DNA of 64,000 bases. It comes from Barthelona sp. PCE. Taxonomy: Eukaryota. The position numbers and the translations under genes are program-made. Position 1 is the stretch's first letter, and the number at the start of each line of letters is the position of its first letter. Shown piece after piece: positions 1 to 64,000 of this stretch. The stretch is from positions 558,001 through 622,000 of the forward strand of contig JAUFOR010000004.1 of NCBI GenBank assembly GCA_040285745.1, given 5' to 3'. Under the pieces are notes generated by a model. That model ran no database searches. It saw nothing but the letters and a program-made list of their open reading frames with translations, and was not told the origin of the DNA.

Positions 1-228
1 GACGAACTCAACGTCGACCACGTGCCTGACAACTGGGTTGACGAGAATCGCGTGAAGCAATTCCTCACTAAGACGCTGGGAGTCGGTAGCTCCGGCATCA
101 TGGTCGAGTTTGACCCCACCGCCACCAAGAAGGCGTTCAACCATTCCACGAGAGCCCCCAAGCGCACGCACCGTCCTAAGACGCAAAAGAAGAAACAAGC
201 GTTTAGCGCCAAAGAGGAGGAGAAGTGA
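1..228 (+). CDS. ORF1 (gag-like) C-terminal fragment of the retroelement, open from window start
   Basis: Frame +1 is open from base 1 (DELNVDHVPDNW...) to TGA 226-228, ending in a basic tail. Gag identity is inferred from position only. Confidence 0.6.
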   Translation, partial: DELNVDHVPDNWVDENRVKQFLTKTLGVGSSGIMVEFDPTATKKAFNHSTRAPKRTHRPKTQKKKQAFSAKEEEK

Positions 229-1689
229 AATCGTTCGTCTCCCCCCGCGCGTGATAGTAAATATCTATCCGACAAGGGTGTGGGAGACGCAAATGATCCC
301 AATGCGGTCACAGCGCTCGCGGACAGGGTCGGCGAGCTCTCCATCGAGAACGTCAAATTGAAGAAGGAGATCAAGAGCCTCAAGAAGGAAATCCCTAAGA
401 AGCAGCTCAAAGCCGCGAAGATGGAACTTCGCGCAGCTACCAAACTCGTGGAGCTCGAAGACAAAAGACTAGAAGCCATCAAAGCTCGGGAAAGGAGCAC
501 ACAGAAAACAAAAGCACCTGAGGACGTTAAACGGGAGAAGCCCCGTAAGGAGAAAGCACCAACAGCTACTAGCGTGCAGAAGATGATCTCCAAAGAGATC
601 AACAAACTCAAACACGAGGTTGTAGATGAGCGGAATAACGTCCAAATCTCAAGAAATCCGAAGGAGGTAGTCGGCACAGACACCATGCAGTGGCCGGCCG
701 CGGCGCCACCAGTAGCTCTGCTGAAGCACCTCCCACCCGACATCTTCCAGAAGGGCGGCCCAAGTCAACGAGTACTCAAAGAGGTGGTCCTAGGGGTTAC
801 CGGAACATGGGATATCCTCGGAACAGACCAGATGAAGATCAATTCAGCCGACACGCCCACGGAACAGTTCGTGAGGGACGCCGCGCGCGTCGCTGGCCTC
901 AGCTGCGAAGAAATTGAGAAGACAGTCCGACTGCTCGTGACTGAGGGCGTAACGCGCGACATGGTCGTTATCGAAGGAAAGAAGCCTCGCAGGCAGGAGC
1001 CAGTACGTCACTGGTACAAAGACGACGCCGTCGAATTGAACCTGGCCGTAACCGCGCTCAAAAGTAAGGACCTGATCAAAGAGGTCCCCATCGAAGAGAT
1101 CGAGGACGAACGAAGGGCATTCATTTCCATCGGCGCGGTCCCGAAGAATGCAGAACCGGACTCAAACAACATGTTCGCTCCGACGCAGAAGTTCGAATTT
1201 GACGTCACATCGCCGGACAACGAGCACAGGGTTATCGTCGACTGTACTAACACGAACTCTATGTTCGCCAACATTCCAATGGAACTCATCAAAACCCACT
1301 CTCTCGAGATTGTCATGGGTGGCAATCTCATGTATTCCGTCGACGCAAAGGATGGTTTCACGCTCATTCCACTGGACGAAGAGCTACAAAAACTGTTCTC
1401 ATTTACACACGAAGGTAAGCTTTATCAATGCACTAGAATGCCGTTCGGAGTTTCATTCGGCCCGGCCATCTTCGCCCGCATGATGAACCTGGCAACGACC
1501 GCAATGCGTGCGTTGGGATTCAACATCTGGAGCTACGTCGACGACGCTTTCGGATGGGAACGATCCCTCAGCAAAGCGAGGAACTCGATGATGCTGTTCA
1601 TAATCATCGCGTCGAAACTTGGCATCAAGCTAAACTACAAAAGTCCGTCAGTCCTTCGTACAAATTGGACATCATCGGCTACACGCTGA
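229..1689 (+). CDS. Retroelement pol, N-terminal part: coiled coil plus reverse transcriptase
   Basis: Motifs AVPK, RVIVD, SVDAKDGF, MPFGVSFGP and YVDD (1534-1545). The frame is open from 229 with first ATG only at 421. The true protein continues in the -1 frame at about 1640. Confidence 0.92.
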   Translation, partial: NRSSPPARDSKYLSDKGVGDANDPNAVTALADRVGELSIENVKLKKEIKSLKKEIPKKQLKAAKMELRAATKLVELEDKRLEAIKARERSTQKTKAPEDVKREKPRKEKAPTATSVQKMISKEINKLKHEVVDERNNVQISRNPKEVVGTDTMQWPAAAPPVALLKHLPPDIFQKGGPSQRVLKEVVLGVTGTWDILGTDQMKINSADTPTEQFVRDAARVAGLSCEEIEKTVRLLVTEGVTRDMVVIEGKKPRRQEPVRHWYKDDAVELNLAVTALKSKDLIKEVPIEEIEDERRAFISIGAVPKNAEPDSNNMFAPTQKFEFDVTSPDNEHRVIVDCTNTNSMFANIPMELIKTHSLEIVMGGNLMYSVDAKDGFTLIPLDEELQKLFSFTHEGKLYQCTRMPFGVSFGPAIFARMMNLATTAMRALGFNIWSYVDDAFGWERSLSKARNSMMLFIIIASKLGIKLNYKSPSVLRTNWTSSATR

Positions 1690-4394
1690 GCACCGACGAC
1701 CAGTCTGACGGCGGCCGGCTAGTCTCAACAATTAGACCGTCGGACAAGAACATCAGAAAGATCAGAGAGATGGCTCGCGTAATGCGAAATAGAATCGACA
1801 CAGCAGAACAAATCCCTGTCAGGGACATCATGAAGCTCGATGGCAAACTTGTATCATTTGCCAACGCCTCGACGATTCTTCAGCGGGTTCACCTACAGCT
1901 ACAAGCAGTACTGAAGGATCTCGACGCCCAATACGATAACGCGATATTTGACTCGAGCAGGAACAAGGGCCTACGCCTTCTCCTACCTCTTCCACTAGCC
2001 GACGCACTCACGAGGATCGTTGAATGTAACTTTGAACCGAAGACGCTGAGCTGCGGTAGAGCTAAGGTAACATTACTGAGCGACGCCATGAAGGACCAGA
2101 AACATATAGGCATTGGAGCGAAGGCATACCCAGACGACGACCAAGAGCTCTCGTTTGAACTTCTCCACAGGATGGGAGTGAACGAGCAAGGAGCAAGAAG
2201 GATGTTGACACTTCTCGACGATCTGCCAGAACAGGAAAGAGTAGACATCGAGCAGAACACTGTCGCAACAATCGCGGAGCAGGAGATGGTACCGATCGTC
2301 GAGCTACTCAAGACTAAGGGCAGACAGCTGAGGAACACCGAAGTCGTCTGGTATTGCGACAACACGAACGTATGCGCCGCTGTCGCGAAGGGCTACAGCA
2401 AAAACAAGGTCCTCAACAAGGGGGCCCGCATAGTGATGGAGCTGTGCGAAATGTGGGACGTGATCGTCACACCAATCTACATCAACTCAGAACAGAATTA
2501 TCTTCCAGACAGCATCTCAAGAGGAGCATCGTCGGAGTCGTGGACCAACTCTACGACATTCGTGCACGAGATTCTCCCAGCTAGGGTAATCGAGTTCAAG
2601 ACATCCGTCGTCGCAAGCCTCTACGAACCTGGACACATCCCAGCACTGTACGTCCGCGGTTTCCAGCCCACAAAAGGAAAGTCCAGGAGATCAACGAAAG
2701 CCGCACATGTGACAAGACAATGTCTCGGACAAGACCTCATCTCTCTAGGCGAGTATGACCTCAAACGGAATGCGCTCAAGGTCGACAATGTGGCGAATGG
2801 GACTGCACACTGTACAGGTAAGCTCAAAATCGTCGAAGGATTCGATGACACAAGATACACCGTCCCTCTATCGAATATGGCGATCATCACGAGAGACAAC
2901 GAAAGAATCGAGGCAACAGTTCCGACTTACTCCGCAGCCACAAGCTTAGAGATAGTCATTCTCAAAGTGTGCAGAACCGGCGCGGAAGTAGATGTGATCC
3001 TCCCCGGACCACTCCCGTCTTGCCCATTGTGGGCTACAATCGCACAAAAGACCATCCCATTAAGTGACGGATCCATAAAGATAAGAGTTACGAGAGAAAA
3101 GGTTCTCGGCGGCGAATCCGAGGACTACAAGCCCGCTGGAGCACGCACTCAGAACCCGGTACAGGTACGGGGCAAATCACTATCTCTGGCAGATCTGTTC
3201 GCCATCCCACCGTCAATGGACTACGACGAAGTGCTCGAACTCTTTCTGAAAAAAGGAGCGCACCAACCAACGAGGAACATGCTACATCGCTTCGGGAACT
3301 TCGTTCAAAAGGTGCACGGCACAGAAATAGTGGACGTCGCATGCCCAGGAAACGAAAAGAGACTTGAAGAGCTAATAATCGAGTTCAGATTCAGACTCGA
3401 ACAGGAAACAAAATCGAAGAGGCGTGCGAACGGCGACACCACCGAAGTATGGAGGTACACCTCAGATACGATTAACAGTTACATTTTCCACCTGCGTAAA
3501 GGACTGCTGGTTCTGAAAATGTTCATCACCGACAAGAAATCTCTCCTCACGACCGAAGAACTCGAGCAACTCGTCCAGCTTAGGGCGGCAGTAATCAGAT
3601 GCACACTGAGCGAGAGCTCAGAAACACAGAAATTCGCCATCAGCACGTCAGCAATCAGATTCCTGGCGGCAAGAGAGATTGAAGAGCTTAAAGCACTGGT
3701 CCAGGAAGGTACCACGAAGAAGAAGGCCCTTCAGAAGCTAAACAAAGTAAGAAGAAGAATTGCTATGATGTCATCAATGTACAACTTAGGATGCAGAGCG
3801 GCGTCTCTTGCCGCAGTCAAGACCCACCAAATTGAAGTCTCAAAATCCGGCGATGTCACGGTAACGCTGGACAAAGTGAAGAACCAACAGGGTCGACCAA
3901 CCAGCTACATGATCCCCAGAAACGTATGGGAGCTGGGCACACTGCACGACTATTTAAACGACGCTGTGCAAAGAGCAAAAGAAGGAGGTAAAGAGTTTAT
4001 TTTCTCGAACGGCGGAGAAGCCCAGAGCGTCTCGAATGCATTAAACACCATGTTCCGAGATTACAACGAGAAAATCAAGCAATCTGACCACAAGAATGCA
4101 AGCAAATTCAGAGTATTCAAAATGACAGCTCATGGCCTTAGAGCCGGCAGGGCAAAAGAGATAGCACAACATCCAGATGCGACTGTACGAGTATCAGCGC
4201 AAGGAATGGGTCTCTGGAAGGATGTGAAGGCGATGAACCTTGACTATCTCACGAAACCACTATTGACGTTTGAGGAACGAGAGGTGTTGAGTCCGATGGA
4301 ATTGGAAGGATGGGTTTTAGGCCACTTCCCGGACGAAACACCCTCTACACGTGAAGGCGAGCCTTCCCACGTGAGCGTTCCCCGACGTCAATAA
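1640..4394 (+). CDS. Retroelement pol, C-terminal part: RT thumb, RNase H, degenerate methyltransferase-like region, tyrosine recombinase
   Basis: KSVSPSYKLDIIGY (RT end); RNase H LLSDA, AEQE, YCDN, NYLPDSISR; YR catalytic set GCR (~3789-3797), KVK, HGLR (4131-4142), GLW, DY (~4242-4247). Confidence 0.92.
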
Positions 4395-4410
4395 ACCTAC
4401 TTCAGTATAA
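4313..4410 (+). repeat. Direct repeat B1 (98 bp), overlapping the end of the YR ORF
   Basis: Identical to 4546-4643 (ggttttaggccac...cttcagtataa). Confidence 0.97.
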
Positions 4411-4545
4411 GGTGACATACAGGCGCTAGCCTTCAGACTTTATACTTGAGGTAGTAAACAGCGGAGGGGGACGAAGCGAACCGTCATGTGTAGTAGGTGT
4501 CCGTAGGACCCGATACGGTTTTTCTTACCTTTTTCAAAAAAAAAA

Positions 4546-4643
4546 GGTTTTAGGCCACTTCCCGGACGAAACACCCTCTACACGTGAAGGCGAGCCTTCC
4601 CACGTGAGCGTTCCCCGACGTCAATAAACCTACTTCAGTATAA
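4546..4643 (+). repeat. Direct repeat B2 (98 bp), 3' terminus of the element
   Basis: Identical to 4313-4410, preceded by an A10 tract and followed by AT-rich host DNA. Confidence 0.97.
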
Positions 4644-5145
4644 TTATTTGAAACAAAAAATTGTTTCAATATATGCGTTAAATAATTAATTTTAAATCCT
4701 ATTTAACCACAAATTTAGTCATATAACAAAAACATTTTTCAAATAACTTTTTTATCAACGTGTAATTACTATTTATGGACTAAAGTTAGTATGTATGGAT
4801 AAAAAGTCTTTATATCCCTGTAATCAAATTTTGTGTGTGTGATTGAAAATACTACAATATTTTATTGCAACTCAAATATTTCCTATCTTAATTTTTAACA
4901 ACGTCTTATATCAATTTTGATTAAACATTTTGATTTAAAACTAATTTTAAAGGCCAATAAGACTTTATAATAAATAAAATGAATCAATATTTAAATTTAA
5001 ATTTTACTTCCTATCATTAAAGAAAAAAAGTTTTTGTTCACAGTAGTAAGATAACCAAAAAATGGCACTGATCAGGACGATCCTGTAATTGATTTTGAAC
5101 AGAGAATGGAATAGAACGTATGCGGGTGTATTTCAATTTCTCACG

Positions 5146-5332
5146 TTTCCTATTTATTTTATTTGTACTATTTAGTAATTGAAATACTACTATTTTTCAG
5201 ATGTATGGATTTCCAAACTCTGAAGAAGGTACCCGTTTGCGGCACCATATCCGAACGTCAGTGATGAGACTAGGAAAAGAAAATCATCCTTATAAACAAT
5301 AGGAGAAAATGTGTATTCCTATATCTCTGTAG
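5146..5332. repeat. Duplicated non-coding module, copy 1
   Basis: Colinear blocks tttcctatttatttt..tgtactat..attgaaatacta..ttcagatgtatggaYttccaaact, gatgagact..gaaaatcat and tctctgta are shared with 7806-7980. Confidence 0.8.
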
Positions 5333-5341
5333 TCATGGAAA

Positions 5342-7474
5342 CTATTCATTATGATAATGCTCATGATAATCTGGCATGTGATACTCAAAGATGGACGCCT
5401 CTGCCAGGAAGGATGGAAGGTGGAACCTTTCCACTGTGGGATTCATCGATTCCGGGTCTTCCTCAACGTTATATGTTTTCAACACCATTGTCTTGGTCTC
5501 TTCTTCGTATGACATGTCTTGAATAACGTTGTTAGGCAGATTTGGATCGTGGCTTATCTTCATATCAGGAGAATATTGTAAATTGTTGTTTGTGTAAAAA
5601 CGCGTCTTAATTGCACATGCTTCAATGTATGCTTTAATGATACCACCCCTCACGTGTATGTATGAATCTCCCACGAAATCATTGAAATAGTTGCCTTCCT
5701 CAATTTTTTCATTCATACTATTCTGATAAAGGTGAACAGGCTCTAAGAAGCTTCCTGTTGACCAATCTAAACAGTGTAAATGTTGCGTTGTTGCAACCCT
5801 ACTGTGTGTACATACAACAAACAGCTGATGATCAGGTGTTTCAGCTAATGGACTAGGGTTGAAGTAAACATCATATAAATATTCATGTTCAAAAACAATG
5901 TGCTTTTGAACCTCCACGTCATACCCGTTGACATTAAGCTGAAAAAAATGGATTGCTTCTTCACATAAAATGCACGCTGAATTATCAAAATGTGAACCAT
6001 AAACACTTCGAATATAATTATTCGGGGGAAGCTCTAAAATCACCTTTTCTCCCAAATATATCAGTTCTGTATCTTCACGATAGTCAACATTTAAGGGCAA
6101 CCCTTGAATAAAACCGCGGTTTTTAGAACCGCAATGAGGTAAAATGGTTGTGATTGGCTTAAATTCTGAGCCGGTCCAGCATAATTTGACATATGTATTT
6201 GTTTCACTATGTTTCTCTGCCATTACAAAAAAATCATCTCCTTCATTTGGATGAACTGATAAGATCTGGCACCACACACGTGAAAACGGTTTCCTGCACC
6301 CACGCAGCACAATAAGCTTCCTTTCTTTGAAAAAAAAGTAACATCTTATTGAAGCGATATGACCATACACTTCCTCTATCCCATCAAAAAAAATGCGTTT
6401 TGGTTGAAGACTGTTCAAACGCAAAACCTCCTTACTAACCTCTCTAAATTTGATTGGGCCATAACGTCCTGTTCTTCTATCTTCACCAAATAAAACACTA
6501 CATTTACGAAAGGAACTATCATTCAAGTCTATGTGTTTCAAACTATGGCAGAGTACATTCTTAAAATTCATTTCAACCTCTGATATCTTCAATTCGCCGT
6601 TTTCGATATGAATTACCACACAACTTGATCCAAATCCAATAAGTAACATTAACAAAACATCTTGAGTAAGCGTTAATAATGCAAAATTTGAGTACATGTA
6701 AATATTCAATCCTTTAAGCTGCGGAAACCTTTCTGTCAAGTTAACTTGGTTCCTTTGACTGTCAAATATTACCAATTCATCAACTTTATAATTGTCAAAG
6801 CTAACAGAGCAAATGCAATCCGAGTTTAAACAGCTGATGTATGATAAATGAACACCACCATGTAACTGCTCAATATCAGGTTCATGTGCCTCGTCCATGT
6901 CATCAACAGAAAAATTGTAATGCCATATGAAATTATCTTGGCAATACCTCAACAAAATGTAGTTTGGAGTTCTCACCGAAATTGAGTAATATTCTCCAAG
7001 ACATCTATAATCATAGGTTATAACATTTAATATGTAGCATTGTATCAACTGCCTGTTATCAACGGTTTCTTTAATGGCGAATAATAGGTGGTTTTCATCC
7101 AACGGAACTATTCCGCTTGATAGACTCTTAATCATCGGAAACGGAAAGGGTACTATTCTTCTTGTATGTTCTTCATTCATGACATCATTAAATAATAAGA
7201 TATCAAAATGGGTTATAATACCACTGTCATCAAAAAGCTGTTCGATGATCATGTAAGATTCTCCAGCTTTTAATTTGGATGTGTATTGAAGAGGCTTACG
7301 CGTATCCTCCACATATCCAATAAAGTCCTTGCCTTCAATGGCGCTTTCAATGAGGCTGATTTCGGTGATTTCTCTTGACTTAAGCAATACTACGCCCTCT
7401 CCCTCAAATATCATCTGCCCATCAGGATAAGCCTGCATGACAAGGTCTTCCTCGAATTTACGAACCCTAGGCAT
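5342..7474 (-). CDS. Hypothetical lineage-specific protein (~710 aa, possibly beta-propeller rich)
   Basis: Long uninterrupted ORF, probable start MPRVRKF at 7474; C-terminus similar to 10059-11783. Confidence 0.75.
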   Translation of the reverse strand: MPRVRKFEEDLVMQAYPDGQMIFEGEGVVLLKSREITEISLIESAIEGKDFIGYVEDTRKPLQYTSKLKAGESYMIIEQLFDDSGIITHFDILLFNDVMNEEHTRRIVPFPFPMIKSLSSGIVPLDENHLLFAIKETVDNRQLIQCYILNVITYDYRCLGEYYSISVRTPNYILLRYCQDNFIWHYNFSVDDMDEAHEPDIEQLHGGVHLSYISCLNSDCICSVSFDNYKVDELVIFDSQRNQVNLTERFPQLKGLNIYMYSNFALLTLTQDVLLMLLIGFGSSCVVIHIENGELKISEVEMNFKNVLCHSLKHIDLNDSSFRKCSVLFGEDRRTGRYGPIKFREVSKEVLRLNSLQPKRIFFDGIEEVYGHIASIRCYFFFKERKLIVLRGCRKPFSRVWCQILSVHPNEGDDFFVMAEKHSETNTYVKLCWTGSEFKPITTILPHCGSKNRGFIQGLPLNVDYREDTELIYLGEKVILELPPNNYIRSVYGSHFDNSACILCEEAIHFFQLNVNGYDVEVQKHIVFEHEYLYDVYFNPSPLAETPDHQLFVVCTHSRVATTQHLHCLDWSTGSFLEPVHLYQNSMNEKIEEGNYFNDFVGDSYIHVRGGIIKAYIEACAIKTRFYTNNNLQYSPDMKISHDPNLPNNVIQDMSYEEETKTMVLKTYNVEEDPESMNPTVERFHLPSFLAEASIFEYHMPDYHEHYHNE

Positions 7475-7805
7475 GAATAGCCGTGATGAAGTAGGTGAAT
7501 ATTGAGATAGCTTGAATTTCTTAAATATTAGTGCTTGCACGTGGCATATACAAATGATATAATGCACCTGAAGCGTAAAAAGAAAGCGAGAATGTGAAAC
7601 AAAACTGCATTTGCATTTCTATCCCCTCACAGTTTTATTGATGTGGTTCGCAGGGCTCACGGCGCGTGAAACGTAAGATTGTTGGCACGTGAGGGCATTG
7701 GCTTGATTGTGGGGCACTTTTTTGCTGCGTTGTGGGTACGGATTGCAGATAATATATTTGAGTGTTTTGCAAATGAACTACAACCCAAATTTTATTCTTT
7801 TATGA

Positions 7806-7980
7806 TTTCCTATTTATTTTTTGTACTATCAATATTGAAATACTATAAACTTTCAGATGTATGGACTTCCAAACTTAATTCTCTGTAAAGAGTCTGTTTA
7901 CTCTCCCTTACCCCCCGTTTACATGGATGGATGAGACTCTGGAAGAAAATCATGCATCACAGCTTCTTATTCTCTGTAAT
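7806..7980. repeat. Duplicated non-coding module, copy 2
   Basis: Colinear similarity to 5146-5332. Confidence 0.8.
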
Positions 7981-8084
7981 AATTGTTTCTATTTACACAA
8001 ATATAATATTCGTACTTATTCTCTGTAAACTATCCACTAGCACATACGAGTCAGAAAAACTCTCAGAAAATCATTTTAAAAAAA

Positions 8085-9944
8085 TCAATACAAAAGAAGT
8101 AATAAACAAAAAAACACAAATAACATAAGAAAAAAGTAAATTACCTTATTATGTTTCTCCATAGATCCACATCCACAGCATTCTATTTTCTTATATGTAT
8201 TTATAATGTGTTGCATATTACTTTCATCAAAATTAGGATCATAAACAGTTGTATAACCATGAATATTGATTATATTGGTTCTTCCCAATTCAATATGATA
8301 AACACCTGCACGTTGTGCAATCTGCTTAAAAACAATCCAACTGCGAAACGGACGTATCTCAATATAATCAATATTTACCTTGATTTGTTTTCTTTCTTTA
8401 AATCCACGATCAGTGATTATCGCATGAACAATGTCATCACTTTTTAAATCAACTCCAAGATATTCATTGTTCACGTACAAATTCTTAATTCGATGTCTTT
8501 CTCTTTCAGTATACAATTGAATACCACTTGTGTCATATACATAGATATACGACATACCTTCTAACGCCAGGCATAGCAGAAAATACTTCCCATGACCATC
8601 CATTATCAATTGGCGATCTTTATAACCAATAGAAGGTAAATCATTGGTAACATCAAACTTAAAACAATGTGTGTATGACAAAACTCTATTTTTGGTCTTA
8701 AATGAATAAAACATACCTGATGTGCCGCTATACTCGCATATAACGGCACCTTCACTATTTCCACTAATTATGTAATCAAAATCATCATTGAAACGCAATT
8801 CAGTACAAAATCTCTCTCTATCAAGTTCAATACACAACATTTCGGATTCAACGACCAACAGAGAAACGTGATAGTCGTTTTCACTGTCAAAACAAATGCG
8901 CTGCTTAACATCAATTTCGCTCATACTTACTTCCACTTCTTTTTTGGGTTGTTCTGGTATTTCTTCCTGTTTGAGAGTCTTATGCACTTCATTCTTGACA
9001 GCAACATTTTGTTTTGAAATTGTATGCGATTCATGTTCAAAATAAACAGGAATATTATCGACTGTATGGAATACAGGAGCAGATGGAGCAGATATATCAA
9101 TCACAGGAAGTATTTCACAATCTTCAGTATTCGCAGGAGCAGTTATACCACCAGGTTTGGCAGTCATATTCATGGATTTTTGAATTGTGTTGTCAATCTC
9201 AATATTCGAAGTACTCATTGTATATAGTTGAATACTTGGAAATGAAAGAGAAATAAACACATTTTCATTGCGATCAATGACATTACACGCGTCAAATGTG
9301 AAGCTGTTGTTAACAGTTATAGATACGTCAAGCGAAGCAACAATATAAGGCAGCAAAGCCTGCTCTTCCGATTCCAAGTTGAATAATCCCACAACGGAAT
9401 CGTTTAAATGCAACTGTTTGGTTGCGATCACCCAGTTCTGTGGACACATGATAAAACTTGTAATTGGAAAGGGGAGTTTGTGCTCGGTTTCGTCTACAAG
9501 TAAGCCATTTTTAAGGATCATGTACGTCATCAAAACGCTTTGATTGGTCGTAATGGCGCCCATAGCTCTGTCAAAAACACTGATATGAGTGTGCACCTCC
9601 GGAACAACGACTTGATTCAGTATCTGAATCCCATCATCATCGTGCTTGAATGTACGATAATGTGTCTCGCACACACCATCCCCGCTATTGCTGCTGACAA
9701 CTCCAAGCGCACCGTAAATGCTGCAGCACGCCATAAAGGCTTTCCCAAAAGGCAAAGCATCGCTGATCAAAGAAGAGATCTCAGGGTCGAGTTGGGCATG
9801 GGTAAATAGTCCGGTATTCTTCGAGAATGATGTTATTTTCCAAGTGCGATCGTCACATTGGGACAGCCAAAATTCACTGTCTACAAATGAACATTTTGGA
9901 ACGTTATTGTATGATTTTTGTGGGTTTATATGTGTTAAGAGCAT
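8085..9944 (-). CDS. Hypothetical protein with C-terminal hydrophobic tail anchor
   Basis: ~620-aa ORF ending VIYFFLMLFVFFCLLLLLY. Confidence 0.7.
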   Translation of the reverse strand: MLLTHINPQKSYNNVPKCSFVDSEFWLSQCDDRTWKITSFSKNTGLFTHAQLDPEISSLISDALPFGKAFMACCSIYGALGVVSSNSGDGVCETHYRTFKHDDDGIQILNQVVVPEVHTHISVFDRAMGAITTNQSVLMTYMILKNGLLVDETEHKLPFPITSFIMCPQNWVIATKQLHLNDSVVGLFNLESEEQALLPYIVASLDVSITVNNSFTFDACNVIDRNENVFISLSFPSIQLYTMSTSNIEIDNTIQKSMNMTAKPGGITAPANTEDCEILPVIDISAPSAPVFHTVDNIPVYFEHESHTISKQNVAVKNEVHKTLKQEEIPEQPKKEVEVSMSEIDVKQRICFDSENDYHVSLLVVESEMLCIELDRERFCTELRFNDDFDYIISGNSEGAVICEYSGTSGMFYSFKTKNRVLSYTHCFKFDVTNDLPSIGYKDRQLIMDGHGKYFLLCLALEGMSYIYVYDTSGIQLYTERERHRIKNLYVNNEYLGVDLKSDDIVHAIITDRGFKERKQIKVNIDYIEIRPFRSWIVFKQIAQRAGVYHIELGRTNIINIHGYTTVYDPNFDESNMQHIINTYKKIECCGCGSMEKHNKVIYFFLMLFVFFCLLLLLY

Positions 9945-10058
9945 TTTCACTCATATAACAGAAGAATGAAAAAAAGGAGAATATTGAACGAATTTAAATT
10001 GTCAATCAAAACTTTATTTATTCATTGCAAGACACAGAACGGTTATAACAATATCAAC

Positions 10059-11783
10059 TTAGGATATCCTCGAAATAGTAAGATGTCCAGAGATATCAGT
10101 AGCATGGTAATGAAATGTTTGCATATTAGGTATGTATTGAGGCAAAAACAGTTTTTTTTCATTCAAGTTCAGACCGTTATAGCCATCCATTGATTTAATT
10201 ACTAAAGTTTTGCTTTGAGCATCAAAGGTAACAGTTTGTGTTTCTTCATCTTCAAAATCTACACCAACAATGCATGTGGACAAACAGGATCCATCGTGTG
10301 AGAGTTCAATAAATGGGTGTGGGCCTGAACATTGTGCGTTATTTGTTCCAAAGAGGCGAGAAATAGTTGTACTCATCTCATACCTATGTAATTGTTCATT
10401 TTTAGTGAAAAAAACATTACTAACGGTATCAACAAGCGCAAATAAAACCTCTTCTTCATAATATGGTGCAACAAAAGATCTTTTAAATTGGGAATTATTT
10501 TCAAGCTCAAAGATTTCTTTGTTAATAATTTGGAAATAATTTTCACTTTTTTCATTTATCTTCACTTTGACAATATCAACAAAGTGGTAATTATCTGAGA
10601 AGCAAACAATTGTGTATTCGTCATTGTTCCTTGTGCATTTTGTTGCAAATATATTATCAACCATCAAAAAATGGTTTTTAACCAGTAATTCACATCCAAA
10701 CAAATATACATGCCAGTTCCCTTGGTGCCCATTCCTTACAAACATTGGTAGTAAATCATTTTCATCATGCAAATAGTTCCATATATTATTTAAATCGGTT
10801 AAGGTGTTGTTGAACCACATAAAAACATTGGAATAATATCTTAGAAAAAACACAGGCTCACCCGAAGGAAGGATTACGAAATTTGAGACAGATAATCTAC
10901 CAATTGAGTAAAATGAAAAAAACCATATTTTTTCATGCTTTATGCTCCAAAAAGCATCATTGTCTGATTGATGAGACGGTTTAAATCGCAACAATCCATT
11001 TTGATAGACCATAATATTATCCATTTGATGTCTGTACAATAGCATTTCTCCTATAAATCTGAAACTCAACAAAAAGCAAATTGTATTCTTGAATCCATAA
11101 AATTCATGGTCAACACAGCTGAACACGCTTTGAAGGCCAACTTTTACCATTTCAAACGGGAGAATTGTTGAGATGTGGTCTACATAGTACATTTGTCTTA
11201 ATCCATCTTTGCTGATAACCATATGGTGTTCAGTAAGCCATGCAACGGTGTATGAATCCATGGACCACTCCAAAACAATGATGCCCTTGCTATCTATATA
11301 CATCTCCTCCTTGAGATGAACATAATCAACTCCATCAAAAAAAATGCATGTATCGCTTGAAGTGAACATCACCCAGTTGGTGTTGAAGCATGGAATTACT
11401 AATACGGGGAAGCTGACGAACATAATAGGTTCTAGTCCTTGTTGATGAGAATACTGATGTATGGTTGAATCTTTTTTAGATTGCATAATAATTGGGCAAG
11501 TACCACCAGTAAATATTTTGTTCATGATCGTATATCCTTCCAATTCGCACATTTCGCCTGTAGTGGTGTTCATAACCGTTGCATATCCTGCAGTACGATT
11601 GAAAATTACACTATGGTCATTGTTTAGGGTGAAAACAGTGTCTGCATCATCAGGAAACTCATGGGGATCCTCAGGTTCGCGATAAAAACCGTATTTCTCC
11701 AGCAATTCTTCCACAAAATCAAAGCGTTCGTTTGGCTCAAAAAAGGAATCATTTTCACTTTGTAATTTGCGATAAATAGGCAT
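10059..11783 (-). CDS. Hypothetical lineage-specific protein, paralog of 5342-7474
   Basis: 574-aa ORF; C-terminal QTVTFDAQSKTLVIK...LFLPQYI..FHYH resembles QDMSYEEETKTMVLK...FHLPSFL..FEYH. Confidence 0.75.
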   Translation of the reverse strand: MPIYRKLQSENDSFFEPNERFDFVEELLEKYGFYREPEDPHEFPDDADTVFTLNNDHSVIFNRTAGYATVMNTTTGEMCELEGYTIMNKIFTGGTCPIIMQSKKDSTIHQYSHQQGLEPIMFVSFPVLVIPCFNTNWVMFTSSDTCIFFDGVDYVHLKEEMYIDSKGIIVLEWSMDSYTVAWLTEHHMVISKDGLRQMYYVDHISTILPFEMVKVGLQSVFSCVDHEFYGFKNTICFLLSFRFIGEMLLYRHQMDNIMVYQNGLLRFKPSHQSDNDAFWSIKHEKIWFFSFYSIGRLSVSNFVILPSGEPVFFLRYYSNVFMWFNNTLTDLNNIWNYLHDENDLLPMFVRNGHQGNWHVYLFGCELLVKNHFLMVDNIFATKCTRNNDEYTIVCFSDNYHFVDIVKVKINEKSENYFQIINKEIFELENNSQFKRSFVAPYYEEEVLFALVDTVSNVFFTKNEQLHRYEMSTTISRLFGTNNAQCSGPHPFIELSHDGSCLSTCIVGVDFEDEETQTVTFDAQSKTLVIKSMDGYNGLNLNEKKLFLPQYIPNMQTFHYHATDISGHLTISRIS

Positions 11784-12124
11784 AATTTTGCTGGACAGTG
11801 TGCAAGTATCTGTAGTGTGTGCTTGAGATCTTTAAAAATGGTCATCTGGTTGCAATCTGTATCAATGATGGTGATAATATTGTTTAAACACAGCCTTGAT
11901 TCAAAATTACACTTTCTTGGCATGGAAGTTATAAAACTCGAATGTTTTCATAAATAAGAAGCCCCGAAATGATGAGAAATTGAAATGCACCTGCATGTTT
12001 CCTATTCTTTTGCTCTTTTGCAATCATTACTTATTACCCTTACCATACACATCTGAACACTGCTGTGGACCGATTAATCATGCTCCAAAGCTTCCCTATC
12101 ATCTCTTTTGAAGTCAAATATTTC

Positions 12125-15100
12125 CTATTTACTAGTTTTTTTTTTCAATCGACTTAACTTACTGCTTTTTGCCTTTTTCTCACCATATCCGAGCGCCTTA
12201 AACTCCTTTAAAGCAGTGAGAATTACCAAACTATTAAGACTGATGTCAAAATGTTCATACGGGTCGAGTGTATCATCCTCATCAAATTCCATTGATTCAA
12301 TACAACCACGCTGTTCCGCATCATCCAGCAGTGCCTTAAAAATTTTTGTGCTCACCAGGGCAGGACCGTTGCATACGACGAAAAGAGCATGACGTGCTCT
12401 GGTGAGAGCGACACAGACGCGTTGAGGGTCATCGATGAAACGTGCGTTAGGGTTGCTCTTCACAACCGAATACAGCACTATATCGAACTCACCACCCTGC
12501 ACCGAATCAATGCTCTGAATAAAAGTGTTTCGAAGCAATTCCTTGAGGACAGGGAGCAATTTCATGAAAATCACATCATTACCGCACATTGGCAGCATTT
12601 GCTTTAGTTTTTGCCTACATTTAGTCGGATTAGAGCTTACTAAATTGCGAAAGACATCTCTAAAGTCATTTTGCTGTTTTTTGTACGGTGTTATGATTGC
12701 CATCTTTGGAATAATGACATCAATATCGAGTGCACGCACTGTGACGATATTCTTAACAATTTTTGCAATAATTCGCATAACAGCACAAACCTCAGCAGGA
12801 TTGCCACGAGAAAAACCACCATGCTCTCCATGCTCTCTCCCTTCGACGTTCAGGACTGTGTAGACTGGTGTTGTCGCCAGATATGCTGGGCGTTCTCTCT
12901 GCACTATTGCATCTGAGCTCCGAAGATCTCCTGCATAGAACATATTAGCAGGGAAGTGCACGATATCTTCATGCATACGGTACTGCTCGTCGAATTGTAT
13001 ATGAGGCACTCCAGCCTGGATAAAGCGCTCAAAGAGAGATCGTTTGTATGTGCTTATTTGCTTTGTTAATATGGTTGCTGGTAGCTGATTATGGTCTCCA
13101 ACGAGCACCACTGTGGTGGGGGTGCGCCCAGTTACGTACTGCATGGGAATATGAAGCCCAAGCTCAGTAGATTGGGCGGCTTCATCTATGAGGATCATCG
13201 AAAAACGCTTTAGCGGGTTATGAGAGCGAGTGGAGCGGATCTCTTCCGAGGTATGGCAGGTCTCAAATTCATCGTACATAAACGGTATTCCGCTTGAGCT
13301 CAATGTCGTAAATACAATGTCAGCGCTCTGCAGCACATGTTTCCGTGCCTCAGCATTACTCACCTTGGCTGTGCGACGCATAGACTTAACCAAACTTTTC
13401 TTCTTTTCAATGTTGACCTTCAGAGCTGTGTTTAGCTTCGAAACCTGAATATCCAAGTTGTGAATCTTGTTCCGCTGTTGTGGCAGGCTGCTTTGCTGGA
13501 ATGTACTGTTCTTCATCGAACGGAAGACTTCTCTTTCCTTCTTAAGCGAATTTGTTAGGATATCCCTTTTCTCTTGTTCTTTTTCAATCATTTCTTGCAA
13601 CTCTTCCACCTTTTTCCGCACATTCTCCATGTCTTGATGGTTGAATGGATCAGTGAATCCCTGCTGGGCGAGATTAACAAGCGTGTTGAATTCATGTTGC
13701 ATCACCAGTGGACTGACGCTGTTTGCCACGCCCACTCTCAACATTTTGGGTCTCATTGTAGACTTGATGTTCATCTCCTTGACTAGGGTGCTCAGCTTAC
13801 GAAGCAACTCATCAGTAGCAGCATTGGAAGGAGCACACACAAGGATGGCTTGCTTTGCAGTCCGACGGGCACCCATGTTATTCTGTGCGTTACTGAAGTG
13901 CTTTAGAAGTAGACAGTGCGCTGAGAACATTGTTTTTCCTGTTCCTGGAGGTCCAATGATCAATTTAACCATTTCAGGAAGAGTGGCTCCACTTGAAAAG
14001 ATGTGCTTCATTGCCCGCTTCTGTGTATCGTTCAAGCTGTTGAGGAGGCGAGATACAATCTCAAAATTACTCTTTTCGGACGGAATTCGCAGAGCCCTGA
14101 AAAAGAATGAATCATCAAGTGTGCGATTGATGTCTCCGAACTGAAATTGCGTGGGTTTGACGAACGCGTCAGTGAGCGCATCGTTTCTTCGACCAAAGAT
14201 TGAGAGCGCCAAAACCTCACGGATGTTGGTTGACAACGAGCACACTTTCGTACAGAACACCTCTGTTGATGGAGAGGGTTGTATCATAGGTGTAGAATTG
14301 ACGGTTATGTACCTGTCAAAGCTGTACTGCATTGCTTTGCTCTTAAAAAGAACAAAGACATTGACGGAGCATATCCACTGCTCAAGTTCGCGTTCAAACT
14401 TATTACAGATCTCCGTAACAATACCAATCGAGTACGGTTGCGGTCTTTCCATGTTAAAAACAGAAGAAACAGGATCTAACGAGAGTATTATGGCATCGTT
14501 GATCTGTGGCAAAACAACATCGTCTGTCGGTCGCTTCTTCAGGCGGTAGACAATCTTTATGTCGTGGAGCTTGACGTTGGCACTGTCTAACGAGCTGAAG
14601 TATTCGAAATTGACGGATTGCAGAATACCAGGTTTCGAAAACAAGTTTCGGTTGAGATCCATCGTTCTTCTAGCATGTCCATCCTTAATCTTCTTAGACT
14701 GCGTTGTCCAGTAACGTTTGAGATCGTTGAACGACCTTAACAAGTTCTGCTGGGTCTCAAAGTAATGATACAGCATAAACTGGCGCACATACTGCTCAGT
14801 GCTCTCAAAATCAATACATTTAGAATCCATAATCATTCGGAACTCGTCAAGCTCTGCGTGTTGGCTGACCTCAATCTCACTAAATTCGTGGAAGGAGAAA
14901 AGAGATATATAGCACAAAAAACGGCCATAATACGCCTTATGGTAGTTATACCCGTGCGCAGGCGCAGTGTGCATGTCCCCCTTGAGCTCAGGATTGTTTA
15001 TCATTTCTGACTTATGTTTGACCTCCTTCGTTTGCGGAAGAACAGGCGTTGCTCTCTTAATGCGCTCATAATCTTCCCTTTCCTTCTTGATTAGCTCGTT

Positions 15101-17020
15101 TTTGAGTTCGTCATCCTTCTTCTTGGTCATAAATTGGTCGAATTCCATGCCAGCTTGAGAAAAATTCTCAGAAAAAGAATCTTCCATAACAGAGTCATCC
15201 TCACTATCGCTCTCATTTGCCTTCCGCATTGCAACGATTCTCTGTTTCTCCAGTCGCTGTTTCAGTATTAAGTTGCTGATTCGATCAGTATCCATGGTGT
15301 GAGAAGGCTGAATGTGTTGTGTCCTACCCAATTTAGTGACCGGGCCTTTGGCCTCGGCTGGGATCCTAGTGTTGATTGCCTTCCTCTTCACATGCGTTTC
15401 ACTGTGAATGATAGCGGCACCATCTATGGTGGAATTTCCAACAACTAATTTTCTTTGCTTCATAGCAGTTTTGCTATCATGGCCGGGATCATTCCTGCGT
15501 ATAGTGCCTGAATCAAATAGAGTAGTTTGCTTCTTTTGCTTAAGTACCCTTTTTGGTAACGAAACTGTCACAGTTTGATGGCCTGCAGTAGCAGCTGTTG
15601 TAGCAGCATAACTGTACGGAAAAGGAGTAACCTTTGCACACTTGATGTGAATTAGCCTGTGTAATTTCTTGATAGATATGCCAAATGTGTTTTGATATGA
15701 TAATTGCGCTAATATGTCGCTTAATAAGCTGATACTGTTATTACAAATGCTTTTAGAGATGGAAAATGTACCCTCACAAGCTTCGAACCGGTTTGATAGT
15801 TTTTGGAGGAGTGCCGTCATACAGCTTTGATCTTGTGCGGATGTCTTTATATTCCTGATTGCATTCAAAAAACTCTCTTTTGATGTAAACTTGACTTCGT
15901 TAATGGGCGAAATGAAGAGTTTATGACAGTCAAATATTTCAGAAAGACCAAAAAAAAGAGAGAGAATAAAAAGAACTGATAATTGATACTTTTCAATTCG
16001 TAAAAAGAGTAGTTTGTTGAAGAAATTGTTAAAAGTGGCAGCCACTACACTTTCATCAATAGGGAAATTAATTATATTTTGATTAAAAAAGATTGTAATG
16101 AACAAGTCAAGCAGGCAATTGAAAAAAGATTGTATTACGTTATTTAACGAATCAGCATGCATCATTGTGTCACTTTTAAAGAACATCTTTGAGAAGTCAT
16201 GATCAGCGCAGGTTAGTTCAAAAAGCTGATTAAAGTTGCGTTTTTCGACTATGTTTTGATTGACCAGCTTGAAACTCTTCATCATTAGCACTATCCGCAC
16301 TTTTAAATCTTGATGTATGTGCGCTAAATCCAGCAACATCAGATAGTCAAACCAAAATGGAATGTATTCGATGATTTTGACACTCCTTGACAGCTCAGGC
16401 TTTAACACTTTGGAAAGTTCAGTGAATAAAGGCAATAGAGGATGATATGCATTATATGAACTTTTCTCCCTTGACTCTTGTAGCATATCCACAATAAACC
16501 TATACAGCTTCAGGTATGGCTTACGCACCTCTTTCTTGAGTGCATCTTTGGAGTTAGTCAGTAGTAAAGGCACTCTTAGAAATACAGGAGAAGAAAGAAT
16601 TCGTTCAACAAGCGTTAGTGGCAATAGATTCCTGATATATGTACAGCGGCGAACTAATTCGGTTACAGAATCAATGAAATACGGAAACAAGTCATTGTAC
16701 TTTGTGAAATGAGAAAGTTCATAAATACCCGTTGGATCGATGCCAAGTGATCCACACAGAAGTAGTGGTACAACCGAAAGGCTTTCAATGTCCAATTCTG
16801 AAAATGTGGGTTGCTTCAATGTGTAAGTATTCACATCATCAATTCCCACACCCTCCTGGACTTTGAAGCGCATAGAAAGATCATTCCAGTCCATGTCCTT
16901 GAAAAACACCACCATAGTATAGAAAGAATCGTGAGTTCTTAAATTGTGCAGATAAGCCCCATCGATTTGGGGTAAATGTGTTCCCGTCAGAACGCGACGA
17001 ATGATGTTGTCAACGTTCAT
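12125..17020 (-). CDS. SEN1: Upf1-like SF1B helicase, senataxin/Sen1-like
   Basis: GPPGTGKT, ILVCAPSNAATD, TTLSSSG, IDEAAQ, VGDHNQLPAT, QYRMH, ITPYKKQ, VALTRAR. Long N-terminal region lacks the UPF1 zinc domain; probable start MNVDN. Confidence 0.8.
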   Translation of the reverse strand: MNVDNIIRRVLTGTHLPQIDGAYLHNLRTHDSFYTMVVFFKDMDWNDLSMRFKVQEGVGIDDVNTYTLKQPTFSELDIESLSVVPLLLCGSLGIDPTGIYELSHFTKYNDLFPYFIDSVTELVRRCTYIRNLLPLTLVERILSSPVFLRVPLLLTNSKDALKKEVRKPYLKLYRFIVDMLQESREKSSYNAYHPLLPLFTELSKVLKPELSRSVKIIEYIPFWFDYLMLLDLAHIHQDLKVRIVLMMKSFKLVNQNIVEKRNFNQLFELTCADHDFSKMFFKSDTMMHADSLNNVIQSFFNCLLDLFITIFFNQNIINFPIDESVVAATFNNFFNKLLFLRIEKYQLSVLFILSLFFGLSEIFDCHKLFISPINEVKFTSKESFLNAIRNIKTSAQDQSCMTALLQKLSNRFEACEGTFSISKSICNNSISLLSDILAQLSYQNTFGISIKKLHRLIHIKCAKVTPFPYSYAATTAATAGHQTVTVSLPKRVLKQKKQTTLFDSGTIRRNDPGHDSKTAMKQRKLVVGNSTIDGAAIIHSETHVKRKAINTRIPAEAKGPVTKLGRTQHIQPSHTMDTDRISNLILKQRLEKQRIVAMRKANESDSEDDSVMEDSFSENFSQAGMEFDQFMTKKKDDELKNELIKKEREDYERIKRATPVLPQTKEVKHKSEMINNPELKGDMHTAPAHGYNYHKAYYGRFLCYISLFSFHEFSEIEVSQHAELDEFRMIMDSKCIDFESTEQYVRQFMLYHYFETQQNLLRSFNDLKRYWTTQSKKIKDGHARRTMDLNRNLFSKPGILQSVNFEYFSSLDSANVKLHDIKIVYRLKKRPTDDVVLPQINDAIILSLDPVSSVFNMERPQPYSIGIVTEICNKFERELEQWICSVNVFVLFKSKAMQYSFDRYITVNSTPMIQPSPSTEVFCTKVCSLSTNIREVLALSIFGRRNDALTDAFVKPTQFQFGDINRTLDDSFFFRALRIPSEKSNFEIVSRLLNSLNDTQKRAMKHIFSSGATLPEMVKLIIGPPGTGKTMFSAHCLLLKHFSNAQNNMGARRTAKQAILVCAPSNAATDELLRKLSTLVKEMNIKSTMRPKMLRVGVANSVSPLVMQHEFNTLVNLAQQGFTDPFNHQDMENVRKKVEELQEMIEKEQEKRDILTNSLKKEREVFRSMKNSTFQQSSLPQQRNKIHNLDIQVSKLNTALKVNIEKKKSLVKSMRRTAKVSNAEARKHVLQSADIVFTTLSSSGIPFMYDEFETCHTSEEIRSTRSHNPLKRFSMILIDEAAQSTELGLHIPMQYVTGRTPTTVVLVGDHNQLPATILTKQISTYKRSLFERFIQAGVPHIQFDEQYRMHEDIVHFPANMFYAGDLRSSDAIVQRERPAYLATTPVYTVLNVEGREHGEHGGFSRGNPAEVCAVMRIIAKIVKNIVTVRALDIDVIIPKMAIITPYKKQQNDFRDVFRNLVSSNPTKCRQKLKQMLPMCGNDVIFMKLLPVLKELLRNTFIQSIDSVQGGEFDIVLYSVVKSNPNARFIDDPQRVCVALTRARHALFVVCNGPALVSTKIFKALLDDAEQRGCIESMEFDEDDTLDPYEHFDISLNSLVILTALKEFKALGYGEKKAKSSKLSRLKKKTSK

Positions 17021-17118
17021 CCGACCAACTGAATGTGAAAAGGGAGATGATACGATTAACGAGGTAATTGTTTTATCACCTTCTATTTCACCACTGAATT
17101 TGTGTAACACCATTACAC

Positions 17119-18447
17119 ATGTCAAACAGTAACATTTTGGATATAACTTCAGATACAGACGTTGAACCACAGAGTTTACCTCAAGTTGAGGTGGATTCTG
17201 CAGCACAGTTAGATCATTTAGAACACATTGATTCGGGCTTTGAGGCTGAGGAAGACGTAGAGTCACTGGATCCCACGCAATTGCCAGAATACGTACTTTA
17301 TCATAAGTCGCCTGTTTATTCCCTTGATTTTTATCACAAGGAGGGCACTCCCTTCTATTTGCTGGTGGGTGATGGGGACGATACACTCACTGTTTATGAT
17401 TTTGCAACGAAATCAATTATTAAAGCGTTTTCATTTGAAGAAAGCGTTGTTTTTGCAAAGTTTTCACCTGATTACACCTCATTTTGTGCAGTAGGCATGT
17501 CTGGCGAGGTTAAAATCGTTTCAGTCGAGACAATGGAGGTCAATGCAGAGTTTAACTTGTATTCTGACGTTACAGCACTGGAATGGCACCCTTCATCAAA
17601 ATGTGTTGTTCTCGGTGACGCTTCAGGCAACTGCTGGGTATACACAGCACCAAAATGGCAAGTGTTCACCATAGTCCCAGGTTCAGCGCCAGTCACCTCT
17701 CTTTTAGTTGTCGATAACAAGAGAATTTGTACAGGATACGAAGACGGTTCTGTGAAGGTATGGTCTCCTTCCCCCAACGGACCAACGATTATAGGCGAAG
17801 TAGAAGACACCAATGATCAGTGGGGTCCTATTTTGTCCTTTGCGTTGGCAGGAGAAATGGTTTTCATTGGAACACTGAGTGGTATCCTTCTGAACTTACC
17901 TATAAGTGCGCGGAAGTTCAGGGAACAGAGGCAGTTAAACCCCCACATGGATTCTATCGAGTCTCTCATATTTAAGGACGGACTTTTGTTCTCCTGCAGC
18001 GTTGATGGGGAGATCAGGTCTTATGACATCAACACAATGTCTCTGCGAGCATCTATCAAGGAGTTCGGTTTCACAAGTCTTGTTGACGCTGGTAACAAGC
18101 TCATTGCCGCAGGAACAGTTGAGGGATCAGTTCACATCCGTGATTCAAGGAGTTTGGAGTTGTTATTTGAGATCCACGATCATGTCGACACAATTTTCGC
18201 AATGAGCAGTTTTGTTACTGGAAATGAACGTTTTGTTGTTTCTGGTTGTGCCAGCATGGTCTGCACACTTAACCTGTCGACAATAGACCCCGACGTTGAG
18301 GAATCTACAGCTGTATTCAGGGAATTGCAACGCGCTTATGAAGATGCAATGAATATGGCCAATACAGAAGAAGTTGAGCTCCCAATTGAACTTGCAAAGG
18401 ATGAGGATGAGTTCAGTGAATGTAGTGAACCTGCTATTGAAGAATAA
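17119..18447 (+). CDS. WD40 protein, AAMP/Sqt1-like ribosome assembly chaperone
   Basis: Acidic N-terminus, then WD repeats (HKSPVYSL, GDGDD, ESVVFAKFSPD, LEWHP, TGYEDGSVKVW). Confidence 0.75.
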   Translation: MSNSNILDITSDTDVEPQSLPQVEVDSAAQLDHLEHIDSGFEAEEDVESLDPTQLPEYVLYHKSPVYSLDFYHKEGTPFYLLVGDGDDTLTVYDFATKSIIKAFSFEESVVFAKFSPDYTSFCAVGMSGEVKIVSVETMEVNAEFNLYSDVTALEWHPSSKCVVLGDASGNCWVYTAPKWQVFTIVPGSAPVTSLLVVDNKRICTGYEDGSVKVWSPSPNGPTIIGEVEDTNDQWGPILSFALAGEMVFIGTLSGILLNLPISARKFREQRQLNPHMDSIESLIFKDGLLFSCSVDGEIRSYDINTMSLRASIKEFGFTSLVDAGNKLIAAGTVEGSVHIRDSRSLELLFEIHDHVDTIFAMSSFVTGNERFVVSGCASMVCTLNLSTIDPDVEESTAVFRELQRAYEDAMNMANTEEVELPIELAKDEDEFSECSEPAIEE

Positions 18448-18758
18448 AGCATCATTTGAGTTTTCCTGTTTACTTTTTTCTCCAATCTGTTTCGCTTTTT
18501 CTCTACCTGAAACACCATATTGAAATCTGCTACTGAGTTTAGACAGTTTACTCCAGGAAATAAAGCGATTTAATGTTGTTTGATAGTAAAAATGGAATAT
18601 CGTCGTCGTCACATATTCGTGAGAAAACACGTATTGTGCGTACACATTACATAATATGATATCGAAACAATGCACTTACTTTGTTACATGTAAACGGAAA
18701 CAAAAGTTTATCCTTTTTCACAGCTACTTTTTTTGTTTTTTCACTGTTTATCAGCTCA

Positions 18759-20159
18759 ATGTTCCCAACAATTGACTTAAATGCTTCTGACCGCTTCTGG
18801 GGTCCTACTGGATCTATTCCAACACTTGACAATGATCCTGATTTGGAATTCACAGTTTCAGTACTTAAGGCCGATAAAACCATCGACATGAAGGAGATCT
18901 ACTCCAAGTACAAGCCCGCCGAAGGTAACAAGGGCTTCCGTACAGTTGGTGAGGTTGATTTCAAGCAACAGCACAATAACCGTCGTCGTTTCACTAACCA
19001 GCGCAACAACAACCGCCGTAACTACCGTGGATACAAGCGCCTCCAGCAGAACCCTGATCTGCTTGAGCCCACCGTCACTATCGAAGAAGGATGGTCTGAG
19101 GAGATCAACTTCAGCATTCCTACCCTCAAGAAGATCAGAAAGGGCTACACTGTCGAGAGCGATACCCTTGCAACGTTTGGATCACTCAACGCATATGACC
19201 GCCGCATTGCCAATTCCAACCCAAGTGTGCCTCAAGATCAATTCTTTGCTACTTCAACAGCATCAGAGGATAGCATCATGCGCCAGCTCGCCAAGGAACA
19301 CGACTGTGACATTGCAATCACTGAAACAGTTTGTTCTCGTCTGGCTACACTCACCCGTGCTTACTTTGGTTTTGATATTGTCTTCCGTTGGATTGATGGA
19401 TGTCTTTTCATCGACAAGCGTAACGACAAGTTCGACCGTGTTTATGTTGACGAGACAGCTGGAGATCTGGCATTTCCTGACAAATCACCCAACCAGCCTT
19501 TTGAACTGACTGAGGAGATGACACGTGTCAAGCACGGTGTCAAGACCGTTGTTGCCCCTGAGAACCCCGTCTATGAGGAGGAGCCTCACCCAGAGCTTGT
19601 CTCACATGGCCAGACACTCTATCGAATTTTCAACGTTAAGGATAAGGAGGGTGACAAAACTTATCGCATCCTCATCCGTTGTTCAATTGATTGTATGAGA
19701 AAGACCACCAGCAAGGAACACACAGTGAAGGTCTGTACCCTTCTTGAGTGGAACAAGGTCCGTACTAATTGGAAGCGTGCGTTTTCGATTGACTCCAAGC
19801 GTGAAGGTGCTAAAGGTATTGCCTTTGGTGAGAACCGTGTCACAGTTGCTCAGTGGTGTATCGAGGCACTTCTTACAGAGCTCACTATGCTTTCTGTTGG
19901 TTTCATTTCTCGTGAGAATTCGAGCAATAACAACAAGCACAAGGTTCTTCTTTTCGAAGATTTCCAGACTGCTGCTTTCTGTAGACGTTTTGCCATTAAC
20001 CATGATCGTCTCTGGACTGACTTCTTTGCTTTAGTTGAGCCGATTATGAGTCTTGAGAGACCTGATGAAAACTCATGTTTCATTTTGATTAAACCCCCGA
20101 CCAAGGGAACAGCTAACCTGTGGATGAACCCCTCTGGTGAATTCGCCACCGAAGAATAA
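18759..20159 (+). CDS. EIF3D: Translation initiation factor 3 subunit D
   Basis: WGP start, N/R-rich segment, TASEDSIMRQL, FIDKR, VDETA, VGFISR, ILIKPPTK; strong C-ending codon bias. Confidence 0.85.
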   Translation: MFPTIDLNASDRFWGPTGSIPTLDNDPDLEFTVSVLKADKTIDMKEIYSKYKPAEGNKGFRTVGEVDFKQQHNNRRRFTNQRNNNRRNYRGYKRLQQNPDLLEPTVTIEEGWSEEINFSIPTLKKIRKGYTVESDTLATFGSLNAYDRRIANSNPSVPQDQFFATSTASEDSIMRQLAKEHDCDIAITETVCSRLATLTRAYFGFDIVFRWIDGCLFIDKRNDKFDRVYVDETAGDLAFPDKSPNQPFELTEEMTRVKHGVKTVVAPENPVYEEEPHPELVSHGQTLYRIFNVKDKEGDKTYRILIRCSIDCMRKTTSKEHTVKVCTLLEWNKVRTNWKRAFSIDSKREGAKGIAFGENRVTVAQWCIEALLTELTMLSVGFISRENSSNNNKHKVLLFEDFQTAAFCRRFAINHDRLWTDFFALVEPIMSLERPDENSCFILIKPPTKGTANLWMNPSGEFATEE

Positions 20160-20232
20160 AAGAACATTTTGTTGTTGAGTTCTGGTTTTTTGTTTTTCCC
20201 TCTTCATCGCTTACTTATTTACATTTTGGGCC

Positions 20233-21846
20233 ATGAATTTCGACGAAAAGCTACAGTTTATCCTCATTGTCAATGAAATAGCACACGAATTCGTAAAGCT
20301 CTACAAGAAATTTAGGACTATCTCGAATGCTTCAACAATCATTTCAGAGATCGCCCACAAGCACAAAGTTGGCACACGGCCCACATTAGCGGATGTTTTA
20401 GTCGCTATTCCAACAAAGTATCAGAATTCTATTGCTAGCCTCCTCAAGCTAAAGCCCACGCGTACTGCGTCGGGTGTGGCGGTAGTAGCTGTCATGTGCA
20501 AACCGCACAGATGTCCACACATTGAGGAAACAGGTCATGCGTGTATTTATTGTCCAGGTGGGCCAGACTCAGACTTTGAGTATTCAAGTCAATCATACAC
20601 AGGCTACGAACCAACATCTATGCGCGCTATCCGTGTGCGGTATAATGCGTTTGAACAGGTGCGGGTTCGTGTCGATCAACTACGACGACTCGGTCATTCA
20701 ACAGATAAGGTTGAATTTGTCATTATGGGCGGTACGTTCATGGCACTGACGAAACGGTACAGGGAGCGGTTCGTATCCCGTATGCTGGACGCGTTATCAG
20801 GCCACACAAGCACATCTATTGAGGAAGCCGTTGAGTTTTCAGAGCACGGGCAAACAAAAGTAGTGGCGCTTACAATTGAGACTCGTCCAGATTACTGTGA
20901 GCCCGAGCACATCGACTGCATGCTGCGGTACGGGTGCACAAGGCTTGAGATAGGCATGCAAACTGTGTTTGATGATGTAATCAAGTATGTTGGTCGTGGA
21001 CACTCTTTACAGGATATCATTGATTGTTTCTATAATTCAAAGGCCGCAGGGTACAAGATCGTCGCGCACATGATGCCTAATTTACCAGAGACGTCATGGA
21101 TCCGCGATTTGATGGGTTTTCATCAATTGTTCGAAAACCCTGACATGAGACCGGACGGCATGAAGATATACGCCACCCTTGTCATCAGGGGAACAAAGCT
21201 GTATGATCTTTGGAAGGAGAAGCGATTCATGTGTTATGAGAAAGAGGACCTACTTGCTCTACTTGCTCTTATATTGTGTGTGTGCGCCCCATGGTGTCGT
21301 ATATACCGCGTTCAGCGCGATATCCCCCTGCCGCTGGTTACAGGAGGTTCTGAGTTGGGATCACAGCGCGAGATGGCAACGGAGTTAGCACTGAATGAAG
21401 GCCGAAGAATCACAGACATTAGGCAGAGAGAGTGTGGCCGAAACACGATAACAGACAGGCCAGAGCTCATCAGAAGAGATTATGTTGGTCAAGGTGAATG
21501 GGAAACGTTCCTTTCTTACGAGGCACCAGAGTCTGATGTGTTGATTGGAATGCTTCGTCTCAGGCGCCTCAAAGAGCCCGTCCCCGGTCGCCCTGAGCTA
21601 CAGGGTGGTGTCAGTATGATCCGAGAACTGCATGTGTATGGTCACGCCGTTTCGGTCAGAGACAGGTCGGTTACAGCACACCAGCACCATGGTTACGGTC
21701 GTCTTCTCATCAAGGAGAGCGAGCGTATCGCCCGTGAAGAACACATGAGTGAGAAGCTGGTTGTGATAGCTGGTATTGGAACTAAAAAGTATTACGCAAA
21801 GTTCGGGTTTGTTCATGATGGGCCCTACATGTCCAAAATGCTGTGA
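20233..21846 (+). CDS. ELP3: Elongator catalytic subunit (radical SAM + GNAT)
   Basis: KPTRTASGVAVVAVMCKPHRCPH, CIYCPGG, QSYTGYEP, ETRPDYC, RELHVYG, QHHGYG. Confidence 0.98.
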   Translation: MNFDEKLQFILIVNEIAHEFVKLYKKFRTISNASTIISEIAHKHKVGTRPTLADVLVAIPTKYQNSIASLLKLKPTRTASGVAVVAVMCKPHRCPHIEETGHACIYCPGGPDSDFEYSSQSYTGYEPTSMRAIRVRYNAFEQVRVRVDQLRRLGHSTDKVEFVIMGGTFMALTKRYRERFVSRMLDALSGHTSTSIEEAVEFSEHGQTKVVALTIETRPDYCEPEHIDCMLRYGCTRLEIGMQTVFDDVIKYVGRGHSLQDIIDCFYNSKAAGYKIVAHMMPNLPETSWIRDLMGFHQLFENPDMRPDGMKIYATLVIRGTKLYDLWKEKRFMCYEKEDLLALLALILCVCAPWCRIYRVQRDIPLPLVTGGSELGSQREMATELALNEGRRITDIRQRECGRNTITDRPELIRRDYVGQGEWETFLSYEAPESDVLIGMLRLRRLKEPVPGRPELQGGVSMIRELHVYGHAVSVRDRSVTAHQHHGYGRLLIKESERIAREEHMSEKLVVIAGIGTKKYYAKFGFVHDGPYMSKML

Positions 21847-21861
21847 TATATTTACTGAATG

Positions 21862-22419
21862 CTATACGTACGACAGTGTAGGTCTTTTACGAGAAGGTGG
21901 AGGTCTATTTATAGGCCTTTTTTCCACAGCTTCTATGTTACTAAAATACTCTTCTATTCTCTTTGCATTGGTAAGCTGTCTTTTGTTAAGTAAATCCTTG
22001 ATCCAAATGCCAAGGAACACACATAATAACACCACATAGAGTAATTGTGAACCTATGGTAACGTCTAACAAGAAGTGATCAACGTGCCATTCCTTCTCAA
22101 GTGCATACTGGAACAGTATGAAGCCGGGGAGGTCCAGTACGAACAGAACAACGGTCACAACAGGGAAAAGAATACGCATTCGATCACGATGGGCTACTCT
22201 TCCAAAGAAGAAAACAAAATCTACTATGATGATGACTATAGCGCTCACAAGATTCCATATGGCCAAACTGGTGGAATCCATAATGTCATATGCTACAATG
22301 AAAGCGAAAATTTGGATTAATGGCACAAGGACAAATGCTAGCATGATTGTGACAATGAAGAGGAAATAAAAGGCCCAATATAGGCTACTCCGAACCTGGT
22401 GATCCGTGGCCGGAGGCAT
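21862..22419 (-). CDS. Hypothetical multi-pass (about 4 TM) membrane protein
   Basis: 185-aa ORF with about four hydrophobic helices. Confidence 0.7.
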   Translation of the reverse strand: MPPATDHQVRSSLYWAFYFLFIVTIMLAFVLVPLIQIFAFIVAYDIMDSTSLAIWNLVSAIVIIIVDFVFFFGRVAHRDRMRILFPVVTVVLFVLDLPGFILFQYALEKEWHVDHFLLDVTIGSQLLYVVLLCVFLGIWIKDLLNKRQLTNAKRIEEYFSNIEAVEKRPINRPPPSRKRPTLSYV

Positions 22420-22601
22420 TATGTTATGTAAGAAGTGTAGAAGGTAAATGCAAGAGAATTCGTGGTTTTTAACTGGCTACAGACTTTAAAACCGTAACTG
22501 GTGATGATTTATGAGGTATATGTATTTACAAAATTCATATTTTACGTTCCACTTTTTTAAACCTTTTTCTTTTTTGATTTGGTGGTTTTTCACAGACAAA
22601 A

Positions 22602-22991
22602 ATGAGCACAGAAGTACAAAAGGCGCCAGCACAACCGGGAGTAGCTGCCCCAGAGCCAAAAGAAATTGATTATGTATCTCAAGGTCGTATTATCAGCGAT
22701 AACATCAAGCGCGAGAGTTACTATCAAGATAGATTCAACAACAAATGGATGAAATCGGGCCTCATTGAGCTGACCCGTGAAAACAGAAAAGATTTGGAAG
22801 GTGATGGATCAGTACTCGTTAAGGATGAACCTACCCCGGACTTTTTCCCAGACAGCACGGCCAAGATCGAGACAGATCTACCCACAGAATGGCGCAGACA
22901 GATGAAGGAACGCCTTCCCAAGGAGAAGTATCCTTTCCCTATGACTTCAAGTCAGGTATACGGTTGGTATTCAGAGATGAAGCTTGAGTAA
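22602..22991 (+). CDS. Small ciliary microtubule-inner-protein-like (FAM183/C20orf85-type)
   Basis: C-terminal PKEKYPFPMTSSQVYGW motif and N-terminal DYVSQ..I...IKRE. Confidence 0.6.
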   Translation: MSTEVQKAPAQPGVAAPEPKEIDYVSQGRIISDNIKRESYYQDRFNNKWMKSGLIELTRENRKDLEGDGSVLVKDEPTPDFFPDSTAKIETDLPTEWRRQMKERLPKEKYPFPMTSSQVYGWYSEMKLE

Positions 22992-23084
22992 CAGGCGTGC
23001 AGCATTTAGAGCTGCTTTTGTAAACTTTAGGCAGGTGTTTTTTGTTACACTTTTTCTCATCCATTTCATTTGATTGATTTAAAT

Positions 23085-24116
23085 ATGGACCACCTACACT
23101 GTAAAATCAACGACCAAACACTCGTTGTTGAGAAATTGGAGCGATTCGTTGATGATAAAAAGTGTGTAGTTAAGTTAGTTGGCGCAAGATTACCTGAGGC
23201 TATTAGAACCATCCGGTTGTCGAAAGTACCGCGAGTTATTCTCTTTATCCGATATTTGAGTGACTTTAACCTTACAAAATGCAGAGAATTGTTAACTGCT
23301 CACCCAGAAATTGCCAACCAGACAACTGCATACCGCGAGTGGCGCCCTGTACACTACTGCGCGGACTTTGGGACAAAGCAGCAGTTGAAATTACTAATGG
23401 ACTTCAACATTGATTTGAATGTTATCGATAAGAACCATCAACATCCTCTTCACATTGCAGCATCCTCAAACAATCTAGGTATGGTCGTTTCGCTCCTTAA
23501 GAACAATGATCAAATTCAATATGTTGGAGACATACACGGAGAAACACCTCTATTTCTTGCAATTCAACGCCATGCATCGATTATGAACAAGAGAAACAAC
23601 GAGGTAAACGCAAACCTCGCTCTTCTTACCGTCAGGACGCTTCTACAGTGCGGGTCTAATCCAATGCTGTACACTGCTTCTGATCAAATGACGTGTTACC
23701 ATTTGGCAAGCCAGTATGGTGACTACGAAGTTCTGCAGCTGCTTCTGAGCGCCGGAAAGAGTTATCTATCAGACATCAACCACGTTGACAAGGAGGGTGA
23801 TAATTGTTTACATTTCGTATGCTACGAAGCAAAATGCGCTCGTTGTGTGCAGTTGCTCATTGAACACGGCGCCGATCCTTCGCAAAGAAACAACCTTGAG
23901 AGGCTTCCAGGCCAGGAACTTGGTTCTAATGAAAAGGATCTCGCCATAAAAGCATTGTTGAATAACACCCAAATGTTTAGTGGGAGTCAACGAAAGTCAA
24001 AGAGAGCGTTGCATGCCCAAACAAGGAGTCCTTTCCTGAGCCCAGGCAACCCTTACAGCCCTTACAGCCCTCTATCTCCTTTGAACTCACCAAAATCTCC
24101 ATACAGCCCCCTCTAA
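23085..24116 (+). CDS. Ankyrin-repeat protein with SP-rich tail
   Basis: PLHIAAS, GETPLFLA, TCYHLAS, GDNCLHFV, LLIEHGAD. Confidence 0.9.
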   Translation: MDHLHCKINDQTLVVEKLERFVDDKKCVVKLVGARLPEAIRTIRLSKVPRVILFIRYLSDFNLTKCRELLTAHPEIANQTTAYREWRPVHYCADFGTKQQLKLLMDFNIDLNVIDKNHQHPLHIAASSNNLGMVVSLLKNNDQIQYVGDIHGETPLFLAIQRHASIMNKRNNEVNANLALLTVRTLLQCGSNPMLYTASDQMTCYHLASQYGDYEVLQLLLSAGKSYLSDINHVDKEGDNCLHFVCYEAKCARCVQLLIEHGADPSQRNNLERLPGQELGSNEKDLAIKALLNNTQMFSGSQRKSKRALHAQTRSPFLSPGNPYSPYSPLSPLNSPKSPYSPL

Positions 24117-25075
24117 TCAATCTTTTGTTTTTGCTTCTTTTTACGTGATCGATGGTAGAGCATGATGACGCTGAGGAGTCTTGCTACAAAGGCAGGCAGT
24201 ATGACCTGGAAGCAGTGAATAGCTTCGTGGTTTGTTCTTGCATTAAAGAAATATCGTGATAGCATTTGGGTAGTTGAGCTCATTAGAATGATTATAAGCA
24301 TTGTTGGATCTGTTCTTTCGATGATTGTGAACCCTGCTTCTACAATAAGATCAGCAGCATTTGTTTTTAAAGAGAAAAATAGGATGGTTGTCCATAAAGC
24401 ACTCATTTTTAATTTTAGACGAGGTTTAGTTATTAAATATACAATAAACGGCATAATAAAGCCAACTGTTCTGTAAAAAGTTCTAGAATTATGATTTCCA
24501 CTTGAAAAAAGCATCCATCCGAGTGAATAATCCATTTTCACCTCAGAATCTACAAAATTGAGACCATGGCGCACGAGATCAAACCACAATCGCACGAATC
24601 CAGCTAAAAAACAAAGAATTCCCTCAAATGAATCACCGATTGCATTTGTTGCCAGTATAGCTGTTCTAGAATCCAAAAAAGGTAAAACAATGAAGCACAT
24701 TGAACGAAAGCACTCAAACACAGTTCCCAGTAGTAATAAAAAGGGTACAGCAAGAGAACAGTTGATATCATGATATGCTTCATGCAGAAACGGAAACATT
24801 CCACATCCCAGAGAGAAAAGCACGGCTTCCGACATAGATTTGCTGTGGAAAGCAATAGTAAAGGCCAGAAGATGAGGAAATACGACTTGTAATAATTTTA
24901 AGCCCCATACTTGAAGAATTGTCGGGTTTTTAATGTTTGTGAACATGAACATCTCATAAGGATTCAACACCAGAACCGTTTCTATAACCAAAAATGCAAG
25001 GAGGTAGCTCAACGCGAAATTTGCCTTCTTGTGCTTTTCTCTCAATGTTGAGCATGTCAGATCACAGTCGTTCAT
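24113..25075 (-). CDS. Hypothetical polytopic membrane protein
   Basis: Many hydrophobic segments and a basic C-tail; start uncertain. Confidence 0.7.
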   Translation of the reverse strand: MNDCDLTCSTLREKHKKANFALSYLLAFLVIETVLVLNPYEMFMFTNIKNPTILQVWGLKLLQVVFPHLLAFTIAFHSKSMSEAVLFSLGCGMFPFLHEAYHDINCSLAVPFLLLLGTVFECFRSMCFIVLPFLDSRTAILATNAIGDSFEGILCFLAGFVRLWFDLVRHGLNFVDSEVKMDYSLGWMLFSSGNHNSRTFYRTVGFIMPFIVYLITKPRLKLKMSALWTTILFFSLKTNAADLIVEAGFTIIERTDPTMLIIILMSSTTQMLSRYFFNARTNHEAIHCFQVILPAFVARLLSVIMLYHRSRKKKQKQKID

Positions 25076-25130
25076 TTGCAATTCTGACTTTTCAACCAAA
25101 AAAACTAATTGAAAGAGATCGAAGATGTAT

Positions 25131-26558
25131 TTACAAACGTGCACCCAAATCTTTTGATAAGACTCTATCAAGATCCTTTAGTTCTGAATCCTGAGACTTT
25201 CCAGGGCACATTAACTTCAATGCCAGAGTTAAAATTCCAAATCCTAAGAAAGCAATGATAAAATAACTCCATGTGTGCTTAAGGTACTTGATATTCTCTA
25301 TTTGAACACTAACAAGCGTCTTAACAAGCGCCACCCTCGAGTAATCACCGAAAGACTTGACACAGAACTGTACAATTGGGAAGACAGTAATGAGTAACAA
25401 CCATACATTGAAAAGGATTGAGTTCAACGTTGTGTCGTTCTTCCTCATCTTGTGCACTGTGAAGAACAGCACCTTGAGGCCTACGCTGGCGACACCATGT
25501 AAAACAGCCCAGAGCAGGTAGAGAGCGCAGAGAGCGTACGCAGCAATACCCAAGAGAGGGAAGAAACCATCAAGAGCAATGAAGAAGGAGTTAAGGAAGG
25601 GGTGGACGGCGGGCTTAAAGAAGAGATAGAGTAGCACATGAACGTACCAGAAGCCACTGATAACAAAGAATAGAATACCCAAGAAGCCTTTGAACCAGAA
25701 CCAGATGGGTGAACCACCGTGCTTATAGAACGCAAGCTTTGTGATATCGTTCTGTGCTTGTAATTGTTCAAAGGCATTCTTCCACCTGTTGAACATTTTT
25801 TTCTGTTGGCGTGTTGGTTTGTCGTTGAGCTCAAGTTGGGAGCGCAACTCAACGCCGATCTCGCGCAGACGCTGACCACGGGATGAGAGGGTGCGCCTAT
25901 GCTGAATGAACTTAGTAGTTACGCCAGATTTAGGTCTCTTTCTATAGTCATTGATGAGTGAGAATGGAAGTGTGAACAGACCAATACCGCCAAAGATCGT
26001 CAGGAAGATGTTTCCAAGGAAGGAAATCATGCCTGCAAGGAATACTGGATAGGAAAGATCAATTTCCAAGTCGACGGTGTTTAGTGTCTGTGAAGAGTAA
26101 TCGCCAGTCAGTTCCTTCGGTGCGCATGTCATGTACTCAACGGGGAGTTCAATCTTACCAAGGAAAATGTAACCAATGAAAAAGAAAAGACAGAAAATGA
26201 TGAGGAACATGATAGCTGAGCATAAACCTGACATGATGGATGCTTTACCCTCTGCGTTCATCGACTCGTAGTAGTACTGAGCGAATGGAATGATGAGTAC
26301 AATGAATGCAATGAGTGCGTAGAGAAGCATGTTCCACATCTCCACGATTGGATAGGTGTCATCTCCCACGTTAGCAATGTCGAACGGTAGCATGAGCACC
26401 AGTGACTCAGCTATGAGAAGACCAAGGATGATAACAAGACGTGGGAACCAACCAACCCATTTATCCTCTGGGTGTCTGTAGAATTGGATGAATATGATAT
26501 TTATGAAGAAGCATACTCCCAGGATGCTTGCAGCAACTATTCCAAGGAACCAGTTCAT
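25131..26558 (-). CDS. LMBR1-like membrane protein
   Basis: HPEDK..WFPR, LMLPFDIAN, IPFAQYYYE, FGGIGLFTLP, RP, K.DTTLNSILFN. Confidence 0.9.
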   Translation of the reverse strand: MNWFLGIVAASILGVCFFINIIFIQFYRHPEDKWVGWFPRLVIILGLLIAESLVLMLPFDIANVGDDTYPIVEMWNMLLYALIAFIVLIIPFAQYYYESMNAEGKASIMSGLCSAIMFLIIFCLFFFIGYIFLGKIELPVEYMTCAPKELTGDYSSQTLNTVDLEIDLSYPVFLAGMISFLGNIFLTIFGGIGLFTLPFSLINDYRKRPKSGVTTKFIQHRRTLSSRGQRLREIGVELRSQLELNDKPTRQQKKMFNRWKNAFEQLQAQNDITKLAFYKHGGSPIWFWFKGFLGILFFVISGFWYVHVLLYLFFKPAVHPFLNSFFIALDGFFPLLGIAAYALCALYLLWAVLHGVASVGLKVLFFTVHKMRKNDTTLNSILFNVWLLLITVFPIVQFCVKSFGDYSRVALVKTLVSVQIENIKYLKHTWSYFIIAFLGFGILTLALKLMCPGKSQDSELKDLDRVLSKDLGARL

Positions 26559-26740
26559 TTAAAAGAAAGAGAAATCGTAAAACGAATACAGGCAACGAGT
26601 TATAGAAGATTCCTGTTATGTTAAGATGTCTGCGCATGTCCATAGCCATGATGATACATATGATTGTATCATATTGTGTATTCATTTTGTTTACCAATTC
26701 CATTCTGTTTTATTGTTTTTGGGGCATATTGTTGTTGAAA

Positions 26741-27073
26741 ATGCCACGTACCATACCAAGGGTCACGGAAAACTTCACAATCACACCTCAAAACGATTTA
26801 TTTATCATTTCAGCCACAGATCAGTTATTAAACAGCAGATCATTGAGGATAATAGAAAAATACAAGGACCAAGCTACACGCGGGCCAGAAGTTGACGGGG
26901 TTTTTAATATTGTTGCACAAAATGTATATTCCAAGTATAGTATCTTAAAGCCCACGTTAATGGATCCTAGTGTTTTCTTCAGGACAGCATACAAGGGCAT
27001 GCAAAGTACCATAGTTGAGCTTTTTGAATCGTTTCATAGCTTTAAGATCCATCGAGCGGGTAATAACTCGTAA
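26741..27073 (+). CDS. Hypothetical protein (~110 aa)
   Basis: ORF fills the gap between two minus-strand genes; no motif recognised. Confidence 0.5.
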   Translation: MPRTIPRVTENFTITPQNDLFIISATDQLLNSRSLRIIEKYKDQATRGPEVDGVFNIVAQNVYSKYSILKPTLMDPSVFFRTAYKGMQSTIVELFESFHSFKIHRAGNNS

Positions 27074-27125
27074 TTAGATGATGTGTGAAGAAAATAAAAA
27101 AATATTATATTTACAAGATTTAATG

Positions 27126-30100
27126 TTACGGTCTGCTCACGAAAAGAAGAATAGAAGTGCACAAGAGAACTGTAGTGAGCAGGATGTAATGCTGTCCGAC
27201 CGCTAACGCAATGAAATACACTGAAAAATTAAATACAAATGTAAAAACAAGGGTTTTTGGCTTTTTGATATAAGTGGCACACAAAAAGAGAACGGGGAGC
27301 AGCAAGAAAAGGTAAGAGGGTGCCTGTGCAGACATACTGAGCTCAGCAGAGGCGAGGGATGGAGTGGTTGCGCAGAAGAAAACATTCAGCTGAACAAGAA
27401 AAGCATAGCACAACTGTTGACCAAAAGATTGCGATTTTCCGCGCTTTTGAGCGAACCAAAGGATCAGAGCAGCGAGGTGCAGCGTGACACACACCCATAA
27501 CAGGGGACCTGAAACGCGGAGAGTCAGGAGATTAAGAACGTCAAAGCGAGCACCGAGGAAAGGGAGCACATAGCACACAAGCATGATGAGGCCCGCGCCC
27601 TCAGCACGCTTCAAAGCTGCGGCAATCGTGGAAATTGCAGCAATTGAGATCAACGAAATGAAGAAATTGGAAAAATTGGTTTTTGCACACATAAACGCAT
27701 AGCCAACGTAGCCGTCGTCGCACATAGAGCAAAGATACCCGGTGGAGTTGCGGCACCTATCTCCATTGCAGTTGACAGTGGGACAAATAACAGCTTTCAT
27801 AAACGAACCCTCAAGGTAGTGGTCTGGACTTGCGTACTGTATCACACCGCTGGAACACCGCACTGTTTCATCGCACGGAACGCATAAACCTTCTTCGATA
27901 CGTGTTCCTTCAGAGCAGAAGCAGGCGTTAATATCAGAACTGCCTTCCACTGAAGTTTTGGAGAGCGGACATTCAGCACACGGTTCATTTCCGATCTCAT
28001 TCTTATACGTTCCTGGGCCACACACGACGCATTCGTCTGATATCAGCGAAAGTGTGTGCCCAACATTGCACTTGCAACTTCCCTCAGTATACGATGATTT
28101 TTGAGAGCATGTTACGTTACCGATAGTGAAAACGTTAGATATGAGACTCGTGTTCGACACGAATCGCACCTCTATGAAGTCATTTGGCTCCACCAAAAAA
28201 GAGGCGGGAACGTGTAGGCACCGTTTTCGCTGTATGTGAATGTTGTGTTGTAAAGTGAGATGCCACCAACAAGAGCAGTGAGTTCAATGGTATCGCGAAC
28301 AGCCGCACCACTGTAGTCTGTGAAATTAAGTTCTAGAATTAGATCAAACCCAACAGCAGCCTGAACGACTCTTGTATTGAATGAGTAAACGGTTGGTTCG
28401 AAGCTGATGGTATGCGTGGCATTATATGGGCCCAGCGCTACCGTGACACCGACATCCTGCGTGGGGTCAGCGACAGTTAAGGTTTTAGTGGTGTCGTTAT
28501 AAACACACCCACTATGTGCATTACATGACACTTGTGCTGGTCCTGTTATTCCGCCATACGCATCAGCACAGTCGATATCAACTATTGTTGTTGCGTTTGG
28601 AAGGAAAAATTCGTCTTTTTGAGGTTTAAAACTGCAGGAAACAGTTTGACCAACGAGAACTTCGAGATATCCAGTTTCGGACACGCCATCAGCAGAAAAG
28701 ATAAGCTGATGTGTCCCGTGCGCTTTGGGTATCGGTATCCACACTAGATCAGAGACCACGTTGCGACGGATACCATCAACAAATACAAACGGAACTGTGA
28801 TGACATGGCGACGGATGTTGAGGAACACGCACCTCAAAAGAGCTGATTCCCTGTCGATAGATACTCCACCGGAAATAAGCGGTACGATCTCTGTCGGCTG
28901 ACTGTAAAGATGACCGTGAAGCTCAAGCTCAACTAATGAGTTGCACTCGTTGTTGAACTCAACGGTGACCGATTCGGCAGCGTAACGATGATTCAGAAAG
29001 ACAACACAAACTGTTTGGTAGCGCAATCCTGACACATAGTCCTCGCACACAACTTCATCTCCGCTGTAAACAAACGTATACTCGTCGTCAAAAGTGAGGG
29101 ACACAGACGGTGTGCACACGTCGTTCATGAAAAAGAGAGTGTTTTCAACATACACAGGCTCAGCAACACTAACAGTGTGTGGTGTGGTCGCATACAGCCC
29201 GTCGCAGCGCTTTCTGCTGTTTATACGCGGATCGTCTGCTGTGAATGGCAGGTACCTAATGTAAGGCATTGAGAGGATATCGCTGAACACCTCAACACTT
29301 GTTGGCAGAGAGCTGTTGTAGCATAGCTCGGACTGGGGCATTGTTATCGTGAGGAGCACGGGATGTGTGTAATACTGACCGGCTGTTGTCGATAGCTGAA
29401 TCATATACACCCCAGCGGTGACAAAGTTGCACTGTGCTTCCATTTCAAAGGTGACGCGGCACTCGACTGTTGCGTCGCTTGTGATGACACTAAGTCCATC
29501 GAATACATCTAGGTCTGTTCCCTCGAGGGTGAAGCCCTTTTGTGTAAGGAACATTCTCTGTGGCGATACAGACAATAATATAGGTTTCACAACGACACAC
29601 ACCTCAATTTCGATGCTAGAGGCGAATGAAGATACAGTGAGTGTTGTGTTTTGCTTCAAGCGAGAGGTGATCTGGACCGACTGAGAGTCCAGCTTTGCTA
29701 CTGTAGCATTCGGCATTGAGAAGCTTATAATGTCCATTGGTAGTGGCTCAGCGAACCGCACAACTGAAGTGTGAACCGCATCGTATGGCACTCTTTGGAC
29801 AGAAATGGGTTTCGCATCAACTCGGGTGAATTCCAGTGTTTTACCAATAGGTTCTGCAGATACTGTGCTTCCAGAGCCACTAACGACAATGCAGCTGTTG
29901 TTTTGTGATGTGAAAGGACAGACATCACCAAGATCGTTGGTGAAAACGAGGGCATCAAACGGTAGGTTTTCGCCACAGAGTAAAACTTTAAAAGTATCGT
30001 CTAGAACTATGTACTCCTGTTGATAATCAAGAGAAAATCCAGAAACAGTGCCTGCAGCCTGTGTTATATCATCGCAGACTAAATCAGCAAGTATATCTTC

Positions 30101-33100
30101 AGAATCAATGGCCACATCGCAGGATATTCTAGTTCCCAATTCAGAAACAGCGCAGAGCGTGGTTGTGTTGCCCATGCGAAGGAGGGTGACGGAACACGAG
30201 TCCCAGTTTCTGCCTTCCCATTCCACCGTTGTGAGCGATCCGCGGTTGGCAAAATGAGTCTTGCTTAAAACGAATAGCTGTACGAATGACACGGGGAGCG
30301 TTACACGTTGGCCCACGGTATACTCGATGCTGAGCACGGATGACTCCGTGACTGCGACTTTATCTGTCGAGACAATAAACCCGCCATCAACATACGCTGA
30401 AAACGGCACGTTATCCAGTAGAACAACTGCTGCGTCAAGATTTGCATTTTCGAGTTGGATGGGAGGCAACGTTGTCTCGTCCGCATACATGACCTTCTGA
30501 GGTGAGACGCCAAACACAAGTACCTCTCTGTTGAGACTGAGCCAGTCCCCGTCTTGCTTCATGATTGCAGCGTTGAACATACCAGTTGGGAGTGAAACAT
30601 CGCACTCGAAGACACTGATCTCGTGAAGATCACGACAGGGCACCTGAATCGAAAAATGTAAACTTGTTAACTTCAGTTTTGGCTGCAGGGCTAGTGGAAG
30701 TTGTTCAAAACCAATGGTAAGAGTCGAAGTATCCTTTAACTCTGTACTGGGAATCTCTGTTGGATGAATAGTTGGGAGGAAGGCGTATGAAACCGAAACG
30801 GGGTTGCTTGTTTGACCATCGACGTTCACTGTCAGAGCGAATGTTTCGGTTAACAGCGTAGCACTTGATCTGCACATGGCCAGGGGTGGCGGAGGAAGGT
30901 TAAGTGTCGCGCTGGTGTGCGATATCACAGTTACAGGAACAGTTGCTTCCCAGCCGGAAGCTGCATAAAGATGAGCTGAGGCAAGCTCTCCTGATGGGCC
31001 GAAATTATTACCAGTAAGGCGAACCGCTGTGGATGAGAAGCAAACACCAGACACACGGGAGTGTATGAATGGAGGTTGATAACCGATAGTATAATCACTC
31101 GTGTATACTGAGCCAACCTCAACAGAGTAGTCGATGGTTGCACCGGTTCCCTCCATTACACTCACCATCAGCTCATTGGGGCTCACCACTTTGTTTAGCT
31201 GCATCTTATCCGAAGCTAACGTAGTTGCGCCTGGGAACGCCAGCGATCCAAGAAAGTCACCATAAACAAACACGACATCACCTGCTGTTGCAACCAATGG
31301 CGGATTAAACGCCATGATGACAGGTGCAGGTGGTGATACTGTGATAACGGTCCCATATACTGTGATTGCCGCATGACCGATGCATTCAGAAATCGTAACT
31401 TTGAGATTGTGTCTTGATAAGATCAACTCAAAAGCAACAGTGGACGAGTTGGTCGCTGATGCCACCTCGCAGCCGCCGTTGTATTCTGCGCTGATGGGGA
31501 TAAGCTCAGTCTGAGGCAATTGTGTCAGTTCGATCGATGTGATACCGAGAGACGGCGGTGGAAGCACAACACTACGCTCGTAGCAGTATGCGTCATAGCA
31601 GATATCCAGAGATATCTCATCGTGGGCACAGCTGTCAACTGGAAGGGTGGTTGTGATGTCTGTATCTTGCCACAATGAAACAACTACCTCTACGCCATTG
31701 ATGCGGAGAATAAACGAGGCACTATCAAATGTCACAGGTGACAGCAGATCGGTTCCTCTTATCACCAGAGCTATTCCTGTGACTTCTGCTCCAGTGATGG
31801 TAGGCGGTGTTCGTGATACAAACTCGAAGACTCCCTGGCTCTCACCTTTGTTCTTGAACTCAATAGTGTGGTTATAACCGTAGAAAGAAGAAAAGCGTAG
31901 ACCGGCTGTCGTTTCAGTCAAGGAAAACAAAGATACAGAAACTCCGTCAACCGTGGCTGTGTACAAGTCGCAGCCGAAAGTACTCCTTTTGAAGAAGTCT
32001 GCCACAAGATCAAACGAGTCCCCACCCCTGACTACAACTGGGGCAGTGGAAAACGAAAGGGGTTTGGAAGAAAATGAGCTGACGATATCTTCTGCACCAT
32101 TTTCTTTGCTTACTGTGAGGAGCGTGGATTTTAATGTGAAGTCTCTCGTATCAACATCGCACAGGACGCTGATCTGGTTCGTATCGACCTGACAGCCGAG
32201 AGTTTTCCTGCTACAAACCGACTCAAGCACAAAGTCATAGAATTCCAACATATTTGTCACTTCACTATCATATGTACAGTTGATGCGCGTATCTGTTCCG
32301 CGATCCAGCACAGTAGGGGTGCAGTGCACGGAATTCATTAACTCTGGCTGGAAGTGCTGGTAGCTATACTGATTCATAGCAGACCAGTACATGCCGAATG
32401 TGTGCTCATAGACGAGACCAAACGTTGTGGGTACTGGGCTATTCGTGAGTTGCGCTCGCCTGTGTTGTAATGGGTTGAAAGTGATTAGATCTACGTTTGA
32501 AAGCGCAAAATCTGTAATATCTGCTGTTTTTTCAACAAACAGCAGTCCACCACTACCCGTCATCGTTTTTATATCAGAGGACAGATCCGTGTATGTGGGA
32601 TGCTCTCCAAGCGAACAACCAGCAATGTTGTGAGTGAATCCTCCATCGACGGTACACTTATCACTTCCGTCGTACTCTATATCAACGAACTCTCCTCCAA
32701 ACGTACTGATACTTACATCTCCACCCCCTACTTTTATAGAAGAGTTTGTGTGTATGTTTCCCTTAAGAGATAACGTGTTCGCTTCATGATCTGACACGAT
32801 AATGATGTCTCCGCTGAGGTTCTGAGCTGTTGAGTTAGAAACAACAAATGTGCCTTTAGCTTGAGACTGCCATCCATTGCTCAGAGAGACGTTGTAGTTG
32901 GAACCATAAAGACCCGCATTTGTGACGGCCCCTGTGACAGCACCACTTTCTGCGGTGTTCACAGTTCCGTATGGGAACAATCCACGAACTTCACCTTGCA
33001 AGGAGACAGTATCACCAGAGAATACTCCTTTGAATTCACCGCTTAGTGTGCAACTGTCAAAGTTACCAATAACCGGGTTCTCAGCAGCGTTCACTAGCCT

Positions 33101-36100
33101 AGCATTCTCAAGATACGAGGGATTGGGTGCAATGTGCTTGAATATCAAGTTGTCCAAACGAAATGCATCAAGAGTGCGAGAAAACAGTGTATTGTCATAG
33201 TAATCAGGTGCAAGCGTGAGATTAAGAGGCGTGGTGCCAAAGATCACAGATCTCACATTGTCGGCAGCAAGCGATGTCACAGCATCAGTCAGAGCCAATG
33301 CGACATCCAGCTTTCCCAATAACGTAAGAGATTCTCCATCGAAGCGCAGTTTAACACGATCATTCTTATCCGTGAATGTAGTCAGATCAAGTGTTAGATC
33401 TGACACACCAAAACCAAGATCAAAAAAGTTCATAGTTGTGACGCCGATTGTGAGGGGTTCAGTCGTGGATATATATATCATCGCACTACGAGCGTACGCA
33501 ACCAGTACGGTATCTATGCTCGACACAGTGATCTGCGATCCGTCCATCAGCGTAAACTCTTTGGAGAAAGAAGATGCTGTTACACGAGCGCCGTTCTTCA
33601 AAACCATCGCGTTTGGGTCCGAGGGTAGATGAACTGCAGAGTCCTCAACGAACAATATGGTATTGTTCAATTTAGTTATCGTCAGGTCAGCCAATGTACC
33701 GTCAAAAATTCGCAATCCGAGACAGCTCAAACCCACACCCGACAACTCTCCGTCTATCTCATAGGCCCACACAATCGCTGCAGTGTGTGACTGACTGGGA
33801 ACATCATAGATAATGGTAAACCATGAATCAGCCTTAAAGAGACCAACAGCAGTCGCTCCTGCGGATTTATAGTTCTCAAATACCATAGAATAAACGGTAT
33901 AAACGGTGAAACCGCTCAGTATTCTCATATAGCACAGTTTATCATGGTCAAAGTGAAAAAGAGTGCATTTTCAGAGGGAACAAACGTGCACGGTTGACTA
34001 GATGGTGAAGTAGAAGCTCCCTGGAACGTATGACTGTGATTTAAAGGGGATAAAATACACCGTTGGGCATATGACGGATTACTGAATTGATATACTAAGA
34101 ATTGATGAGTAAAACCAACTGAAAAAATTTCTGGTGTGTGATCACATCCATCTGTGTTGAATTGAAGAATCGCAAATTCAGAGACAAATACTGGAACTTT
34201 TATCCTCTCAAGGTAATTAATTTCATTAATCACACATATAGAATAATCTTCAAAATATAATTGCAAATTAAAAATATTTTCGGATAAGGTTGTATCATAT
34301 ATTATCTTCTTAAAAACAAAAACAATTGCCTCATAATCTGCATTTTCTTCGATGATATCACAGTTTGAACTGCATAAAATGGTTGAGTTTTTTAATTCTG
34401 GACGAATAGAAACTCCATCAACATAGACCAATGCACCATCTGAATTTGTGCATCTAATTTCCGTTTTTTGGTAGATAAATGCAAAAGGAGCTGTCGAAAT
34501 TGAATCAGTATTTGGTATAAACATGTATGCATCAACTTGATTAGTAGACGAAGTTAACGTTTCTCGCACAACGTTCCCTCTTATGTTCTGATCGCCCATG
34601 ATACCATCTATGTAGCTAAAACTCACACTGGTCGATCCATAATCCATACTAAATACAGATATATCAATTTTTGAGGTACTATCAAGGACAAATCCGTTTT
34701 GGACTTCATTTAATCTCAATATTATCACCTCACCACTTAATTTAGTTGAAAGTTGAAGATCCAACGATGCCTTGAAACCACCAAAGAGTAATGAATGTAA
34801 TCCTAGGGAAAATGTTTCAATATCTTGATGTAATACATCTGTGGAACCACTGAAAACACCAATACTTTTAAACATATTATCATCAGTGATTGTGAGATCT
34901 CCAGCACTAACAATTACAATACTGTCCGTACTGCCAGAAACGGAAACATCACTAAGAATAAAATTCACACCAGGAGAGGAAATAAACGACATGAAAAGAC
35001 TTCTAATAGCAATCTGGAATGGTTTTTCATCGGTTTGTCGCAGGTGAAGTGGGTTCGTTATTGCAATGCTTAATACAGTGTCTGGTTCAGTGGTAGTAAC
35101 AAAACCTGAAGTGTACTCGTTCACAAGAAACACTGATATCGATGCATCAACAGCCAGAGTTGTGGTGTCGATCAGATTGATCAGGCGGACGACCAGGAGG
35201 GAATCTATGAATGTGGATCCAATAGTCGGTGTGGAATTGATTTTGTGAGCTATCGTAGCGTAAGTTCCCATTTATCTCGGTGAGGCTGAACCCCTCGATT
35301 AATATGGCTGGACTTAGGCAATTATTAATTGTTATTGTACTTCCAGTGCTGAATACGCATGTTGTATACGATACTGCATTACCGACCAAAACCCGTGAGT
35401 TATCGATTCTAAAGGCGTCATCGATGTCAGACACTGAGCGGAGTCCCACTGTGGAATCGACAAAAGCTGTTGAACCAGTGAAGTGAGTGATGTCAGTGAA
35501 CTCGACTGTTGAGTTTGTTATTGTCAAATCCGTCGTCTGGGTCGGCACCTCAATTTCCAGAGAGCTGTCCGTAACGGTTCTGAGCGTTCGCATGGGGGCG
35601 AGCGATATCAGTTTGCCGCTGCTGCTTTCAATGTTGACTACATTGAGATTCAAAGTACGTAACTCTACTGTGATATTGTGAATTTGAAGAGTGTCCACTG
35701 AAAGCGCGTGGACAAACATTGTCATGCAATCTGTCTCGACTGAGAGCGTACCAATGGACAACATTGTTAGGTGCGGTGTGAAAGAGACTAAATCGAATTG
35801 CCCTGCAATGCTGAGCTTTGTAAAGTGCGTTTCTAGATCGGGAAGAATCAAGTAGCCATCCTCTTCAACCCTGATGCTGCCAGCTCGTCCATATACACGG
35901 GCATGCTTGACGATAATGTCGACATTGGGCGCATCGCGAAGGACTACACGCAAACAATTAAAGTTTGCGGTAATTCTGATGTCTCCCATGATGCGAACGC
36001 GTGTAAAGAGTTCGCATATGTGCTCGAAGTCACCCGATGTGAACGCTTTTGACTCAAACGAAAGGGTTGAGTTTGCTGCAAGCTCCTTTTGGGTTATTAT

Positions 36101-39100
36101 CGAATCATCGATGGTGAATTCCCTATTGACGACGATTGCGCCACTTGTCCAGCCGCCGTTGATGCTCAGGGAATCAGTCTTGATAAAGGCGCCGATCTCA
36201 ACAATGGCATAACCCATATGGATGAAGGATTCAGTCTCAATAGAGGCGCGTACAATCCGGGTACTGGTGTCGCTGTTAAGAACCAAAGATGAAGTAACAA
36301 GTGTGCCATTCACAATACCGCAACCCTTCTCGGGAGATTCATCTGTGTATACACTCAATACAACACCACTCTCAACCCGAAGTGTATGGGCGTTCATGTA
36401 TATCTTACAGTCGTTGCATGTGATTGAGCCTGTGATTGTTACATCAGCGTCTAAGAAGGCAAACGAGTTGTCTAGGACAAGATCACCATCAACCCGGTAC
36501 GCAAGACGAACCGAACTTGTGTTCCGAATAATAAGTGAGTTAACAATAACATCGTATGCAAACACGTGAGTGTTAGTCTCAGTTACAGTCTCTTTGAGCT
36601 CAAAGTTCCGATAAAAAACGTGCGTGAACGTGTCACCTGTGTGGATTGTTGGAGTACTTGTGTATGCTGGCGCATCCTCAAACAATACACGGTCTTTGGT
36701 CATCTTATCGTCCGAGAACTCCTCGCCAACCGTGATAGAATTCACATGCGGTGGAATAGCGACGGGGTTTTCTTCCATCACATCATTCATTGAGAAGGAC
36801 ACATCGAGGTCCGACATGGCTTTGAACTTGAAGGGCAACTGGTATCGGTTGCCATAAACAACATCACACGTTCCACACGACCACAATGCCGAAGGGCTGT
36901 TTACCAAATATAAAACGTTACCATTGATAGAGTTCCAACGCGAAGTAGGAAGCATTACGACGTTTGTTGCTGTGATAACACCCGTTGCTCTTGACCCAGG
37001 CATGAGGAAAAGCGATTTGATTGTTGTTGAGTTCAGATGAATACTTTTATATGCGAATATCTTACTTCCAAAATTACCATTCAGCATAGTTTCTCCGGTG
37101 GCATTCACAATGCAATCCACCGTCGTCGAATACATCTTAGAGTCCATCACGTGAATGGATACACCAGATGGTTCTGGTGAAGTAAGTACGAAACCATCAA
37201 AAATAGATTCCTCAGGGAAGACGACAGAGCAGTGATCAATTGCACAATCGATCGCTACCTCACCGGTGTGTACGTTCCTGGTGATATATGTGGTCGGGTG
37301 ATTGAGAACAATACCTCCCGTCAGCAGATTAATCGATTTAACGTGCCCAATTGCTCCTTCAACCGCTTCCTGAATGGTAACATCTGCCAATTCGCCCTCG
37401 AATGAGGCATGCCGCAGAGAAAGGGTGGCAGTGATGCTGATGTCACCGGTTGCAATAACGCTTACTGAGCCGTATTCACAGATAACAGTGATGTCACTTG
37501 ATGCGCTGACAAAGAAGTATGACGGAACAAGACACGACAGCACAGGATCCATTGCCAGAAGGGATGTGGTGAGTGTGGCGTTACCGCTCAGAATCAGCTC
37601 ATCAGGCGATCCAACAAATTTGAGTATTTTGTGCACAGTTAATGCCAGATGGAGGGTGCCACCGCTGACGTGGATCTCCACAGGTTGGTTTGTCTTACCA
37701 TCTAACCGCAGTGTTACGTTGTGGCCGACATGTACCTCCAGCTTATGTGACGCGTCATGATAAACTGTACCATTAAAATAGTTAGGAACATCAATACTGG
37801 TTTCTGCTGGCAATAACTCATAAACACCGCCATCTACGATTGAATAGCTTTCCGTGAAGTTATCACTCAGCCCAGTCTGCACCAGAACACCCCCATCGGT
37901 AATGTAATCAATTTGATCGTCAGCATTATATTCCATTCTCAACCCTTCTGAGATAACAAAGTAAGTTACTTCCAGAACTGAAGGTGGGGTATGTGTGAGA
38001 GTGTGTTCTGGTCTAGGTATAAAGCGTACCGTTCCAGCAATGCAGCAATCTGCCACATTGCGAATAGTCGTGAAAGTTCCATCATATACTGTTGTCTTTC
38101 CCATTGCAGCCACATTTAGCTCAGCAGAAGGAACCGAATCTAATAATACAAAGCTATCCGCTAGCATATGATACTTGTTAAAAGCAACATTAGTGTAAAG
38201 GTGACCAAAGTAATCATGTGTTCCATCTAAAGAAATATATGTTACTGTTGTTTTTGATTCATATATGTATAGAAACATAGGATTCAATATTCTAACGTTG
38301 AAGAAATTAACTAGAACATCCTCAAAGAAGACACTACGCAATGTTTTGGAATTGACTTTTCCAATTATATTAAAAAAGATGTCTTGTTGGCTACAACTTC
38401 CAGCATCAGACGGGCACAGGCGCACCAAGTGTAAGCTTGTGGGTGCCGGGAAGGCATTAAATGTCGTAATATCATTATCCCGAATCGATATTGATGAGTA
38501 TGGGTGAGTTGCAATCACACCACTGGAAAAACCACTATTTTCTTTAAAAACAAGATGGCCTCCTTCATGTACATTGACCAAACCACCAATAATCATTGTT
38601 GTTAAATGCATTACACCTTTGACATCAAATAGACATTGGTCCATTCTGTTTACGTTGAGAGACGCACCAACTGGGATGATACATCGGGCCCTCGTGTGGC
38701 AATTGTACGCTTCAACGATTGAGTTACCATAGGAGGTTATAATGCTTGGATTAGTTGACTGCAGGTATATATTTTTGCAATCGGTGATATCCATACGAAC
38801 GGAAGGAGTTACATACACAGCTAGCCCTACGCTGTTTTCCATAGGAGCTATGGATGCTGTTCCTGTCGCTATCTCAAACGAAATTATTGTTGATACTGTA
38901 ACGTCGAATTCTCCCTCAGTACTTATAACCAGCTCAAAACGACCACCTCCAGTGTTGAAACGAGTTCCACTATGTTGCCAGAGGTGAAAAACTGATAAAA
39001 CGTCCCCACTCATGATTACTGTTGGGACACCCCCAACAGAGTTGTAAAACGCTGAATAATGAACTATATCGAATGAGGTTGAGTCGATGTGTATATGCGG

Positions 39101-41122
39101 TGCCTCACCCTTGTAAACCAAGAAAATATGAACATCTGTTATTCCTCCCAAAGAGTGCAGGTCGAAAACATGAAGTTTAGAAAACAGCATTATCCTTTCG
39201 CTAGTCACGTATACAGATCCGGTAAACGCACCTGTCAAAATGAAATGGGGCAGAGTTTGAGTTATAGAACCGAAGTTCACAGTGTCAGTGTCGTCTCCAC
39301 GTAAAACTACTGATCCAATACCCGAAATTTTAAATGTTTCCAGATTCGAGCTTAGATATGTTGTTGACGTGGGAAACGAGACGAGCATCTGCTCTATATC
39401 AGAAAACTCACAAATGGAACCAGGGAACGCAATAAACATGTCATTTTCAGCATCTTCCAAGCATTTTCCAAATACATCATCGTAATAAGCAACTCGATAG
39501 ATGCTATCTAAGTAGGAAATATCTGCAGGGTCAATACTTTTCCCTAACAAAATTGTGCCCCTATTGCTACTTGCTGGTGGAGAAATAGTATACCCTGCTC
39601 CACCTTGATCATCATCCAGTGCATCGATGTATATTGTTGACTTGATTGTATTCGGAGCTATTGTTATTAAAGCTATTGATTTAGCAACCAAAATATGTAA
39701 AAAAGCATCATCGTCCAGAGAAATGGTTGCGCTCTTCTTTGCTTCCAGCAACCCAACGTGGACTGAAACGTCGTACAGCGTCAAGTACGCTGCTTTTTCA
39801 ACAACTTGCACATGATCAAACACAAACCGTCCTTCTTTCAGTTGAACATCGCCTGCTGTACTAAAAAATCCAATTTTCACAGTTTGTGCCATGATCGTCA
39901 GCATATTCACAGATATGATGAGTGAATCAGCTTCTATATATTGGGTTTGAATATGAACGTTAGTTGGATTAATTTGTGTAATATTTCGTATGGAAAGAGT
40001 TCCCATTCCCTTGAGCATGACCATTTCAATACTGGTAGAACTGCCCATTACTACCATATCATCAACCCGGACAACATGGGCGTGTAAAGTTAGTATTGAT
40101 GAAAGCAATGTTAAAGTGTTGATACTGAGCAAATCTATAGATACATCAAACACTAAACTATCTGAATAAATAACATTTGCTATGGTTACATTCGCGTAGC
40201 TGTTGGCTGCGTAAAAATGGCACTTGATTCCACTGTCAACATGAAGTGTACCTTCCACGTATACAGCCATTTCGTTAGCATCTAAAGTACCTATTTGGGC
40301 TTTTTCCTTTGTGTTGATGTTTCCTCCAGTTCCTTCGATTTTCTGCACATGCACACCCTCATGTATTGTCATGTTACCACCATAGCACGTTACGTCACAG
40401 TTCAAATCGTAAAAAACGTGGAAATTTGTTGATTGCTTACCTATAGCATTGGCATACTCACAAAAGCTGCTATCATCTGAGAGCTGTGTGATTGTGAGGT
40501 TAAAAGATGAGTCAATCCTTGGGAATGACACATCCAGTACATAGATCATTCTTTCACACATAATATGAGCAGATGAAACAGTTGCAATAGAGCAGTTCTT
40601 TGCCATAATGAAACCATAGTTACCAATTTGTGAATTGCTCATTATTAATACGTTTGTGTGAAACTCTCCCATTCCAAAGTGATCGAATGTTTTGAAAAAC
40701 ATCTCATCAGCAGTGACAACCCCAGCATCCACAGACGTTACTGTGATCATTGATAATTTTCCTGTCACAGTCAAAGAATGATTATTGAAAAAAATGCGAG
40801 ATGAATCAAAGACCACATTTCCTTCGACTATAACATCATCCTCAAGATGTATGTTAGAAGATGATACCGTCACATTACCAGGGGCAACGAAATACCCGCT
40901 AATACGCACACATGCTCGGTCAAAACTGAGGCTTTTGACGGTGGTTACTCCTGATATCGTTCCTACATCAGAAGATGTTAAAGCTATGTCAGAATCGGGC
41001 ATATATGTGTCTGTGTATGTTATATGTGTTTGTGTAAGTGCAAAAAACAGAGAAAGAAAAATAAAAAGTGTAATTTTGACCCGCACAGTATTGTTAAACC
41101 TTGAAAAAGAGCTGAGCATCAT
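27126..41122 (-). CDS. Giant (~4,650 aa) cell-surface protein, read as four frames (35147-41158, 33925-35271, 28172-33928, 27126-28196)
   Basis: N-terminal hydrophobic signal; beta-strand-rich ectodomain; IPT/TIG-like repeats (LTGNNFG, VDGQTSNP, RGTDL, EGTDL); Cys-rich CGPGTYKNEIGNEPCAECP module; multi-TM C-terminus. The consecutive ORFs overlap end to start. Confidence 0.8.
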
Positions 41123-41343
41123 TTTCGATACAACAATACGAATGAAAAGGGTATTCAATGTGTAATTAGGAAGTTGGTTGTTGTAGTGTATAGTTACTCT
41201 TATGGTTTTTTAAGCGAGGTGCATTGTCTTTTTAAGGAATAAACATCCACATGAAGCATGCAAAAAGAAGATATTTTGGAATATTGAGCAAAGCTGAAGT
41301 GTTGTGCCATTCATTACCTTTTCACTGATAACTATTTTGTAAC

Positions 41344-43245
41344 ATGCCAGCTAAACCGGGGTTAACACCAGAATTTAAAGCGATTCTTGACCAGGTGTCG
41401 TTTAAAACCCCTGATCTGAAGAATTTGCGCCTCAACTTTGATAGCGACTCTGAGAGTCCTGTCAGCTCCGCATTTTCAGTTCCTTCAGTGTCTTCCAACC
41501 ACGAGGAAGAGATTTACAAGCATCAAATTGCAGTTCTTCAAGAGCAGCTCGCTATGAGCTCTTTTCAGCACAAAAAGGAGATCTCGCACCTGAAGACATC
41601 GTTTCTTGACGAAAAGATGCGGTTCAAGAAAGAAATTAGGGGATTAGAGGACGAGGTTGAGCAGTTGAAGATGTCCAAGAAAAAGCAAATTGGTGCCCTT
41701 CGGCAATCAGAAGAAATCAGTTCATCAGCGCTGGATGAGCTGAGGACGGCTCCTTTGATCGTTGATGTAAGAGAACGTGACGGAAACGACGTTTTGAGTA
41801 CAATTCGTCGTCGTGTACACGAATTAATGACACCGTATCGTAATAGAGAGGCAGAATTTCAAGCAGTAAGCATCGATCTCGAGCAGAAGAAGCAAGAGAT
41901 TGCTCAGTTGAAAGATACGCTTATTGAGAAGCAGAACCACATACAGGTTCTAACAAAAGCATCTGTTTCAAACGTTGATACAAGAACAAGAAGCGTTCCA
42001 GCCGAAGAAAGCTCACATACACAGGAGCTGAGGACGAAGATCAATGAATTGGAAAGCGCCAACCTTGTTTTACAAGAACACATTAATATGGCAAAGGAGT
42101 CCGAAACAAAAAGCGATCGACAGTATAAGATGCTGGTTGAAGACAAGCAGTATCTAGAGAAGGAAGTAAGCAAGAAGACAGGTGAACTGCGCATTCTGAC
42201 GGAGGAGAATACTAGGCTTCGAGATCGAAATCTTGAATTGCAAAATTATAAGGATGAAAGTCAGCATATGCTTTTACAGGAATTACAAAACAACAGGTTG
42301 GATTTCCAACAAGTTTCTTCCCAAGAGTTGCAGCGTATGCGCGATCTATGGAATATTGAGAGGGAAAAGCAAAGAATAGAGTTGATAGAGGGTTATGAGA
42401 AACAGATGAATCATTTAAAGCACTCTAACGATGAACTTTTGGCCGAAATGAAGCATCTTCGTAAGGAAAAAGAGAATATTGTTTCTGATTATCATGAGTG
42501 CCTGGGCCGATTGAGGTTAATAGAGGAATCAACAAATAAGCGTATTAATGAACTCATTGGCACGGTTTCAGCAAAAACCATTGAGGTACAGAAGTGTCAG
42601 CTCACTGCAGAAGATTACCGTCAACGATATCTAGATTTTGAGGATAGGCTTGATCGTAGTGAAAAGAAAGTGCACCTACTCAGGAAGGAGGTACTTGTCG
42701 TCACCAAGGAGAAAGACGACACAATTAGGATGATTAGAGCTGAGCACGCAGATATGCGCTATGAACTGCAAAGACTACGTGAGCTAGAGGCCCAGTTCGA
42801 GGGTGGCAAGCCCAATGATGTGGTTGGCAGCTTCACTGCGCTATCGTTTCAGATCACTTCACTCCGCGAACGTTTGGAGCATGCTGAGAAGGAACGACTT
42901 ACTTACGAGGAGAGATATAAGCAGTTGGAACAAGCAAACTCGAGTGCAAGTCAACCACACCAGTATATTGTTGATCTATGCAGAGAGAAGGAGGCAAAGA
43001 TTGGAAATCTTGAAAGAATGCTTGCGTCAACACGAAAACACTTAAAAACAGCTGAGGGAAGTCGCGATAAATACGAAGGTGAGCTTAAACGATTGCTGTC
43101 ACAACGTAGCACTCTAATTAATGTATTGAAATCAGTTCCTCAGTTGCAAAAGAGTGAACGTATGGTTTCTCTTCTTAATTCTATTGGAGAAAGTACTGTT
43201 GAACATGTCTCACAGCCAATGTGGGCCAGGAAACTGGGGACTTAA
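41344..43245 (+). CDS. PIBF1: Coiled-coil centriolar protein PIBF1/CEP90-like
   Basis: Coiled coil with DKQYL, QPHQYIV...KEAKI, LKRLLSQR and terminal P.W.RKL motifs. Confidence 0.75.
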   Translation: MPAKPGLTPEFKAILDQVSFKTPDLKNLRLNFDSDSESPVSSAFSVPSVSSNHEEEIYKHQIAVLQEQLAMSSFQHKKEISHLKTSFLDEKMRFKKEIRGLEDEVEQLKMSKKKQIGALRQSEEISSSALDELRTAPLIVDVRERDGNDVLSTIRRRVHELMTPYRNREAEFQAVSIDLEQKKQEIAQLKDTLIEKQNHIQVLTKASVSNVDTRTRSVPAEESSHTQELRTKINELESANLVLQEHINMAKESETKSDRQYKMLVEDKQYLEKEVSKKTGELRILTEENTRLRDRNLELQNYKDESQHMLLQELQNNRLDFQQVSSQELQRMRDLWNIEREKQRIELIEGYEKQMNHLKHSNDELLAEMKHLRKEKENIVSDYHECLGRLRLIEESTNKRINELIGTVSAKTIEVQKCQLTAEDYRQRYLDFEDRLDRSEKKVHLLRKEVLVVTKEKDDTIRMIRAEHADMRYELQRLRELEAQFEGGKPNDVVGSFTALSFQITSLRERLEHAEKERLTYEERYKQLEQANSSASQPHQYIVDLCREKEAKIGNLERMLASTRKHLKTAEGSRDKYEGELKRLLSQRSTLINVLKSVPQLQKSERMVSLLNSIGESTVEHVSQPMWARKLGT

Positions 43246-43246
43246 C

Positions 43247-43852
43247 CTAAACTTTATTAAAATATTGCAAAAGAGCCAATCCGCTTTTAACACTCTTTGG
43301 AATTATAGGTTCTTCTTCCACATCACTATCAAGGTCACTCATATCCTCTTCCTCTTCAGGATAAACTACATTCCATTGTTTGACTGATACAGAGTCAAGC
43401 ATCATCTGCAAAGCAAAAGCTGCATCGGCTAGTTCAGAAATAAACCATGGTTCATCAATAGGAAGGTTGTTGACTGTCAGGAAATGGTTGATGTCTTCTT
43501 CTGATGAAGGATCTGTAATAAGGTTAATGATGAAACCGATACTTAAAAATCGAACACATTTTTCACAATACCAACGTAATGATGTGATCCTAAGTGTCCT
43601 ATCGGATAAGCTGGGCTCGAAACCAGGGATCAAAAAGATTTCTTCAGCTGGAGTACCTGTTGTACCACAACACTCACAGGTTGCTGTGTCTTGCCCTGAA
43701 ATGAACTCATCAAGGTCTTCCCTTTCCGTTTCAGTTGTGCAAGGTACTTCTGTGAAATCAAACAGTCTGGGAACGAGGACTGGTTGTAGTAAAAGGTTTT
43801 TCTTTGCGATATGCTCAAGTAAGCTGTCAAATTCCGAGTGTGTGAAGGTCAT
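43247..43852 (-). CDS. Hypothetical zinc-binding protein (CxxC...CxxC, HNH-like spacing)
   Basis: CECCG...YCEKC, followed by HFLTVN. Confidence 0.6.
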   Translation of the reverse strand: MTFTHSEFDSLLEHIAKKNLLLQPVLVPRLFDFTEVPCTTETEREDLDEFISGQDTATCECCGTTGTPAEEIFLIPGFEPSLSDRTLRITSLRWYCEKCVRFLSIGFIINLITDPSSEEDINHFLTVNNLPIDEPWFISELADAAFALQMMLDSVSVKQWNVVYPEEEEDMSDLDSDVEEEPIIPKSVKSGLALLQYFNKV

Positions 43853-43942
43853 GTGTGTGTTATTCGCTTGAAAGAGTGAGAAACTGTCAAACAAGAAGTT
43901 TGTTCGTATTCAATGTATTTTGTTTTTACACCCTTTTCGAAC

Positions 43943-45100
43943 ATGAACGCGCTTAGAAACATCGAAGCCAAGCGAGTATTCCAGGTTCTTAACAGTGCAA
44001 TTGCCAGCCTGGACGTTTTACTAAAGATATCTTCGCAAGCTGTTGTAGAATCACATGATTTCGCGTTGAATCACCCGGACGTGCACGTAAACATCGTGGC
44101 TATTCAGCGTTTGAGCGATCAATACGATCATTTGGAGAGTTTGTCAAACCACCGTTCAAATACACGTGATATGCGTGAGAAGTCAAAGGAACTCCGCAAT
44201 CTCGTCAAGAACGTGTGCAGGAAACTCACGGTTGACACACAGACCTTTGAAAGGATTTTTGAACTTGATCAGGAAGACGATTTAGGAACACATGCAGGTC
44301 TTGTACAATTCAAGCAGACCATTGCAGACCTCAAGGAGCTACTTTTGCTTCGTATTTCAAAGACTAATTCGGTTGGCGTTGAGAATTCAGAGGAAATCAT
44401 TCAAGATATTTTGTTACAGGAGAGTAAGATCACAGAAGAGATCAAGCAGCTTAAGTTGCGGCTCAACAACCTGAGAGAGACGAATAATGTTAAGAAGAAG
44501 AAGAAGAATTACATCCTGAACAATCTGACTAACGAAATCAATACAATTCAACGACAGTTTGAGAAGCAGATGAACAACATCAAGGAGCACAACAACTTTG
44601 AGAAACAGAATCATTACAACAACTTTGAGGAGAAATCTTTTTTGATCGAGGAGCAGTTAACTCAGTTGAAGGTTGGGCTGAAGGATTTGAAGGAGCTTAA
44701 CCGCACAAAGGAACACGAGCTCGTGAGCCTCAAGAACTCTAAGCAGGCAAAGGTTCAGACGCGTATAGATTCGTACGACAATGATATGTTCGAGAAGCGT
44801 TTGATTTATGATAATTTATTGAAGGAGAAAGAGGAGATCGATGCGGAAACTGAGCGTCTCCAGGCATACTTCAAGGAGATTGACGAGGAAAGAGAGAAGG
44901 AGCGAAAGCGAATCGAAGAAGAACTGGAGAGAGAACGTGAAGAACGTCGCATTAAGCGTATTGTAACAATCCAGAGTCTATGGCGCGGAAGACAATGGCG
45001 CAAGGCCAACGCAAAGGTAATCACTAAGATGAAACAGAGGGCGACAAAGAGAGCTGATGAGATGAAGAGGAAGTCCAAATCACGTAATAGACGTCGCTAA
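43943..45100 (+). CDS. IQCD: Dynein regulatory complex IQ-motif protein DRC10/IQCD-like
   Basis: IEAKRVFQVL, LVKNVCRKL, YDNDM and IQ motif IQSLWRG. Confidence 0.8.
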   Translation: MNALRNIEAKRVFQVLNSAIASLDVLLKISSQAVVESHDFALNHPDVHVNIVAIQRLSDQYDHLESLSNHRSNTRDMREKSKELRNLVKNVCRKLTVDTQTFERIFELDQEDDLGTHAGLVQFKQTIADLKELLLLRISKTNSVGVENSEEIIQDILLQESKITEEIKQLKLRLNNLRETNNVKKKKKNYILNNLTNEINTIQRQFEKQMNNIKEHNNFEKQNHYNNFEEKSFLIEEQLTQLKVGLKDLKELNRTKEHELVSLKNSKQAKVQTRIDSYDNDMFEKRLIYDNLLKEKEEIDAETERLQAYFKEIDEEREKERKRIEEELEREREERRIKRIVTIQSLWRGRQWRKANAKVITKMKQRATKRADEMKRKSKSRNRRR

Positions 45101-45108
45101 TCATGTAT

Positions 45109-45666
45109 TTATTGTAAATTCTGCTGTTCCTCAAGCTTTTTCTGGAAGTTGGAGAAGGGAGACTTCGGAATGGAGTTGTTAAATAACAATGAAATGTGCT
45201 TCCTGAAACTCAGGTTGGTCAATGTGTAAAGGAACATGAATCCAGCTTGGTTGACACCGGAGCCGGCGATTCCACGGAAAGCAATCTTCTTGATTGGGCC
45301 TATGGGGTTGAATGGAAGAGAAGCAAGAGCAATTCCAGCGAATTTCTTGCGTAATACACGGAAACCAAAAAACATAGCTGCCATATTGACAATTGCGCTC
45401 TTGAACTTAGATTTCTGCATATTGTTCTGAAGAGAAGTAATTCGTGACTCAGCATCACTGATACTCTTCTCGTGCTTCTTCTTTGAAAGAATATCAACCT
45501 TACGCTTTTTCAGCTGTTTGTACTCGTTGATTGCCTTCACAAGACTTTCACGTGCAGACTTATATGAAGGAGAGCGATAAGCAAAATAGTAGCTTACAAG
45601 CTCAATGAGCAATCCAATTATCAGAGAGTAGATTACAACCAGTGGTGCTTGAAATGAAAATCCCAT
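45109..45666 (-). CDS. TMCO1: TMCO1 (Oxa1/EMC3 superfamily)
   Basis: ELVSY..YRSPSYK, KFKS, LPFNP, FRG, FMFLYTL...FR. Confidence 0.85.
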   Translation of the reverse strand: MGFSFQAPLVVIYSLIIGLLIELVSYYFAYRSPSYKSARESLVKAINEYKQLKKRKVDILSKKKHEKSISDAESRITSLQNNMQKSKFKSAIVNMAAMFFGFRVLRKKFAGIALASLPFNPIGPIKKIAFRGIAGSGVNQAGFMFLYTLTNLSFRKHISLLFNNSIPKSPFSNFQKKLEEQQNLQ

Positions 45667-45987
45667 TTGAATGTGTGATGAAGAGGGTGTGTATTTGGAA
45701 TACAATTTTTAGTTGTTCGAGTATTATTTCATCATAAGCGTACATTTTTACGCACGTATAAAGGTGTACGTGGGAGTAGCACGTTTATGGATCCATAAAA
45801 GCGTTAACAAAATTGATTGCTGAAAATTTTGCTTTTGTTGAAGGTGCAATATATTCTGAGCTTCAATGTGTAGTAAAATATACACGATGCACACATTGTC
45901 ATGCATTCAAAGTCTTTTTTGTAATGCAAAGACTAGTTTTCCATTTTATTATCTCTTTTTCTCCTTTTATTAGGGATTTTTTGCATA

Positions 45988-46509
45988 ATGAGCATTTTAA
46001 GAGCACGTGTACTCGTCGTAGGCAGCCAGGGATGCGGTAAGTCAGCGCTTGTACAGACATCGCATTCAGGAAAGTACCCACAGTCATATTCAATGACTTT
46101 ACCAGCTGATTACTGCGTAAAAAGCATCGACAAACTGGATATGGACACAACAGTTGAACTTCATTTGATTGATATATCAGGAGCTGATGTTATGTCTCCT
46201 TTAATTAAGCCATTAATGGCTGAAGGTGATTTGATTATCCTCTGTTTTGATGTAACTGATCGTAAATCGTACACAGAGGCGTTTGAATGGTTAGAGCGTA
46301 TACCCGATCATTTCAGCGGGGTATTAGTTGGATGTAAGAGTGATCTCCCCCATTTAATCAATCAAGAAGAGGTGCAGCACCTCAGCAACGAGACAGAGTT
46401 TCCATTTTTCCCTACATCATCTCTAAACGGAGATGTAGAAGGACCGTTTACACATTTAGCCAATTTTTGGATTCAAAAGTTTAATACCAGAGCAGAGCAA
46501 TTGCATTAA
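45988..46509 (+). CDS. IFT27: Rab-like small GTPase IFT27/RABL4
   Basis: GSQGCGKSALVQ, YSMT..D..VK, VELHL.D.SG, GVLVGCKSDL; no C-terminal prenylation motif. Confidence 0.8.
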   Translation: MSILRARVLVVGSQGCGKSALVQTSHSGKYPQSYSMTLPADYCVKSIDKLDMDTTVELHLIDISGADVMSPLIKPLMAEGDLIILCFDVTDRKSYTEAFEWLERIPDHFSGVLVGCKSDLPHLINQEEVQHLSNETEFPFFPTSSLNGDVEGPFTHLANFWIQKFNTRAEQLH

Positions 46510-46519
46510 TCACATTTCT

Positions 46520-47101
46520 TTATTCATTCAAGTCAATAATCTGTATACCATCCTTAGTAATGATTTTGCAAATAAAATTAGGTGCATTTACCAAGAATCT
46601 AGTCTCTAATACTTGAATACACTCTCTTACAATTGTTAAACCTTCATCTAACGTCAAGTTCTCGTGACATCTGCGGTCCAAGACACTAGAACAAAACTTT
46701 GATGCGTAACCGTGAGCAGCTTTTTCCAATTTCACAAGTGTTCCAAGATAATCTATCCAGTAAAGTGAGGGCTTTTCTTTGTCGATACCTGCAATGAGGC
46801 AATTTACGCTCTTGGGGTCCTTGCGTAGCGACCTGGCGATCTCTGAACGAATGAAATTGCTTGTTTCATGAGTTGACAATTCAAGACTATTGCGGAAGGT
46901 TGTTAGGTTAATGTTTGCCTTGATATACTCCAGAAACTGTGCGCCGTCACCACTGCCGTCATCTGTGAGTGCAATAATGTTACCATGGACTTCGTGAAGT
47001 TTGTCTTGATCGTTTACGAGCATCATAATACCACGAGCACGTCCGGTTGACCCCAAACATAGCACGAAATCGGTGCCTGTAAATGCAATTAAAGATTCCA
47101 T
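46520..47101 (-). CDS. PSMB2: 20S proteasome subunit beta-4 (beta type-2)
   Basis: MESLI...DFV, GDGAQF.EYI..N, LYWIDYLGT, AHGY, RFLVN. Confidence 0.93.
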   Translation of the reverse strand: MESLIAFTGTDFVLCLGSTGRARGIMMLVNDQDKLHEVHGNIIALTDDGSGDGAQFLEYIKANINLTTFRNSLELSTHETSNFIRSEIARSLRKDPKSVNCLIAGIDKEKPSLYWIDYLGTLVKLEKAAHGYASKFCSSVLDRRCHENLTLDEGLTIVRECIQVLETRFLVNAPNFICKIITKDGIQIIDLNE

Positions 47102-47387
47102 TGAGTTGAAGGATAGAAAATTGAAACAAGATCTGTAGAAGCTGTTTTATATTTCTACAGCGACAGACATCAACAGGCTGTATATAGCCCGTCAAAACAG
47201 ATGATTTTATATTATTTCCTATTTATTTGCAGAGATTTCCTGTTTTATTCAGTTGGAGCATGTTGATGGGTAGTATCAAGGATTAATGTGGCTTTTGTCG
47301 TGTATATAGCACGATAACGAACTTCAAAGGATAGGAACATGCTTTTGCAATTATCATCATTTTTTACACATCAATAAGAGTTTAAGC

Positions 47388-47981
47388 ATGGGCCGTCACC
47401 GAAGAACGAGAAAATACGCACAAACACAGAAGTTTATCAATCCCAATGACCAGAGATTGAAGCCTCAAGACACAAACCAAAGACAGAAGTCAGTTACAAC
47501 AACAGTACAAGGTAAGAAGCTTAGGAGAGTTGAAGAAAACCTTTCACACTTCTTCTTTGATCACAATGAAGCACTGGTTCCACCATATCATGTATTGGTG
47601 GATACTAACTTTATCAATTTCAGTATTAGAAACCATCTGACCATTGATCAGGCGATGATTGATTGTTTGCATGCTAAAGCAATCCCATGCATCACTGATT
47701 GTGTTATTGCCGAGTTGGAAAAATTGGGCAGAAAGTACAGACAAGCTTTACGCATTGCTAAATCTGATATGTTTAAGCGTCTCAAATGCGACCACCGAGG
47801 AACATATGCAGATGATTGTATCTGTAATAGAGTGGATTTGACACCTGTTTACATCGTGGCTACTTGCGATCGTGATCTTCAAAGACGACTGAGGAAGATT
47901 AGGGGTGTGCCTATCATGTACATCAAGGGTCACAGATGTGCAGTGGAGCGTTTACCCGAGGCATATTCTGCAGTTCGTTAA
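47388..47981 (+). CDS. FCF1: rRNA-processing PIN nuclease FCF1/UTP24
   Basis: PPYHVLVDTNFINFSI, ITDCVIAELEKLG, HRGTYADDC, VATCDRDL. Confidence 0.97.
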   Translation: MGRHRRTRKYAQTQKFINPNDQRLKPQDTNQRQKSVTTTVQGKKLRRVEENLSHFFFDHNEALVPPYHVLVDTNFINFSIRNHLTIDQAMIDCLHAKAIPCITDCVIAELEKLGRKYRQALRIAKSDMFKRLKCDHRGTYADDCICNRVDLTPVYIVATCDRDLQRRLRKIRGVPIMYIKGHRCAVERLPEAYSAVR

Positions 47982-48005
47982 TTATTACAGTTTTTCAATT
48001 TTCGA

Positions 48006-48545
48006 TTAATTTATTGTTTTAGCAATGAAGGGGTACTCACGGACATCAGCAACTTTCCTTTTTTCAGTAAAACCATTCTCAGAGTCTACCATAGTCTGAA
48101 AATCAACGGGGGTCATGTATCTGCCTTCAAATGACTTTGCTACAACAACACCAAGCTCGGCAGAGTTTGTGCTTAGGCGGATGCCCCTTGTTTCAAGTTG
48201 TATTATGGAACACCGTACAATATCTCCAGGCTTAAACATTTGATACAGAGAGGCACGTCCAGTGTCGTGTGACCGACTAAAAGACTTAGGGATATACCCA
48301 TGGGATGTATGTGGTGCGAATGATTCTGTGATTGAAGGAGCAACTGCAATAACTTCACAGATTGCCTTCTCAAGCTCAATTTTATGCACACGAGCAAGTG
48401 CTATGTGTCCGAGCTCCGGATTAACTGTCCTTTCGCGTGTTTGTAACCTATTCTCACCATTACTGCTTGAAAAAAGTCCTGCCCTCTCAAATACCTCATT
48501 GTTCTCATTTAAATCACCAGGGAGAACGATTTTCGAGTCAAACAT
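48006..48545 (-). CDS. CSL4: Exosome subunit CSL4/EXOSC1
   Basis: VLPG, FKPGDIVR, LST...ELGVVVA, M.P, EKRKVA. Confidence 0.9.
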   Translation of the reverse strand: MFDSKIVLPGDLNENNEVFERAGLFSSSNGENRLQTRERTVNPELGHIALARVHKIELEKAICEVIAVAPSITESFAPHTSHGYIPKSFSRSHDTGRASLYQMFKPGDIVRCSIIQLETRGIRLSTNSAELGVVVAKSFEGRYMTPVDFQTMVDSENGFTEKRKVADVREYPFIAKTIN

Positions 48546-48601
48546 CTTGTTCTAAAACTACTTACAAGGATGAAGAAGATAGTAAAGTTGTTTACATTGT
48601 A

Positions 48602-49660
48602 CTAATCATAAAAATCAAACTTTTGCAACAGAGATTGAGCTTTCCGCTCGAATGCCCCATAGTCGCTGCAGTGGAATGAAAGAGATCCTGTTAATATACG
48701 TGATGGAATGCGTACTTTCTCCACAAATGTCAGGGGGTTGTCATACACAAGCAAAAGTGTCTGTAGAGCCATTATCTGTGGGATTGCGACGAATTTAAAG
48801 TACGATGAGTCTTCAATCAAACTCAGATAAACTAATACATGATCAAAATGTTGATGAACTGTGTTTCGCACCATTTCGTTCAGAATGAACACTCTTCCCG
48901 GATTATCGGCGAGATCTACCTCGTTATCGATGTGTAAAAGCTCAGAAAAGAGCTCACGTGGCCAAAACATTCTATCCTCTTGTATATCCTTGTAAACATC
49001 TCTTATAAGGTTTGTTTTTTGTAAAAATAGCCCACAGTGAACACTAAGATCGTTGGAAATATGTTTAGTTGGAGACATACACTTATGATAAATTTTGGTC
49101 AGATTTTCCCCTACAACTCCAGCTACATGATAGCAGTATTTGTCAAGGTCATCTTTCGTCTGTATATCCGCGTTGTTGAACGTCATCATACCATCAACCA
49201 TGACTTGCATACAGTCACAAATGATTGTTCGCAGTTCCTTCGATACAGTCTCTAAATAGTGCCTAAAAAGATCGGGCATGGCGTGGAACAGCTCTCTTTC
49301 ATGTGGGTTCTCAACAAATTCATTGATGATGGTAGTATTATCATGGATAAAAGCATTCATTTCCTCGATATCTTCTTTTCCGAAATACGTCACAAAATCA
49401 TACATGAGGTACATCGACTGTGCATGTACCGGGATCTCATCCTCGAAAGTATCAAGCATGCGGAGCATAACATAAAAGTATGCAATACTGATTTGTAATT
49501 CGCCCTCAAGTTGCATAATGACAAGATAGAACGAGCGAGATGTGTTTTTTAGATGTTTATATACATCTAATTCATTGGAAATATCATTTTGTGTTGATCT
49601 ACGGAAGCGGTAAGCTTGAAAAGCCTGTATAGGGTGCAAGAGCAAGTAAACAAAGCCCAT
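48602..49660 (-). CDS. FDFT1: Squalene synthase
   Basis: TSRSF, LRMLDTFED, YCYHVAGVVG, GLFLQKTNLIRD, FWPRE, FVAIPQIMA. Confidence 0.93.
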   Translation of the reverse strand: MGFVYLLLHPIQAFQAYRFRRSTQNDISNELDVYKHLKNTSRSFYLVIMQLEGELQISIAYFYVMLRMLDTFEDEIPVHAQSMYLMYDFVTYFGKEDIEEMNAFIHDNTTIINEFVENPHERELFHAMPDLFRHYLETVSKELRTIICDCMQVMVDGMMTFNNADIQTKDDLDKYCYHVAGVVGENLTKIYHKCMSPTKHISNDLSVHCGLFLQKTNLIRDVYKDIQEDRMFWPRELFSELLHIDNEVDLADNPGRVFILNEMVRNTVHQHFDHVLVYLSLIEDSSYFKFVAIPQIMALQTLLLVYDNPLTFVEKVRIPSRILTGSLSFHCSDYGAFERKAQSLLQKFDFYD

Positions 49661-50220
49661 TTGTATCTTAGATATAAAATTGAAAACAATGCCTTGCACA
49701 AAGAAGTAAAGATTCGTAAAACGTGTTTTTTGCTGTGTTATAGCTTAAGTTCAGGTAGAAACTGCTTCTAATTGAGCTACGGTGTATGTTTATTCACGCG
49801 AGTGCGCATATTTGGGAAATGCAAAATTAATGAGCTTTTTTTGGAATCTCTTATCTTGAATTTGTACAATAATGAGTGTACTATTTAAATTTATTACTGT
49901 TATATGCGCGTCACTATTTCAAATTTACAATAGCATTGGTTAATAGAAAAAATGAAAAGAAGCAGGGGTTCTTTAACAATGTTCCTATTTGTTCTGACTT
50001 GATATTTGCCTGTGAAATAAAATTTACAAACGTTTCTGACATTTTCTGACCTTCTTTTCGTATGGATATTCCAAGCTAGTAAATTGTGTAGTCGTTTGTA
50101 AACGCTATTTTCAAGAAATATTGAGGTACAAACTTATCACCAAATGTATTTGAGCGAATATTTCTATTGTATAATGATGCTGATGCTGTTTTAGATTTTT
50201 CTTCTTTTTTTGAAGGAACA

Positions 50221-53193
50221 ATGCCGTTTGATTATACGGTAAACAGCGTTAGGGAATCGATCATACGAGGCTATGAGGGCACCAATTTAAAGCAACAGAA
50301 TAAGAGCCTGAGATATTTGCATGATTTCGTCGATAAAGCTGACAGGCCGTTTGAGATCTTGCTCAAGCTCCTGAGCGACACAAAACAGGATGTCCGCGTT
50401 CACAGCGCCGTCCTACTCAAACAATGCTTATGGAATCGATCATTAGAACTTCGGATATCAACATTAGAGGAGCTTGTTGAGTCTCTCTTTTACCAAGTGA
50501 GGCTGAACTCCGACGGTAGCGACATTGAAGAGCAGCGTTATGCATGTCAACTATGCTACAGTCTATCATCTATATATTTGACTCGTTTGACAGAAGAAGA
50601 TAAAGAGCAGTTTCTATCAATGGTGTCAACGCTGATGGACGATCGCTTCTACAACGCAATCCTACAATTCTTTTATTGTCTGTTGAAAGATTTAAAGAAA
50701 GTAATTAGTGAAAAAGATCGGTTTGAAGAATTGCAATACCTGAATGAATATTTCGAGGATTTTGAGCAGATCCTTCAGCTGGTGAAACGGAGGATAAGGA
50801 TTTCACCTTATGCATGTGATGTTCTTACGGAACTCCTCAATAATAACATTATTAGTATTGAATCAATTTTCGCTGATGGACTGCACGAGGTTTTATTGGA
50901 TACAATGTTCGACGTGGGCCTGTCTAAGGGCATCTGTAGGTGCCTAAATCACATAATTCTCATGTTTCCAGAAGACGTAACAATTGAGAACAGTGATGAG
51001 GTCGTTGTTGAGTTTTTGCGTGCTTTTCTCATGAAAGGGGATATGTTTCGTGACGCTATCCAGGAAGGAACACTAATTCCAGCGTTGGTTAGTGTATTTT
51101 TCACGTTTTTTTCAAAGTTTATCAAGAGGCTCGTTATGATGTTTTTTGTCCGTGATGCAACAACAGAATCACAAGAGAACATTAACGAGAGCCTCATCAC
51201 ACCGGTTCTCGAGCCGCACCGCACCGTAACAGCGGAGATTCAAGAGATGGCAGAAGAAGTGGTGGTTGAGCTCTTAAACTGGCATTCTTTCCTTTTGGAG
51301 AACATTGACTCGTCAGAAGCGGAAGCATTGTTAGAGTTAATAGAATGTCAGAGGCAGCATCTACCCAAATCATACCAGATTGATCATTTTTCGCGATTGA
51401 TAGAGATTGTCCTTTCTTTTTATACAGATTGGTCACCGGAAGACGAAGCAGAGGAAAGTGTTGTCGATTATGCCCTTCAGGACTTCTTATTAAGCCTGGA
51501 AGATCAGTATTTTTTGCTACTTTTCAAACTACAGCTTAATATTGACCTTGATATGGATGCTATTCAATCTAATAACTTCTCAAGGCTGATGCTCGTCGAC
51601 CAGTTCCGCTACCTAGAGTTCGAAAACAAGGTAAGGTTCTTGTTAGGGTTTTTGAAGGTTTTCAAGGTCTTAAGTGTTGAACGTTTTTATCTAGAAAAAC
51701 GGTACCGTTCTTTTTTCAATCTACTGGAGATAATTCTCTGCGGGCAACTGAGCTTTGTTGGTGGTGTTGGTGCCAGTCAATTTGATACTATCAACGGTTT
51801 GGTTATGAATATCATTTCTTGTTATGCTCCAGTTTTCATCGAGCTAATCCCCGACACAGAGCTGTTCGACTTGCTCGAATCCATATTTGAACACATGATG
51901 GATACATCAGCAATTCAGAATAGCGCATTCATCGCGGCATGTGATTTTCTTTGCAGCGTAAGTTTATTGAGGCAGTTGCATGAGGTTGATGTGCTTGATA
52001 CGCTGTTCGGGCACTACGTGTCTAAGCGTGAATTCCACACCCCTCAGATCATTAAGCACATTGCACGATTGATCATGGCTCTGGATGTGTGCGTTGCCAA
52101 CAGGTGTATTGAGCTTCTTCTGAACACACTCCTTGAAGCAGAGGACGCAGATATGCTGAATGAAGAGCTGAACCTCATGGCTGTGTTCTTCAGGAACTTT
52201 AATTATGTTATCACATCATCGAATAACCGGAACCCTGCAATGGTCACCGATTGGTTCAAGCAGCTGGATGAAGAGTACCAAGGCGCTGTGCAGGACGTGG
52301 CACAAGCATACATTGACCGTGAAATTGCAAAATTCAAAATTTGTTTATGTCGATCATGGTTACTTGTACATCTAGATGATTTACAGTCTCTTTCACCAGC
52401 AATAGGCCCATACTCTGACTTTGTCAGTAGCTGTCTCATTGCAGGTGGTGGGGCATGGACAGACGAAGATTTGTCAGCCATATGGCAGTATAACCAAGAG
52501 TTATTATCGATGGAGCTTGAACCTGAAGTCATTGGCTTATTCGTCGCTTTTTCTAAACTGAACGCATCCTTGGGTATTGACGTTGTGTTAAGCTTGTTAG
52601 GAATGATTAGTGAGAATATATGGGCGATGAACAAGACATCGAGGGAAAAGATTGTGCTTTACAACAGTTATGTGGCAGAGCTCATTAATTTGATGGTTGT
52701 TATTGCAAAGAACATGTCCCATGATGACGAAATAGAAGAGTTTCACATATTTTTGAAAAAGTGCGATGAAGTTTTTCCGAATTTTTGGGTTTTCGTTTGT
52801 GAAGCCTTATTATGTTGGGAAAGTGAGATCAACTACCACGTGTTCAAGCTCGTTAACTGGATTCTGCATAAGAACTATACGTTTGAATCTGATGTGTTAA
52901 AAAATTTATGTTTGTACTTGATTCGTGCATTCATAGAAACACCATGGCATAATTTCGCACCTCTACACAGAAAACGAGTGGCGAAATGTGTCATGTTACT
53001 GCAGAAAAACTACGATGATCTTACCAATCATTTCTGGGAAGCTGTGTTTTTGAACCTGGATTCTATCGAATGTGTTTTTGATGATAAAAGTCAATTAATG
53101 GAGTTCATAGGTGAGTTTACTGATGCAAAGAGTATCAAAGAGATAGAAAAGAAGCTGCAAGATATGCGGTTGATGTTTTCACAACGAGAATAA
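50221..53193 (+). CDS. HEAT/ARM solenoid protein, divergent importin-beta-like
   Basis: ~990 aa, acidic and leucine-rich; N-terminal VRVHSAVLLKQ resembles the importin-beta N domain. Confidence 0.6.
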   Translation: MPFDYTVNSVRESIIRGYEGTNLKQQNKSLRYLHDFVDKADRPFEILLKLLSDTKQDVRVHSAVLLKQCLWNRSLELRISTLEELVESLFYQVRLNSDGSDIEEQRYACQLCYSLSSIYLTRLTEEDKEQFLSMVSTLMDDRFYNAILQFFYCLLKDLKKVISEKDRFEELQYLNEYFEDFEQILQLVKRRIRISPYACDVLTELLNNNIISIESIFADGLHEVLLDTMFDVGLSKGICRCLNHIILMFPEDVTIENSDEVVVEFLRAFLMKGDMFRDAIQEGTLIPALVSVFFTFFSKFIKRLVMMFFVRDATTESQENINESLITPVLEPHRTVTAEIQEMAEEVVVELLNWHSFLLENIDSSEAEALLELIECQRQHLPKSYQIDHFSRLIEIVLSFYTDWSPEDEAEESVVDYALQDFLLSLEDQYFLLLFKLQLNIDLDMDAIQSNNFSRLMLVDQFRYLEFENKVRFLLGFLKVFKVLSVERFYLEKRYRSFFNLLEIILCGQLSFVGGVGASQFDTINGLVMNIISCYAPVFIELIPDTELFDLLESIFEHMMDTSAIQNSAFIAACDFLCSVSLLRQLHEVDVLDTLFGHYVSKREFHTPQIIKHIARLIMALDVCVANRCIELLLNTLLEAEDADMLNEELNLMAVFFRNFNYVITSSNNRNPAMVTDWFKQLDEEYQGAVQDVAQAYIDREIAKFKICLCRSWLLVHLDDLQSLSPAIGPYSDFVSSCLIAGGGAWTDEDLSAIWQYNQELLSMELEPEVIGLFVAFSKLNASLGIDVVLSLLGMISENIWAMNKTSREKIVLYNSYVAELINLMVVIAKNMSHDDEIEEFHIFLKKCDEVFPNFWVFVCEALLCWESEINYHVFKLVNWILHKNYTFESDVLKNLCLYLIRAFIETPWHNFAPLHRKRVAKCVMLLQKNYDDLTNHFWEAVFLNLDSIECVFDDKSQLMEFIGEFTDAKSIKEIEKKLQDMRLMFSQRE

Positions 53194-53227
53194 ATAAGAA
53201 GAATGCAAAAAGAAGAAAAAGGAGAAA

Positions 53228-54496
53228 CTATTCAACAGGATACTCATGTGTTGACAACTCAGCGTAATCTGAAACCAAGAAGTTTGGATTATCGAAAAAT
53301 CCTAATTGAATATATACATCACCTCCTGAAATGTATGAACGGAGAATGCATGGATTCACTTCTTCTGCAAACACAATGGGGTTATAAGAGTGCGATGAGC
53401 TGTGGGGGATTCCATACAAGTTGTTTGTTGTTACACGATACGTACCACTGGGCATATTATCGAAGTAGTGTGAGTACGAACCTGAGTGAAGCAGGAAGTT
53501 GCTGGATGTCTTTGATGCATAGTGGAACGATGCTCTTGTGAAGGGCGATGCATCGATATAGTCACCAGTTGTTGAAGAATACGTTCTACTCTCACAAGCC
53601 GTTCTCGTCTCACAGATTTCGATAGCATCGCCGAAGAAATCAAACTTTACCCAACAGTGTCTGTAGTTCCAGCAGTACTTGTACTTCTTCTGGCTGTTCA
53701 TGTCCTCTAATACGGAAACACCACGGGTTACTGGATTAAGTCCAAACACTAGGATACGACGCCATTGCTCATAAGTCGCTGGAACGTACTCCCACGCAAG
53801 ACCACATGCAATATGCAGCTTTCCATCCCCACTGTTACGGTATGGAGCACAAGCTAAGGCTGCCTTCAAACCATAGTCCCAGCGCATGCCGGTGTCCTGC
53901 GCCACACGTGTGTTTGACTGAAATTGACCGTTCTCTGACTCAAAGTTATAGAAAACGTGGTGCATGATACGCCTTGTGTAAGAATCACAAGAGTAGTGGG
54001 AACTATAAGGACAATATGTCCAGCTCATTACTAAGACGACGTCGGACTGCGCGTTATTTTGCTTGAGGTTCTCACCGTTCAGTGGGGTGCGCAGGCCCAT
54101 GTCTACTAAACCACTGTGGACGAGGGTTACTTGCATGCTTGAAACACCACGATCATTCGATACAGATCGTTGCAGGGTATGCACCTGACTCCTTCGCATG
54201 CAGACGATTGGATAAGGTCGTCCTGACAGGAATCCTCTGTTGAACACCTCGTAGAACGCACGATACTTTACGTAGTTCGTGTTGTGCTTCCAAACCACAA
54301 ATATTGTTGGCAGGGTGGAATTTGTTGGATAAGCTGAGAAAATCCAGACGTCCTGAGCCCCTGAAAAGTCAGTGTCATCGATAGGAACATCATCATTGAT
54401 AAAATCATTGAATCTCCTTGCTGGTGTCCAGCTGTAGGCACTGGTGGCCGATATGGATGCTAGTAAAAGGCAGACGGCGAGCAAAAACCGATGCAT
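53228..54496 (-). CDS. Hypothetical secreted protein
   Basis: Signal peptide MHRFLLAVCLLLASISATSA; Tyr/Cys-rich body. Confidence 0.75.
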   Translation of the reverse strand: MHRFLLAVCLLLASISATSAYSWTPARRFNDFINDDVPIDDTDFSGAQDVWIFSAYPTNSTLPTIFVVWKHNTNYVKYRAFYEVFNRGFLSGRPYPIVCMRRSQVHTLQRSVSNDRGVSSMQVTLVHSGLVDMGLRTPLNGENLKQNNAQSDVVLVMSWTYCPYSSHYSCDSYTRRIMHHVFYNFESENGQFQSNTRVAQDTGMRWDYGLKAALACAPYRNSGDGKLHIACGLAWEYVPATYEQWRRILVFGLNPVTRGVSVLEDMNSQKKYKYCWNYRHCWVKFDFFGDAIEICETRTACESRTYSSTTGDYIDASPFTRASFHYASKTSSNFLLHSGSYSHYFDNMPSGTYRVTTNNLYGIPHSSSHSYNPIVFAEEVNPCILRSYISGGDVYIQLGFFDNPNFLVSDYAELSTHEYPVE

Positions 54497-54576
54497 TACA
54501 GGAAATGGTGAAAAAGAATAATACACCTCTTTTGTATATTTAAAGAACTGTGGGTGATGTTTTAAAGGGCACATTA

Positions 54577-57315
54577 ATGTTACTAAACGAACTAGAAGGT
54601 AAAGAACGTGAATTACATAGTTTTTTCACACTAACTTACAATGAGCGGGATTTTCTGTTTTTATCAGCTTCAAACCAGTTTCAAGTGTTTATGTACGATG
54701 TATTCCCTGACGGAGAAGAATTGATTCAGGTTATGCAGAAACCTTTTTCTGTTATCAATCATTTTGTTTCCGATAAGGGAGAAGTCCTGTTACTTGCAGC
54801 TGACGGACTCTATCTATGTGGAGACGGATACACATCAATCGACCGTATCATACATTTTCGTGATGATTTCTATGATATTTTTACCTCTTTTTGTCTTTAT
54901 AGTGGTAAATACATTTTTTTTCGGAAAATGATTCTTGGTTGTGATTTCGTGTTCACATATGATGCAGGAACATTTATTCCAATGCGTTTTAAAGATATTC
55001 AGGGTGTGAGTTCAGTGTATGTTGAATCAGTTATTTCCACCAATGAAATGCTGTTGTGTAGTCTCCAACTGAATGGAAACTCAACATACTCGATAATGCA
55101 TGTCTGCGCGAATGAGGTTATGATAGAGAAATCATATGGGAACTGTATTGAAGATCTTTGTGTTGTTTTGGATGGAAGTGATTACTTTTTCAATAATTTT
55201 TCAATTAGAATCAATTCCAATGGTGATATAGAGCAATCCAGATCAAAAATTTTAGATTTTGTATTGAAAATATCTCAAACTTCAGAAGGTGATTTGTATA
55301 TAAAAGACAAGTTCGTTCGACAATCAAAACTAATTGACAAGTTATATAAGTTGAAGAATAGTAATCGAATAATTGCATTTTATTGCGATAAAACAGTTGA
55401 TTTATTGGATAATAATCTTACTGTTATTGAACAGGATTTTATAACGAAAAATTTATTTTTCACACATGTGAATACATTACAACATATATACAAAACCAAC
55501 GAAGAGATAGGAAAGTATGAGCGTGGTAAAGTGTGTTTTGTTGAAACACAGTTGCAAACTGAGGTGAAAAAACTGGTACGATATCCTAACGGAGCTTTCT
55601 CAATTTTTCTTCTCAATGAAAAGTGGCACCACTTCAATGATGATCTCAGTGCTGCTAATAGAGAGGTGGGCGATGATTTTGTACATATGTTCAGCAATCT
55701 CCCTCTCACAACAAGTTCATTTGGAACGTTTGAGGCTGACAGCATAACATTGTTTGCATATACGGAAAACCACGTGGTACTATATGTACCGTCAGATAAC
55801 GATATATTGGTTTTCACGACCAATGGAGTTCTGTTACATTCTTTTAAGGGTCGCAAGTTTGAATCACCGTTCCAACTAATTTTGTCTCAAGATAAAATTG
55901 GTGTAGTGTATCTAAGCGGACTCTTCGAAATGGATGTATATTCGTTGGCAACGTTTAAGATTACGGCAAAAGCCAAAGTGCGGATGTCAGGACAGTACCG
56001 AGCTGTTCGTCTCACTGTTGATGGTTTTGACATAGTCACTTCAGATTCAATTTCTTGCTATACAGAAGCATCAGAAGTGAAAGGTACACTGGCGTTGAAG
56101 TTTGTTGAAGCGGCTGTTGTATCGCAGGGAGTTTTTTACCTCAAAACTGGCGAAGAATTAGCGATGTGCCGTGAGAACTTTGATTATTGGGGAACTGGTA
56201 TCAACGTAAAGGGAGATTTGCACGTGGTTAACGAGAACCGTGTTGTTTTTTCAACGGGAGAAGTGCTTTGCATTACTGACGAATCCGCTCTGCTTCTGAA
56301 AGCTTTGGAAATTGATTTCTCCGTCAAAGTGAGGTGTGTGGGGCCGTCACATGTGTTGAATGGGCGGTCCCTCATGACTCATGGGAGCACTGTTTTAGTT
56401 ACCATTCCTATTGATGAGAATGCTATGCCATTGTGCTATTGCGAGTTCAAATTGGAAGAAACGATGAAATTTCACCCATTTCTCGCATTCAGCGCATGTA
56501 CAGTCCATGTGATGGCTTATTTAATGACAGTTGAAGACGAAGTCGATATTGTTGCGCATAGAACAGTATTATTGGTGTATTTGACAACGGGATCAACAAC
56601 ATTTTTTTTTGATAGTCATACAGTGGAAGGTATCGTGTCGAATATTATTGCTATTGACAAATTTGGATTCTTTTTCTGTGTTGGAAACACAATATCTATC
56701 GCAGTTGTCAACAGTGTATCACAAAAGATGCAAATTGTGGGCAGTTGCAGCGTTCCTAGTGCCCTTCCTATCACCGCATTAGATTTTTGTACTATGTTGA
56801 AGCAAAGTGCAGATTTGAAAGGATGGAGTGTGTTCGAAACAATTTTGTCCGTTGCAAATTCTGTTATGCTCATCAGTTGGGATCCTGTCGTTATTGATAA
56901 AATTCATGTTCATTATGTGCCAACAATAACTGCTGGTTTCAGTATAGATATAAGGATCCATTTCGTGGACGTGAGGGTCTTGAGCAGCTATTGCGTTGCA
57001 GTAACAGAGCACACGGTGTATGTTCTGTCAAAGGAAGGTAGTAAGGTACTTCCAATCGAATATCCTGCTTCGTATCATCAGAATTCTGAGTGTATCGTTA
57101 CTATGACACATGCTGCACGCGATAAAGCACACGCCATGTTGGTTCCACGTGCCGCACAGCTCATAAACGGGCGTAATATCAGCGAATTCATGATTGTTCA
57201 ACAGGCACAGACACCGTTCACGATTGCGGGAATTTTATTCAATAATGATAAGAATTTAGAGATATTTACAGTCAACTGCGGTATTGTGAGATTATCCTTC
57301 AGCGAAAAAAAATAA
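54577..57315 (+). CDS. Hypothetical multi-beta-propeller protein (possibly divergent DDB1/CPSF160/SF3B3 family)
   Basis: ~910-aa beta-rich ORF; the family call is tentative. Confidence 0.55.
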   Translation: MLLNELEGKERELHSFFTLTYNERDFLFLSASNQFQVFMYDVFPDGEELIQVMQKPFSVINHFVSDKGEVLLLAADGLYLCGDGYTSIDRIIHFRDDFYDIFTSFCLYSGKYIFFRKMILGCDFVFTYDAGTFIPMRFKDIQGVSSVYVESVISTNEMLLCSLQLNGNSTYSIMHVCANEVMIEKSYGNCIEDLCVVLDGSDYFFNNFSIRINSNGDIEQSRSKILDFVLKISQTSEGDLYIKDKFVRQSKLIDKLYKLKNSNRIIAFYCDKTVDLLDNNLTVIEQDFITKNLFFTHVNTLQHIYKTNEEIGKYERGKVCFVETQLQTEVKKLVRYPNGAFSIFLLNEKWHHFNDDLSAANREVGDDFVHMFSNLPLTTSSFGTFEADSITLFAYTENHVVLYVPSDNDILVFTTNGVLLHSFKGRKFESPFQLILSQDKIGVVYLSGLFEMDVYSLATFKITAKAKVRMSGQYRAVRLTVDGFDIVTSDSISCYTEASEVKGTLALKFVEAAVVSQGVFYLKTGEELAMCRENFDYWGTGINVKGDLHVVNENRVVFSTGEVLCITDESALLLKALEIDFSVKVRCVGPSHVLNGRSLMTHGSTVLVTIPIDENAMPLCYCEFKLEETMKFHPFLAFSACTVHVMAYLMTVEDEVDIVAHRTVLLVYLTTGSTTFFFDSHTVEGIVSNIIAIDKFGFFFCVGNTISIAVVNSVSQKMQIVGSCSVPSALPITALDFCTMLKQSADLKGWSVFETILSVANSVMLISWDPVVIDKIHVHYVPTITAGFSIDIRIHFVDVRVLSSYCVAVTEHTVYVLSKEGSKVLPIEYPASYHQNSECIVTMTHAARDKAHAMLVPRAAQLINGRNISEFMIVQQAQTPFTIAGILFNNDKNLEIFTVNCGIVRLSFSEKK

Positions 57316-59208
57316 AGGCGATGGTGGAGCGTCACGCTCTATTGTTATAGGTTTGCTACTAATGATTTCAGGAGTATCAATATCAACAGTTTGCACGATC
57401 TGAAAGTTCGACATATCAAGGGATTCGGGGATGAATTCTTCCTTGTTTCTTATAGTGTTATTACTTTGGTCCAATATATCCATTTGCAAGAAGTCGTTAG
57501 TGAGAACATTATCTCTACTAATCTGACTTGTCTCACTGATGGAGAAGAGATCGACATCAGTTTCAAAATCAACACTGTTGTTTTCAACGAGATCTACCAG
57601 AAAGTTAATACAAATATCGTTGCTAAGACACGAGAAATGTCCAATGCCACTGAAGGTTTTCTCTTTGTAGCTGTCATTGACCACCATGGAGCTCGATGCG
57701 CATGCAGAGGGGACCGTGGAATCACCATCTCTGTTTATACCCTTTGGTTTTAAAGAAAACAAAGAAAATAAGGATGTTATACCTTGATCGTACACAGTAT
57801 GAAAGTGGGTGGGCACATCTGTCATGTATACGTTGGTTATTTGAATGTGGTTTGGCACTTGAACAGGTTCTTGTAAACGCTCCCTCTCAACATACTCGTA
57901 CTGAACTGGGTTTCTCCGATGTAGTATATCATCGAACGTTCCAGGGCGCGTGACGCAAGCATAAAGTGTGCTGAGGGCCACACTCACGCTTCTGAGACAC
58001 TCAGCATCTGGTGAGAATGGTAGAGGACCTTCGGCTTCCCCGAAACCTTCAGTACATCTCATGCTAACACAGTAGTCAGGGTGCACGAATCCAAGGGGCC
58101 CAAACTCGTCCCAGATACCAAGACTATCAACATAATCGAATGTGAAACCAGGGATATCAGCACGGCTGAAGCCCAGAAATTTCCCTTCATGTCTGTTGAG
58201 GAATGATGCCAAGCTAATGAGCTCATGGTCTCTGAAGACCTTGAACTGATGCGACTGCAAAAGACACTGTTTGCAAAAGAGAGCTTTGCAGGTTCGACAG
58301 GAAACAAAAGCAGGCGCATCGCATTCATTACACTTAAGCTCTGATATCTGATCTCTGACCTCAGAAGAGCGAATCATGTCTTCTGAAATAACATATTTTT
58401 TGACTTTTTCATTAATCTCCTCTATATATGCAATATGCGCATCGTTATCATCTACGAAATCATTCTTCATATCATATAACTCAGTACCGCTCTGACTAAA
58501 ACACACCCAACCGTCGTGAAACTTGACAAATATCCTACTAGGGATATCCAGAATATTATCTTGTGGTTGAAGATAAAGTGTATTGGGAATGACAGATTGT
58601 AGTTGTCTCATGATATTTGGGTTAACAGGGAGACCAAGGGCATAGCCACTGATGGGCGAGAAAGATACTTTGGGGGCACCACCAAACGCTGGAGCAACAA
58701 AAATGATGCTCGAAATACGACTACATAATTCTGGGAATTGTGATAAGGTATACGCTAGAGTAGGAGCACCCATCGAATGAGCTATAAGCACGAAATCGTC
58801 GGTCACTTCATCAAAATATTCAGATAATTTTTCATGAAAATGAACGGGTAAAACTTTTTTCATGTCAGCTCTCCAATCATAAGGAAGACCAAAAACACGG
58901 TTAATTTTCTTTGATTTATCAAATTTCTCAGCAAGGAAGCCATACTGATTTGATAGATTACGGAAGATCTTCGGTAAACTGGGCAACAGATAGTTAATAG
59001 CATCAAGACCACTGTTTTCCTCAGAGAAATACACTGGATGTGAGCCATTGAATGCAAGTATGTCGCTTGTCTCATCGTCCCAAGTTGCCCAAAGGTATTT
59101 TTCAAAGTGTAGACCTCTTACAAAAGGCCAAATTGTTCTCTCATTGTTATCAACCTTTGTCTTTAAAATGGTACCACCAAGCCCCGGAATTAAGACTACA
59201 GAAGTCAT
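57292..59208 (-). CDS. LCAT/PLA2-type alpha/beta-hydrolase with inserted B-box zinc finger
   Basis: VLIPGLGG, PYDWR, IAHSMG, APAFGG, DGDSTVP, GH; CNEC..C..C....C..C...H.......H insert. Confidence 0.88.
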   Translation of the reverse strand: MTSVVLIPGLGGTILKTKVDNNERTIWPFVRGLHFEKYLWATWDDETSDILAFNGSHPVYFSEENSGLDAINYLLPSLPKIFRNLSNQYGFLAEKFDKSKKINRVFGLPYDWRADMKKVLPVHFHEKLSEYFDEVTDDFVLIAHSMGAPTLAYTLSQFPELCSRISSIIFVAPAFGGAPKVSFSPISGYALGLPVNPNIMRQLQSVIPNTLYLQPQDNILDIPSRIFVKFHDGWVCFSQSGTELYDMKNDFVDDNDAHIAYIEEINEKVKKYVISEDMIRSSEVRDQISELKCNECDAPAFVSCRTCKALFCKQCLLQSHQFKVFRDHELISLASFLNRHEGKFLGFSRADIPGFTFDYVDSLGIWDEFGPLGFVHPDYCVSMRCTEGFGEAEGPLPFSPDAECLRSVSVALSTLYACVTRPGTFDDILHRRNPVQYEYVERERLQEPVQVPNHIQITNVYMTDVPTHFHTVYDQGITSLFSLFSLKPKGINRDGDSTVPSACASSSMVVNDSYKEKTFSGIGHFSCLSNDICINFLVDLVENNSVDFETDVDLFSISETSQISRDNVLTNDFLQMDILDQSNNTIRNKEEFIPESLDMSNFQIVQTVDIDTPEIISSKPITIERDAPPSPLFFFAEG

Positions 59209-59296
59209 CTTGAACAAGCTATGCCAAAAAAAAGATCTGAAAAAGGAAGAAATTTGTTTATACTTTTAATTCCTATCTCAACAGCTTTTAACTGTT

Positions 59297-60322
59297 ATGA
59301 ATTTTCATGTTAAAGACAGTGGGGACGTCGAGAAGAATCACAAAGAACATCTTAACGATGTAGTTAACATTGATAATGTGATGGATGTTGATTTTAGCGA
59401 TATTGTGGGTCTTGATTCTATTAAAGATCTATTGCGGGAGTGCGTAGTTTTGCCCATTAAATATCCAGAGTTATTTGCAGGTAGGAACCTGTTTAAAACT
59501 TTTCTTTTGTTTGGTGCACCCGGAACCGGTAAAACAATGATAACAAAGGCTTTGGTTGGGGAAGTTAATAAGATCATGGAGCCTGGAATATCGTTAATGT
59601 CTTTTTCTATCATTAATCTTATGCGAGAGTGGCATTACAGTGCGTCAGAATTTTTTGTTACGCTTCTAGATGTTGCTATAGAGATGGCACCAGTTGTCAT
59701 CCACATTGATGATATTGATGATCTTTGTAGAAGACCGTCACTCTTGATAAGACAGTTCAAGACGGAATTCCTTATCTTCATACATAACCTTCCCGCTGCT
59801 GGTATTTATATATTCGGGGAGACTTCAGTTCCATGGCAAATTGACGCTTCGGTACGTAAGCGTTTTGTCAGGAGGCTGATGTTTCCTTTACCAAATGTTA
59901 AAGAGCGAATTACTCTGTTTAATATGAACATGAAAAATGTGACAAACAACCTCACAGAGGATGAGTTTCAACAAATAGCAACCGAGACAAACGGTTTAAC
60001 CCCAGCAGATATTTTTATGCTGTGTCGAGATGCTTCTATGGAACAAGTGCGTATTTGTTTTAGTTCAACTCATTGGAAGCAGGTGACTGGAAAGACGCCA
60101 AAAGGGGAGGAAAGGGACGACATGTTGACACCTTGTTCACCCCAAGATCCACAAGTTATAGAAATGATACTAACCGATATAGAGGACGGAGATCGTCTTC
60201 TTCCACCCCTTATTGGTATTCAAGACTTCAGTAAGCTTCTCTCTACATTTCCGAGTTTTATCTCTGAGAGAGAACTGAACGATATTGAGCAGTTTAATAA
60301 GGATTTCGGTCCAGAAGCTTAA
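59297..60322 (+). CDS. VPS4-like AAA ATPase lacking the MIT domain
   Basis: DIVGL, VVLPIKYPELF, GAPGTGKT, KTEFL, PWQID, RKRF, Vps4_C LTPCSP.DP and final F..DFG. Confidence 0.88.
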   Translation: MNFHVKDSGDVEKNHKEHLNDVVNIDNVMDVDFSDIVGLDSIKDLLRECVVLPIKYPELFAGRNLFKTFLLFGAPGTGKTMITKALVGEVNKIMEPGISLMSFSIINLMREWHYSASEFFVTLLDVAIEMAPVVIHIDDIDDLCRRPSLLIRQFKTEFLIFIHNLPAAGIYIFGETSVPWQIDASVRKRFVRRLMFPLPNVKERITLFNMNMKNVTNNLTEDEFQQIATETNGLTPADIFMLCRDASMEQVRICFSSTHWKQVTGKTPKGEERDDMLTPCSPQDPQVIEMILTDIEDGDRLLPPLIGIQDFSKLLSTFPSFISERELNDIEQFNKDFGPEA

Positions 60323-60450
60323 TTTCAATACTTTGTTAATAGTTTATTCTTGTAAATATATAATTATGTGGTGGGTGTGATGAGTTTGAGAGTTGTATAG
60401 GTTCAAGTAATGTGTGAATAAATTGTTTTGTTTTTTTAACCTCTTTCCAT

Positions 60451-61374
60451 ATGAACGAATCAACAAGAGAAGTACATGTTGTTCATACCGGATGCGTTCA
60501 CGGGTTCTTTACGGATCTTATTGAAGATTTGAATACTATAAATGAACAGAAACCCATTGATTTGGTGCTTATTACTGGTGATGTGGGTTGTTTTCGCGAT
60601 GAGGAGGATCTTAAGGGGTTATCGGCCCCAGAAAAGTATCATTCAGTGGGTACATTCAAGGATGAAATGGATAATCTCCCTTATCCAATCATTTTTATCT
60701 CTGGTAATCATGAGCCAATGAACTATTTATTAGAGCACAAGTATGGCGGTGAACTGTATCCGAATTTCTTTTATATGGGACGTTGTGGAGCCATGACGTT
60801 TAAGGGAGTACACATTGTAGGTATGTCCGGTATTCATTATGCCGACCACTTTAGCTGGCCATTGCTGGAAGAGCCTCCACTGAACAGAGATGAGGAAGAG
60901 TTGTATTCGAGTTATCACACGAGAAAATGGCAATTTGAAGCGCTAAAAGAGTATTGTTCTCGAAACAAACGGAAAATAGACGTTTTTATGACACATGACT
61001 GGCCAGACTTCATTGAAAACAAAGAGAAGGCATCACACACCAGTCGTTTAAAAAGAAAACTCGATCTTCACAACGCAGCAGCAACAGAATTATTTGAGAA
61101 TCACATCCGCTCAGATTACTACTTTGCAGCACATATGCACATTGCTCACTTCTGTTTTCATAAAGAAACTAACGCGAAATTCGCTGCAACAACAAAATAC
61201 AGAGAAAACTTTAAAGGGAAGCGAATTGGTCGGACGATTAAATCACAAACGTTAATTGTTGAAGAACAGCTATTCAATACCACACAGGAGTTTGAGTTTG
61301 ATCCTTTATGGTTGGAGGTGTTGGATGAATGGAGAGCATATGAGAAAATTGAAGTTAGTGATTATCCTAATTGA
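60451..61374 (+). CDS. DBR1: Lariat debranching enzyme
   Basis: GCVHG, GD, P.KY, GNHE, GMSGI, YHTR, THDWP, FAAHMH, DPLWL. Confidence 0.93.
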   Translation: MNESTREVHVVHTGCVHGFFTDLIEDLNTINEQKPIDLVLITGDVGCFRDEEDLKGLSAPEKYHSVGTFKDEMDNLPYPIIFISGNHEPMNYLLEHKYGGELYPNFFYMGRCGAMTFKGVHIVGMSGIHYADHFSWPLLEEPPLNRDEEELYSSYHTRKWQFEALKEYCSRNKRKIDVFMTHDWPDFIENKEKASHTSRLKRKLDLHNAAATELFENHIRSDYYFAAHMHIAHFCFHKETNAKFAATTKYRENFKGKRIGRTIKSQTLIVEEQLFNTTQEFEFDPLWLEVLDEWRAYEKIEVSDYPN

Positions 61375-61376
61375 TA

Positions 61377-61895
61377 CTAGCGTTGGTTTCTATGAGTAGA
61401 TGGATGTGAGAAATGCGGCTTGAAGAATTGCTGTTGTGGTCTGTATTGATTTCTATCTATATAATTTGTATTTCTACCTCTGTTTAGTGGTACTTTAGGC
61501 TCTTGTTGTTTCACCAAATAGTCACGCAGGGGGTCGTTGCGACGATGTAAATCTAGTTCTCTTTGTGTGAGTCCATTTGCAGTGGGTTCTTCTTCCCTAA
61601 CAATTTCTTCGAGTTTGTTGTTTAAAACATCCTCCACGGTCGTAGACGCATCGTTCTCAGTGTTTTGGGGTTTCTTTTCAAGCTGAGAATCATACAAAAA
61701 GTCAAGACCAGAAATCTTCACTTTCTCGGAATGGCTCAGGTCGCTTGCTTTTAAAGTGAGCAGGGCTTGGCGTTTCACGCGTTCTTTACGAATCTCTTCT
61801 GCCTTTTTAAGCTCATCCTGGTGCTTTTTTTCAGCTTCCCATTTTCGACGGCGATTTTTCATACTTCGTGGATTCCATGATTTGTGCAAATTCAT
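61377..61895 (-). CDS. CWC25: Pre-mRNA splicing factor CWC25
   Basis: LHKSWNP..MKN....WEAE, LDFLY, DPL. Confidence 0.85.
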   Translation of the reverse strand: MNLHKSWNPRSMKNRRRKWEAEKKHQDELKKAEEIRKERVKRQALLTLKASDLSHSEKVKISGLDFLYDSQLEKKPQNTENDASTTVEDVLNNKLEEIVREEEPTANGLTQRELDLHRRNDPLRDYLVKQQEPKVPLNRGRNTNYIDRNQYRPQQQFFKPHFSHPSTHRNQR

Positions 61896-62136
61896 TTAAA
61901 TGGGCCCTGGACTACAAAAAATGTGGAAAAGAGTGATAGTGGATGTAAAAAGAATAGGATCATTCTGATGTGTATGTAGTATTTAGGAGGTTTGATGGGG
62001 TTTTCAACAGGAATTAAGGACTTGTGGAATTTGAAATATGAACAAATATGGTTTACTCTCATCCGTGCTATTTTTATTTTCGCTTCATTCAGGTTTTTTT
62101 TACGAAAAAAGCGTTGTATCGGGCACAAAATACTGC

Positions 62137-63597
62137 ATGGGACAAAAGCAGAGCACGATTACAGCACGAAGGCGAGAAGAAGTCATTTCTGAACAAGATT
62201 CTATGGTTTTTAATGACAACCAAAGCTTTTACACAATAGATTCGCAGAGAACACCAAAGTCTGAGACAATGTCTGTGTTCTCATTCGATTCAAACACATT
62301 CAAACTGGGAAACAACCTTGATGATTTTGAAACCTTTGATTTTCCTCAGAAAAAGAAAGTCGTATCAACTCTTAGCCGCGACGACTCAACAGGTGGCCTT
62401 GAAGTATTTGATGTGGATGAAGAATTTGTTGAAGAACCTGCTCCAGATTTCGGTGTACTACCAACAAGTTTATTCCCCAAACAAAATTACGCACTATCGT
62501 ATGCCGCAGGCGTTTCCGCGATACCCATCATTGATGGAGATAAGTTAATTGTCGGTACAGATAACGGCTCAGTCGAAGCTTTCGATTTGAACAGTGGCGC
62601 AACAATATGGGCACAAACAATAAGGAGAGGATACCCAGTCCGATCAATGAAGTGCTCTTCGGGCGCCGGTGTCGTCATTGCGGTATGTCTAGATGCAATG
62701 TACGTTCTTAATATATGTGATGGCGTCAAGATATTTTCTTCGCCTGTCTTAGTAGAAGCCATGATATCGCACCATCTGATGCCAGTAGGCCTGTCAGACA
62801 GCGTCTTAGTGCAAGGAACAGCAGAGAAATCATGTTGTATCCGTGCACTGGATGATTTCCACGTTGTCAACAACACACAATTGATTAGTGCAATGTGCTG
62901 TGAACCGGTATTGGAGACACAGAGTATGTGTTTCACAGTCGGTGATGCACATGATAGTGGTAATCTGTATTTTGCCACAATGGAAAAGACAGTCGGTGCC
63001 ATAATTGTTAATTCAGGTCGTATCAGGTTTGAGATACGGTTAAACTCAAAGGTAACAACACCTATTACAGTACACAGTCAGTTTTTCCTGTTTGGAACAG
63101 AAGAAGGCGTTATTCATTGCATTGATCGCTTTGGAGGAGAAAGTTTGTTCCAATTTTCACCATTCTCAGAATCTATGCAAGATAGGAAGGCTATTATTGG
63201 CGAGATCAGAGTTGTTGATATTGATAATAGCTACACAGGAATAGTTTTCTGCGATGAAAGCTCTAATGTGTTTTGTGTAGTTAAGCAAGATTTGACAGAG
63301 AGTTGGAAACTAACTTCCCAGGTGTTGAATCTTGTTCCAAGAAGGAAGAGTGTTGTGTGGACTGAGTATACAAGGATGATTCATTTCATTCAAACAGATG
63401 TAGTAAGGAATGAAGCTGGGAAGCATATTTTGTTTATCAGCATTCCAAACGTTTCAAAGAGTGTGGTGGGTATTAATGTAGCAAATGGACGAATTGCATA
63501 TGATATAGCAGTCGATCAGGCAGTAGCTGGTTTTGTTGTGGATGAAGAGAGCCTTATTATCACATTAATAGATGGTAAGATTATCAAATATGGATAG
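62137..63597 (+). CDS. PQQ-like beta-propeller protein, possibly N-myristoylated
   Basis: VGTDNGSVEAFDLNSGATIW, GTEEGVIHCID, INVANGRI; probable start MGQKQS. Confidence 0.75.
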   Translation: MGQKQSTITARRREEVISEQDSMVFNDNQSFYTIDSQRTPKSETMSVFSFDSNTFKLGNNLDDFETFDFPQKKKVVSTLSRDDSTGGLEVFDVDEEFVEEPAPDFGVLPTSLFPKQNYALSYAAGVSAIPIIDGDKLIVGTDNGSVEAFDLNSGATIWAQTIRRGYPVRSMKCSSGAGVVIAVCLDAMYVLNICDGVKIFSSPVLVEAMISHHLMPVGLSDSVLVQGTAEKSCCIRALDDFHVVNNTQLISAMCCEPVLETQSMCFTVGDAHDSGNLYFATMEKTVGAIIVNSGRIRFEIRLNSKVTTPITVHSQFFLFGTEEGVIHCIDRFGGESLFQFSPFSESMQDRKAIIGEIRVVDIDNSYTGIVFCDESSNVFCVVKQDLTESWKLTSQVLNLVPRRKSVVWTEYTRMIHFIQTDVVRNEAGKHILFISIPNVSKSVVGINVANGRIAYDIAVDQAVAGFVVDEESLIITLIDGKIIKYG

Positions 63598-63656
63598 AAT
63601 AAACGAATATTGTTTTCACATTTTGACGCTCTTTGTATATTTATAGATACATTCTA

Positions 63657-64000
63657 ATGGTGATCAAGGGGCAGAAAATCATCTGTGGACTGAGTTTCGA
63701 TACGGATTCAGACTCAGATGACGATTTCATTCCAGTAGTGAAGAAGGTTGAAACGAAACAAACGAAACCAGTTATTGTACGATCACCACCGGCTAGGATG
63801 GTGCCCATTCCAAGTGAACCTGTTACTGTTTCTTTAAAAAAGAAACCACAAGCACTTAAACGAAAAGCAAGTGCTGTTTCTCATCAAAAAAAGTCGGATC
63901 CAGTTGTGGTATCAATTCCAAAGCCGGCAATTAGTGAGCCCAAACAGGAAGAGATTACATGTTCAGGGATTTTTTCAAGTGATGGAACTAAGCGTCAAAA
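63657..64000 (+). CDS. 5' fragment of a hypothetical protein running off the window
   Basis: ATG at 63657 open to the window end (MVIKGQKIICGLSFDTDSDSDDDF...). Confidence 0.6.
   Translation, partial: MVIKGQKIICGLSFDTDSDSDDDFIPVVKKVETKQTKPVIVRSPPARMVPIPSEPVTVSLKKKPQALKRKASAVSHQKKSDPVVVSIPKPAISEPKQEEITCSGIFSSDGTKRQ

Follow-up and report, generated by a model that had tools for sequence, protein, structure and literature searches.

A candidate UGA readthrough signal between ORF1 and pol of a retrotransposon with a probable tyrosine recombinase

Structure and classification of the element

The window, which is the whole 64,000-nt stretch of DNA that was analysed, opens inside a retrotransposon that spans positions 1-4643 and encodes a reverse transcriptase (RT) and a probable tyrosine recombinase (Table 1). 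ORF1 is seen from position 1 only, since the 5' part of the element is outside the window. The translation of 1-225 ends in a basic tail and matches the public gene model P0002 from residue 498 onward (99%). No Pfam family was matched by this part of ORF1, and comparison with a protein atlas gave capsid leads only (top score 0.87, under the lead threshold of 0.9). For the RT, RVT_1 was matched in the window (E = 9.6e-13) and in the sibling copy P0152 (E = 2e-14), in both cases past the curated cut-off, and the PDB matches were also to RT (best E = 7.5e-5). The sequence-only reading had the frame of ORF1 continuing open across the whole RT, but a stop at 1687-1689 closes frame 1 in this copy. 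The gene models P0152-P0155 read Lys-Lys through the A-run at 1639-1642, and P0002 skips the site. The run of four A in the window seems to reflect the deletion of 1 nt in this copy alone, or else an error of assembly, and it puts pol out of frame. With one nucleotide missing here, the rest of pol is shifted to frame 3, and its middle region, within 1641-4394, is conserved without an assigned fold.

In the recombinase region, Phage_integrase was the top Pfam match both for the window (20.9 bits, E = 3.3e-4) and for the protein P0156 of Barthelona sp. PCE (E = 6e-3), each scoring below the cut-off of 27.1 bits. The Arg, His-x-x-Arg and Tyr residues of the recombinase are invariant between the window and the Barthelona sp. 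PCE relative, and the AlphaFold model of the region (pLDDT 46.1) was too poor for a fold test. Pfam scans of the window pol and of P0152 gave no match to the rve integrase. [quoted passage not shown]

Table 1. Features of the element in the window
Feature	Position	Strand	Basis or remark
ORF1, 3' part (final 75 codons)	1..225	+	Translation; gag-like by position only
GT..AG segment, 33 nt, modelled as intron	225..257	+	Removal would excise the stop; junction peptides of five models
UGA stop, in frame, at the ORF1/pol boundary	226..228	+	Following base is A
Post-stop stretch in gag/pol frame, no stop, no ATG	229..420	+	Linker and predicted coiled coil
Spacer, 7 nt, stop to core stem	229..235	+	230-235 also able to form outer stem
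Predicted RNA hairpin, 24 bp, 68 nt	230..297	+	MFE fold
Outer stem	230-235/292-297	+	Part of hairpin, weak
Core stem, G+C-rich	236-243/282-289	+	Part of hairpin
Upper pairings	244-246/276-278, 250-251/270-271	+	Parts of hairpin
Apical stem and loop	253-257/265-269; loop 258-264	+	Parts of hairpin
pol in frame 1, first ATG to frameshift	421..1641	+	RVT_1 match
RT core with YVDD	about 1294-1635	+	Pfam and PDB matches
A4 run, apparent 1-nt deletion or assembly error	1639..1642	+	A5 required in four sibling copies
Remaining pol, frame 3	1641..4394	+	RT end, RNase H region, recombinase; TAA 4392-4394
Probable tyrosine recombinase, C-terminal	about 3714-4169	+	Phage_integrase top Pfam match
Direct repeat B1	4313..4410	+	Overlaps pol end; 100% identical to 4546-4643
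Inter-repeat segment, putative A2	4411..4545	+	Inferred; partner A1 would be 5' of window
Direct repeat B2, element end	4546..4643	+	G+C falls from 0.50-0.53 to 0.37 past repeat

Tyrosine-recombinase retrotransposons (DIRS1-like, PAT, Ngaro and VIPER/TATE elements) carry an RT followed by a C-terminal recombinase, together with a gag-like ORF1 and 3' split direct repeats (PMC3266345, PMC8547959, PMC6681497), an arrangement that the element in the window seems to share. The DIRS label that the element had been given is loose. DIRS1-like elements in the strict sense have inverted terminal repeats with complementary internal regions, and a methyltransferase domain that follows RNase H. Both marks were looked for: inverted repeats were not found within 1-4643, a partial test with the 5' terminus of the element outside the window, and 1641-3200 gave no match to Dam or another methyltransferase even at E up to 1. 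Because split direct repeats are visible and no methyltransferase domain was found, the layout appears nearer to that of Ngaro or PAT. Among the nearest other RTs, Dam-like or recombinase domains were present in three of the eight proteins scanned, and the sole relative above background (31% identity) is in Barthelona sp. PCE.

The boundary between ORF1 and pol

Direct reading confirmed that ORF1 ends at the TGA 226-228, with frame 1 open over 1-225, and that 229-420 holds neither an in-frame ATG nor a stop, the earliest Met codon being at 421, 192 nt from the stop. The region 226-420 is made up of an in-frame stop and a downstream open frame that has no start of its own. The stretch 229-420, which gave a weak bZIP-like Pfam match, is proposed to be the N-terminus of the pol part of a fusion. 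The stop lies in the context UGA-AAU-CGU, with A at +4 rather than the classical C, and neither of the classical leaky contexts (C after UGA, or CAR-YYA; PMC2194720) is found at 226-228. Frameshifting between ORF1 and pol was rejected because both are in the same frame.

A stem-loop directly after the stop had been noted from the letters, in which CGTCTCCC (236-243) pairs without mismatch with GGGAGACG (282-289), ATCGTT (230-235) with AATGAT (292-297) and GATAG (253-257) with CTATC (265-269). All of these pairings, including one G-U pair in the outer stem, are present, and MFE folding of 226-300 returns precisely the same hairpin (-29.1 kcal/mol). Dinucleotide shuffles of 226-300 gave a mean of -16.18 (sd 2.84), so that the native sequence has a z-score of -4.55, and none of 200 shuffles was as stable. 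The hairpin is retained in both the MFE and the centroid folds of a 201-nt context, and ranks third in stability among 457 sliding 75-nt windows over the element. Two further places in the element fold about equally stably at this window size. Furthermore, only one of 2000 synonymous recodings of 229-300 was as stable as the native sequence (z = -3.77), and 13 of the first 14 codons of 229-300 are minor synonymous codons (relative frequency 0.26 or less). The core of the predicted structure begins 7 nt past the UGA, within the range of about 7-9 nt expected for a stable structure after a stop. At the hairpin (230-297) no pseudoknot was found, and a possible 5-bp pairing of the loop with downstream sequence was seen by eye only. 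An Rfam search (E up to 5) returned two chance lncRNA matches and neither SECIS nor a recoding family.

Codon usage was scored with a model trained on pol 421-4391 only. In the gag/pol frame, the margin is 0.491 for 301-420 and 0.325 for 229-420 as a whole, while the in-frame 40-codon windows have a mean of 0.312 +/- 0.09 and a minimum of 0.039 (n = 250) and the off-frame windows do not exceed -0.052 (n = 500). The segment 229-300 is atypical and non-coding-like, with a margin (-0.167) lower than in all 256 in-frame 24-codon windows. This low margin is also compatible with an intron or an untranslated spacer. The coding signal resumes at about 255-265 and is unbroken from ~265 through 421. Because coding-like usage in 301-420 is as strong as in pol, translation of pol seems to start upstream of its first ATG, and pol seems to have no start codon of its own.

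Gene models, copies and relatives

The family is represented by five public gene models (P0002 and P0152-P0155) on three contigs, which fall into three sublineages by shared substitutions. All five have an identical junction that removes exactly 225-257. P0152 needs no further bypass anywhere, so the junction is also found in an otherwise intact copy; the other four copies have other defects by comparison of the gene models. The same annotation excises 80 nt (1643-1722), which masks the frameshift and drops conserved RT residues that are kept in four of the five siblings. This false intron means that the annotation bridges defects with any GT..AG, and the modelled intron 225-257 is probably an annotation device. 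If so, the public gene models of the family conceal both the stop and the frameshift behind invented introns, and the deposited proteins therefore differ from those that the DNA encodes.

No model with a sense codon at 226-228 was found among the gene models of the family. In word-indexed searches, residues 400-700 of P0152 retrieved only the five-member cluster at 'near' length and nothing at 'shorter' length, and P0001 gave no match at 'near' lengths. The TGA is probably conserved, as judged from the junctions of the gene models and about 99.5% protein identity, and it may be an ancestral trait of the family. DNA relatives were sought in metagenome contigs (two scans, with 80 and 99 pattern matches), viral contigs (95) and contigs of prokaryote genomes (59), and none of these matches was confirmed by tblastn. 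Pieces of the element with at least 99% identity were present in two of three sequencing runs (depth about 2-6). No run covers 175-348, so they give no information about stop and hairpin.

In the Barthelona sp. PCE relative, P0003 equals P0157 except for three model gaps, and the in-frame introns there are unneeded. Because the predictor made unneeded in-frame introns in this genome, a common junction is no proof of a common stop. P0157 crosses the collinear gag/pol junction without a visible break, and gag and pol may simply be one fused ORF in the relative. The post-stop peptide (229-480) showed no significant collinear similarity to P0157 (BLASTP, best E = 0.086, non-collinear).

Genetic code and introns of the host

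The host uses TGA as a true stop. This codon terminates five of the 24 host ORFs listed, including an ELP3-like ORF in which it lies 11 codons past the last domain, and among 26 ORFs of at least 300 aa the stops are TAA (13), TAG (7) and TGA (6). An alternative genetic code was rejected, as all three stops are in use in these 26 ORFs. Similarly, selenocysteine at UGA 226-228 was rejected, as SECIS was not found and TGA ends host genes. No tRNA genes were found in the window. The host looks intron-poor here, because none of its 24 long ORFs in the window is interrupted; at three overlapping ORF pairs (25131-25177, 33925-33970 and 35147-35271), where host introns were sought, none could be defined.

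Discussion

The chances that programmed UGA readthrough joins ORF1 and pol in this element seem to us evenly divided. The sequence-only reading had proposed such readthrough for a DIRS-group element; the hairpin, its spacer and the codon usage upstream of the ATG agree with the proposal, whereas the UGA-A context and the looseness of the DIRS label do not. Of the two conditions that it had named as refuting readthrough, a sense codon at 226-228 in other copies and a start of pol at ATG 421, neither was borne out by the indirect evidence of gene models and codon usage. ORF1 (about 498 codons, gag-like by position) and pol (about 1,390 codons) would be expressed from one frame with a single UGA between them. 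This UGA would stop most ribosomes and give the ORF1 protein, and a minority of ribosomes would decode it with a near-cognate tRNA, because the core of the stable hairpin, 7 nt downstream, would occupy the mRNA entrance while the A site holds the stop. Ribosomes that read through would produce an ORF1-RT-recombinase fusion, and a single RNA would thus give a high gag:pol ratio. The hairpin may stimulate readthrough, and a fusion protein may be made.

How pol is expressed relative to the gag-like protein is poorly understood in tyrosine-recombinase retrotransposons. The DIRS-order families have been described with separate, overlapping or single ORFs (PMC3266345, PMC8547959, PMC6681497). The reviews consulted on these elements give no recoding signals, and an in-frame stop with a recoding structure is not described for the DIRS-order families in the portions of the literature searched. 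With middling confidence, we suggest that the stop, 7-nt spacer and hairpin would form a programmed UGA-readthrough signal, the first both among tyrosine-recombinase retrotransposons and from a deep-branching, barthelonid-like protist. With a gag-UGA-hairpin-pol arrangement, stop-codon readthrough would join the expression strategies of the DIRS order; if the proposal is true, it has been recruited there independently as a means of setting the gag:pol ratio. The range of structure-stimulated readthrough would also grow by a eukaryotic lineage that has been little studied, which would mean that readthrough of the alphavirus/kelch type also works on barthelonid-like ribosomes.

The stem-loops described in PMC3159437 as stimulating readthrough combine a spacer of 7-12 nt with a stem of 10-14 bp, which the 7-nt spacer and 8+3 bp core of the window match. 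UGA, spacer and stem are arranged alike in alphaviruses (VEEV, Sindbis), Colorado tick fever coltivirus, furoviruses and Drosophila kelch, and structure-stimulated viral UGA readthrough yields a fusion with the polymerase, as proposed here (PMC3159437). The kelch stop is followed by A (UGA-AUG) and functions with such a stem, which provides a precedent for the context in the window (PMC3159437). In contrast to the 100-270 nt loop of the alphavirus type (PMC3159437), the loop here is short and the hairpin is compact, with 68 nt. Unlike the alphavirus-type systems, the present case concerns a protist host and a retrotransposon, and its signal is a predicted one. In murine leukaemia virus, an in-frame stop likewise separates Gag and Pol on one RNA, the structure lies about 8 nt past the UAG and readthrough is about 5% (PMC2194720, PMC3159437). 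The element in the window differs in having UGA instead of UAG, a simple hairpin instead of a pseudoknot, and a spacer that is not purine-rich. Tca2 of Candida albicans (Ty1/copia) is, like the present element, a retrotransposon with gag-UGA-pol in one frame; it has an 8-nt spacer and a predicted pseudoknot, and its pol must derive from the gag-pol RNA, but it is an LTR element with an integrase (PMC2194720). In a yeast reporter, the flanking sequence of Tca2 failed to give readthrough (PMC2194720), so that gag-UGA-pol with a predicted structure need not mean simple readthrough. With a signal that failed in a heterologous reporter, Tca2 calls for caution and does not serve as proof of principle.

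Other explanations were also weighed. The stop might be removed with a real spliceosomal intron at 225-257, in which case the unspliced RNA would serve for the ORF1 protein and as the template for transposition, and the spliced RNA for the fusion. In plant Ogre elements, gag versus gag-pol is under splicing control. Drosophila copia uses regulated splicing for gag versus gag-pol (PMC2194720). A real intron at 225-257 would give the same two products. GT (225-226) and AG (256-257) bound exactly 33 nt, so removal keeps the reading frame; the junction is used by all five public models, the coding signal is back close to the proposed 3' splice site, and at the collinear junction the model of P0003, a copy in Barthelona sp. 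PCE, also has a short in-frame intron (13 codons); for the Barthelona sp. PCE genome, RNA-seq hints entered the published pipeline (PMC11316075). The same annotation, however, invents the intron 1643-1722, and the Barthelona sp. PCE models have unneeded in-frame introns inside the RT. No extended splice-site or branch-point motif beyond GT/AG was seen by comparison with the general consensus, a highly stable hairpin holds the proposed 3' splice site in its apical stem, and the long host ORFs of the window are uninterrupted. Additionally, the segment is kept by all copies, so the spliced RNA is not the form that was copied, and we regard a real intron here as rather improbable. A nonsense mutation inherited from a master copy, whose ancestor had a fused gag-pol, is to us simply unlikely. 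The TGA would then have spread by trans-complementation or segmental duplication, and the hairpin would have another role or none. This would fit the single open frame for gag and pol in P0157, the defects in four of the five copies, and reports of single-ORF tyrosine-recombinase elements such as TATE of Bodo saltans (PMC6681497); copies without the stop could also be concealed where repeats were masked ahead of annotation, as described for the Barthelona sp. PCE project (PMC11316075). But random mutation would rarely place a stop exactly one spacer length before a structure that is among the three most stable of the 4.6 kb, the junction is common to three sublineages and to the sole copy without other defects, and the search of the family found no stop-less model.

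Pol might also have a translation start of its own, at ATG 421 or a non-AUG codon, and be made separately from ORF1 by way of a subgenomic RNA, an internal promoter or reinitiation. The ATG is present in frame, and a minor internal promoter is described in the gag-pol junction of Tca2 (PMC2194720). We consider this very improbable: the coding-like usage runs unbroken from upstream of ATG 421, this ATG is unmatched in the Barthelona sp. PCE alignment, which is weak at that place, and the hairpin would be left unexplained. The distance from stop to ATG is also long for termination-reinitiation, which counts against independent translation of pol. [quoted passage not shown] We judge such a bypass quite improbable, since nothing in this element speaks positively for it, and the spacing of the hairpin and the codon choices that favour it suit the direct role in UGA readthrough that is proposed here.

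Reading Frames around the In-Frame Stop

The 5' edge of the window lies inside the retroelement, which ends at 4643. ORF1 occupies frame 1, open from base 1 and closed by TGA 226-228; the same frame then resumes with its earliest ATG at 421, as a sequence-only reading had stated and direct reading bore out. That reading also held the frame to be open from 229 through the whole RT, which is correct up to 1686 but fails at a frame 1 stop at 1687-1689 in this copy. The remainder of pol (RT end, middle region and recombinase) lies in frame 3, at 1641-4394. The pol frame is broken at 1639-1642, an A4 run that must be A5 in four sibling copies. Because four of the five family gene models read Lys-Lys across this site, the frameshift is either a real loss of 1 nt specific to this copy or an assembly error in the homopolymer.

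In the host, UGA serves as a true stop codon, since all three stops are in use among the 26 ORFs of at least 300 aa (TAA 13, TAG 7, TGA 6) and, of the 24 host ORFs listed, 5 end in TGA. The TGA of the ELP3-like ORF stands just past its last domain.

Structure and Coding Signal Downstream of the Stop

Minimum free energy (MFE) folding of 226-300 predicted a single hairpin of 24 base pairs, in which every stem pairing listed by the sequence-only reading is found where it was placed. The hairpin has an energy of -29.1 kcal/mol (z = -4.55), whereas dinucleotide shuffles average -16.18 +/- 2.84 and none of 200 was equally stable. It is retained in both the MFE and the centroid fold when the context is widened to 201 nt. 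When 457 sliding windows of 75 nt were folded along 1-4643 (mean -15.21, sd 4.38), the one bearing the hairpin ranked third in stability, after 2401-2475 and 4271-4345. These are the element's two other most stable 75-nt folds (-30.5 and -28.6 kcal/mol, respectively), and 4271-4345 runs from the last part of pol into the beginning of B1, the 5' copy of the direct repeat pair.

When 229-300 was recoded with the peptide fixed and synonymous codons sampled from the element's own usage, 1 of 2000 recodings was as stable as the native sequence (mean -16.3, sd 3.4, z = -3.77). Minor synonymous codons occupy 13 of the 14 positions that directly follow the stop. Translation of the region would mean that its codon choice has been bent towards pairing. 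The distance from the UGA to the start of the core stem is 7 nt, inside the 7-12 nt range of spacers reported, together with stems of 10-14 bp, for readthrough signals of alphaviruses, furoviruses, coltivirus and Drosophila kelch, the last having UGA with A as the next base (Firth et al., PMC3159437). An Rfam search with the hairpin region gave no family match.

Predicted hairpin segments, coding margins and terminal repeats of the element (margin, log-likelihood of the in-frame codon-usage model over two off-frame models)
Feature	Position or sample	Value	Basis
Hairpin outer stem	230-235/292-297		MFE fold
Hairpin core stem	236-243/282-289		MFE fold
Hairpin stem segment	244-246/276-278		MFE fold
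Hairpin stem segment	250-251/270-271		MFE fold
Hairpin stem segment	253-257/265-269		MFE fold
Hairpin apical loop		7 nt	MFE fold
Stop to first ATG	229-420	0.325	margin
Real 64-codon coding windows	n = 121	0.325 +/- 0.072	margin
Off-frame 64-codon windows	n = 242	maximum -0.169	margin
Downstream of hairpin, to first ATG	301-420	0.491	margin
In-frame 40-codon windows	n = 250	0.312 +/- 0.09, minimum 0.039	margin
Off-frame 40-codon windows	n = 500	maximum -0.052	margin
Hairpin region	229-300	-0.167, lower than all 256 in-frame 24-codon windows	margin
Direct repeats at 3' end	4313-4410 and 4546-4643	98 nt each, 100% identical	

The codon-usage model was trained on pol 421-4391 only. The hairpin region is atypical in codon usage, and the coding signal resumes at about 255-265 and runs unbroken through ATG 421. 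Therefore, pol coding starts well upstream of this ATG in the ORF1 frame, and continuity with ORF1 is needed. Protein similarity cannot add to the case for post-stop translation: the peptide encoded after the stop showed no significant collinear similarity to the Barthelona sp. PCE protein, and the HMMER alignment to P0003 begins only at query residue 150.

Other Copies and Gene Models

A full HMMER scan of the ORF1-stop-pol reading against 1.84 billion representatives returned 2936 matches at E <=1e-3, only two of which fell below 1e-30: P0002, a model of the element's own family (99% identity), and P0003 from Barthelona sp. PCE (31% identity). The element's only relative above background is in Barthelona sp. 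PCE, with P0003 and P0157 as its two main models. The P0002 cluster comprises five gene models in NCBI records, on three Mb-scale contigs. The family copies are about 10 true substitutions apart in 1876 residues, and shared substitutions divide them into three sublineages (P0152; P0002; P0153, P0154 and P0155). P0002 equals the window's copy in sequence and RT defect. P0152 apart, each copy carries a bypassed defect of its own.

All five models share an identical junction, the loss of exactly 225-257, a 33-nt stretch with GT..AG ends that takes in the final base of a Lys codon, the TGA and the hairpin's 5' arm. The shared junction, present also in P0152, which is open everywhere else, is indirect evidence that makes a private nonsense mutation in the window's copy unlikely. 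The P0002 model conceals the frameshift by an 80-nt 'intron' at 1643-1722 that drops conserved RT residues. Public models of the family mask the in-frame stop with a probably invented GT..AG intron (225-257) and the frameshift with an invented one (1643-1722), and the deposited proteins probably differ from what the DNA encodes. In P0155 the element is also fused with a host gene lying downstream of it, ABC transporter-like by eye. The two models of the relative, P0003 and P0157, agree at 1076 of the 1133 columns aligned, and three modelled gaps make up their only differences (13, 29 and 13 residues, one of the 13-residue gaps lying at the collinear gag/pol junction), so the gene predictor also places unneeded in-frame introns.

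Fragments of the element at >=99% occur in two small sequencing runs that come from a single study but carry different organism labels; comparison of 1-4643 with 4699-5200 found no true cover of flanking host DNA in them, which places the element at other loci or in other strains.

Classification of the Element

RVT_1 was above its Pfam cut-off in the window element, with E 2e-14 in the intact sibling P0152. The best Pfam match of the pol C-terminus was Phage_integrase, below cut-off (E 3.3e-4 in the window, 6e-3 in the homologous PCE protein), and Arg, His-x-x-Arg and Tyr do not vary between these two sequences. The Pfam search of the element found neither a DDE integrase nor a methyltransferase domain. 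G+C content changes from about 0.5 within the element to 0.37 beyond the 3' repeats. Eight further RT matches were scanned (of 148 others listed), yielding one Dam-like, one Phage_integrase and one integrase SAM-like domain. On these domain matches and absences and the 3' direct repeats, the element is classed as a probable tyrosine-recombinase retrotransposon, its split-repeat layout apparently Ngaro/PAT-like. A DIRS1-like assignment in the strict sense was rejected, with no methyltransferase domain detected and direct repeats at the 3' end instead. The label 'gag' for ORF1 is by position only.

Proposed Readthrough and Alternative Explanations

Programmed readthrough of UGA 226-228, stimulated by the hairpin, would yield two products, the ORF1 protein and an ORF1-pol fusion. 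We hold the chances of this model to be evenly balanced. Proposed in the sequence-only reading, it stands as the best single explanation, drawn from one sequence plus the indirect evidence of gene-model junctions. It would account for the shared frame, the coding stretch without ATG, where the hairpin lies and how strong it is, the structure-favouring codon bias and the survival of the junction in a copy that is intact elsewhere. An unlikely alternative is a nonsense mutation inherited within a family whose ancestor was a fused gag-pol element: the P0157 model, with gag and pol in one uninterrupted frame, fits a fused ancestor, but the stop must have landed exactly one spacer 5' of one of the element's three strongest structures. 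A real 33-nt intron at 225-257 would agree with the GT..AG termini, with what the annotators modelled and with the resumption of coding signal near its proposed 3' end; however, the same annotation constructs false introns, the 3' splice site would fall within a stable stem and the host looks intron-poor, and we consider it unlikely to a marginally greater degree. Independent initiation of pol is the least probable, as coding signal is present 5' of ATG 421.

An in-frame stop separating gag from pol is established for MuLV and reported for Tca2 and SIRE1; the gag-UGA-spacer-pseudoknot of Tca2 gave no readthrough in a yeast reporter, yet its pol is made from gag-pol RNA (PMC2194720). A non-canonical bypass of this kind is improbable here, somewhat more so than an intron. 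Tyrosine-recombinase elements are described with three ORFs, overlapping or not (PMC3266345), the Cafeteria Ngaros with gag-like, RT/RH and YR ORFs (PMC8547959), and VIPER/TATE with three ORFs or a single one (PMC6681497). In the full-text literature covered, no readthrough or in-frame-stop signal was described for tyrosine-recombinase, DIRS or Ngaro elements. If true, readthrough here would be a known mechanism in an element class and lineage for which we found no prior description.

Genomic Surroundings

Beyond the element, the window belongs to a eukaryotic genome (about 40% G+C) that is gene-dense and apparently poor in introns, with host genes for eIF3d, ELP3, WD40, ankyrin, LMBR1 and SF1 helicase proteins. 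On the minus strand, 28172-41209 holds three very long consecutive ORFs (1932, 448 and 2020 aa; overlaps of 46 and 125 nt), the two largest of which matched no Pfam family; they may be one gene of >4,300 codons split by two frame changes (indels, assembly errors or tiny introns). At 24113-26558, also on the minus strand, an LMBR1-like ORF (475 aa), whose Pfam match is limited to the first half of the profile, overlaps an adjoining same-strand ORF (354 aa) by 47 nt, which could reflect a frame break or short intron within one gene. A 42-nt direct repeat, 88% identical, flanks the 758-aa ORF at 5342-7618 (copies at 5178-5219 and 7834-7875) and may be a shared intergenic signal.

Follow-up and report, generated by a model that had tools for sequence, protein, structure and literature searches.

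The window, i.e., the whole 64,000-nt stretch analysed from Barthelona sp. PCE (contig JAUFOR010000004.1, positions 558,001 to 622,000), begins inside a GC-rich retroelement that occupies nt 1-4643 and whose 5' end lies upstream of the window start. GC content of the element was 0.50-0.53 as against 0.34-0.48 in host DNA, and fell to 0.37 past the element's 3' end. The copy is young and comprises approximately the 3' three-quarters of the element; ~1.5 kb of a gag-like ORF, together with the 5' repeat, is placed upstream of the window. All of its features lie on the forward strand. The 3' end of the gag-like ORF (1-225, frame 1; ORF 1..228, with its 5' end open at the window start) is separated by a single in-frame TGA (226-228) from the frame of the reverse transcriptase (RT), RNase H (RH) and tyrosine recombinase (YR). 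Under the standard code and counted from stop to stop, the open stretch of frame 1 is 229-1689 (486 aa) and that of frame 3 is 1437-4394 (985 aa). A coiled coil followed by the RT fingers and palm (YVDD) occupies 229-1641 in frame 1, and frame 3 holds the RT thumb and connection (1638-2057), RNase H (2058-2525), a conserved middle domain of ~224-230 aa and the YR (3207-4394, stop TAA at 4392-4394). The sequence-only reading had placed RNase H and the YR catalytic residues in one uninterrupted frame at 1554-4394; this proved correct, the unbroken frame being the longer one from 1437. Considering that a 985-codon open frame in DNA of ~50% GC is accompanied by five copies (gene models P0001-P0005, on different large contigs of three sizes) at 97.9-99.5% protein identity, chance is excluded as its origin.

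HMM and structure searches, which the same reading had proposed for the joined protein, identified RT by Pfam, RNase H by fold and catalytic residues, and YR by profile and fold. Within the 486-aa ORF, Pfam RVT_1 matched residues 356-469 (nt ~1294-1635; E 9.6e-13, 48.7 bits, cut-off 29.6), and a weak bZIP-type coiled-coil match was found at residues 27-59. In the unbroken paralog P0002, RVT_1 scored E 2e-14 and extended to profile position 205 of 205. The RT thumb and connection were covered by hhalign alignments to P0018 and P0023, and by hhalign the RT/RH is of the LTR-retrotransposon-like kind. RNase H carries D149, E216, D241 and D291 (RNase H and YR residues are numbered from nt 1638) and ends in the motif YLPDSISRG; E216, D241 and D291 were invariant in five of five aligned sequences. 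Matches found by phmmer at query 208-310 landed on RVT_3/RT_RNaseH domains of other proteins, and Foldseek returned RNase H chains at TM(target) 0.5-0.64 from a model of low confidence in this part (pLDDT 58-78).

The YR consists of an N-terminal helical domain of DNA-binding type and a catalytic domain whose residues R720 (3795-3797), K748 (3879-3881), H832 (4131-4133), R835 (4140-4142), W860 (4215-4217) and Y870 (4245-4247) were invariant in all four families of the element. Pfam Phage_integrase matched at E 0.0014 with 18.9 bits, below its cut-off of 27.1. A profile search of PDB reached Cre at E 0.003-0.007, aligning the R, K, HxxR and W to Cre R173, K201, H289/R292 and W315. The AF2 model had a pLDDT of 56.6; Cre, Xer and lambda Int took the top Foldseek ranks at TM 0.25-0.32, and VIA Z reached 8.2 (7.9 for the catalytic domain by itself, with an rmsd of 5.3 across 171 residues), which is in the middling range. 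Matched folds were YR and type IB topoisomerase chains only. The element thus has the RT, the RNase H and the R-K-HxxR-(H/W)-Y set of the DIRS order, each single score for the YR being weak. Pfam scans found no protease and no rve integrase family, in keeping with the lack of an aspartic protease as well as a DDE integrase in that order. The missing aspartic protease motif, to which attention had been drawn from the letters alone, was confirmed as an absence (D[ST]G occurs nowhere in P0002, 1,876 aa long) but is no peculiarity: excerpts of PMC3783388 give it as a defining trait of YR retrotransposons.

A repeat search showed that the 3' terminus is an exact split direct repeat, B1-A2-B2. B1 (4313-4410, 98 nt) is 100% identical to B2 (4546-4643, 98 nt), and between them lies the spacer A2 (4411-4545, 135 nt), which has an A10 run at its end. 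B2 is the last part of the element, with AT-rich host DNA beyond, and B1 overlaps the end of the coding region such that the polyprotein's final 26 codons and its stop codon lie inside it. By analogy with the scheme for Ngaro-type termini, A1-[ORFs]-B1A2B2 (PMC8547959), A2 is predicted to equal a 5' terminal A1; the position of A1 in this Ngaro/PAT arrangement would fall upstream of the window. No inverted repeat pair of at least 20 nt was present in window 1-8000.

At an A4 run (1639-1642), one A shorter than in the paralogs, RT of the window copy is offset by one base from the RH-YR frame. It had been claimed that one extra A here would bring RT into frame, and the paralogs agree: the addition yields LNYKKSVSPSYKLDIIGY, which is exactly the reading of all four paralogous gene models (P0002-P0005), where KLNYKKSVSPSYKLDIIGY continues without a break and NYKKSVSPSYKLDIIGY stands at the A4 site. 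RH and YR also share one frame in each of the four models, rather than being split in other copies. The window copy's own model, P0001, spans the break by an 80-nt pseudo-intron (1643-1722), and the paralog state at both the A run and the TGA is taken from gene-model proteins, the work of a eukaryotic predictor known to invent short introns such as this one. Since the paralog models are unbroken at the site, the break is either a lesion private to the window copy or an assembly error in the homopolymer, and to judge from these models it does not belong to the element's design. Frameshifting is frequent among retroelements, and a -1 move at the A run would restore the protein, as expected if programmed -1 ribosomal frameshifting set the ratio of RT to RH-YR. 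We consider this exceedingly improbable, however, given that RT and RH-YR share a frame at the A-run site in all four paralogs, that C AAA AGU, read directly, does not fit the X XXY YYZ pattern of a slippery heptamer, and that a frameshift there would cut RT midway through its last conserved block, where no retroelement known to us splits its RT. A far stronger candidate, at somewhat below even odds, is a long-read error in homopolymer length within a multi-copy repeat, the copy being intact in the organism. The break lies in a homopolymer whose run is longer in all four paralogs, and the missing base aside, the window copy differs from P0002 and from P0004 at only 11 aligned residues each. 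Elsewhere in the window (minus strand, 27126-41209), the frame changes from one to the next of four adjoining long ORFs, in some cases beside T5-T6 runs. Excerpts of PMC11316075 describe assembly from Nanopore reads with Illumina polishing for the published barthelonid/skoliomonad genomes that hold the sole relatives, and the assembly of the window may differ. Against such an error, other copies also have local disruptions, which means either that decay is real or that errors are general. The TGA is a separate matter. Its codon is skipped identically in five of five gene models (EEE/NKYLSD), which, from comparison of P0001 with the DNA, treat a 33-nt GT...AG segment (224-256) as an intron over it. 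Were this a true intron, splicing would remove the TGA and give Gag-Pol, and unspliced RNA would give Gag alone. The segment's GT and AG ends, its length in a multiple of three and its use by all five models favour splicing, as does the Barthelona sp. PCE family in which 13 aa (39 nt) of the corresponding gag/pol junction are left out by model P0006 but read through by model P0020; that gene-prediction pipeline used RNA-seq hints, according to excerpts of PMC11316075. Yet the same predictor built the plainly artificial 80-nt intron over the frameshift in the window copy, host genes in the window are long ORFs almost free of introns, and a recurring splice-site consensus was looked for at the host frame changes in the window and none was found. 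We therefore regard a true intron as possible but doubtful. Translational passage has precedent, in that gag and pol lie in one frame across a stop in MuLV and Tca2, with UGA as the Tca2 stop in the excerpted literature. At the window TGA, neither the TGA A context of the stop nor the hairpin at 230-297 (z -2.2; 6 of 200 shuffles fold equally well) amounts to a recognised readthrough signal.

The middle domain (2526-3197, ~224 aa, with the motif SAAxSLEI..LK......V.V.LP.PLPS.P.W.) is conserved in all four barthelonid families. It had been labelled MT-like, a label that the searches did not sustain: no Pfam family matched the domain at E<=10, Dam gave no match at that threshold in any of the four proteins, and hhalign against the DIRS/PAT-type Dam-like domains of P0018, P0015 and P0010 gave a probability of 0.5% (E 0.13, 15 columns), a score reached by 2 of 100 column shuffles. 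The best Atlas score was 0.85, and the AF2 pLDDT, mostly <50, was too poor to judge the fold. A degenerate DIRS/PAT methyltransferase-like domain, which would make the element PAT-like (Toc3-type) and neither Ngaro-like nor a new branch, is nonetheless suggested by several observations. The domain directly follows RNase H, the position of the MT-like domain; the nearest non-barthelonid RNase H relatives include RH+Dam fragments (two of ten, P0015 and P0018, above the Pfam Dam cut-off and P0010 below it); the strongest local alignment by hhalign falls on the ...P..S...W stretch at the close of the Dam-like domain; an SW....TF start is, by eye, common to the middle domain and the three fragments; and split direct repeats with a Gag lacking a zinc finger fit Toc3-type PAT (PMC4157794). 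Set against these are the weak hhalign and Pfam results, a profile alignment to P0018 that ends exactly where RNase H ends, the lack in the middle domain of D.DRFA, a motif that the three reference fragments carry, and the failure of phmmer to reach any DIRS/PAT protein through the domain; together they leave this identity rather unlikely. It is very improbable that the family is no longer mobile and represents domesticated host genes of retroelement origin. Annotation treats its copies as ordinary genes, and some models are fused to host genes (P0005 to an ABC transporter), but terminal split direct repeats with a sharp break in composition, five near-identical copies on different large contigs, disruption of most copies and retention of the full set of transposition enzymes all speak against domestication.

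Inclusion of the gag-like part changes the size and start of the predicted protein. The polyprotein had been taken to start at 229 and to measure ~1,390 aa, and neither stands: the gag-like ORF lies upstream in the same frame across the single TGA, ~497-571 aa precede this point in models P0001-P0005, and the full product is ~1,880 aa (P0002, 1,876 aa). The gag-like part of P0002 contains no CCHC zinc knuckle and belongs to no Pfam family, and CX2CX4HX4C or a looser Cys/His pattern, as in the Pat1-like Gag zinc finger, is absent from this protein.

Compared with known systems by architecture and published descriptions, the element is close in plan to Ngaro (the fungal clades of Muszewska et al., 2013, and Cafeteria burkhardae); phmmer reached no labelled Ngaro, PAT, DIRS1, VIPER or TATE sequence. 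Both have the order gag-like, RT, RNase H, YR, both lack protease, DDE integrase and a recognisable MT domain, and both have, to judge from the 3' end of the window element, split direct repeats with an internal B1-A2 downstream of YR (excerpts of PMC3783388; PMC8547959). The window element differs in its additional conserved domain of ~224 aa between RNase H and YR, in a gag-like ORF that shares the frame too, with one TGA in between, and in B1 overlapping the 3' end of that frame. PAT-like elements (Pat1, Toc3, kangaroo) share the split direct repeats, and the order RT-RH-(domain)-YR is that of the echinoderm form of Pat1 and of Toc3 (PMC4157794). The window RNase H resembles that of RH+Dam fragments, and Toc3 likewise has a Gag without a zinc finger. 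However, the defining MT-like domain of PAT-like elements is not demonstrated in the window element, and PAT elements are described with separate ORFs (PMC4157794). TATE of Bodo saltans resembles the window element in its single ORF (1,464 aa) and split direct repeats, but has the order gag-like, YR, RT/RH in excerpts of PMC6681497, whereas the window YR is last; phmmer found no sequence similarity to TATE. Membership in VIPER/TATE, which has that order, was rejected. DIRS-1 of Dictyostelium and DIRS1-like elements also have RT, RNase H and YR without protease or integrase, but they carry inverted terminal repeats and an internal complementary region, a YR ORF upstream of and overlapping pol, and an MT domain (PMC3266345). 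The lack of inverted repeat pairs of at least 20 nt in 1-8000, where the 5' end is outside the window, and the position of YR last in the frame led us to reject DIRS1-like membership. MuLV and Tca2 share the same-frame stop between gag and pol: they are LTR elements with protease and DDE integrase, and use a pseudoknot and favourable stop context, neither of which is demonstrated at the window TGA.

That RT, RNase H and YR form one frame in the window family was seen directly for RH-YR and, for RT-RH, in the four paralog models; RT-RH-middle-YR occurs in one gene model in all four families (the window family, P0020, P0009 and P0017). The fusion had been offered as the mark of a distinct lineage, and only part of that proposal stands. 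Excerpts of Muszewska et al. (2013; PMC3783388) state that the YR ORF can share a frame with RT-RH in all groups of fungal Ngaro, and TATE copies with a single ORF are described from Bodo saltans in excerpts of Ribeiro et al. (2019; PMC6681497); thus the fusion is not unprecedented. What holds is the isolation. A phmmer search against 1.84 billion representatives returned 14 matches at E<=0.001, of which only three, all from Barthelona sp. PCE, went beyond RNase H; these full-length relatives are three families at 20-36% identity. On present sequence comparisons the lineage is very isolated, and it has so far been seen only in barthelonid flagellates. We read it as a divergent new lineage of an already known kind of element.

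Taken together, these results suggest, with a probability of roughly 0.8, that window 1-4643 is a young DIRS-order YR retrotransposon of the split-direct-repeat type with a native one-frame plan, a TGA-gated Gag-RT-RH-X-YR. In this plan, the gag-like ORF, single TGA, coiled coil, RT, RNase H, middle domain and YR follow one another in one frame. The full-length transcript would be translated, most ribosomes halting at the TGA to give the gag-like protein, and a minority would pass it, by readthrough or by loss of the 33-nt GT..AG segment, to give the ~1,880-aa fusion. Once RT and RH had synthesised cDNA, redundancy between the A and B repeats would permit its completion as a circle with a B/A junction, and YR would recombine this junction into the chromosome, a step expected to leave no target-site duplication. 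These steps follow what is established for the DIRS order, and the repeat scheme and the absence of protease and integrase agree with published definitions (PMC8547959, PMC4157794 and excerpts of PMC3783388).

A bolder and distinctly tentative proposal is that barthelonid metamonads have their own deep branch of YR retrotransposons, of superfamily rank beside DIRS1, PAT, Ngaro and VIPER/TATE, with one frame for gag-like protein, RT, RNase H, a novel domain without kinship to the DIRS MT-like domain, and YR, the sole gate being a conserved leaky UGA or a 33-nt micro-intron. If this were so, the active enzyme would be a single ~1,880-aa protein that, with no protease, performs both reverse transcription and site-specific recombination. 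YR retrotransposons are uncommon and little understood, and circularisation and recombination of their cDNA have been deduced mostly from repeat anatomy. A young compact family (five copies, 98-99% identity) that joins RT, RNase H and YR in a single polypeptide and resides in a small, near-intron-free genome could be a convenient natural system in which to ask whether reverse transcription and recombination are physically coupled. Considering that local disruptions affect four of the five gene models, present activity of the family is not established. The element would also extend the DIRS order to Metamonada; a full-text literature search found no report of metamonad YR retrotransposons by title or abstract. 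It adds a data point, moreover, to the view that fusion or separation of ORFs is a labile character and not a lineage marker. Finally, annotation has turned these elements into hypothetical host proteins with invented introns, in one model fused to an ABC transporter, and transposable elements therefore need to be masked when the genomes of these protists are annotated.

The element lies at 1-4643 of the window, as defined by its reading frames, a drop in GC content, an exact repeat and an AT-rich flank; its 5' part lies before the window start, and at the 3' side it ends in split direct repeats of the form B1-A2-B2. The repeat is an exact 98-nt direct repeat at 4313-4410 (B1) and 4546-4643 (B2), with a 135-nt spacer (A2, 4411-4545) between the two copies, and AT-rich host DNA begins past 4643. 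In 2-kb bins, GC content was 0.53 in the first, 0.50 in the second and then 0.37, with values of 0.34-0.48 in the remaining window. No inverted repeats of at least 20 nt occurred in 1-8000, no second copy of the element was found within the window by blastn or tblastn, and scans with Rfam (whole window) and for tRNAs (1-12000) each gave 0 matches. The element is predicted to start ~1.6-1.9 kb before the window begins, and its 5' terminal repeat (A1) is predicted to be a copy of 4411-4545.

Reading frames were called from stop to stop with the standard code in the first 4.4 kb. On the forward strand, a frame 1 ORF that is open at the window start (1-228) is parted by the TGA at 226-228 alone from a second frame 1 ORF of 486 aa (229-1689), and a frame 3 ORF of 985 aa runs from 1437 to 4394. 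The sequence-only reading had placed RNase H (RH) and the tyrosine recombinase (YR) in one uninterrupted frame of a polyprotein, with RT restored to that frame by one added A at an A4 run. The uninterrupted frame is real (the 985-aa ORF), as is the polyprotein, which is longer than proposed. A 1,923-aa protein model of the window locus (P0001) shares a 90% cluster with four paralog models (P0002-P0005); these models come from contigs of 1.33, 1.42, and 2.13 Mb, and their identity over aligned residues is 97.9-99.5%. The four paralogs all read KLNYKKSVSPSYKLDIIGYTLSTDDQSDGGRLVSTIRPSDK continuously, and the window sequence with one A added to the AAAA at 1639-1642 gives exactly KLNYKKSVSPSYKLDIIGYTLSTDDQSDGGRLVSTIRPSDK, which shows that the proposed correction was right.

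Since 4/4 paralogs read through this site, the one-base break at the A4 run is private to the window copy. P0001 jumps there from NYK to ISTIRPSDK across a GT..AG "intron" (1643-1722), which is the predictor's cover for the frame change. A programmed frameshift at the A run is out, as no shift is required in the paralogs and the site lacks the form of a slippery heptamer. The break may not be real at all and may instead be a homopolymer assembly error: it falls within a homopolymer, several same-strand ORFs in the host part of the window abut with frame changes, and the genomes in which the only relatives occur are described as Nanopore-read assemblies (PMC11316075), which also counts toward such an error. 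In the DNA runs of one study, contigs were found in 18/30 and 16/30 bins and in none for a third run, and both 158-314 and 1639-1642 fell outside the coverage.

To find relatives, the 918-aa RH-YR frame was compared by phmmer with 1.84 billion cluster representatives at E ≤ 0.001. Results showed 14 matches, comprising the element's own cluster (1), proteins matched beyond RNase H (3), and proteins matched in RNase H only (10). The proteins matched beyond RNase H were P0006 (36% identity), P0009 and P0017 (25-27%), all "hypothetical proteins" of Barthelona sp. PCE. The P0006 cluster contains the full-length P0020 (1,836 aa), which, like P0009 (1,518 aa) and P0017 (1,893 aa), carries RT, RNase H, the middle domain and YR in one model. 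A word-indexed protein search with the 985-aa ORF gave no match, and one with a profile labeled "A2" (not the spacer A2) returned nothing beyond the element's own cluster apart from one Gypsy-type protein. In metagenomes, none of 234 matches in a protein-pattern scan was confirmed, and an exact 41-nt piece of the A2 spacer had 0 matches. The 2,533-aa paralog model P0005, on another contig, runs on at its 3' end into a host gene resembling ABC transporters, an annotation artefact which shows that the elements are unmasked in the source annotation.

The polyprotein does not start at 229, as had been supposed. Positions 1-225 close a longer ORF in the frame of RT (~497 aa in P0002-P0005), set off by the TGA at 226-228. 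This upstream ORF stands in the position of gag, matches no Pfam family and lacks a zinc finger. All five gene models read ...AKEEE|NKYLSD... and remove the same 33 nt at 224-256, a segment with GT..AG ends and a length that is a multiple of three. That 5/5 models drop this segment implies a TGA in all five copies; it is probably also present in the active master copy, because the family is young. Reading of the TGA as a sense codon in an alternative code was rejected, since TGA closes 6/29 long host ORFs of the window and is therefore an ordinary host stop.

Two ways past the TGA may be considered, readthrough and removal of a real micro-intron (224-256). Readthrough of a same-frame stop has been described for MuLV and Tca2, and a hairpin lies downstream of the TGA at 230-297, with a z of only -2.2. 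On the side of a micro-intron, P0006 omits 13 aa at the equivalent gag/pol junction, and P0020 reads across it. Two families that are 36% identical are thus annotated with very short, in-frame "introns" at the gag/pol junction (33 nt here vs. 39 nt in P0006), and P0020 reads the 39-nt stretch as a basic peptide. These shared "introns" may indicate that the gag stop is bypassed in a real and regulated way.

The 486-aa ORF matched the Pfam family RVT_1 (E = 9.6e-13), with a match that the frame change cuts short at profile position 185/205; P0002, a paralog without the break, matches through to 205/205 (E = 2e-14). In the long frame, the RT thumb is followed by RNase H. All phmmer matches outside the family fell on query residues 208-310, opposite the RVT_3, RT_RNaseH, or RNase_H regions of those proteins. 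RNase H residues E216, D241, and D291 were invariant in 5/5 aligned sequences, and D149 in every sequence that covers it. An AlphaFold model of RH and the middle domain was poor overall (pLDDT 39.8); its only usable part, RNase H (pLDDT 58-78), retrieved RNase H structures with a TM(target) of 0.5-0.64. When RT/RH was compared by hhalign with DIRS-type and Gypsy-type proteins, both matched equally (96.6% and 95.7%), which gives no placement.

For the recombinase (residues counted from nt 1638), R720, K748, H832, R835, W860, and Y870 were invariant in 4/4 related families, i.e., the window family and the families of P0006/P0020, P0009, and P0017. The catalytic residues named by the sequence-only reading (R, K, HxxR, W, Y) are thereby borne out, and all except Y were aligned to Cre recombinase (R173, K201, H289/R292, W315), which a four-family profile retrieved from the PDB at E = 0.003-0.007. 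A single-sequence phmmer search of the PDB with the catalytic part gave only chance matches to designed proteins, and the Pfam score was below the cut-off. A structural model of YR (pLDDT 56.6) retrieved no structures other than tyrosine recombinases and type IB topoisomerases. Foldseek gave E = 7e-4 and a probability of 1.0 but a TM of 0.25-0.32, and VIA gave Z ≤ 8.2, with Z = 7.9 and an rmsd of 5.3 over 171 residues for the catalytic domain alone. Each of these scores is weak, but all agree in direction, that of a tyrosine recombinase.

Between RNase H and YR lies a middle domain of ~224 aa (2526-3197, forward strand), which is conserved across the four families and carries the motif ...SAAxSLEI..LK.RTG..V.V.LP.PLPS.P.W. 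An MT-like region had been proposed for this polyprotein. The Pfam Dam family (PF05869) gave no match at E ≤ 10 in 4/4 proteins. Three of the RNase H matches are RH+Dam fragments of the DIRS/PAT kind, two of them above the Pfam cut-off (P0015, P0018) and one below (P0010); a barthelonid profile matched P0018 with a probability of 96.6%, in an alignment that stops exactly where the Dam-like domain of P0018 starts. Comparison of the middle domain with the three Dam-like domains by hhalign gave a probability of 0.5% (E = 0.13, 15 columns), a score reached by 2/100 column-shuffled controls, with the terminal P..S...W stretch as the top local match; by eye, both begin alike with SW....TF. The middle domain may still be a very degenerate MT-like domain, but these comparisons do not show it to be one. 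An AlphaFold model of the domain was not interpretable, and the best ESM Atlas match (0.85, von Willebrand D-like) was rejected as under the tool's meaningful level.

YR retrotransposons are described as encoding gag, pol (RT and RH, with MT in DIRS) and YR without a protease or DDE integrase, with inverted repeats in DIRS and A-pol-B-A-B repeats in Ngaro (PMC3783388). PAT elements belong to the DIRS group and combine an MT domain with split direct repeats, and Ngaro and VIPER elements are without MT and have internal repeats downstream of YR (PMC4157794, PMC3266345). In Ngaros of Cafeteria, which have the form A1-[ORFs]-B1A2B2, gag, RT/RH, and YR each occupy an ORF of their own (PMC8547959), and two TATE copies of Bodo saltans are reported with all three genes in a single ORF (PMC6681497). 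By anatomy, the element is Ngaro-like: it shares with Ngaro the order gag, RT, RH, YR and the B1-A2-B2 repeats after YR, and an MT domain is not demonstrable. Its extra domain sits where PAT elements carry MT. Since order and repeats differ, it is neither DIRS1-like nor VIPER/TATE-like. The lack of an aspartic protease, noted earlier, was upheld as a finding (no D[ST]G in P0002; no protease or rve family in Pfam scans) and is normal for the order; P0002 is also devoid of a zinc knuckle. Likewise, the suggestion of a distinct lineage defined by RT-YR fusion stands in that the element is divergent and lineage-restricted, and falls in that YR in frame with RT-RH was already reported. This mobile element is thus of a known kind rather than a new one, as a divergent variant confined to its lineage. 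In the literature, by title and abstract, no whole set in one frame that includes gag behind a single stop was found, nor any YR retrotransposon in metamonads.

The coding plan, catalytic residues, 3' repeat structure and multi-copy youth of the family are observed, and a course of mobility may be proposed beside them. Following the established model of the order, the full element would be transcribed, and translation would mostly stop at the TGA, with occasional bypass yielding a Gag-RT-RH-X-YR fusion of ~1,880 aa and no protease to cut it. During reverse transcription, the redundancy of A and B might allow a circular or junction-bearing cDNA, whose B|A junction ...CAGTATAA|GGTGACAT... (as at 4410|4411) YR would recombine into the chromosome. 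The A2 spacer ends (4534-4545) in an A10 run and GG immediately 5' of B2, and a purine-rich stretch, GGAAGGATGG, also precedes B1; that these are candidate polypurine-type primer sites for second-strand synthesis is pure speculation. The final 26 codons of the polyprotein fall within B1 (4313-4394), and their tail motif, W..G.P...EG.P, is kept at the C-termini of P0009 and P0017 despite 20-25% identity. Since the motif is kept in such distant relatives, repeat B appears to be constrained both as protein and as a recombination/replication signal.

The host ORFs in the window are long and almost intron-free, and many are without a Pfam family, which makes the host probably a barthelonid or something closely related. 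On the minus strand at 27126-41209, four long ORFs (385, 1,932, 448, and 2,020 aa) with short overlaps and frame changes look like one giant gene of ~4,700 aa broken three times, and a similar arrangement recurs at 24113-26558; some of the junctions adjoin T5-T6 or A4 runs. These breaks could be short introns or homopolymer indel assembly errors, and the same-strand host ORF junctions showed no recurring intron pattern and no consistent GT..AG consensus. When 13 long host ORFs (590-2,020 aa; 5342-11831, 28172-43245, 50125-57315) were scanned against Pfam, eight had no family at E ≤ 1e-5, and their neighbors are ordinary conserved genes (eIF3d, ELP3, a UPF1-like helicase and an LCAT-like protein), suggesting a host proteome that is very divergent or rich in orphans.

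Follow-up and report, generated by a model that had tools for sequence, protein, structure and literature searches.

Predicted RNA pairing between the A and B repeats of a split-direct-repeat tyrosine-recombinase retrotransposon and its possible role at the RNA ends

The terminal repeats A and B of a split-direct-repeat tyrosine-recombinase (YR) retrotransposon are, according to our computations, complementary to each other on the RNA strand, and this complementarity is conserved. The best reading of the predicted structures, to which we assign a probability of about one half, is that the fold lets the transcript skip the 3′-end signal of the repeat copy B1 and afterwards closes the RNA ends into a DIRS1-like panhandle. 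The problem which can thereby be named is the presence of two identical 3′-end signals 230–520 nt apart. In the literature examined no report of A:B pairing in split-repeat elements was found, although the founding papers may mention it. Such pairing is apparently undescribed, while the layout itself is already known from Ngaro and PAT.

The element, its copies and its coding region

The window, i.e., the whole stretch of 64,000 nt that was analyzed (G000:C4:558001-622000), carries the 3′ end of this element. The full element comprises 6,083 bp in the layout A1-gag-pol/YR-B1-A2-B2, and its 5′ end is located at G000:C4:556561, 1.44 kb upstream of the window. A preliminary description of the window had proposed split direct repeats, and this was borne out by the 5′ end, which opens with the sequence of 4411-4544. 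Therefore, the spacer between both B copies is A2. B1 and B2 are identical at 98 of 98 positions with a period of 233, as described. Since B2 carries one extra leading G in three of the five full copies, B is probably 99 nt long. The features are summarized in Table 1.

Table 1. Positions of the features in the window
Feature	Position	Strand	Remark
gag-like ORF, 3′ part	1..228	+	~525 aa, start upstream of the window; TGA at 226-228
pol ORF	229..4394	+	in frame behind the gag stop; RT, RNase H, ~200-aa domain, tyrosine recombinase
Predicted stem-loop after the gag stop	233..299	+	encloses the poly(A)-type hexamer AGTAAA at 256-261
B1	4313..4410 (start probably 4312)	+	pairing strands 4329-4354 (III), 4376-4388 (II), 4397-4410 (I)
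Hairpin of B, alternative to helix III	4348..4373	+	
AATAAA in B1	4390..4395	+	putative poly(A) signal to be skipped; overlaps the pol stop 4392-4394
A2	4411..4545	+	identical to A1 of the 5′ end; pairing strands 4440-4454 (I), 4461-4473 (II), 4484-4508 (III)
AGTAAA in A2	4453-4458	+	
T5/A10 hairpin in A2	4528-4547	+	
B2	4546..4643	+	
Partial solo A-B unit of sister family F4	5068..5256 (G000:C4:563068-563256)	+	

Searching the genome, a eukaryotic one of 10.2 Mb in 8 contigs, gave 37 matches for the family of this element (F1), namely five full 3′ ends, five A1 copies, 17 complete solo A-B units and ten fragments. Aligned to one another, the five full copies show differences at 54 columns, and within A and B an A/G homopolymer run is their sole difference. 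The same variable run at the A|B junction of solos was considered as a sign of independent retrotransposition, which was rejected because the full copies vary likewise. Target-site duplications are absent, as the flanks of the five full copies and of 15 solos differ on both sides. One copy interrupts an F2 repeat with no bases gained or lost, and the insertions have blunt ends without a shared core sequence. The solo units are most simply explained as products of A1 x A2 recombination, since an F4 unit interrupts one F1 solo, whose halves lie on different contigs (C1 and C8). Three DNA runs over 3700-4560 yielded three short contigs with zero differing letters, with A not covered.

Several single loci deserve mention. 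In L006/L023, A plus 12 nt of B directly precedes a whole A-B unit, and in L014 the end of B bears a 9-nt duplication. In the F3 solo L148, T replaces A at either end, perhaps as a 1-bp duplication. Furthermore, families are lodged inside or beside one another's terminal repeats (L039, L017, L015, L016, L021/L034), and some of these nested repeats have chimeric flanks pointing to ectopic recombination. On the minus strand, 5342-11831 of the window holds three long host ORFs (589–757 aa) with no Pfam match.

The gag-like ORF, which is listed in the ORF table of the five copies, has no Pfam match and is labelled by its position. The final 27 codons of pol, including its stop, lie within B1. Comparison of the copies revealed that a single-nucleotide indel, located in a run of A near 1638 and possibly due to misassembly, splits the pol of the window copy. 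The RT, which is Ty3-like, was recognized by Pfam (RVT_1, E 9.6e-13), and its best library matches are mostly RT/RH proteins of the DIRS type. RNase H was recognized by its motifs. For the tyrosine recombinase, the match to Phage_integrase (E 0.0014) falls short of the cut-off of Pfam, and HxxR with a downstream Tyr was found in all five families. A single pol-YR frame is present in F1, where it is open in three of five copies, as well as in F3-F5. Between RNase H and YR, a domain of ~200 aa (window 2523-3107) is conserved in all five families. It has no family or fold match (model pLDDT 51, fold matches none above Z 5.3) and displays a faint likeness to the end of the DIRS methylases (hhalign E 0.077 over 31 columns).

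The gag ORF of each of the five families closes with TGA, pol continues without a frame change, and a predicted stem-loop with WGTAAA is found 2–8 nt later (window 226-299; L083:7150, L080:1912, L084:7473, L085:7437). Judged from the sequence, this arrangement suggests readthrough of the stop together with a short gag mRNA formed by alternative polyadenylation. Two metagenome contigs with an RT, one of them also with a YR, have an upstream ORF and pol in frame with a single stop between them (L044:110-3803, L045:336-2768).

Complementarity of the A and B repeats

The rod of A and B is predicted to contain 45 Watson-Crick and four G·U pairs. Its three complementary blocks lie where the preliminary description had placed them, i.e., 4440 with 4397/4630, 4466 with 4376/4609, and 4484 onward. 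Folding of 4313-4643 as RNA gave a z-score of -5.01, and none of 100 shuffles was as good, which supports pairing of the sense-strand RNA; the reverse complement gave -1.40. For the A:B duplex, one of 1000 shuffles was as good on the sense strand (z -4.25) vs. 53 of 1000 on the antisense strand (z -1.77). B-A and A-B each fold as a rod (z -3.7 and -3.8). When the element was scanned in 27 windows of 233 nt, sense-strand values of z -4 were reached by these two alone; a single gag window gave z -3.1 and a single antisense window z -3.6. Furthermore, A binds B better than each of 56 B-sized pieces of the F1 element body. Using DNA parameters, the z-scores range from -2.2 to -0.9. The spacer had been described as an imperfect inverted copy of B. 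This holds as RNA pairing, whereas as a strict inverted copy in DNA it is borderline, since 100 of 2000 shuffles score equally well when A is aligned to the reverse complement of B. A and B are therefore a case of pairing and not a recognizable inverted duplication.

The hairpin described within B is present, yet in competition with helix III. Three solos (L011, L013, L030) carry an inverted loop of this hairpin, and in two of these the stem has also been perfected, which is the mark of a strand-to-strand template switch.

An older F1 subfamily, ~82% identical and known from solos only, retains the rod. Here, helices I and II are almost unchanged, and helix III has been rewritten on both strands, with one A-U replaced by G-C, two gained and two lost pairs, and an 8-bp helix in a new register. 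Its member L030 folds with z -4.86, and its antisense strand is likewise strong (-3.66). In L032, the most decayed copy, the rod is lost. The covariation among copies that had been put forward as a check gave a weak formal signal. Among nine F1 copies, one of 50 pairs shows a two-sided change, which is reached by 435 of 500 shuffles, while three other measures of covariation are reached by 25 of 500 shuffles. Since B1 is partly coding, its conservation is confounded.

When the RT/RH protein was searched against this genome, relatives were revealed which are 25–44% identical in this region and form four further families, F2-F5. They are laid out as A1-body-B1-A2-(spacer of 10–270 nt)-B2, and solo units occur in each of all five families. 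In a binding matrix of sense strands, the own B is the best partner of A in F1, old F1, F3, F4, and F5, but not in F2 (z -0.1); in the antisense matrix this holds for old F1 and F3 alone. Body pieces binding A as well as the own B does were counted as 0 of 56 in F1, 19 of 51 in F2, 1 of 46 in F3, 3 of 42 in F4, and 0 of 42 in F5 on the sense strand. The same test on the antisense strand gave 3, 8, 0, 17, and 33 such pieces, respectively. The repeats of F4 and F5 are homologous (A 61/109, 56% identical; B 79/130, 61%), and their cross pairs are at background (-7.8 and -5.4 vs. -15.5 and -12.9 for the own pairs). Folds of whole units gave z -3.0 for F4, -0.9 for F5, -4.1 for F3 (antisense -4.3), and -0.6 for B-A of F2. 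RNAalifold on F4 and F5 together recovered the rod only partly, because the registers shift. The topology of the ends varies as well, with A1 pairing with B1 in F4 and F2. A flush 3′ end was dropped as a conserved feature, because the core helix lies 16–63 nt inside the DNA end in F2, F4, and F5. In summary, F1 shows strong and F3-F5 moderate predicted pairing, while for F2 pairing is unproven.

Beyond this genome, no DNA context for the F1 family was found among viral and metagenome contigs. In a broader scan none of 37 loci (35 metagenome, two viral) had complete split repeats, and the eight metagenome or viral loci with ORFs that were scanned include four Ty3/Gypsy elements and one YR element.

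Putative poly(A) signals and the proposed fate of the RNA ends

The sister families and a poly(A) hexamer enclosed by the rod go beyond what had been described for this stretch before. For the host, the 47 nt after the stop were analyzed for 197 ORF ends from an independent 400 kb (L179-L218). AGTAAA, TGTAAA, and AATAAA are the top three hexamers, and a T-rich zone comes after them. WGTAAA is present at 47 of the 197 ends vs. 10.1 in shuffles (maximum 19), and AATAAA at 33 vs. 11.4. An earlier set of 117 ORF ends points in the same direction. Hexamers in antisense are also frequent at the 197 ends (WGTAAA 37, AATAAA 35), probably owing to convergent genes. From these counts we infer that WGTAAA and AATAAA act as poly(A) signals of the host, which seems to use both, often overlapping the stop codon. 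In the available part of PMC11529991, the related WGURAA is reported to occur only in Giardia out of the species compared there. A short motif common to all five B repeats, defined after the fact, resembles it.

Each of the five B repeats holds exactly one host-type hexamer (shuffle rates 0.03–0.19), in F1 AATAAA 15 nt from the end and in F2-F5 WGTAAA 26–59 nt from the end. Within 28,674 nt of element bodies, six hexamers are present in sense vs. 25 in antisense, and five of the six lie directly behind the gag stop. In F4 and F5 the ORF continues past the B1 hexamer into A2, thus cleavage there would truncate it. A second AGTAAA is located in A at the end of the core helix (L080 A nt 39-44; for the window see Table 1), and in F1 it faces the AATAAA of B across the same internal loop.

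The predicted fold of the whole 3′ end does not follow the simple either-or switch that had been suggested for the spacer, since A2 is split between B1 and B2 simultaneously. B1-A2-B2 prefers a mixed form in which A2 30-68 pairs with the 3′ half of B1 and A2 75-119 with the 5′ half of B2 (-114.7 kcal/mol vs. about -99 for either simple rod). Once the 5′ end is offered in a cofold, the B2 tail pairs with A1 30-63, so that A2:B1, A2:B2, and A1:B2 are obtained together. In F1, the cleavage zone, i.e., the 15 nt behind the hexamer, has a predicted unpaired probability of 0.07 in B1 vs. 0.60–0.64 in B2. The hexamer itself is the wrong way round, being predicted open in B1 (0.93–0.95) and less so in B2 (0.35–0.73), and masking in F1 is limited to the cleavage zone. 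With 80 nt of A2 behind B1, the hexamers of F2-F5 are predicted to be paired in their first half (unpaired probability 0.00–0.05), which is more open in B alone (0.24–0.74). At equilibrium, B2 is no more open than B1 in F2-F4. Only F5 among F2-F5 keeps the asymmetry of the hexamer at whole-end equilibrium, and the choice of partner varies by family. In F3-F5 the B1 hexamer is already paired without the A2 30-80 region. The predicted masking is clear only in two of the five families.

Since B1 and B2 are identical and each has a host-type poly(A) signal, context would be needed to skip the first and use the second. We propose that during transcription A2 nt 30-68 would fold back on the 3′ half of B1. 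The cleavage zone of B1 would be locked in a 14-bp helix with A2, and transcription would run on for this reason. The 3′ part of A2 would pair with the 5′ part of B2, and the 3′ half of B2 would be left open, to be cleaved near the element end and polyadenylated. For this part of the proposal, that A2 masks the B1 cleavage zone during RNA synthesis so that the transcript ends in B2, we see a little less than an even chance. The free B2 tail would then pair with A1 nt 30-63 and close the 6-kb RNA into a panhandle, keeping both ends in proximity, a role ascribed to the inverted repeats of DIRS1. During reverse transcription, the B1|A2 junction would serve to restore the end sequences left unpaired, which is the least certain step. 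That pairing of the B2 tail with A1 holds the ends for priming or strand transfer, with the unpaired ends rebuilt from this junction, is a tentative suggestion. Masking and end closure are mutually compatible, and a role in the copying cycle, as envisaged in the preliminary description, stays a live option.

The same helix could also be used for snap-back self-priming, which we consider unlikely. Here, the last base of B2 would pair flush with A nt 30 and the RT would extend the 3′-OH on the 29-nt overhang of A, so that the rod makes the primer. In F1, helix I ends exactly at the final base of B, and the available part of a study on DIRS-1, whose primer is unknown, mentions a 3′ hairpin as a suggestion (PMC7192593). 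However, as the hexamer of B lies 15 nt before its end, an unpaired tail would be expected on the RNA, the core helix is set 16–63 nt inside the DNA end in F2, F4, and F5, and self-priming, stepped through, yields an A-body-B unit, which is seen in none of five copies.

Still somewhat less probable is a signal at the DNA level, where the blocks would be inverted recombinase sites or would fold single-stranded cDNA into a substrate for recombination. The cDNA of DIRS-1 is described as single-stranded and mostly linear in the accessible part of the same source (PMC7192593), old F1 and F3 fold on both strands, and the insertions are blunt and lack a common core. Nevertheless, the z-scores fall to only -2.2 to -0.9 under DNA parameters, on the antisense strand of F4 and F5 the binding does not exceed background (17/42 and 33/42), and the distance from helix to crossover ranges from 0 to ~60 nt between families.

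It is improbable that A and B are a relic of an old inversion, by which DIRS1-type inverted repeats became split direct repeats, and that their pairing has no role now. The weak formal covariation and the lack of significant binding in F2 would fit to this, and intermediate forms have been expected but not observed, as far as the accessible part of the source goes (PMC4157794). On the contrary, families 25–43% identical in RT each retain their own pairing, the F4/F5 cross pairs fail, and RNA pairing is strong where strict inverted similarity is borderline.

Very improbable is a 233-nt A-B unit acting as a viroid- or retrozyme-like circular RNA or mobile mini-element, with the rod serving its own replication: 17 complete solos face five full copies, the circular fold is the same closed rod, an A-body-B product of B1 x B2 recombination is not seen and one locus has a tandem A-B(12 nt)-A-B (L006/L023), but Rfam gave no match except one chance hit (E 7.4), short-repeat recombination is evident from the F1 solo split between C1 and C8, and solos occur in all five families, in Cafeteria Ngaro and as SIRE in T. 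cruzi, according to the available parts of the sources (PMC8547959, PMC6681497). A hammerhead (GGACGAAAC half-motif plus GUC triplet) was rejected, since the core CTGANGA is absent from both strands of 4151-4700. The 233-nt circular RNA proposed earlier found no support, as a ribozyme was not found and recombination accounts for solo A-B units, which are known already.

That sense A:B pairing represents an overlooked general design rule of split-direct-repeat YR retrotransposons, combining B1/B2 discrimination for 3′-end formation with DIRS1-like closure of the RNA ends, is possible but doubtful. If true, split direct repeats and the inverted repeats of DIRS1 would serve one and the same replication cycle, and the ratio of gag to genome RNA in this lineage would be determined by the further poly(A) signal that is wrapped in structure behind the gag stop. 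For the priming and end rebuilding of split-repeat elements, no tests were found in the literature examined. How YR retrotransposons carry out both steps becomes testable here, as a single small genome offers one specific helix, one specific signal and five natural variants.

Comparison with known systems

The element is placed in the DIRS order, and the placement stops above the choice between Ngaro and PAT. Split direct repeats and solo AB units have been described for Ngaro, PAT, and VIPER in the available parts of several studies (PMC8547959, PMC6681497, PMC4157794, PMC9210276, PMC3783388, PMC3266345). The junction copy B1|A2 is direct, as in these elements, and an inverted internal complementary region is absent. 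Therefore, the hybrid of DIRS1 and PAT architectures proposed for this end was not supported.

The Ngaro elements of Cafeteria burkhardae have the same ~6 kb, the order A1-[ORFs]-B1A2B2, RT/RNase H/YR, and scattered solo AB repeats, as far as described in the accessible part of PMC8547959. Here, too, the internal repeats lie behind YR. Ngaro elements have YR in a separate ORF, whereas RT, RNase H, and YR here share a single ORF that follows the gag TGA in frame. In addition, part of B1 is coding, and A is predicted to pair with B, which is unmentioned in that part of the source (PMC8547959). In an RT/RH tree with long branches and no named references, four family proteins stand apart from the methylase-bearing rows. 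The PAT-like elements Pat1, Toc, and kangaroo share the split direct repeats but carry a methyltransferase domain, whereas the matching region here is the one without family or fold match.

VIPER, with the order gag-YR-RT, and SIRE belong to a kinetoplastid group, unlike the element described here. The arrangement A1/B1-A2-B2 is shared with VIPER of Trypanosoma cruzi, and SIRE corresponds to A2-B2, like the solos, in the available part of PMC6681497.

With DIRS1-like elements a likeness would exist at the RNA level. If A1 pairs with B2, both have paired ends and unpaired extensions needing an internal junction copy, judged from the accessible parts of the sources (PMC7192593, PMC3266345). In contrast to DIRS1-like elements as described there, the ends of this element carry no inverted terminal repeats in the DNA, the junction copy is direct and not complementary, and the insertion sites have no shared trinucleotide.

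Masking of a poly(A) signal in split-repeat elements was not found in the literature, where Goodwin and Poulter (2004), subscription reviews, and supplements may mention it. A precedent is the polyA hairpin of HIV-1, an RNA structure which represses the first of two identical poly(A) signals and which is, in the available part of the source, local and present at both ends (PMC2645353). In contrast, the predicted masking strand here is located in the neighboring repeat, so that only B1 has it downstream. The feature is real and belongs to an element of a known kind; its RNA pairing is apparently undescribed, and the purpose is testable.
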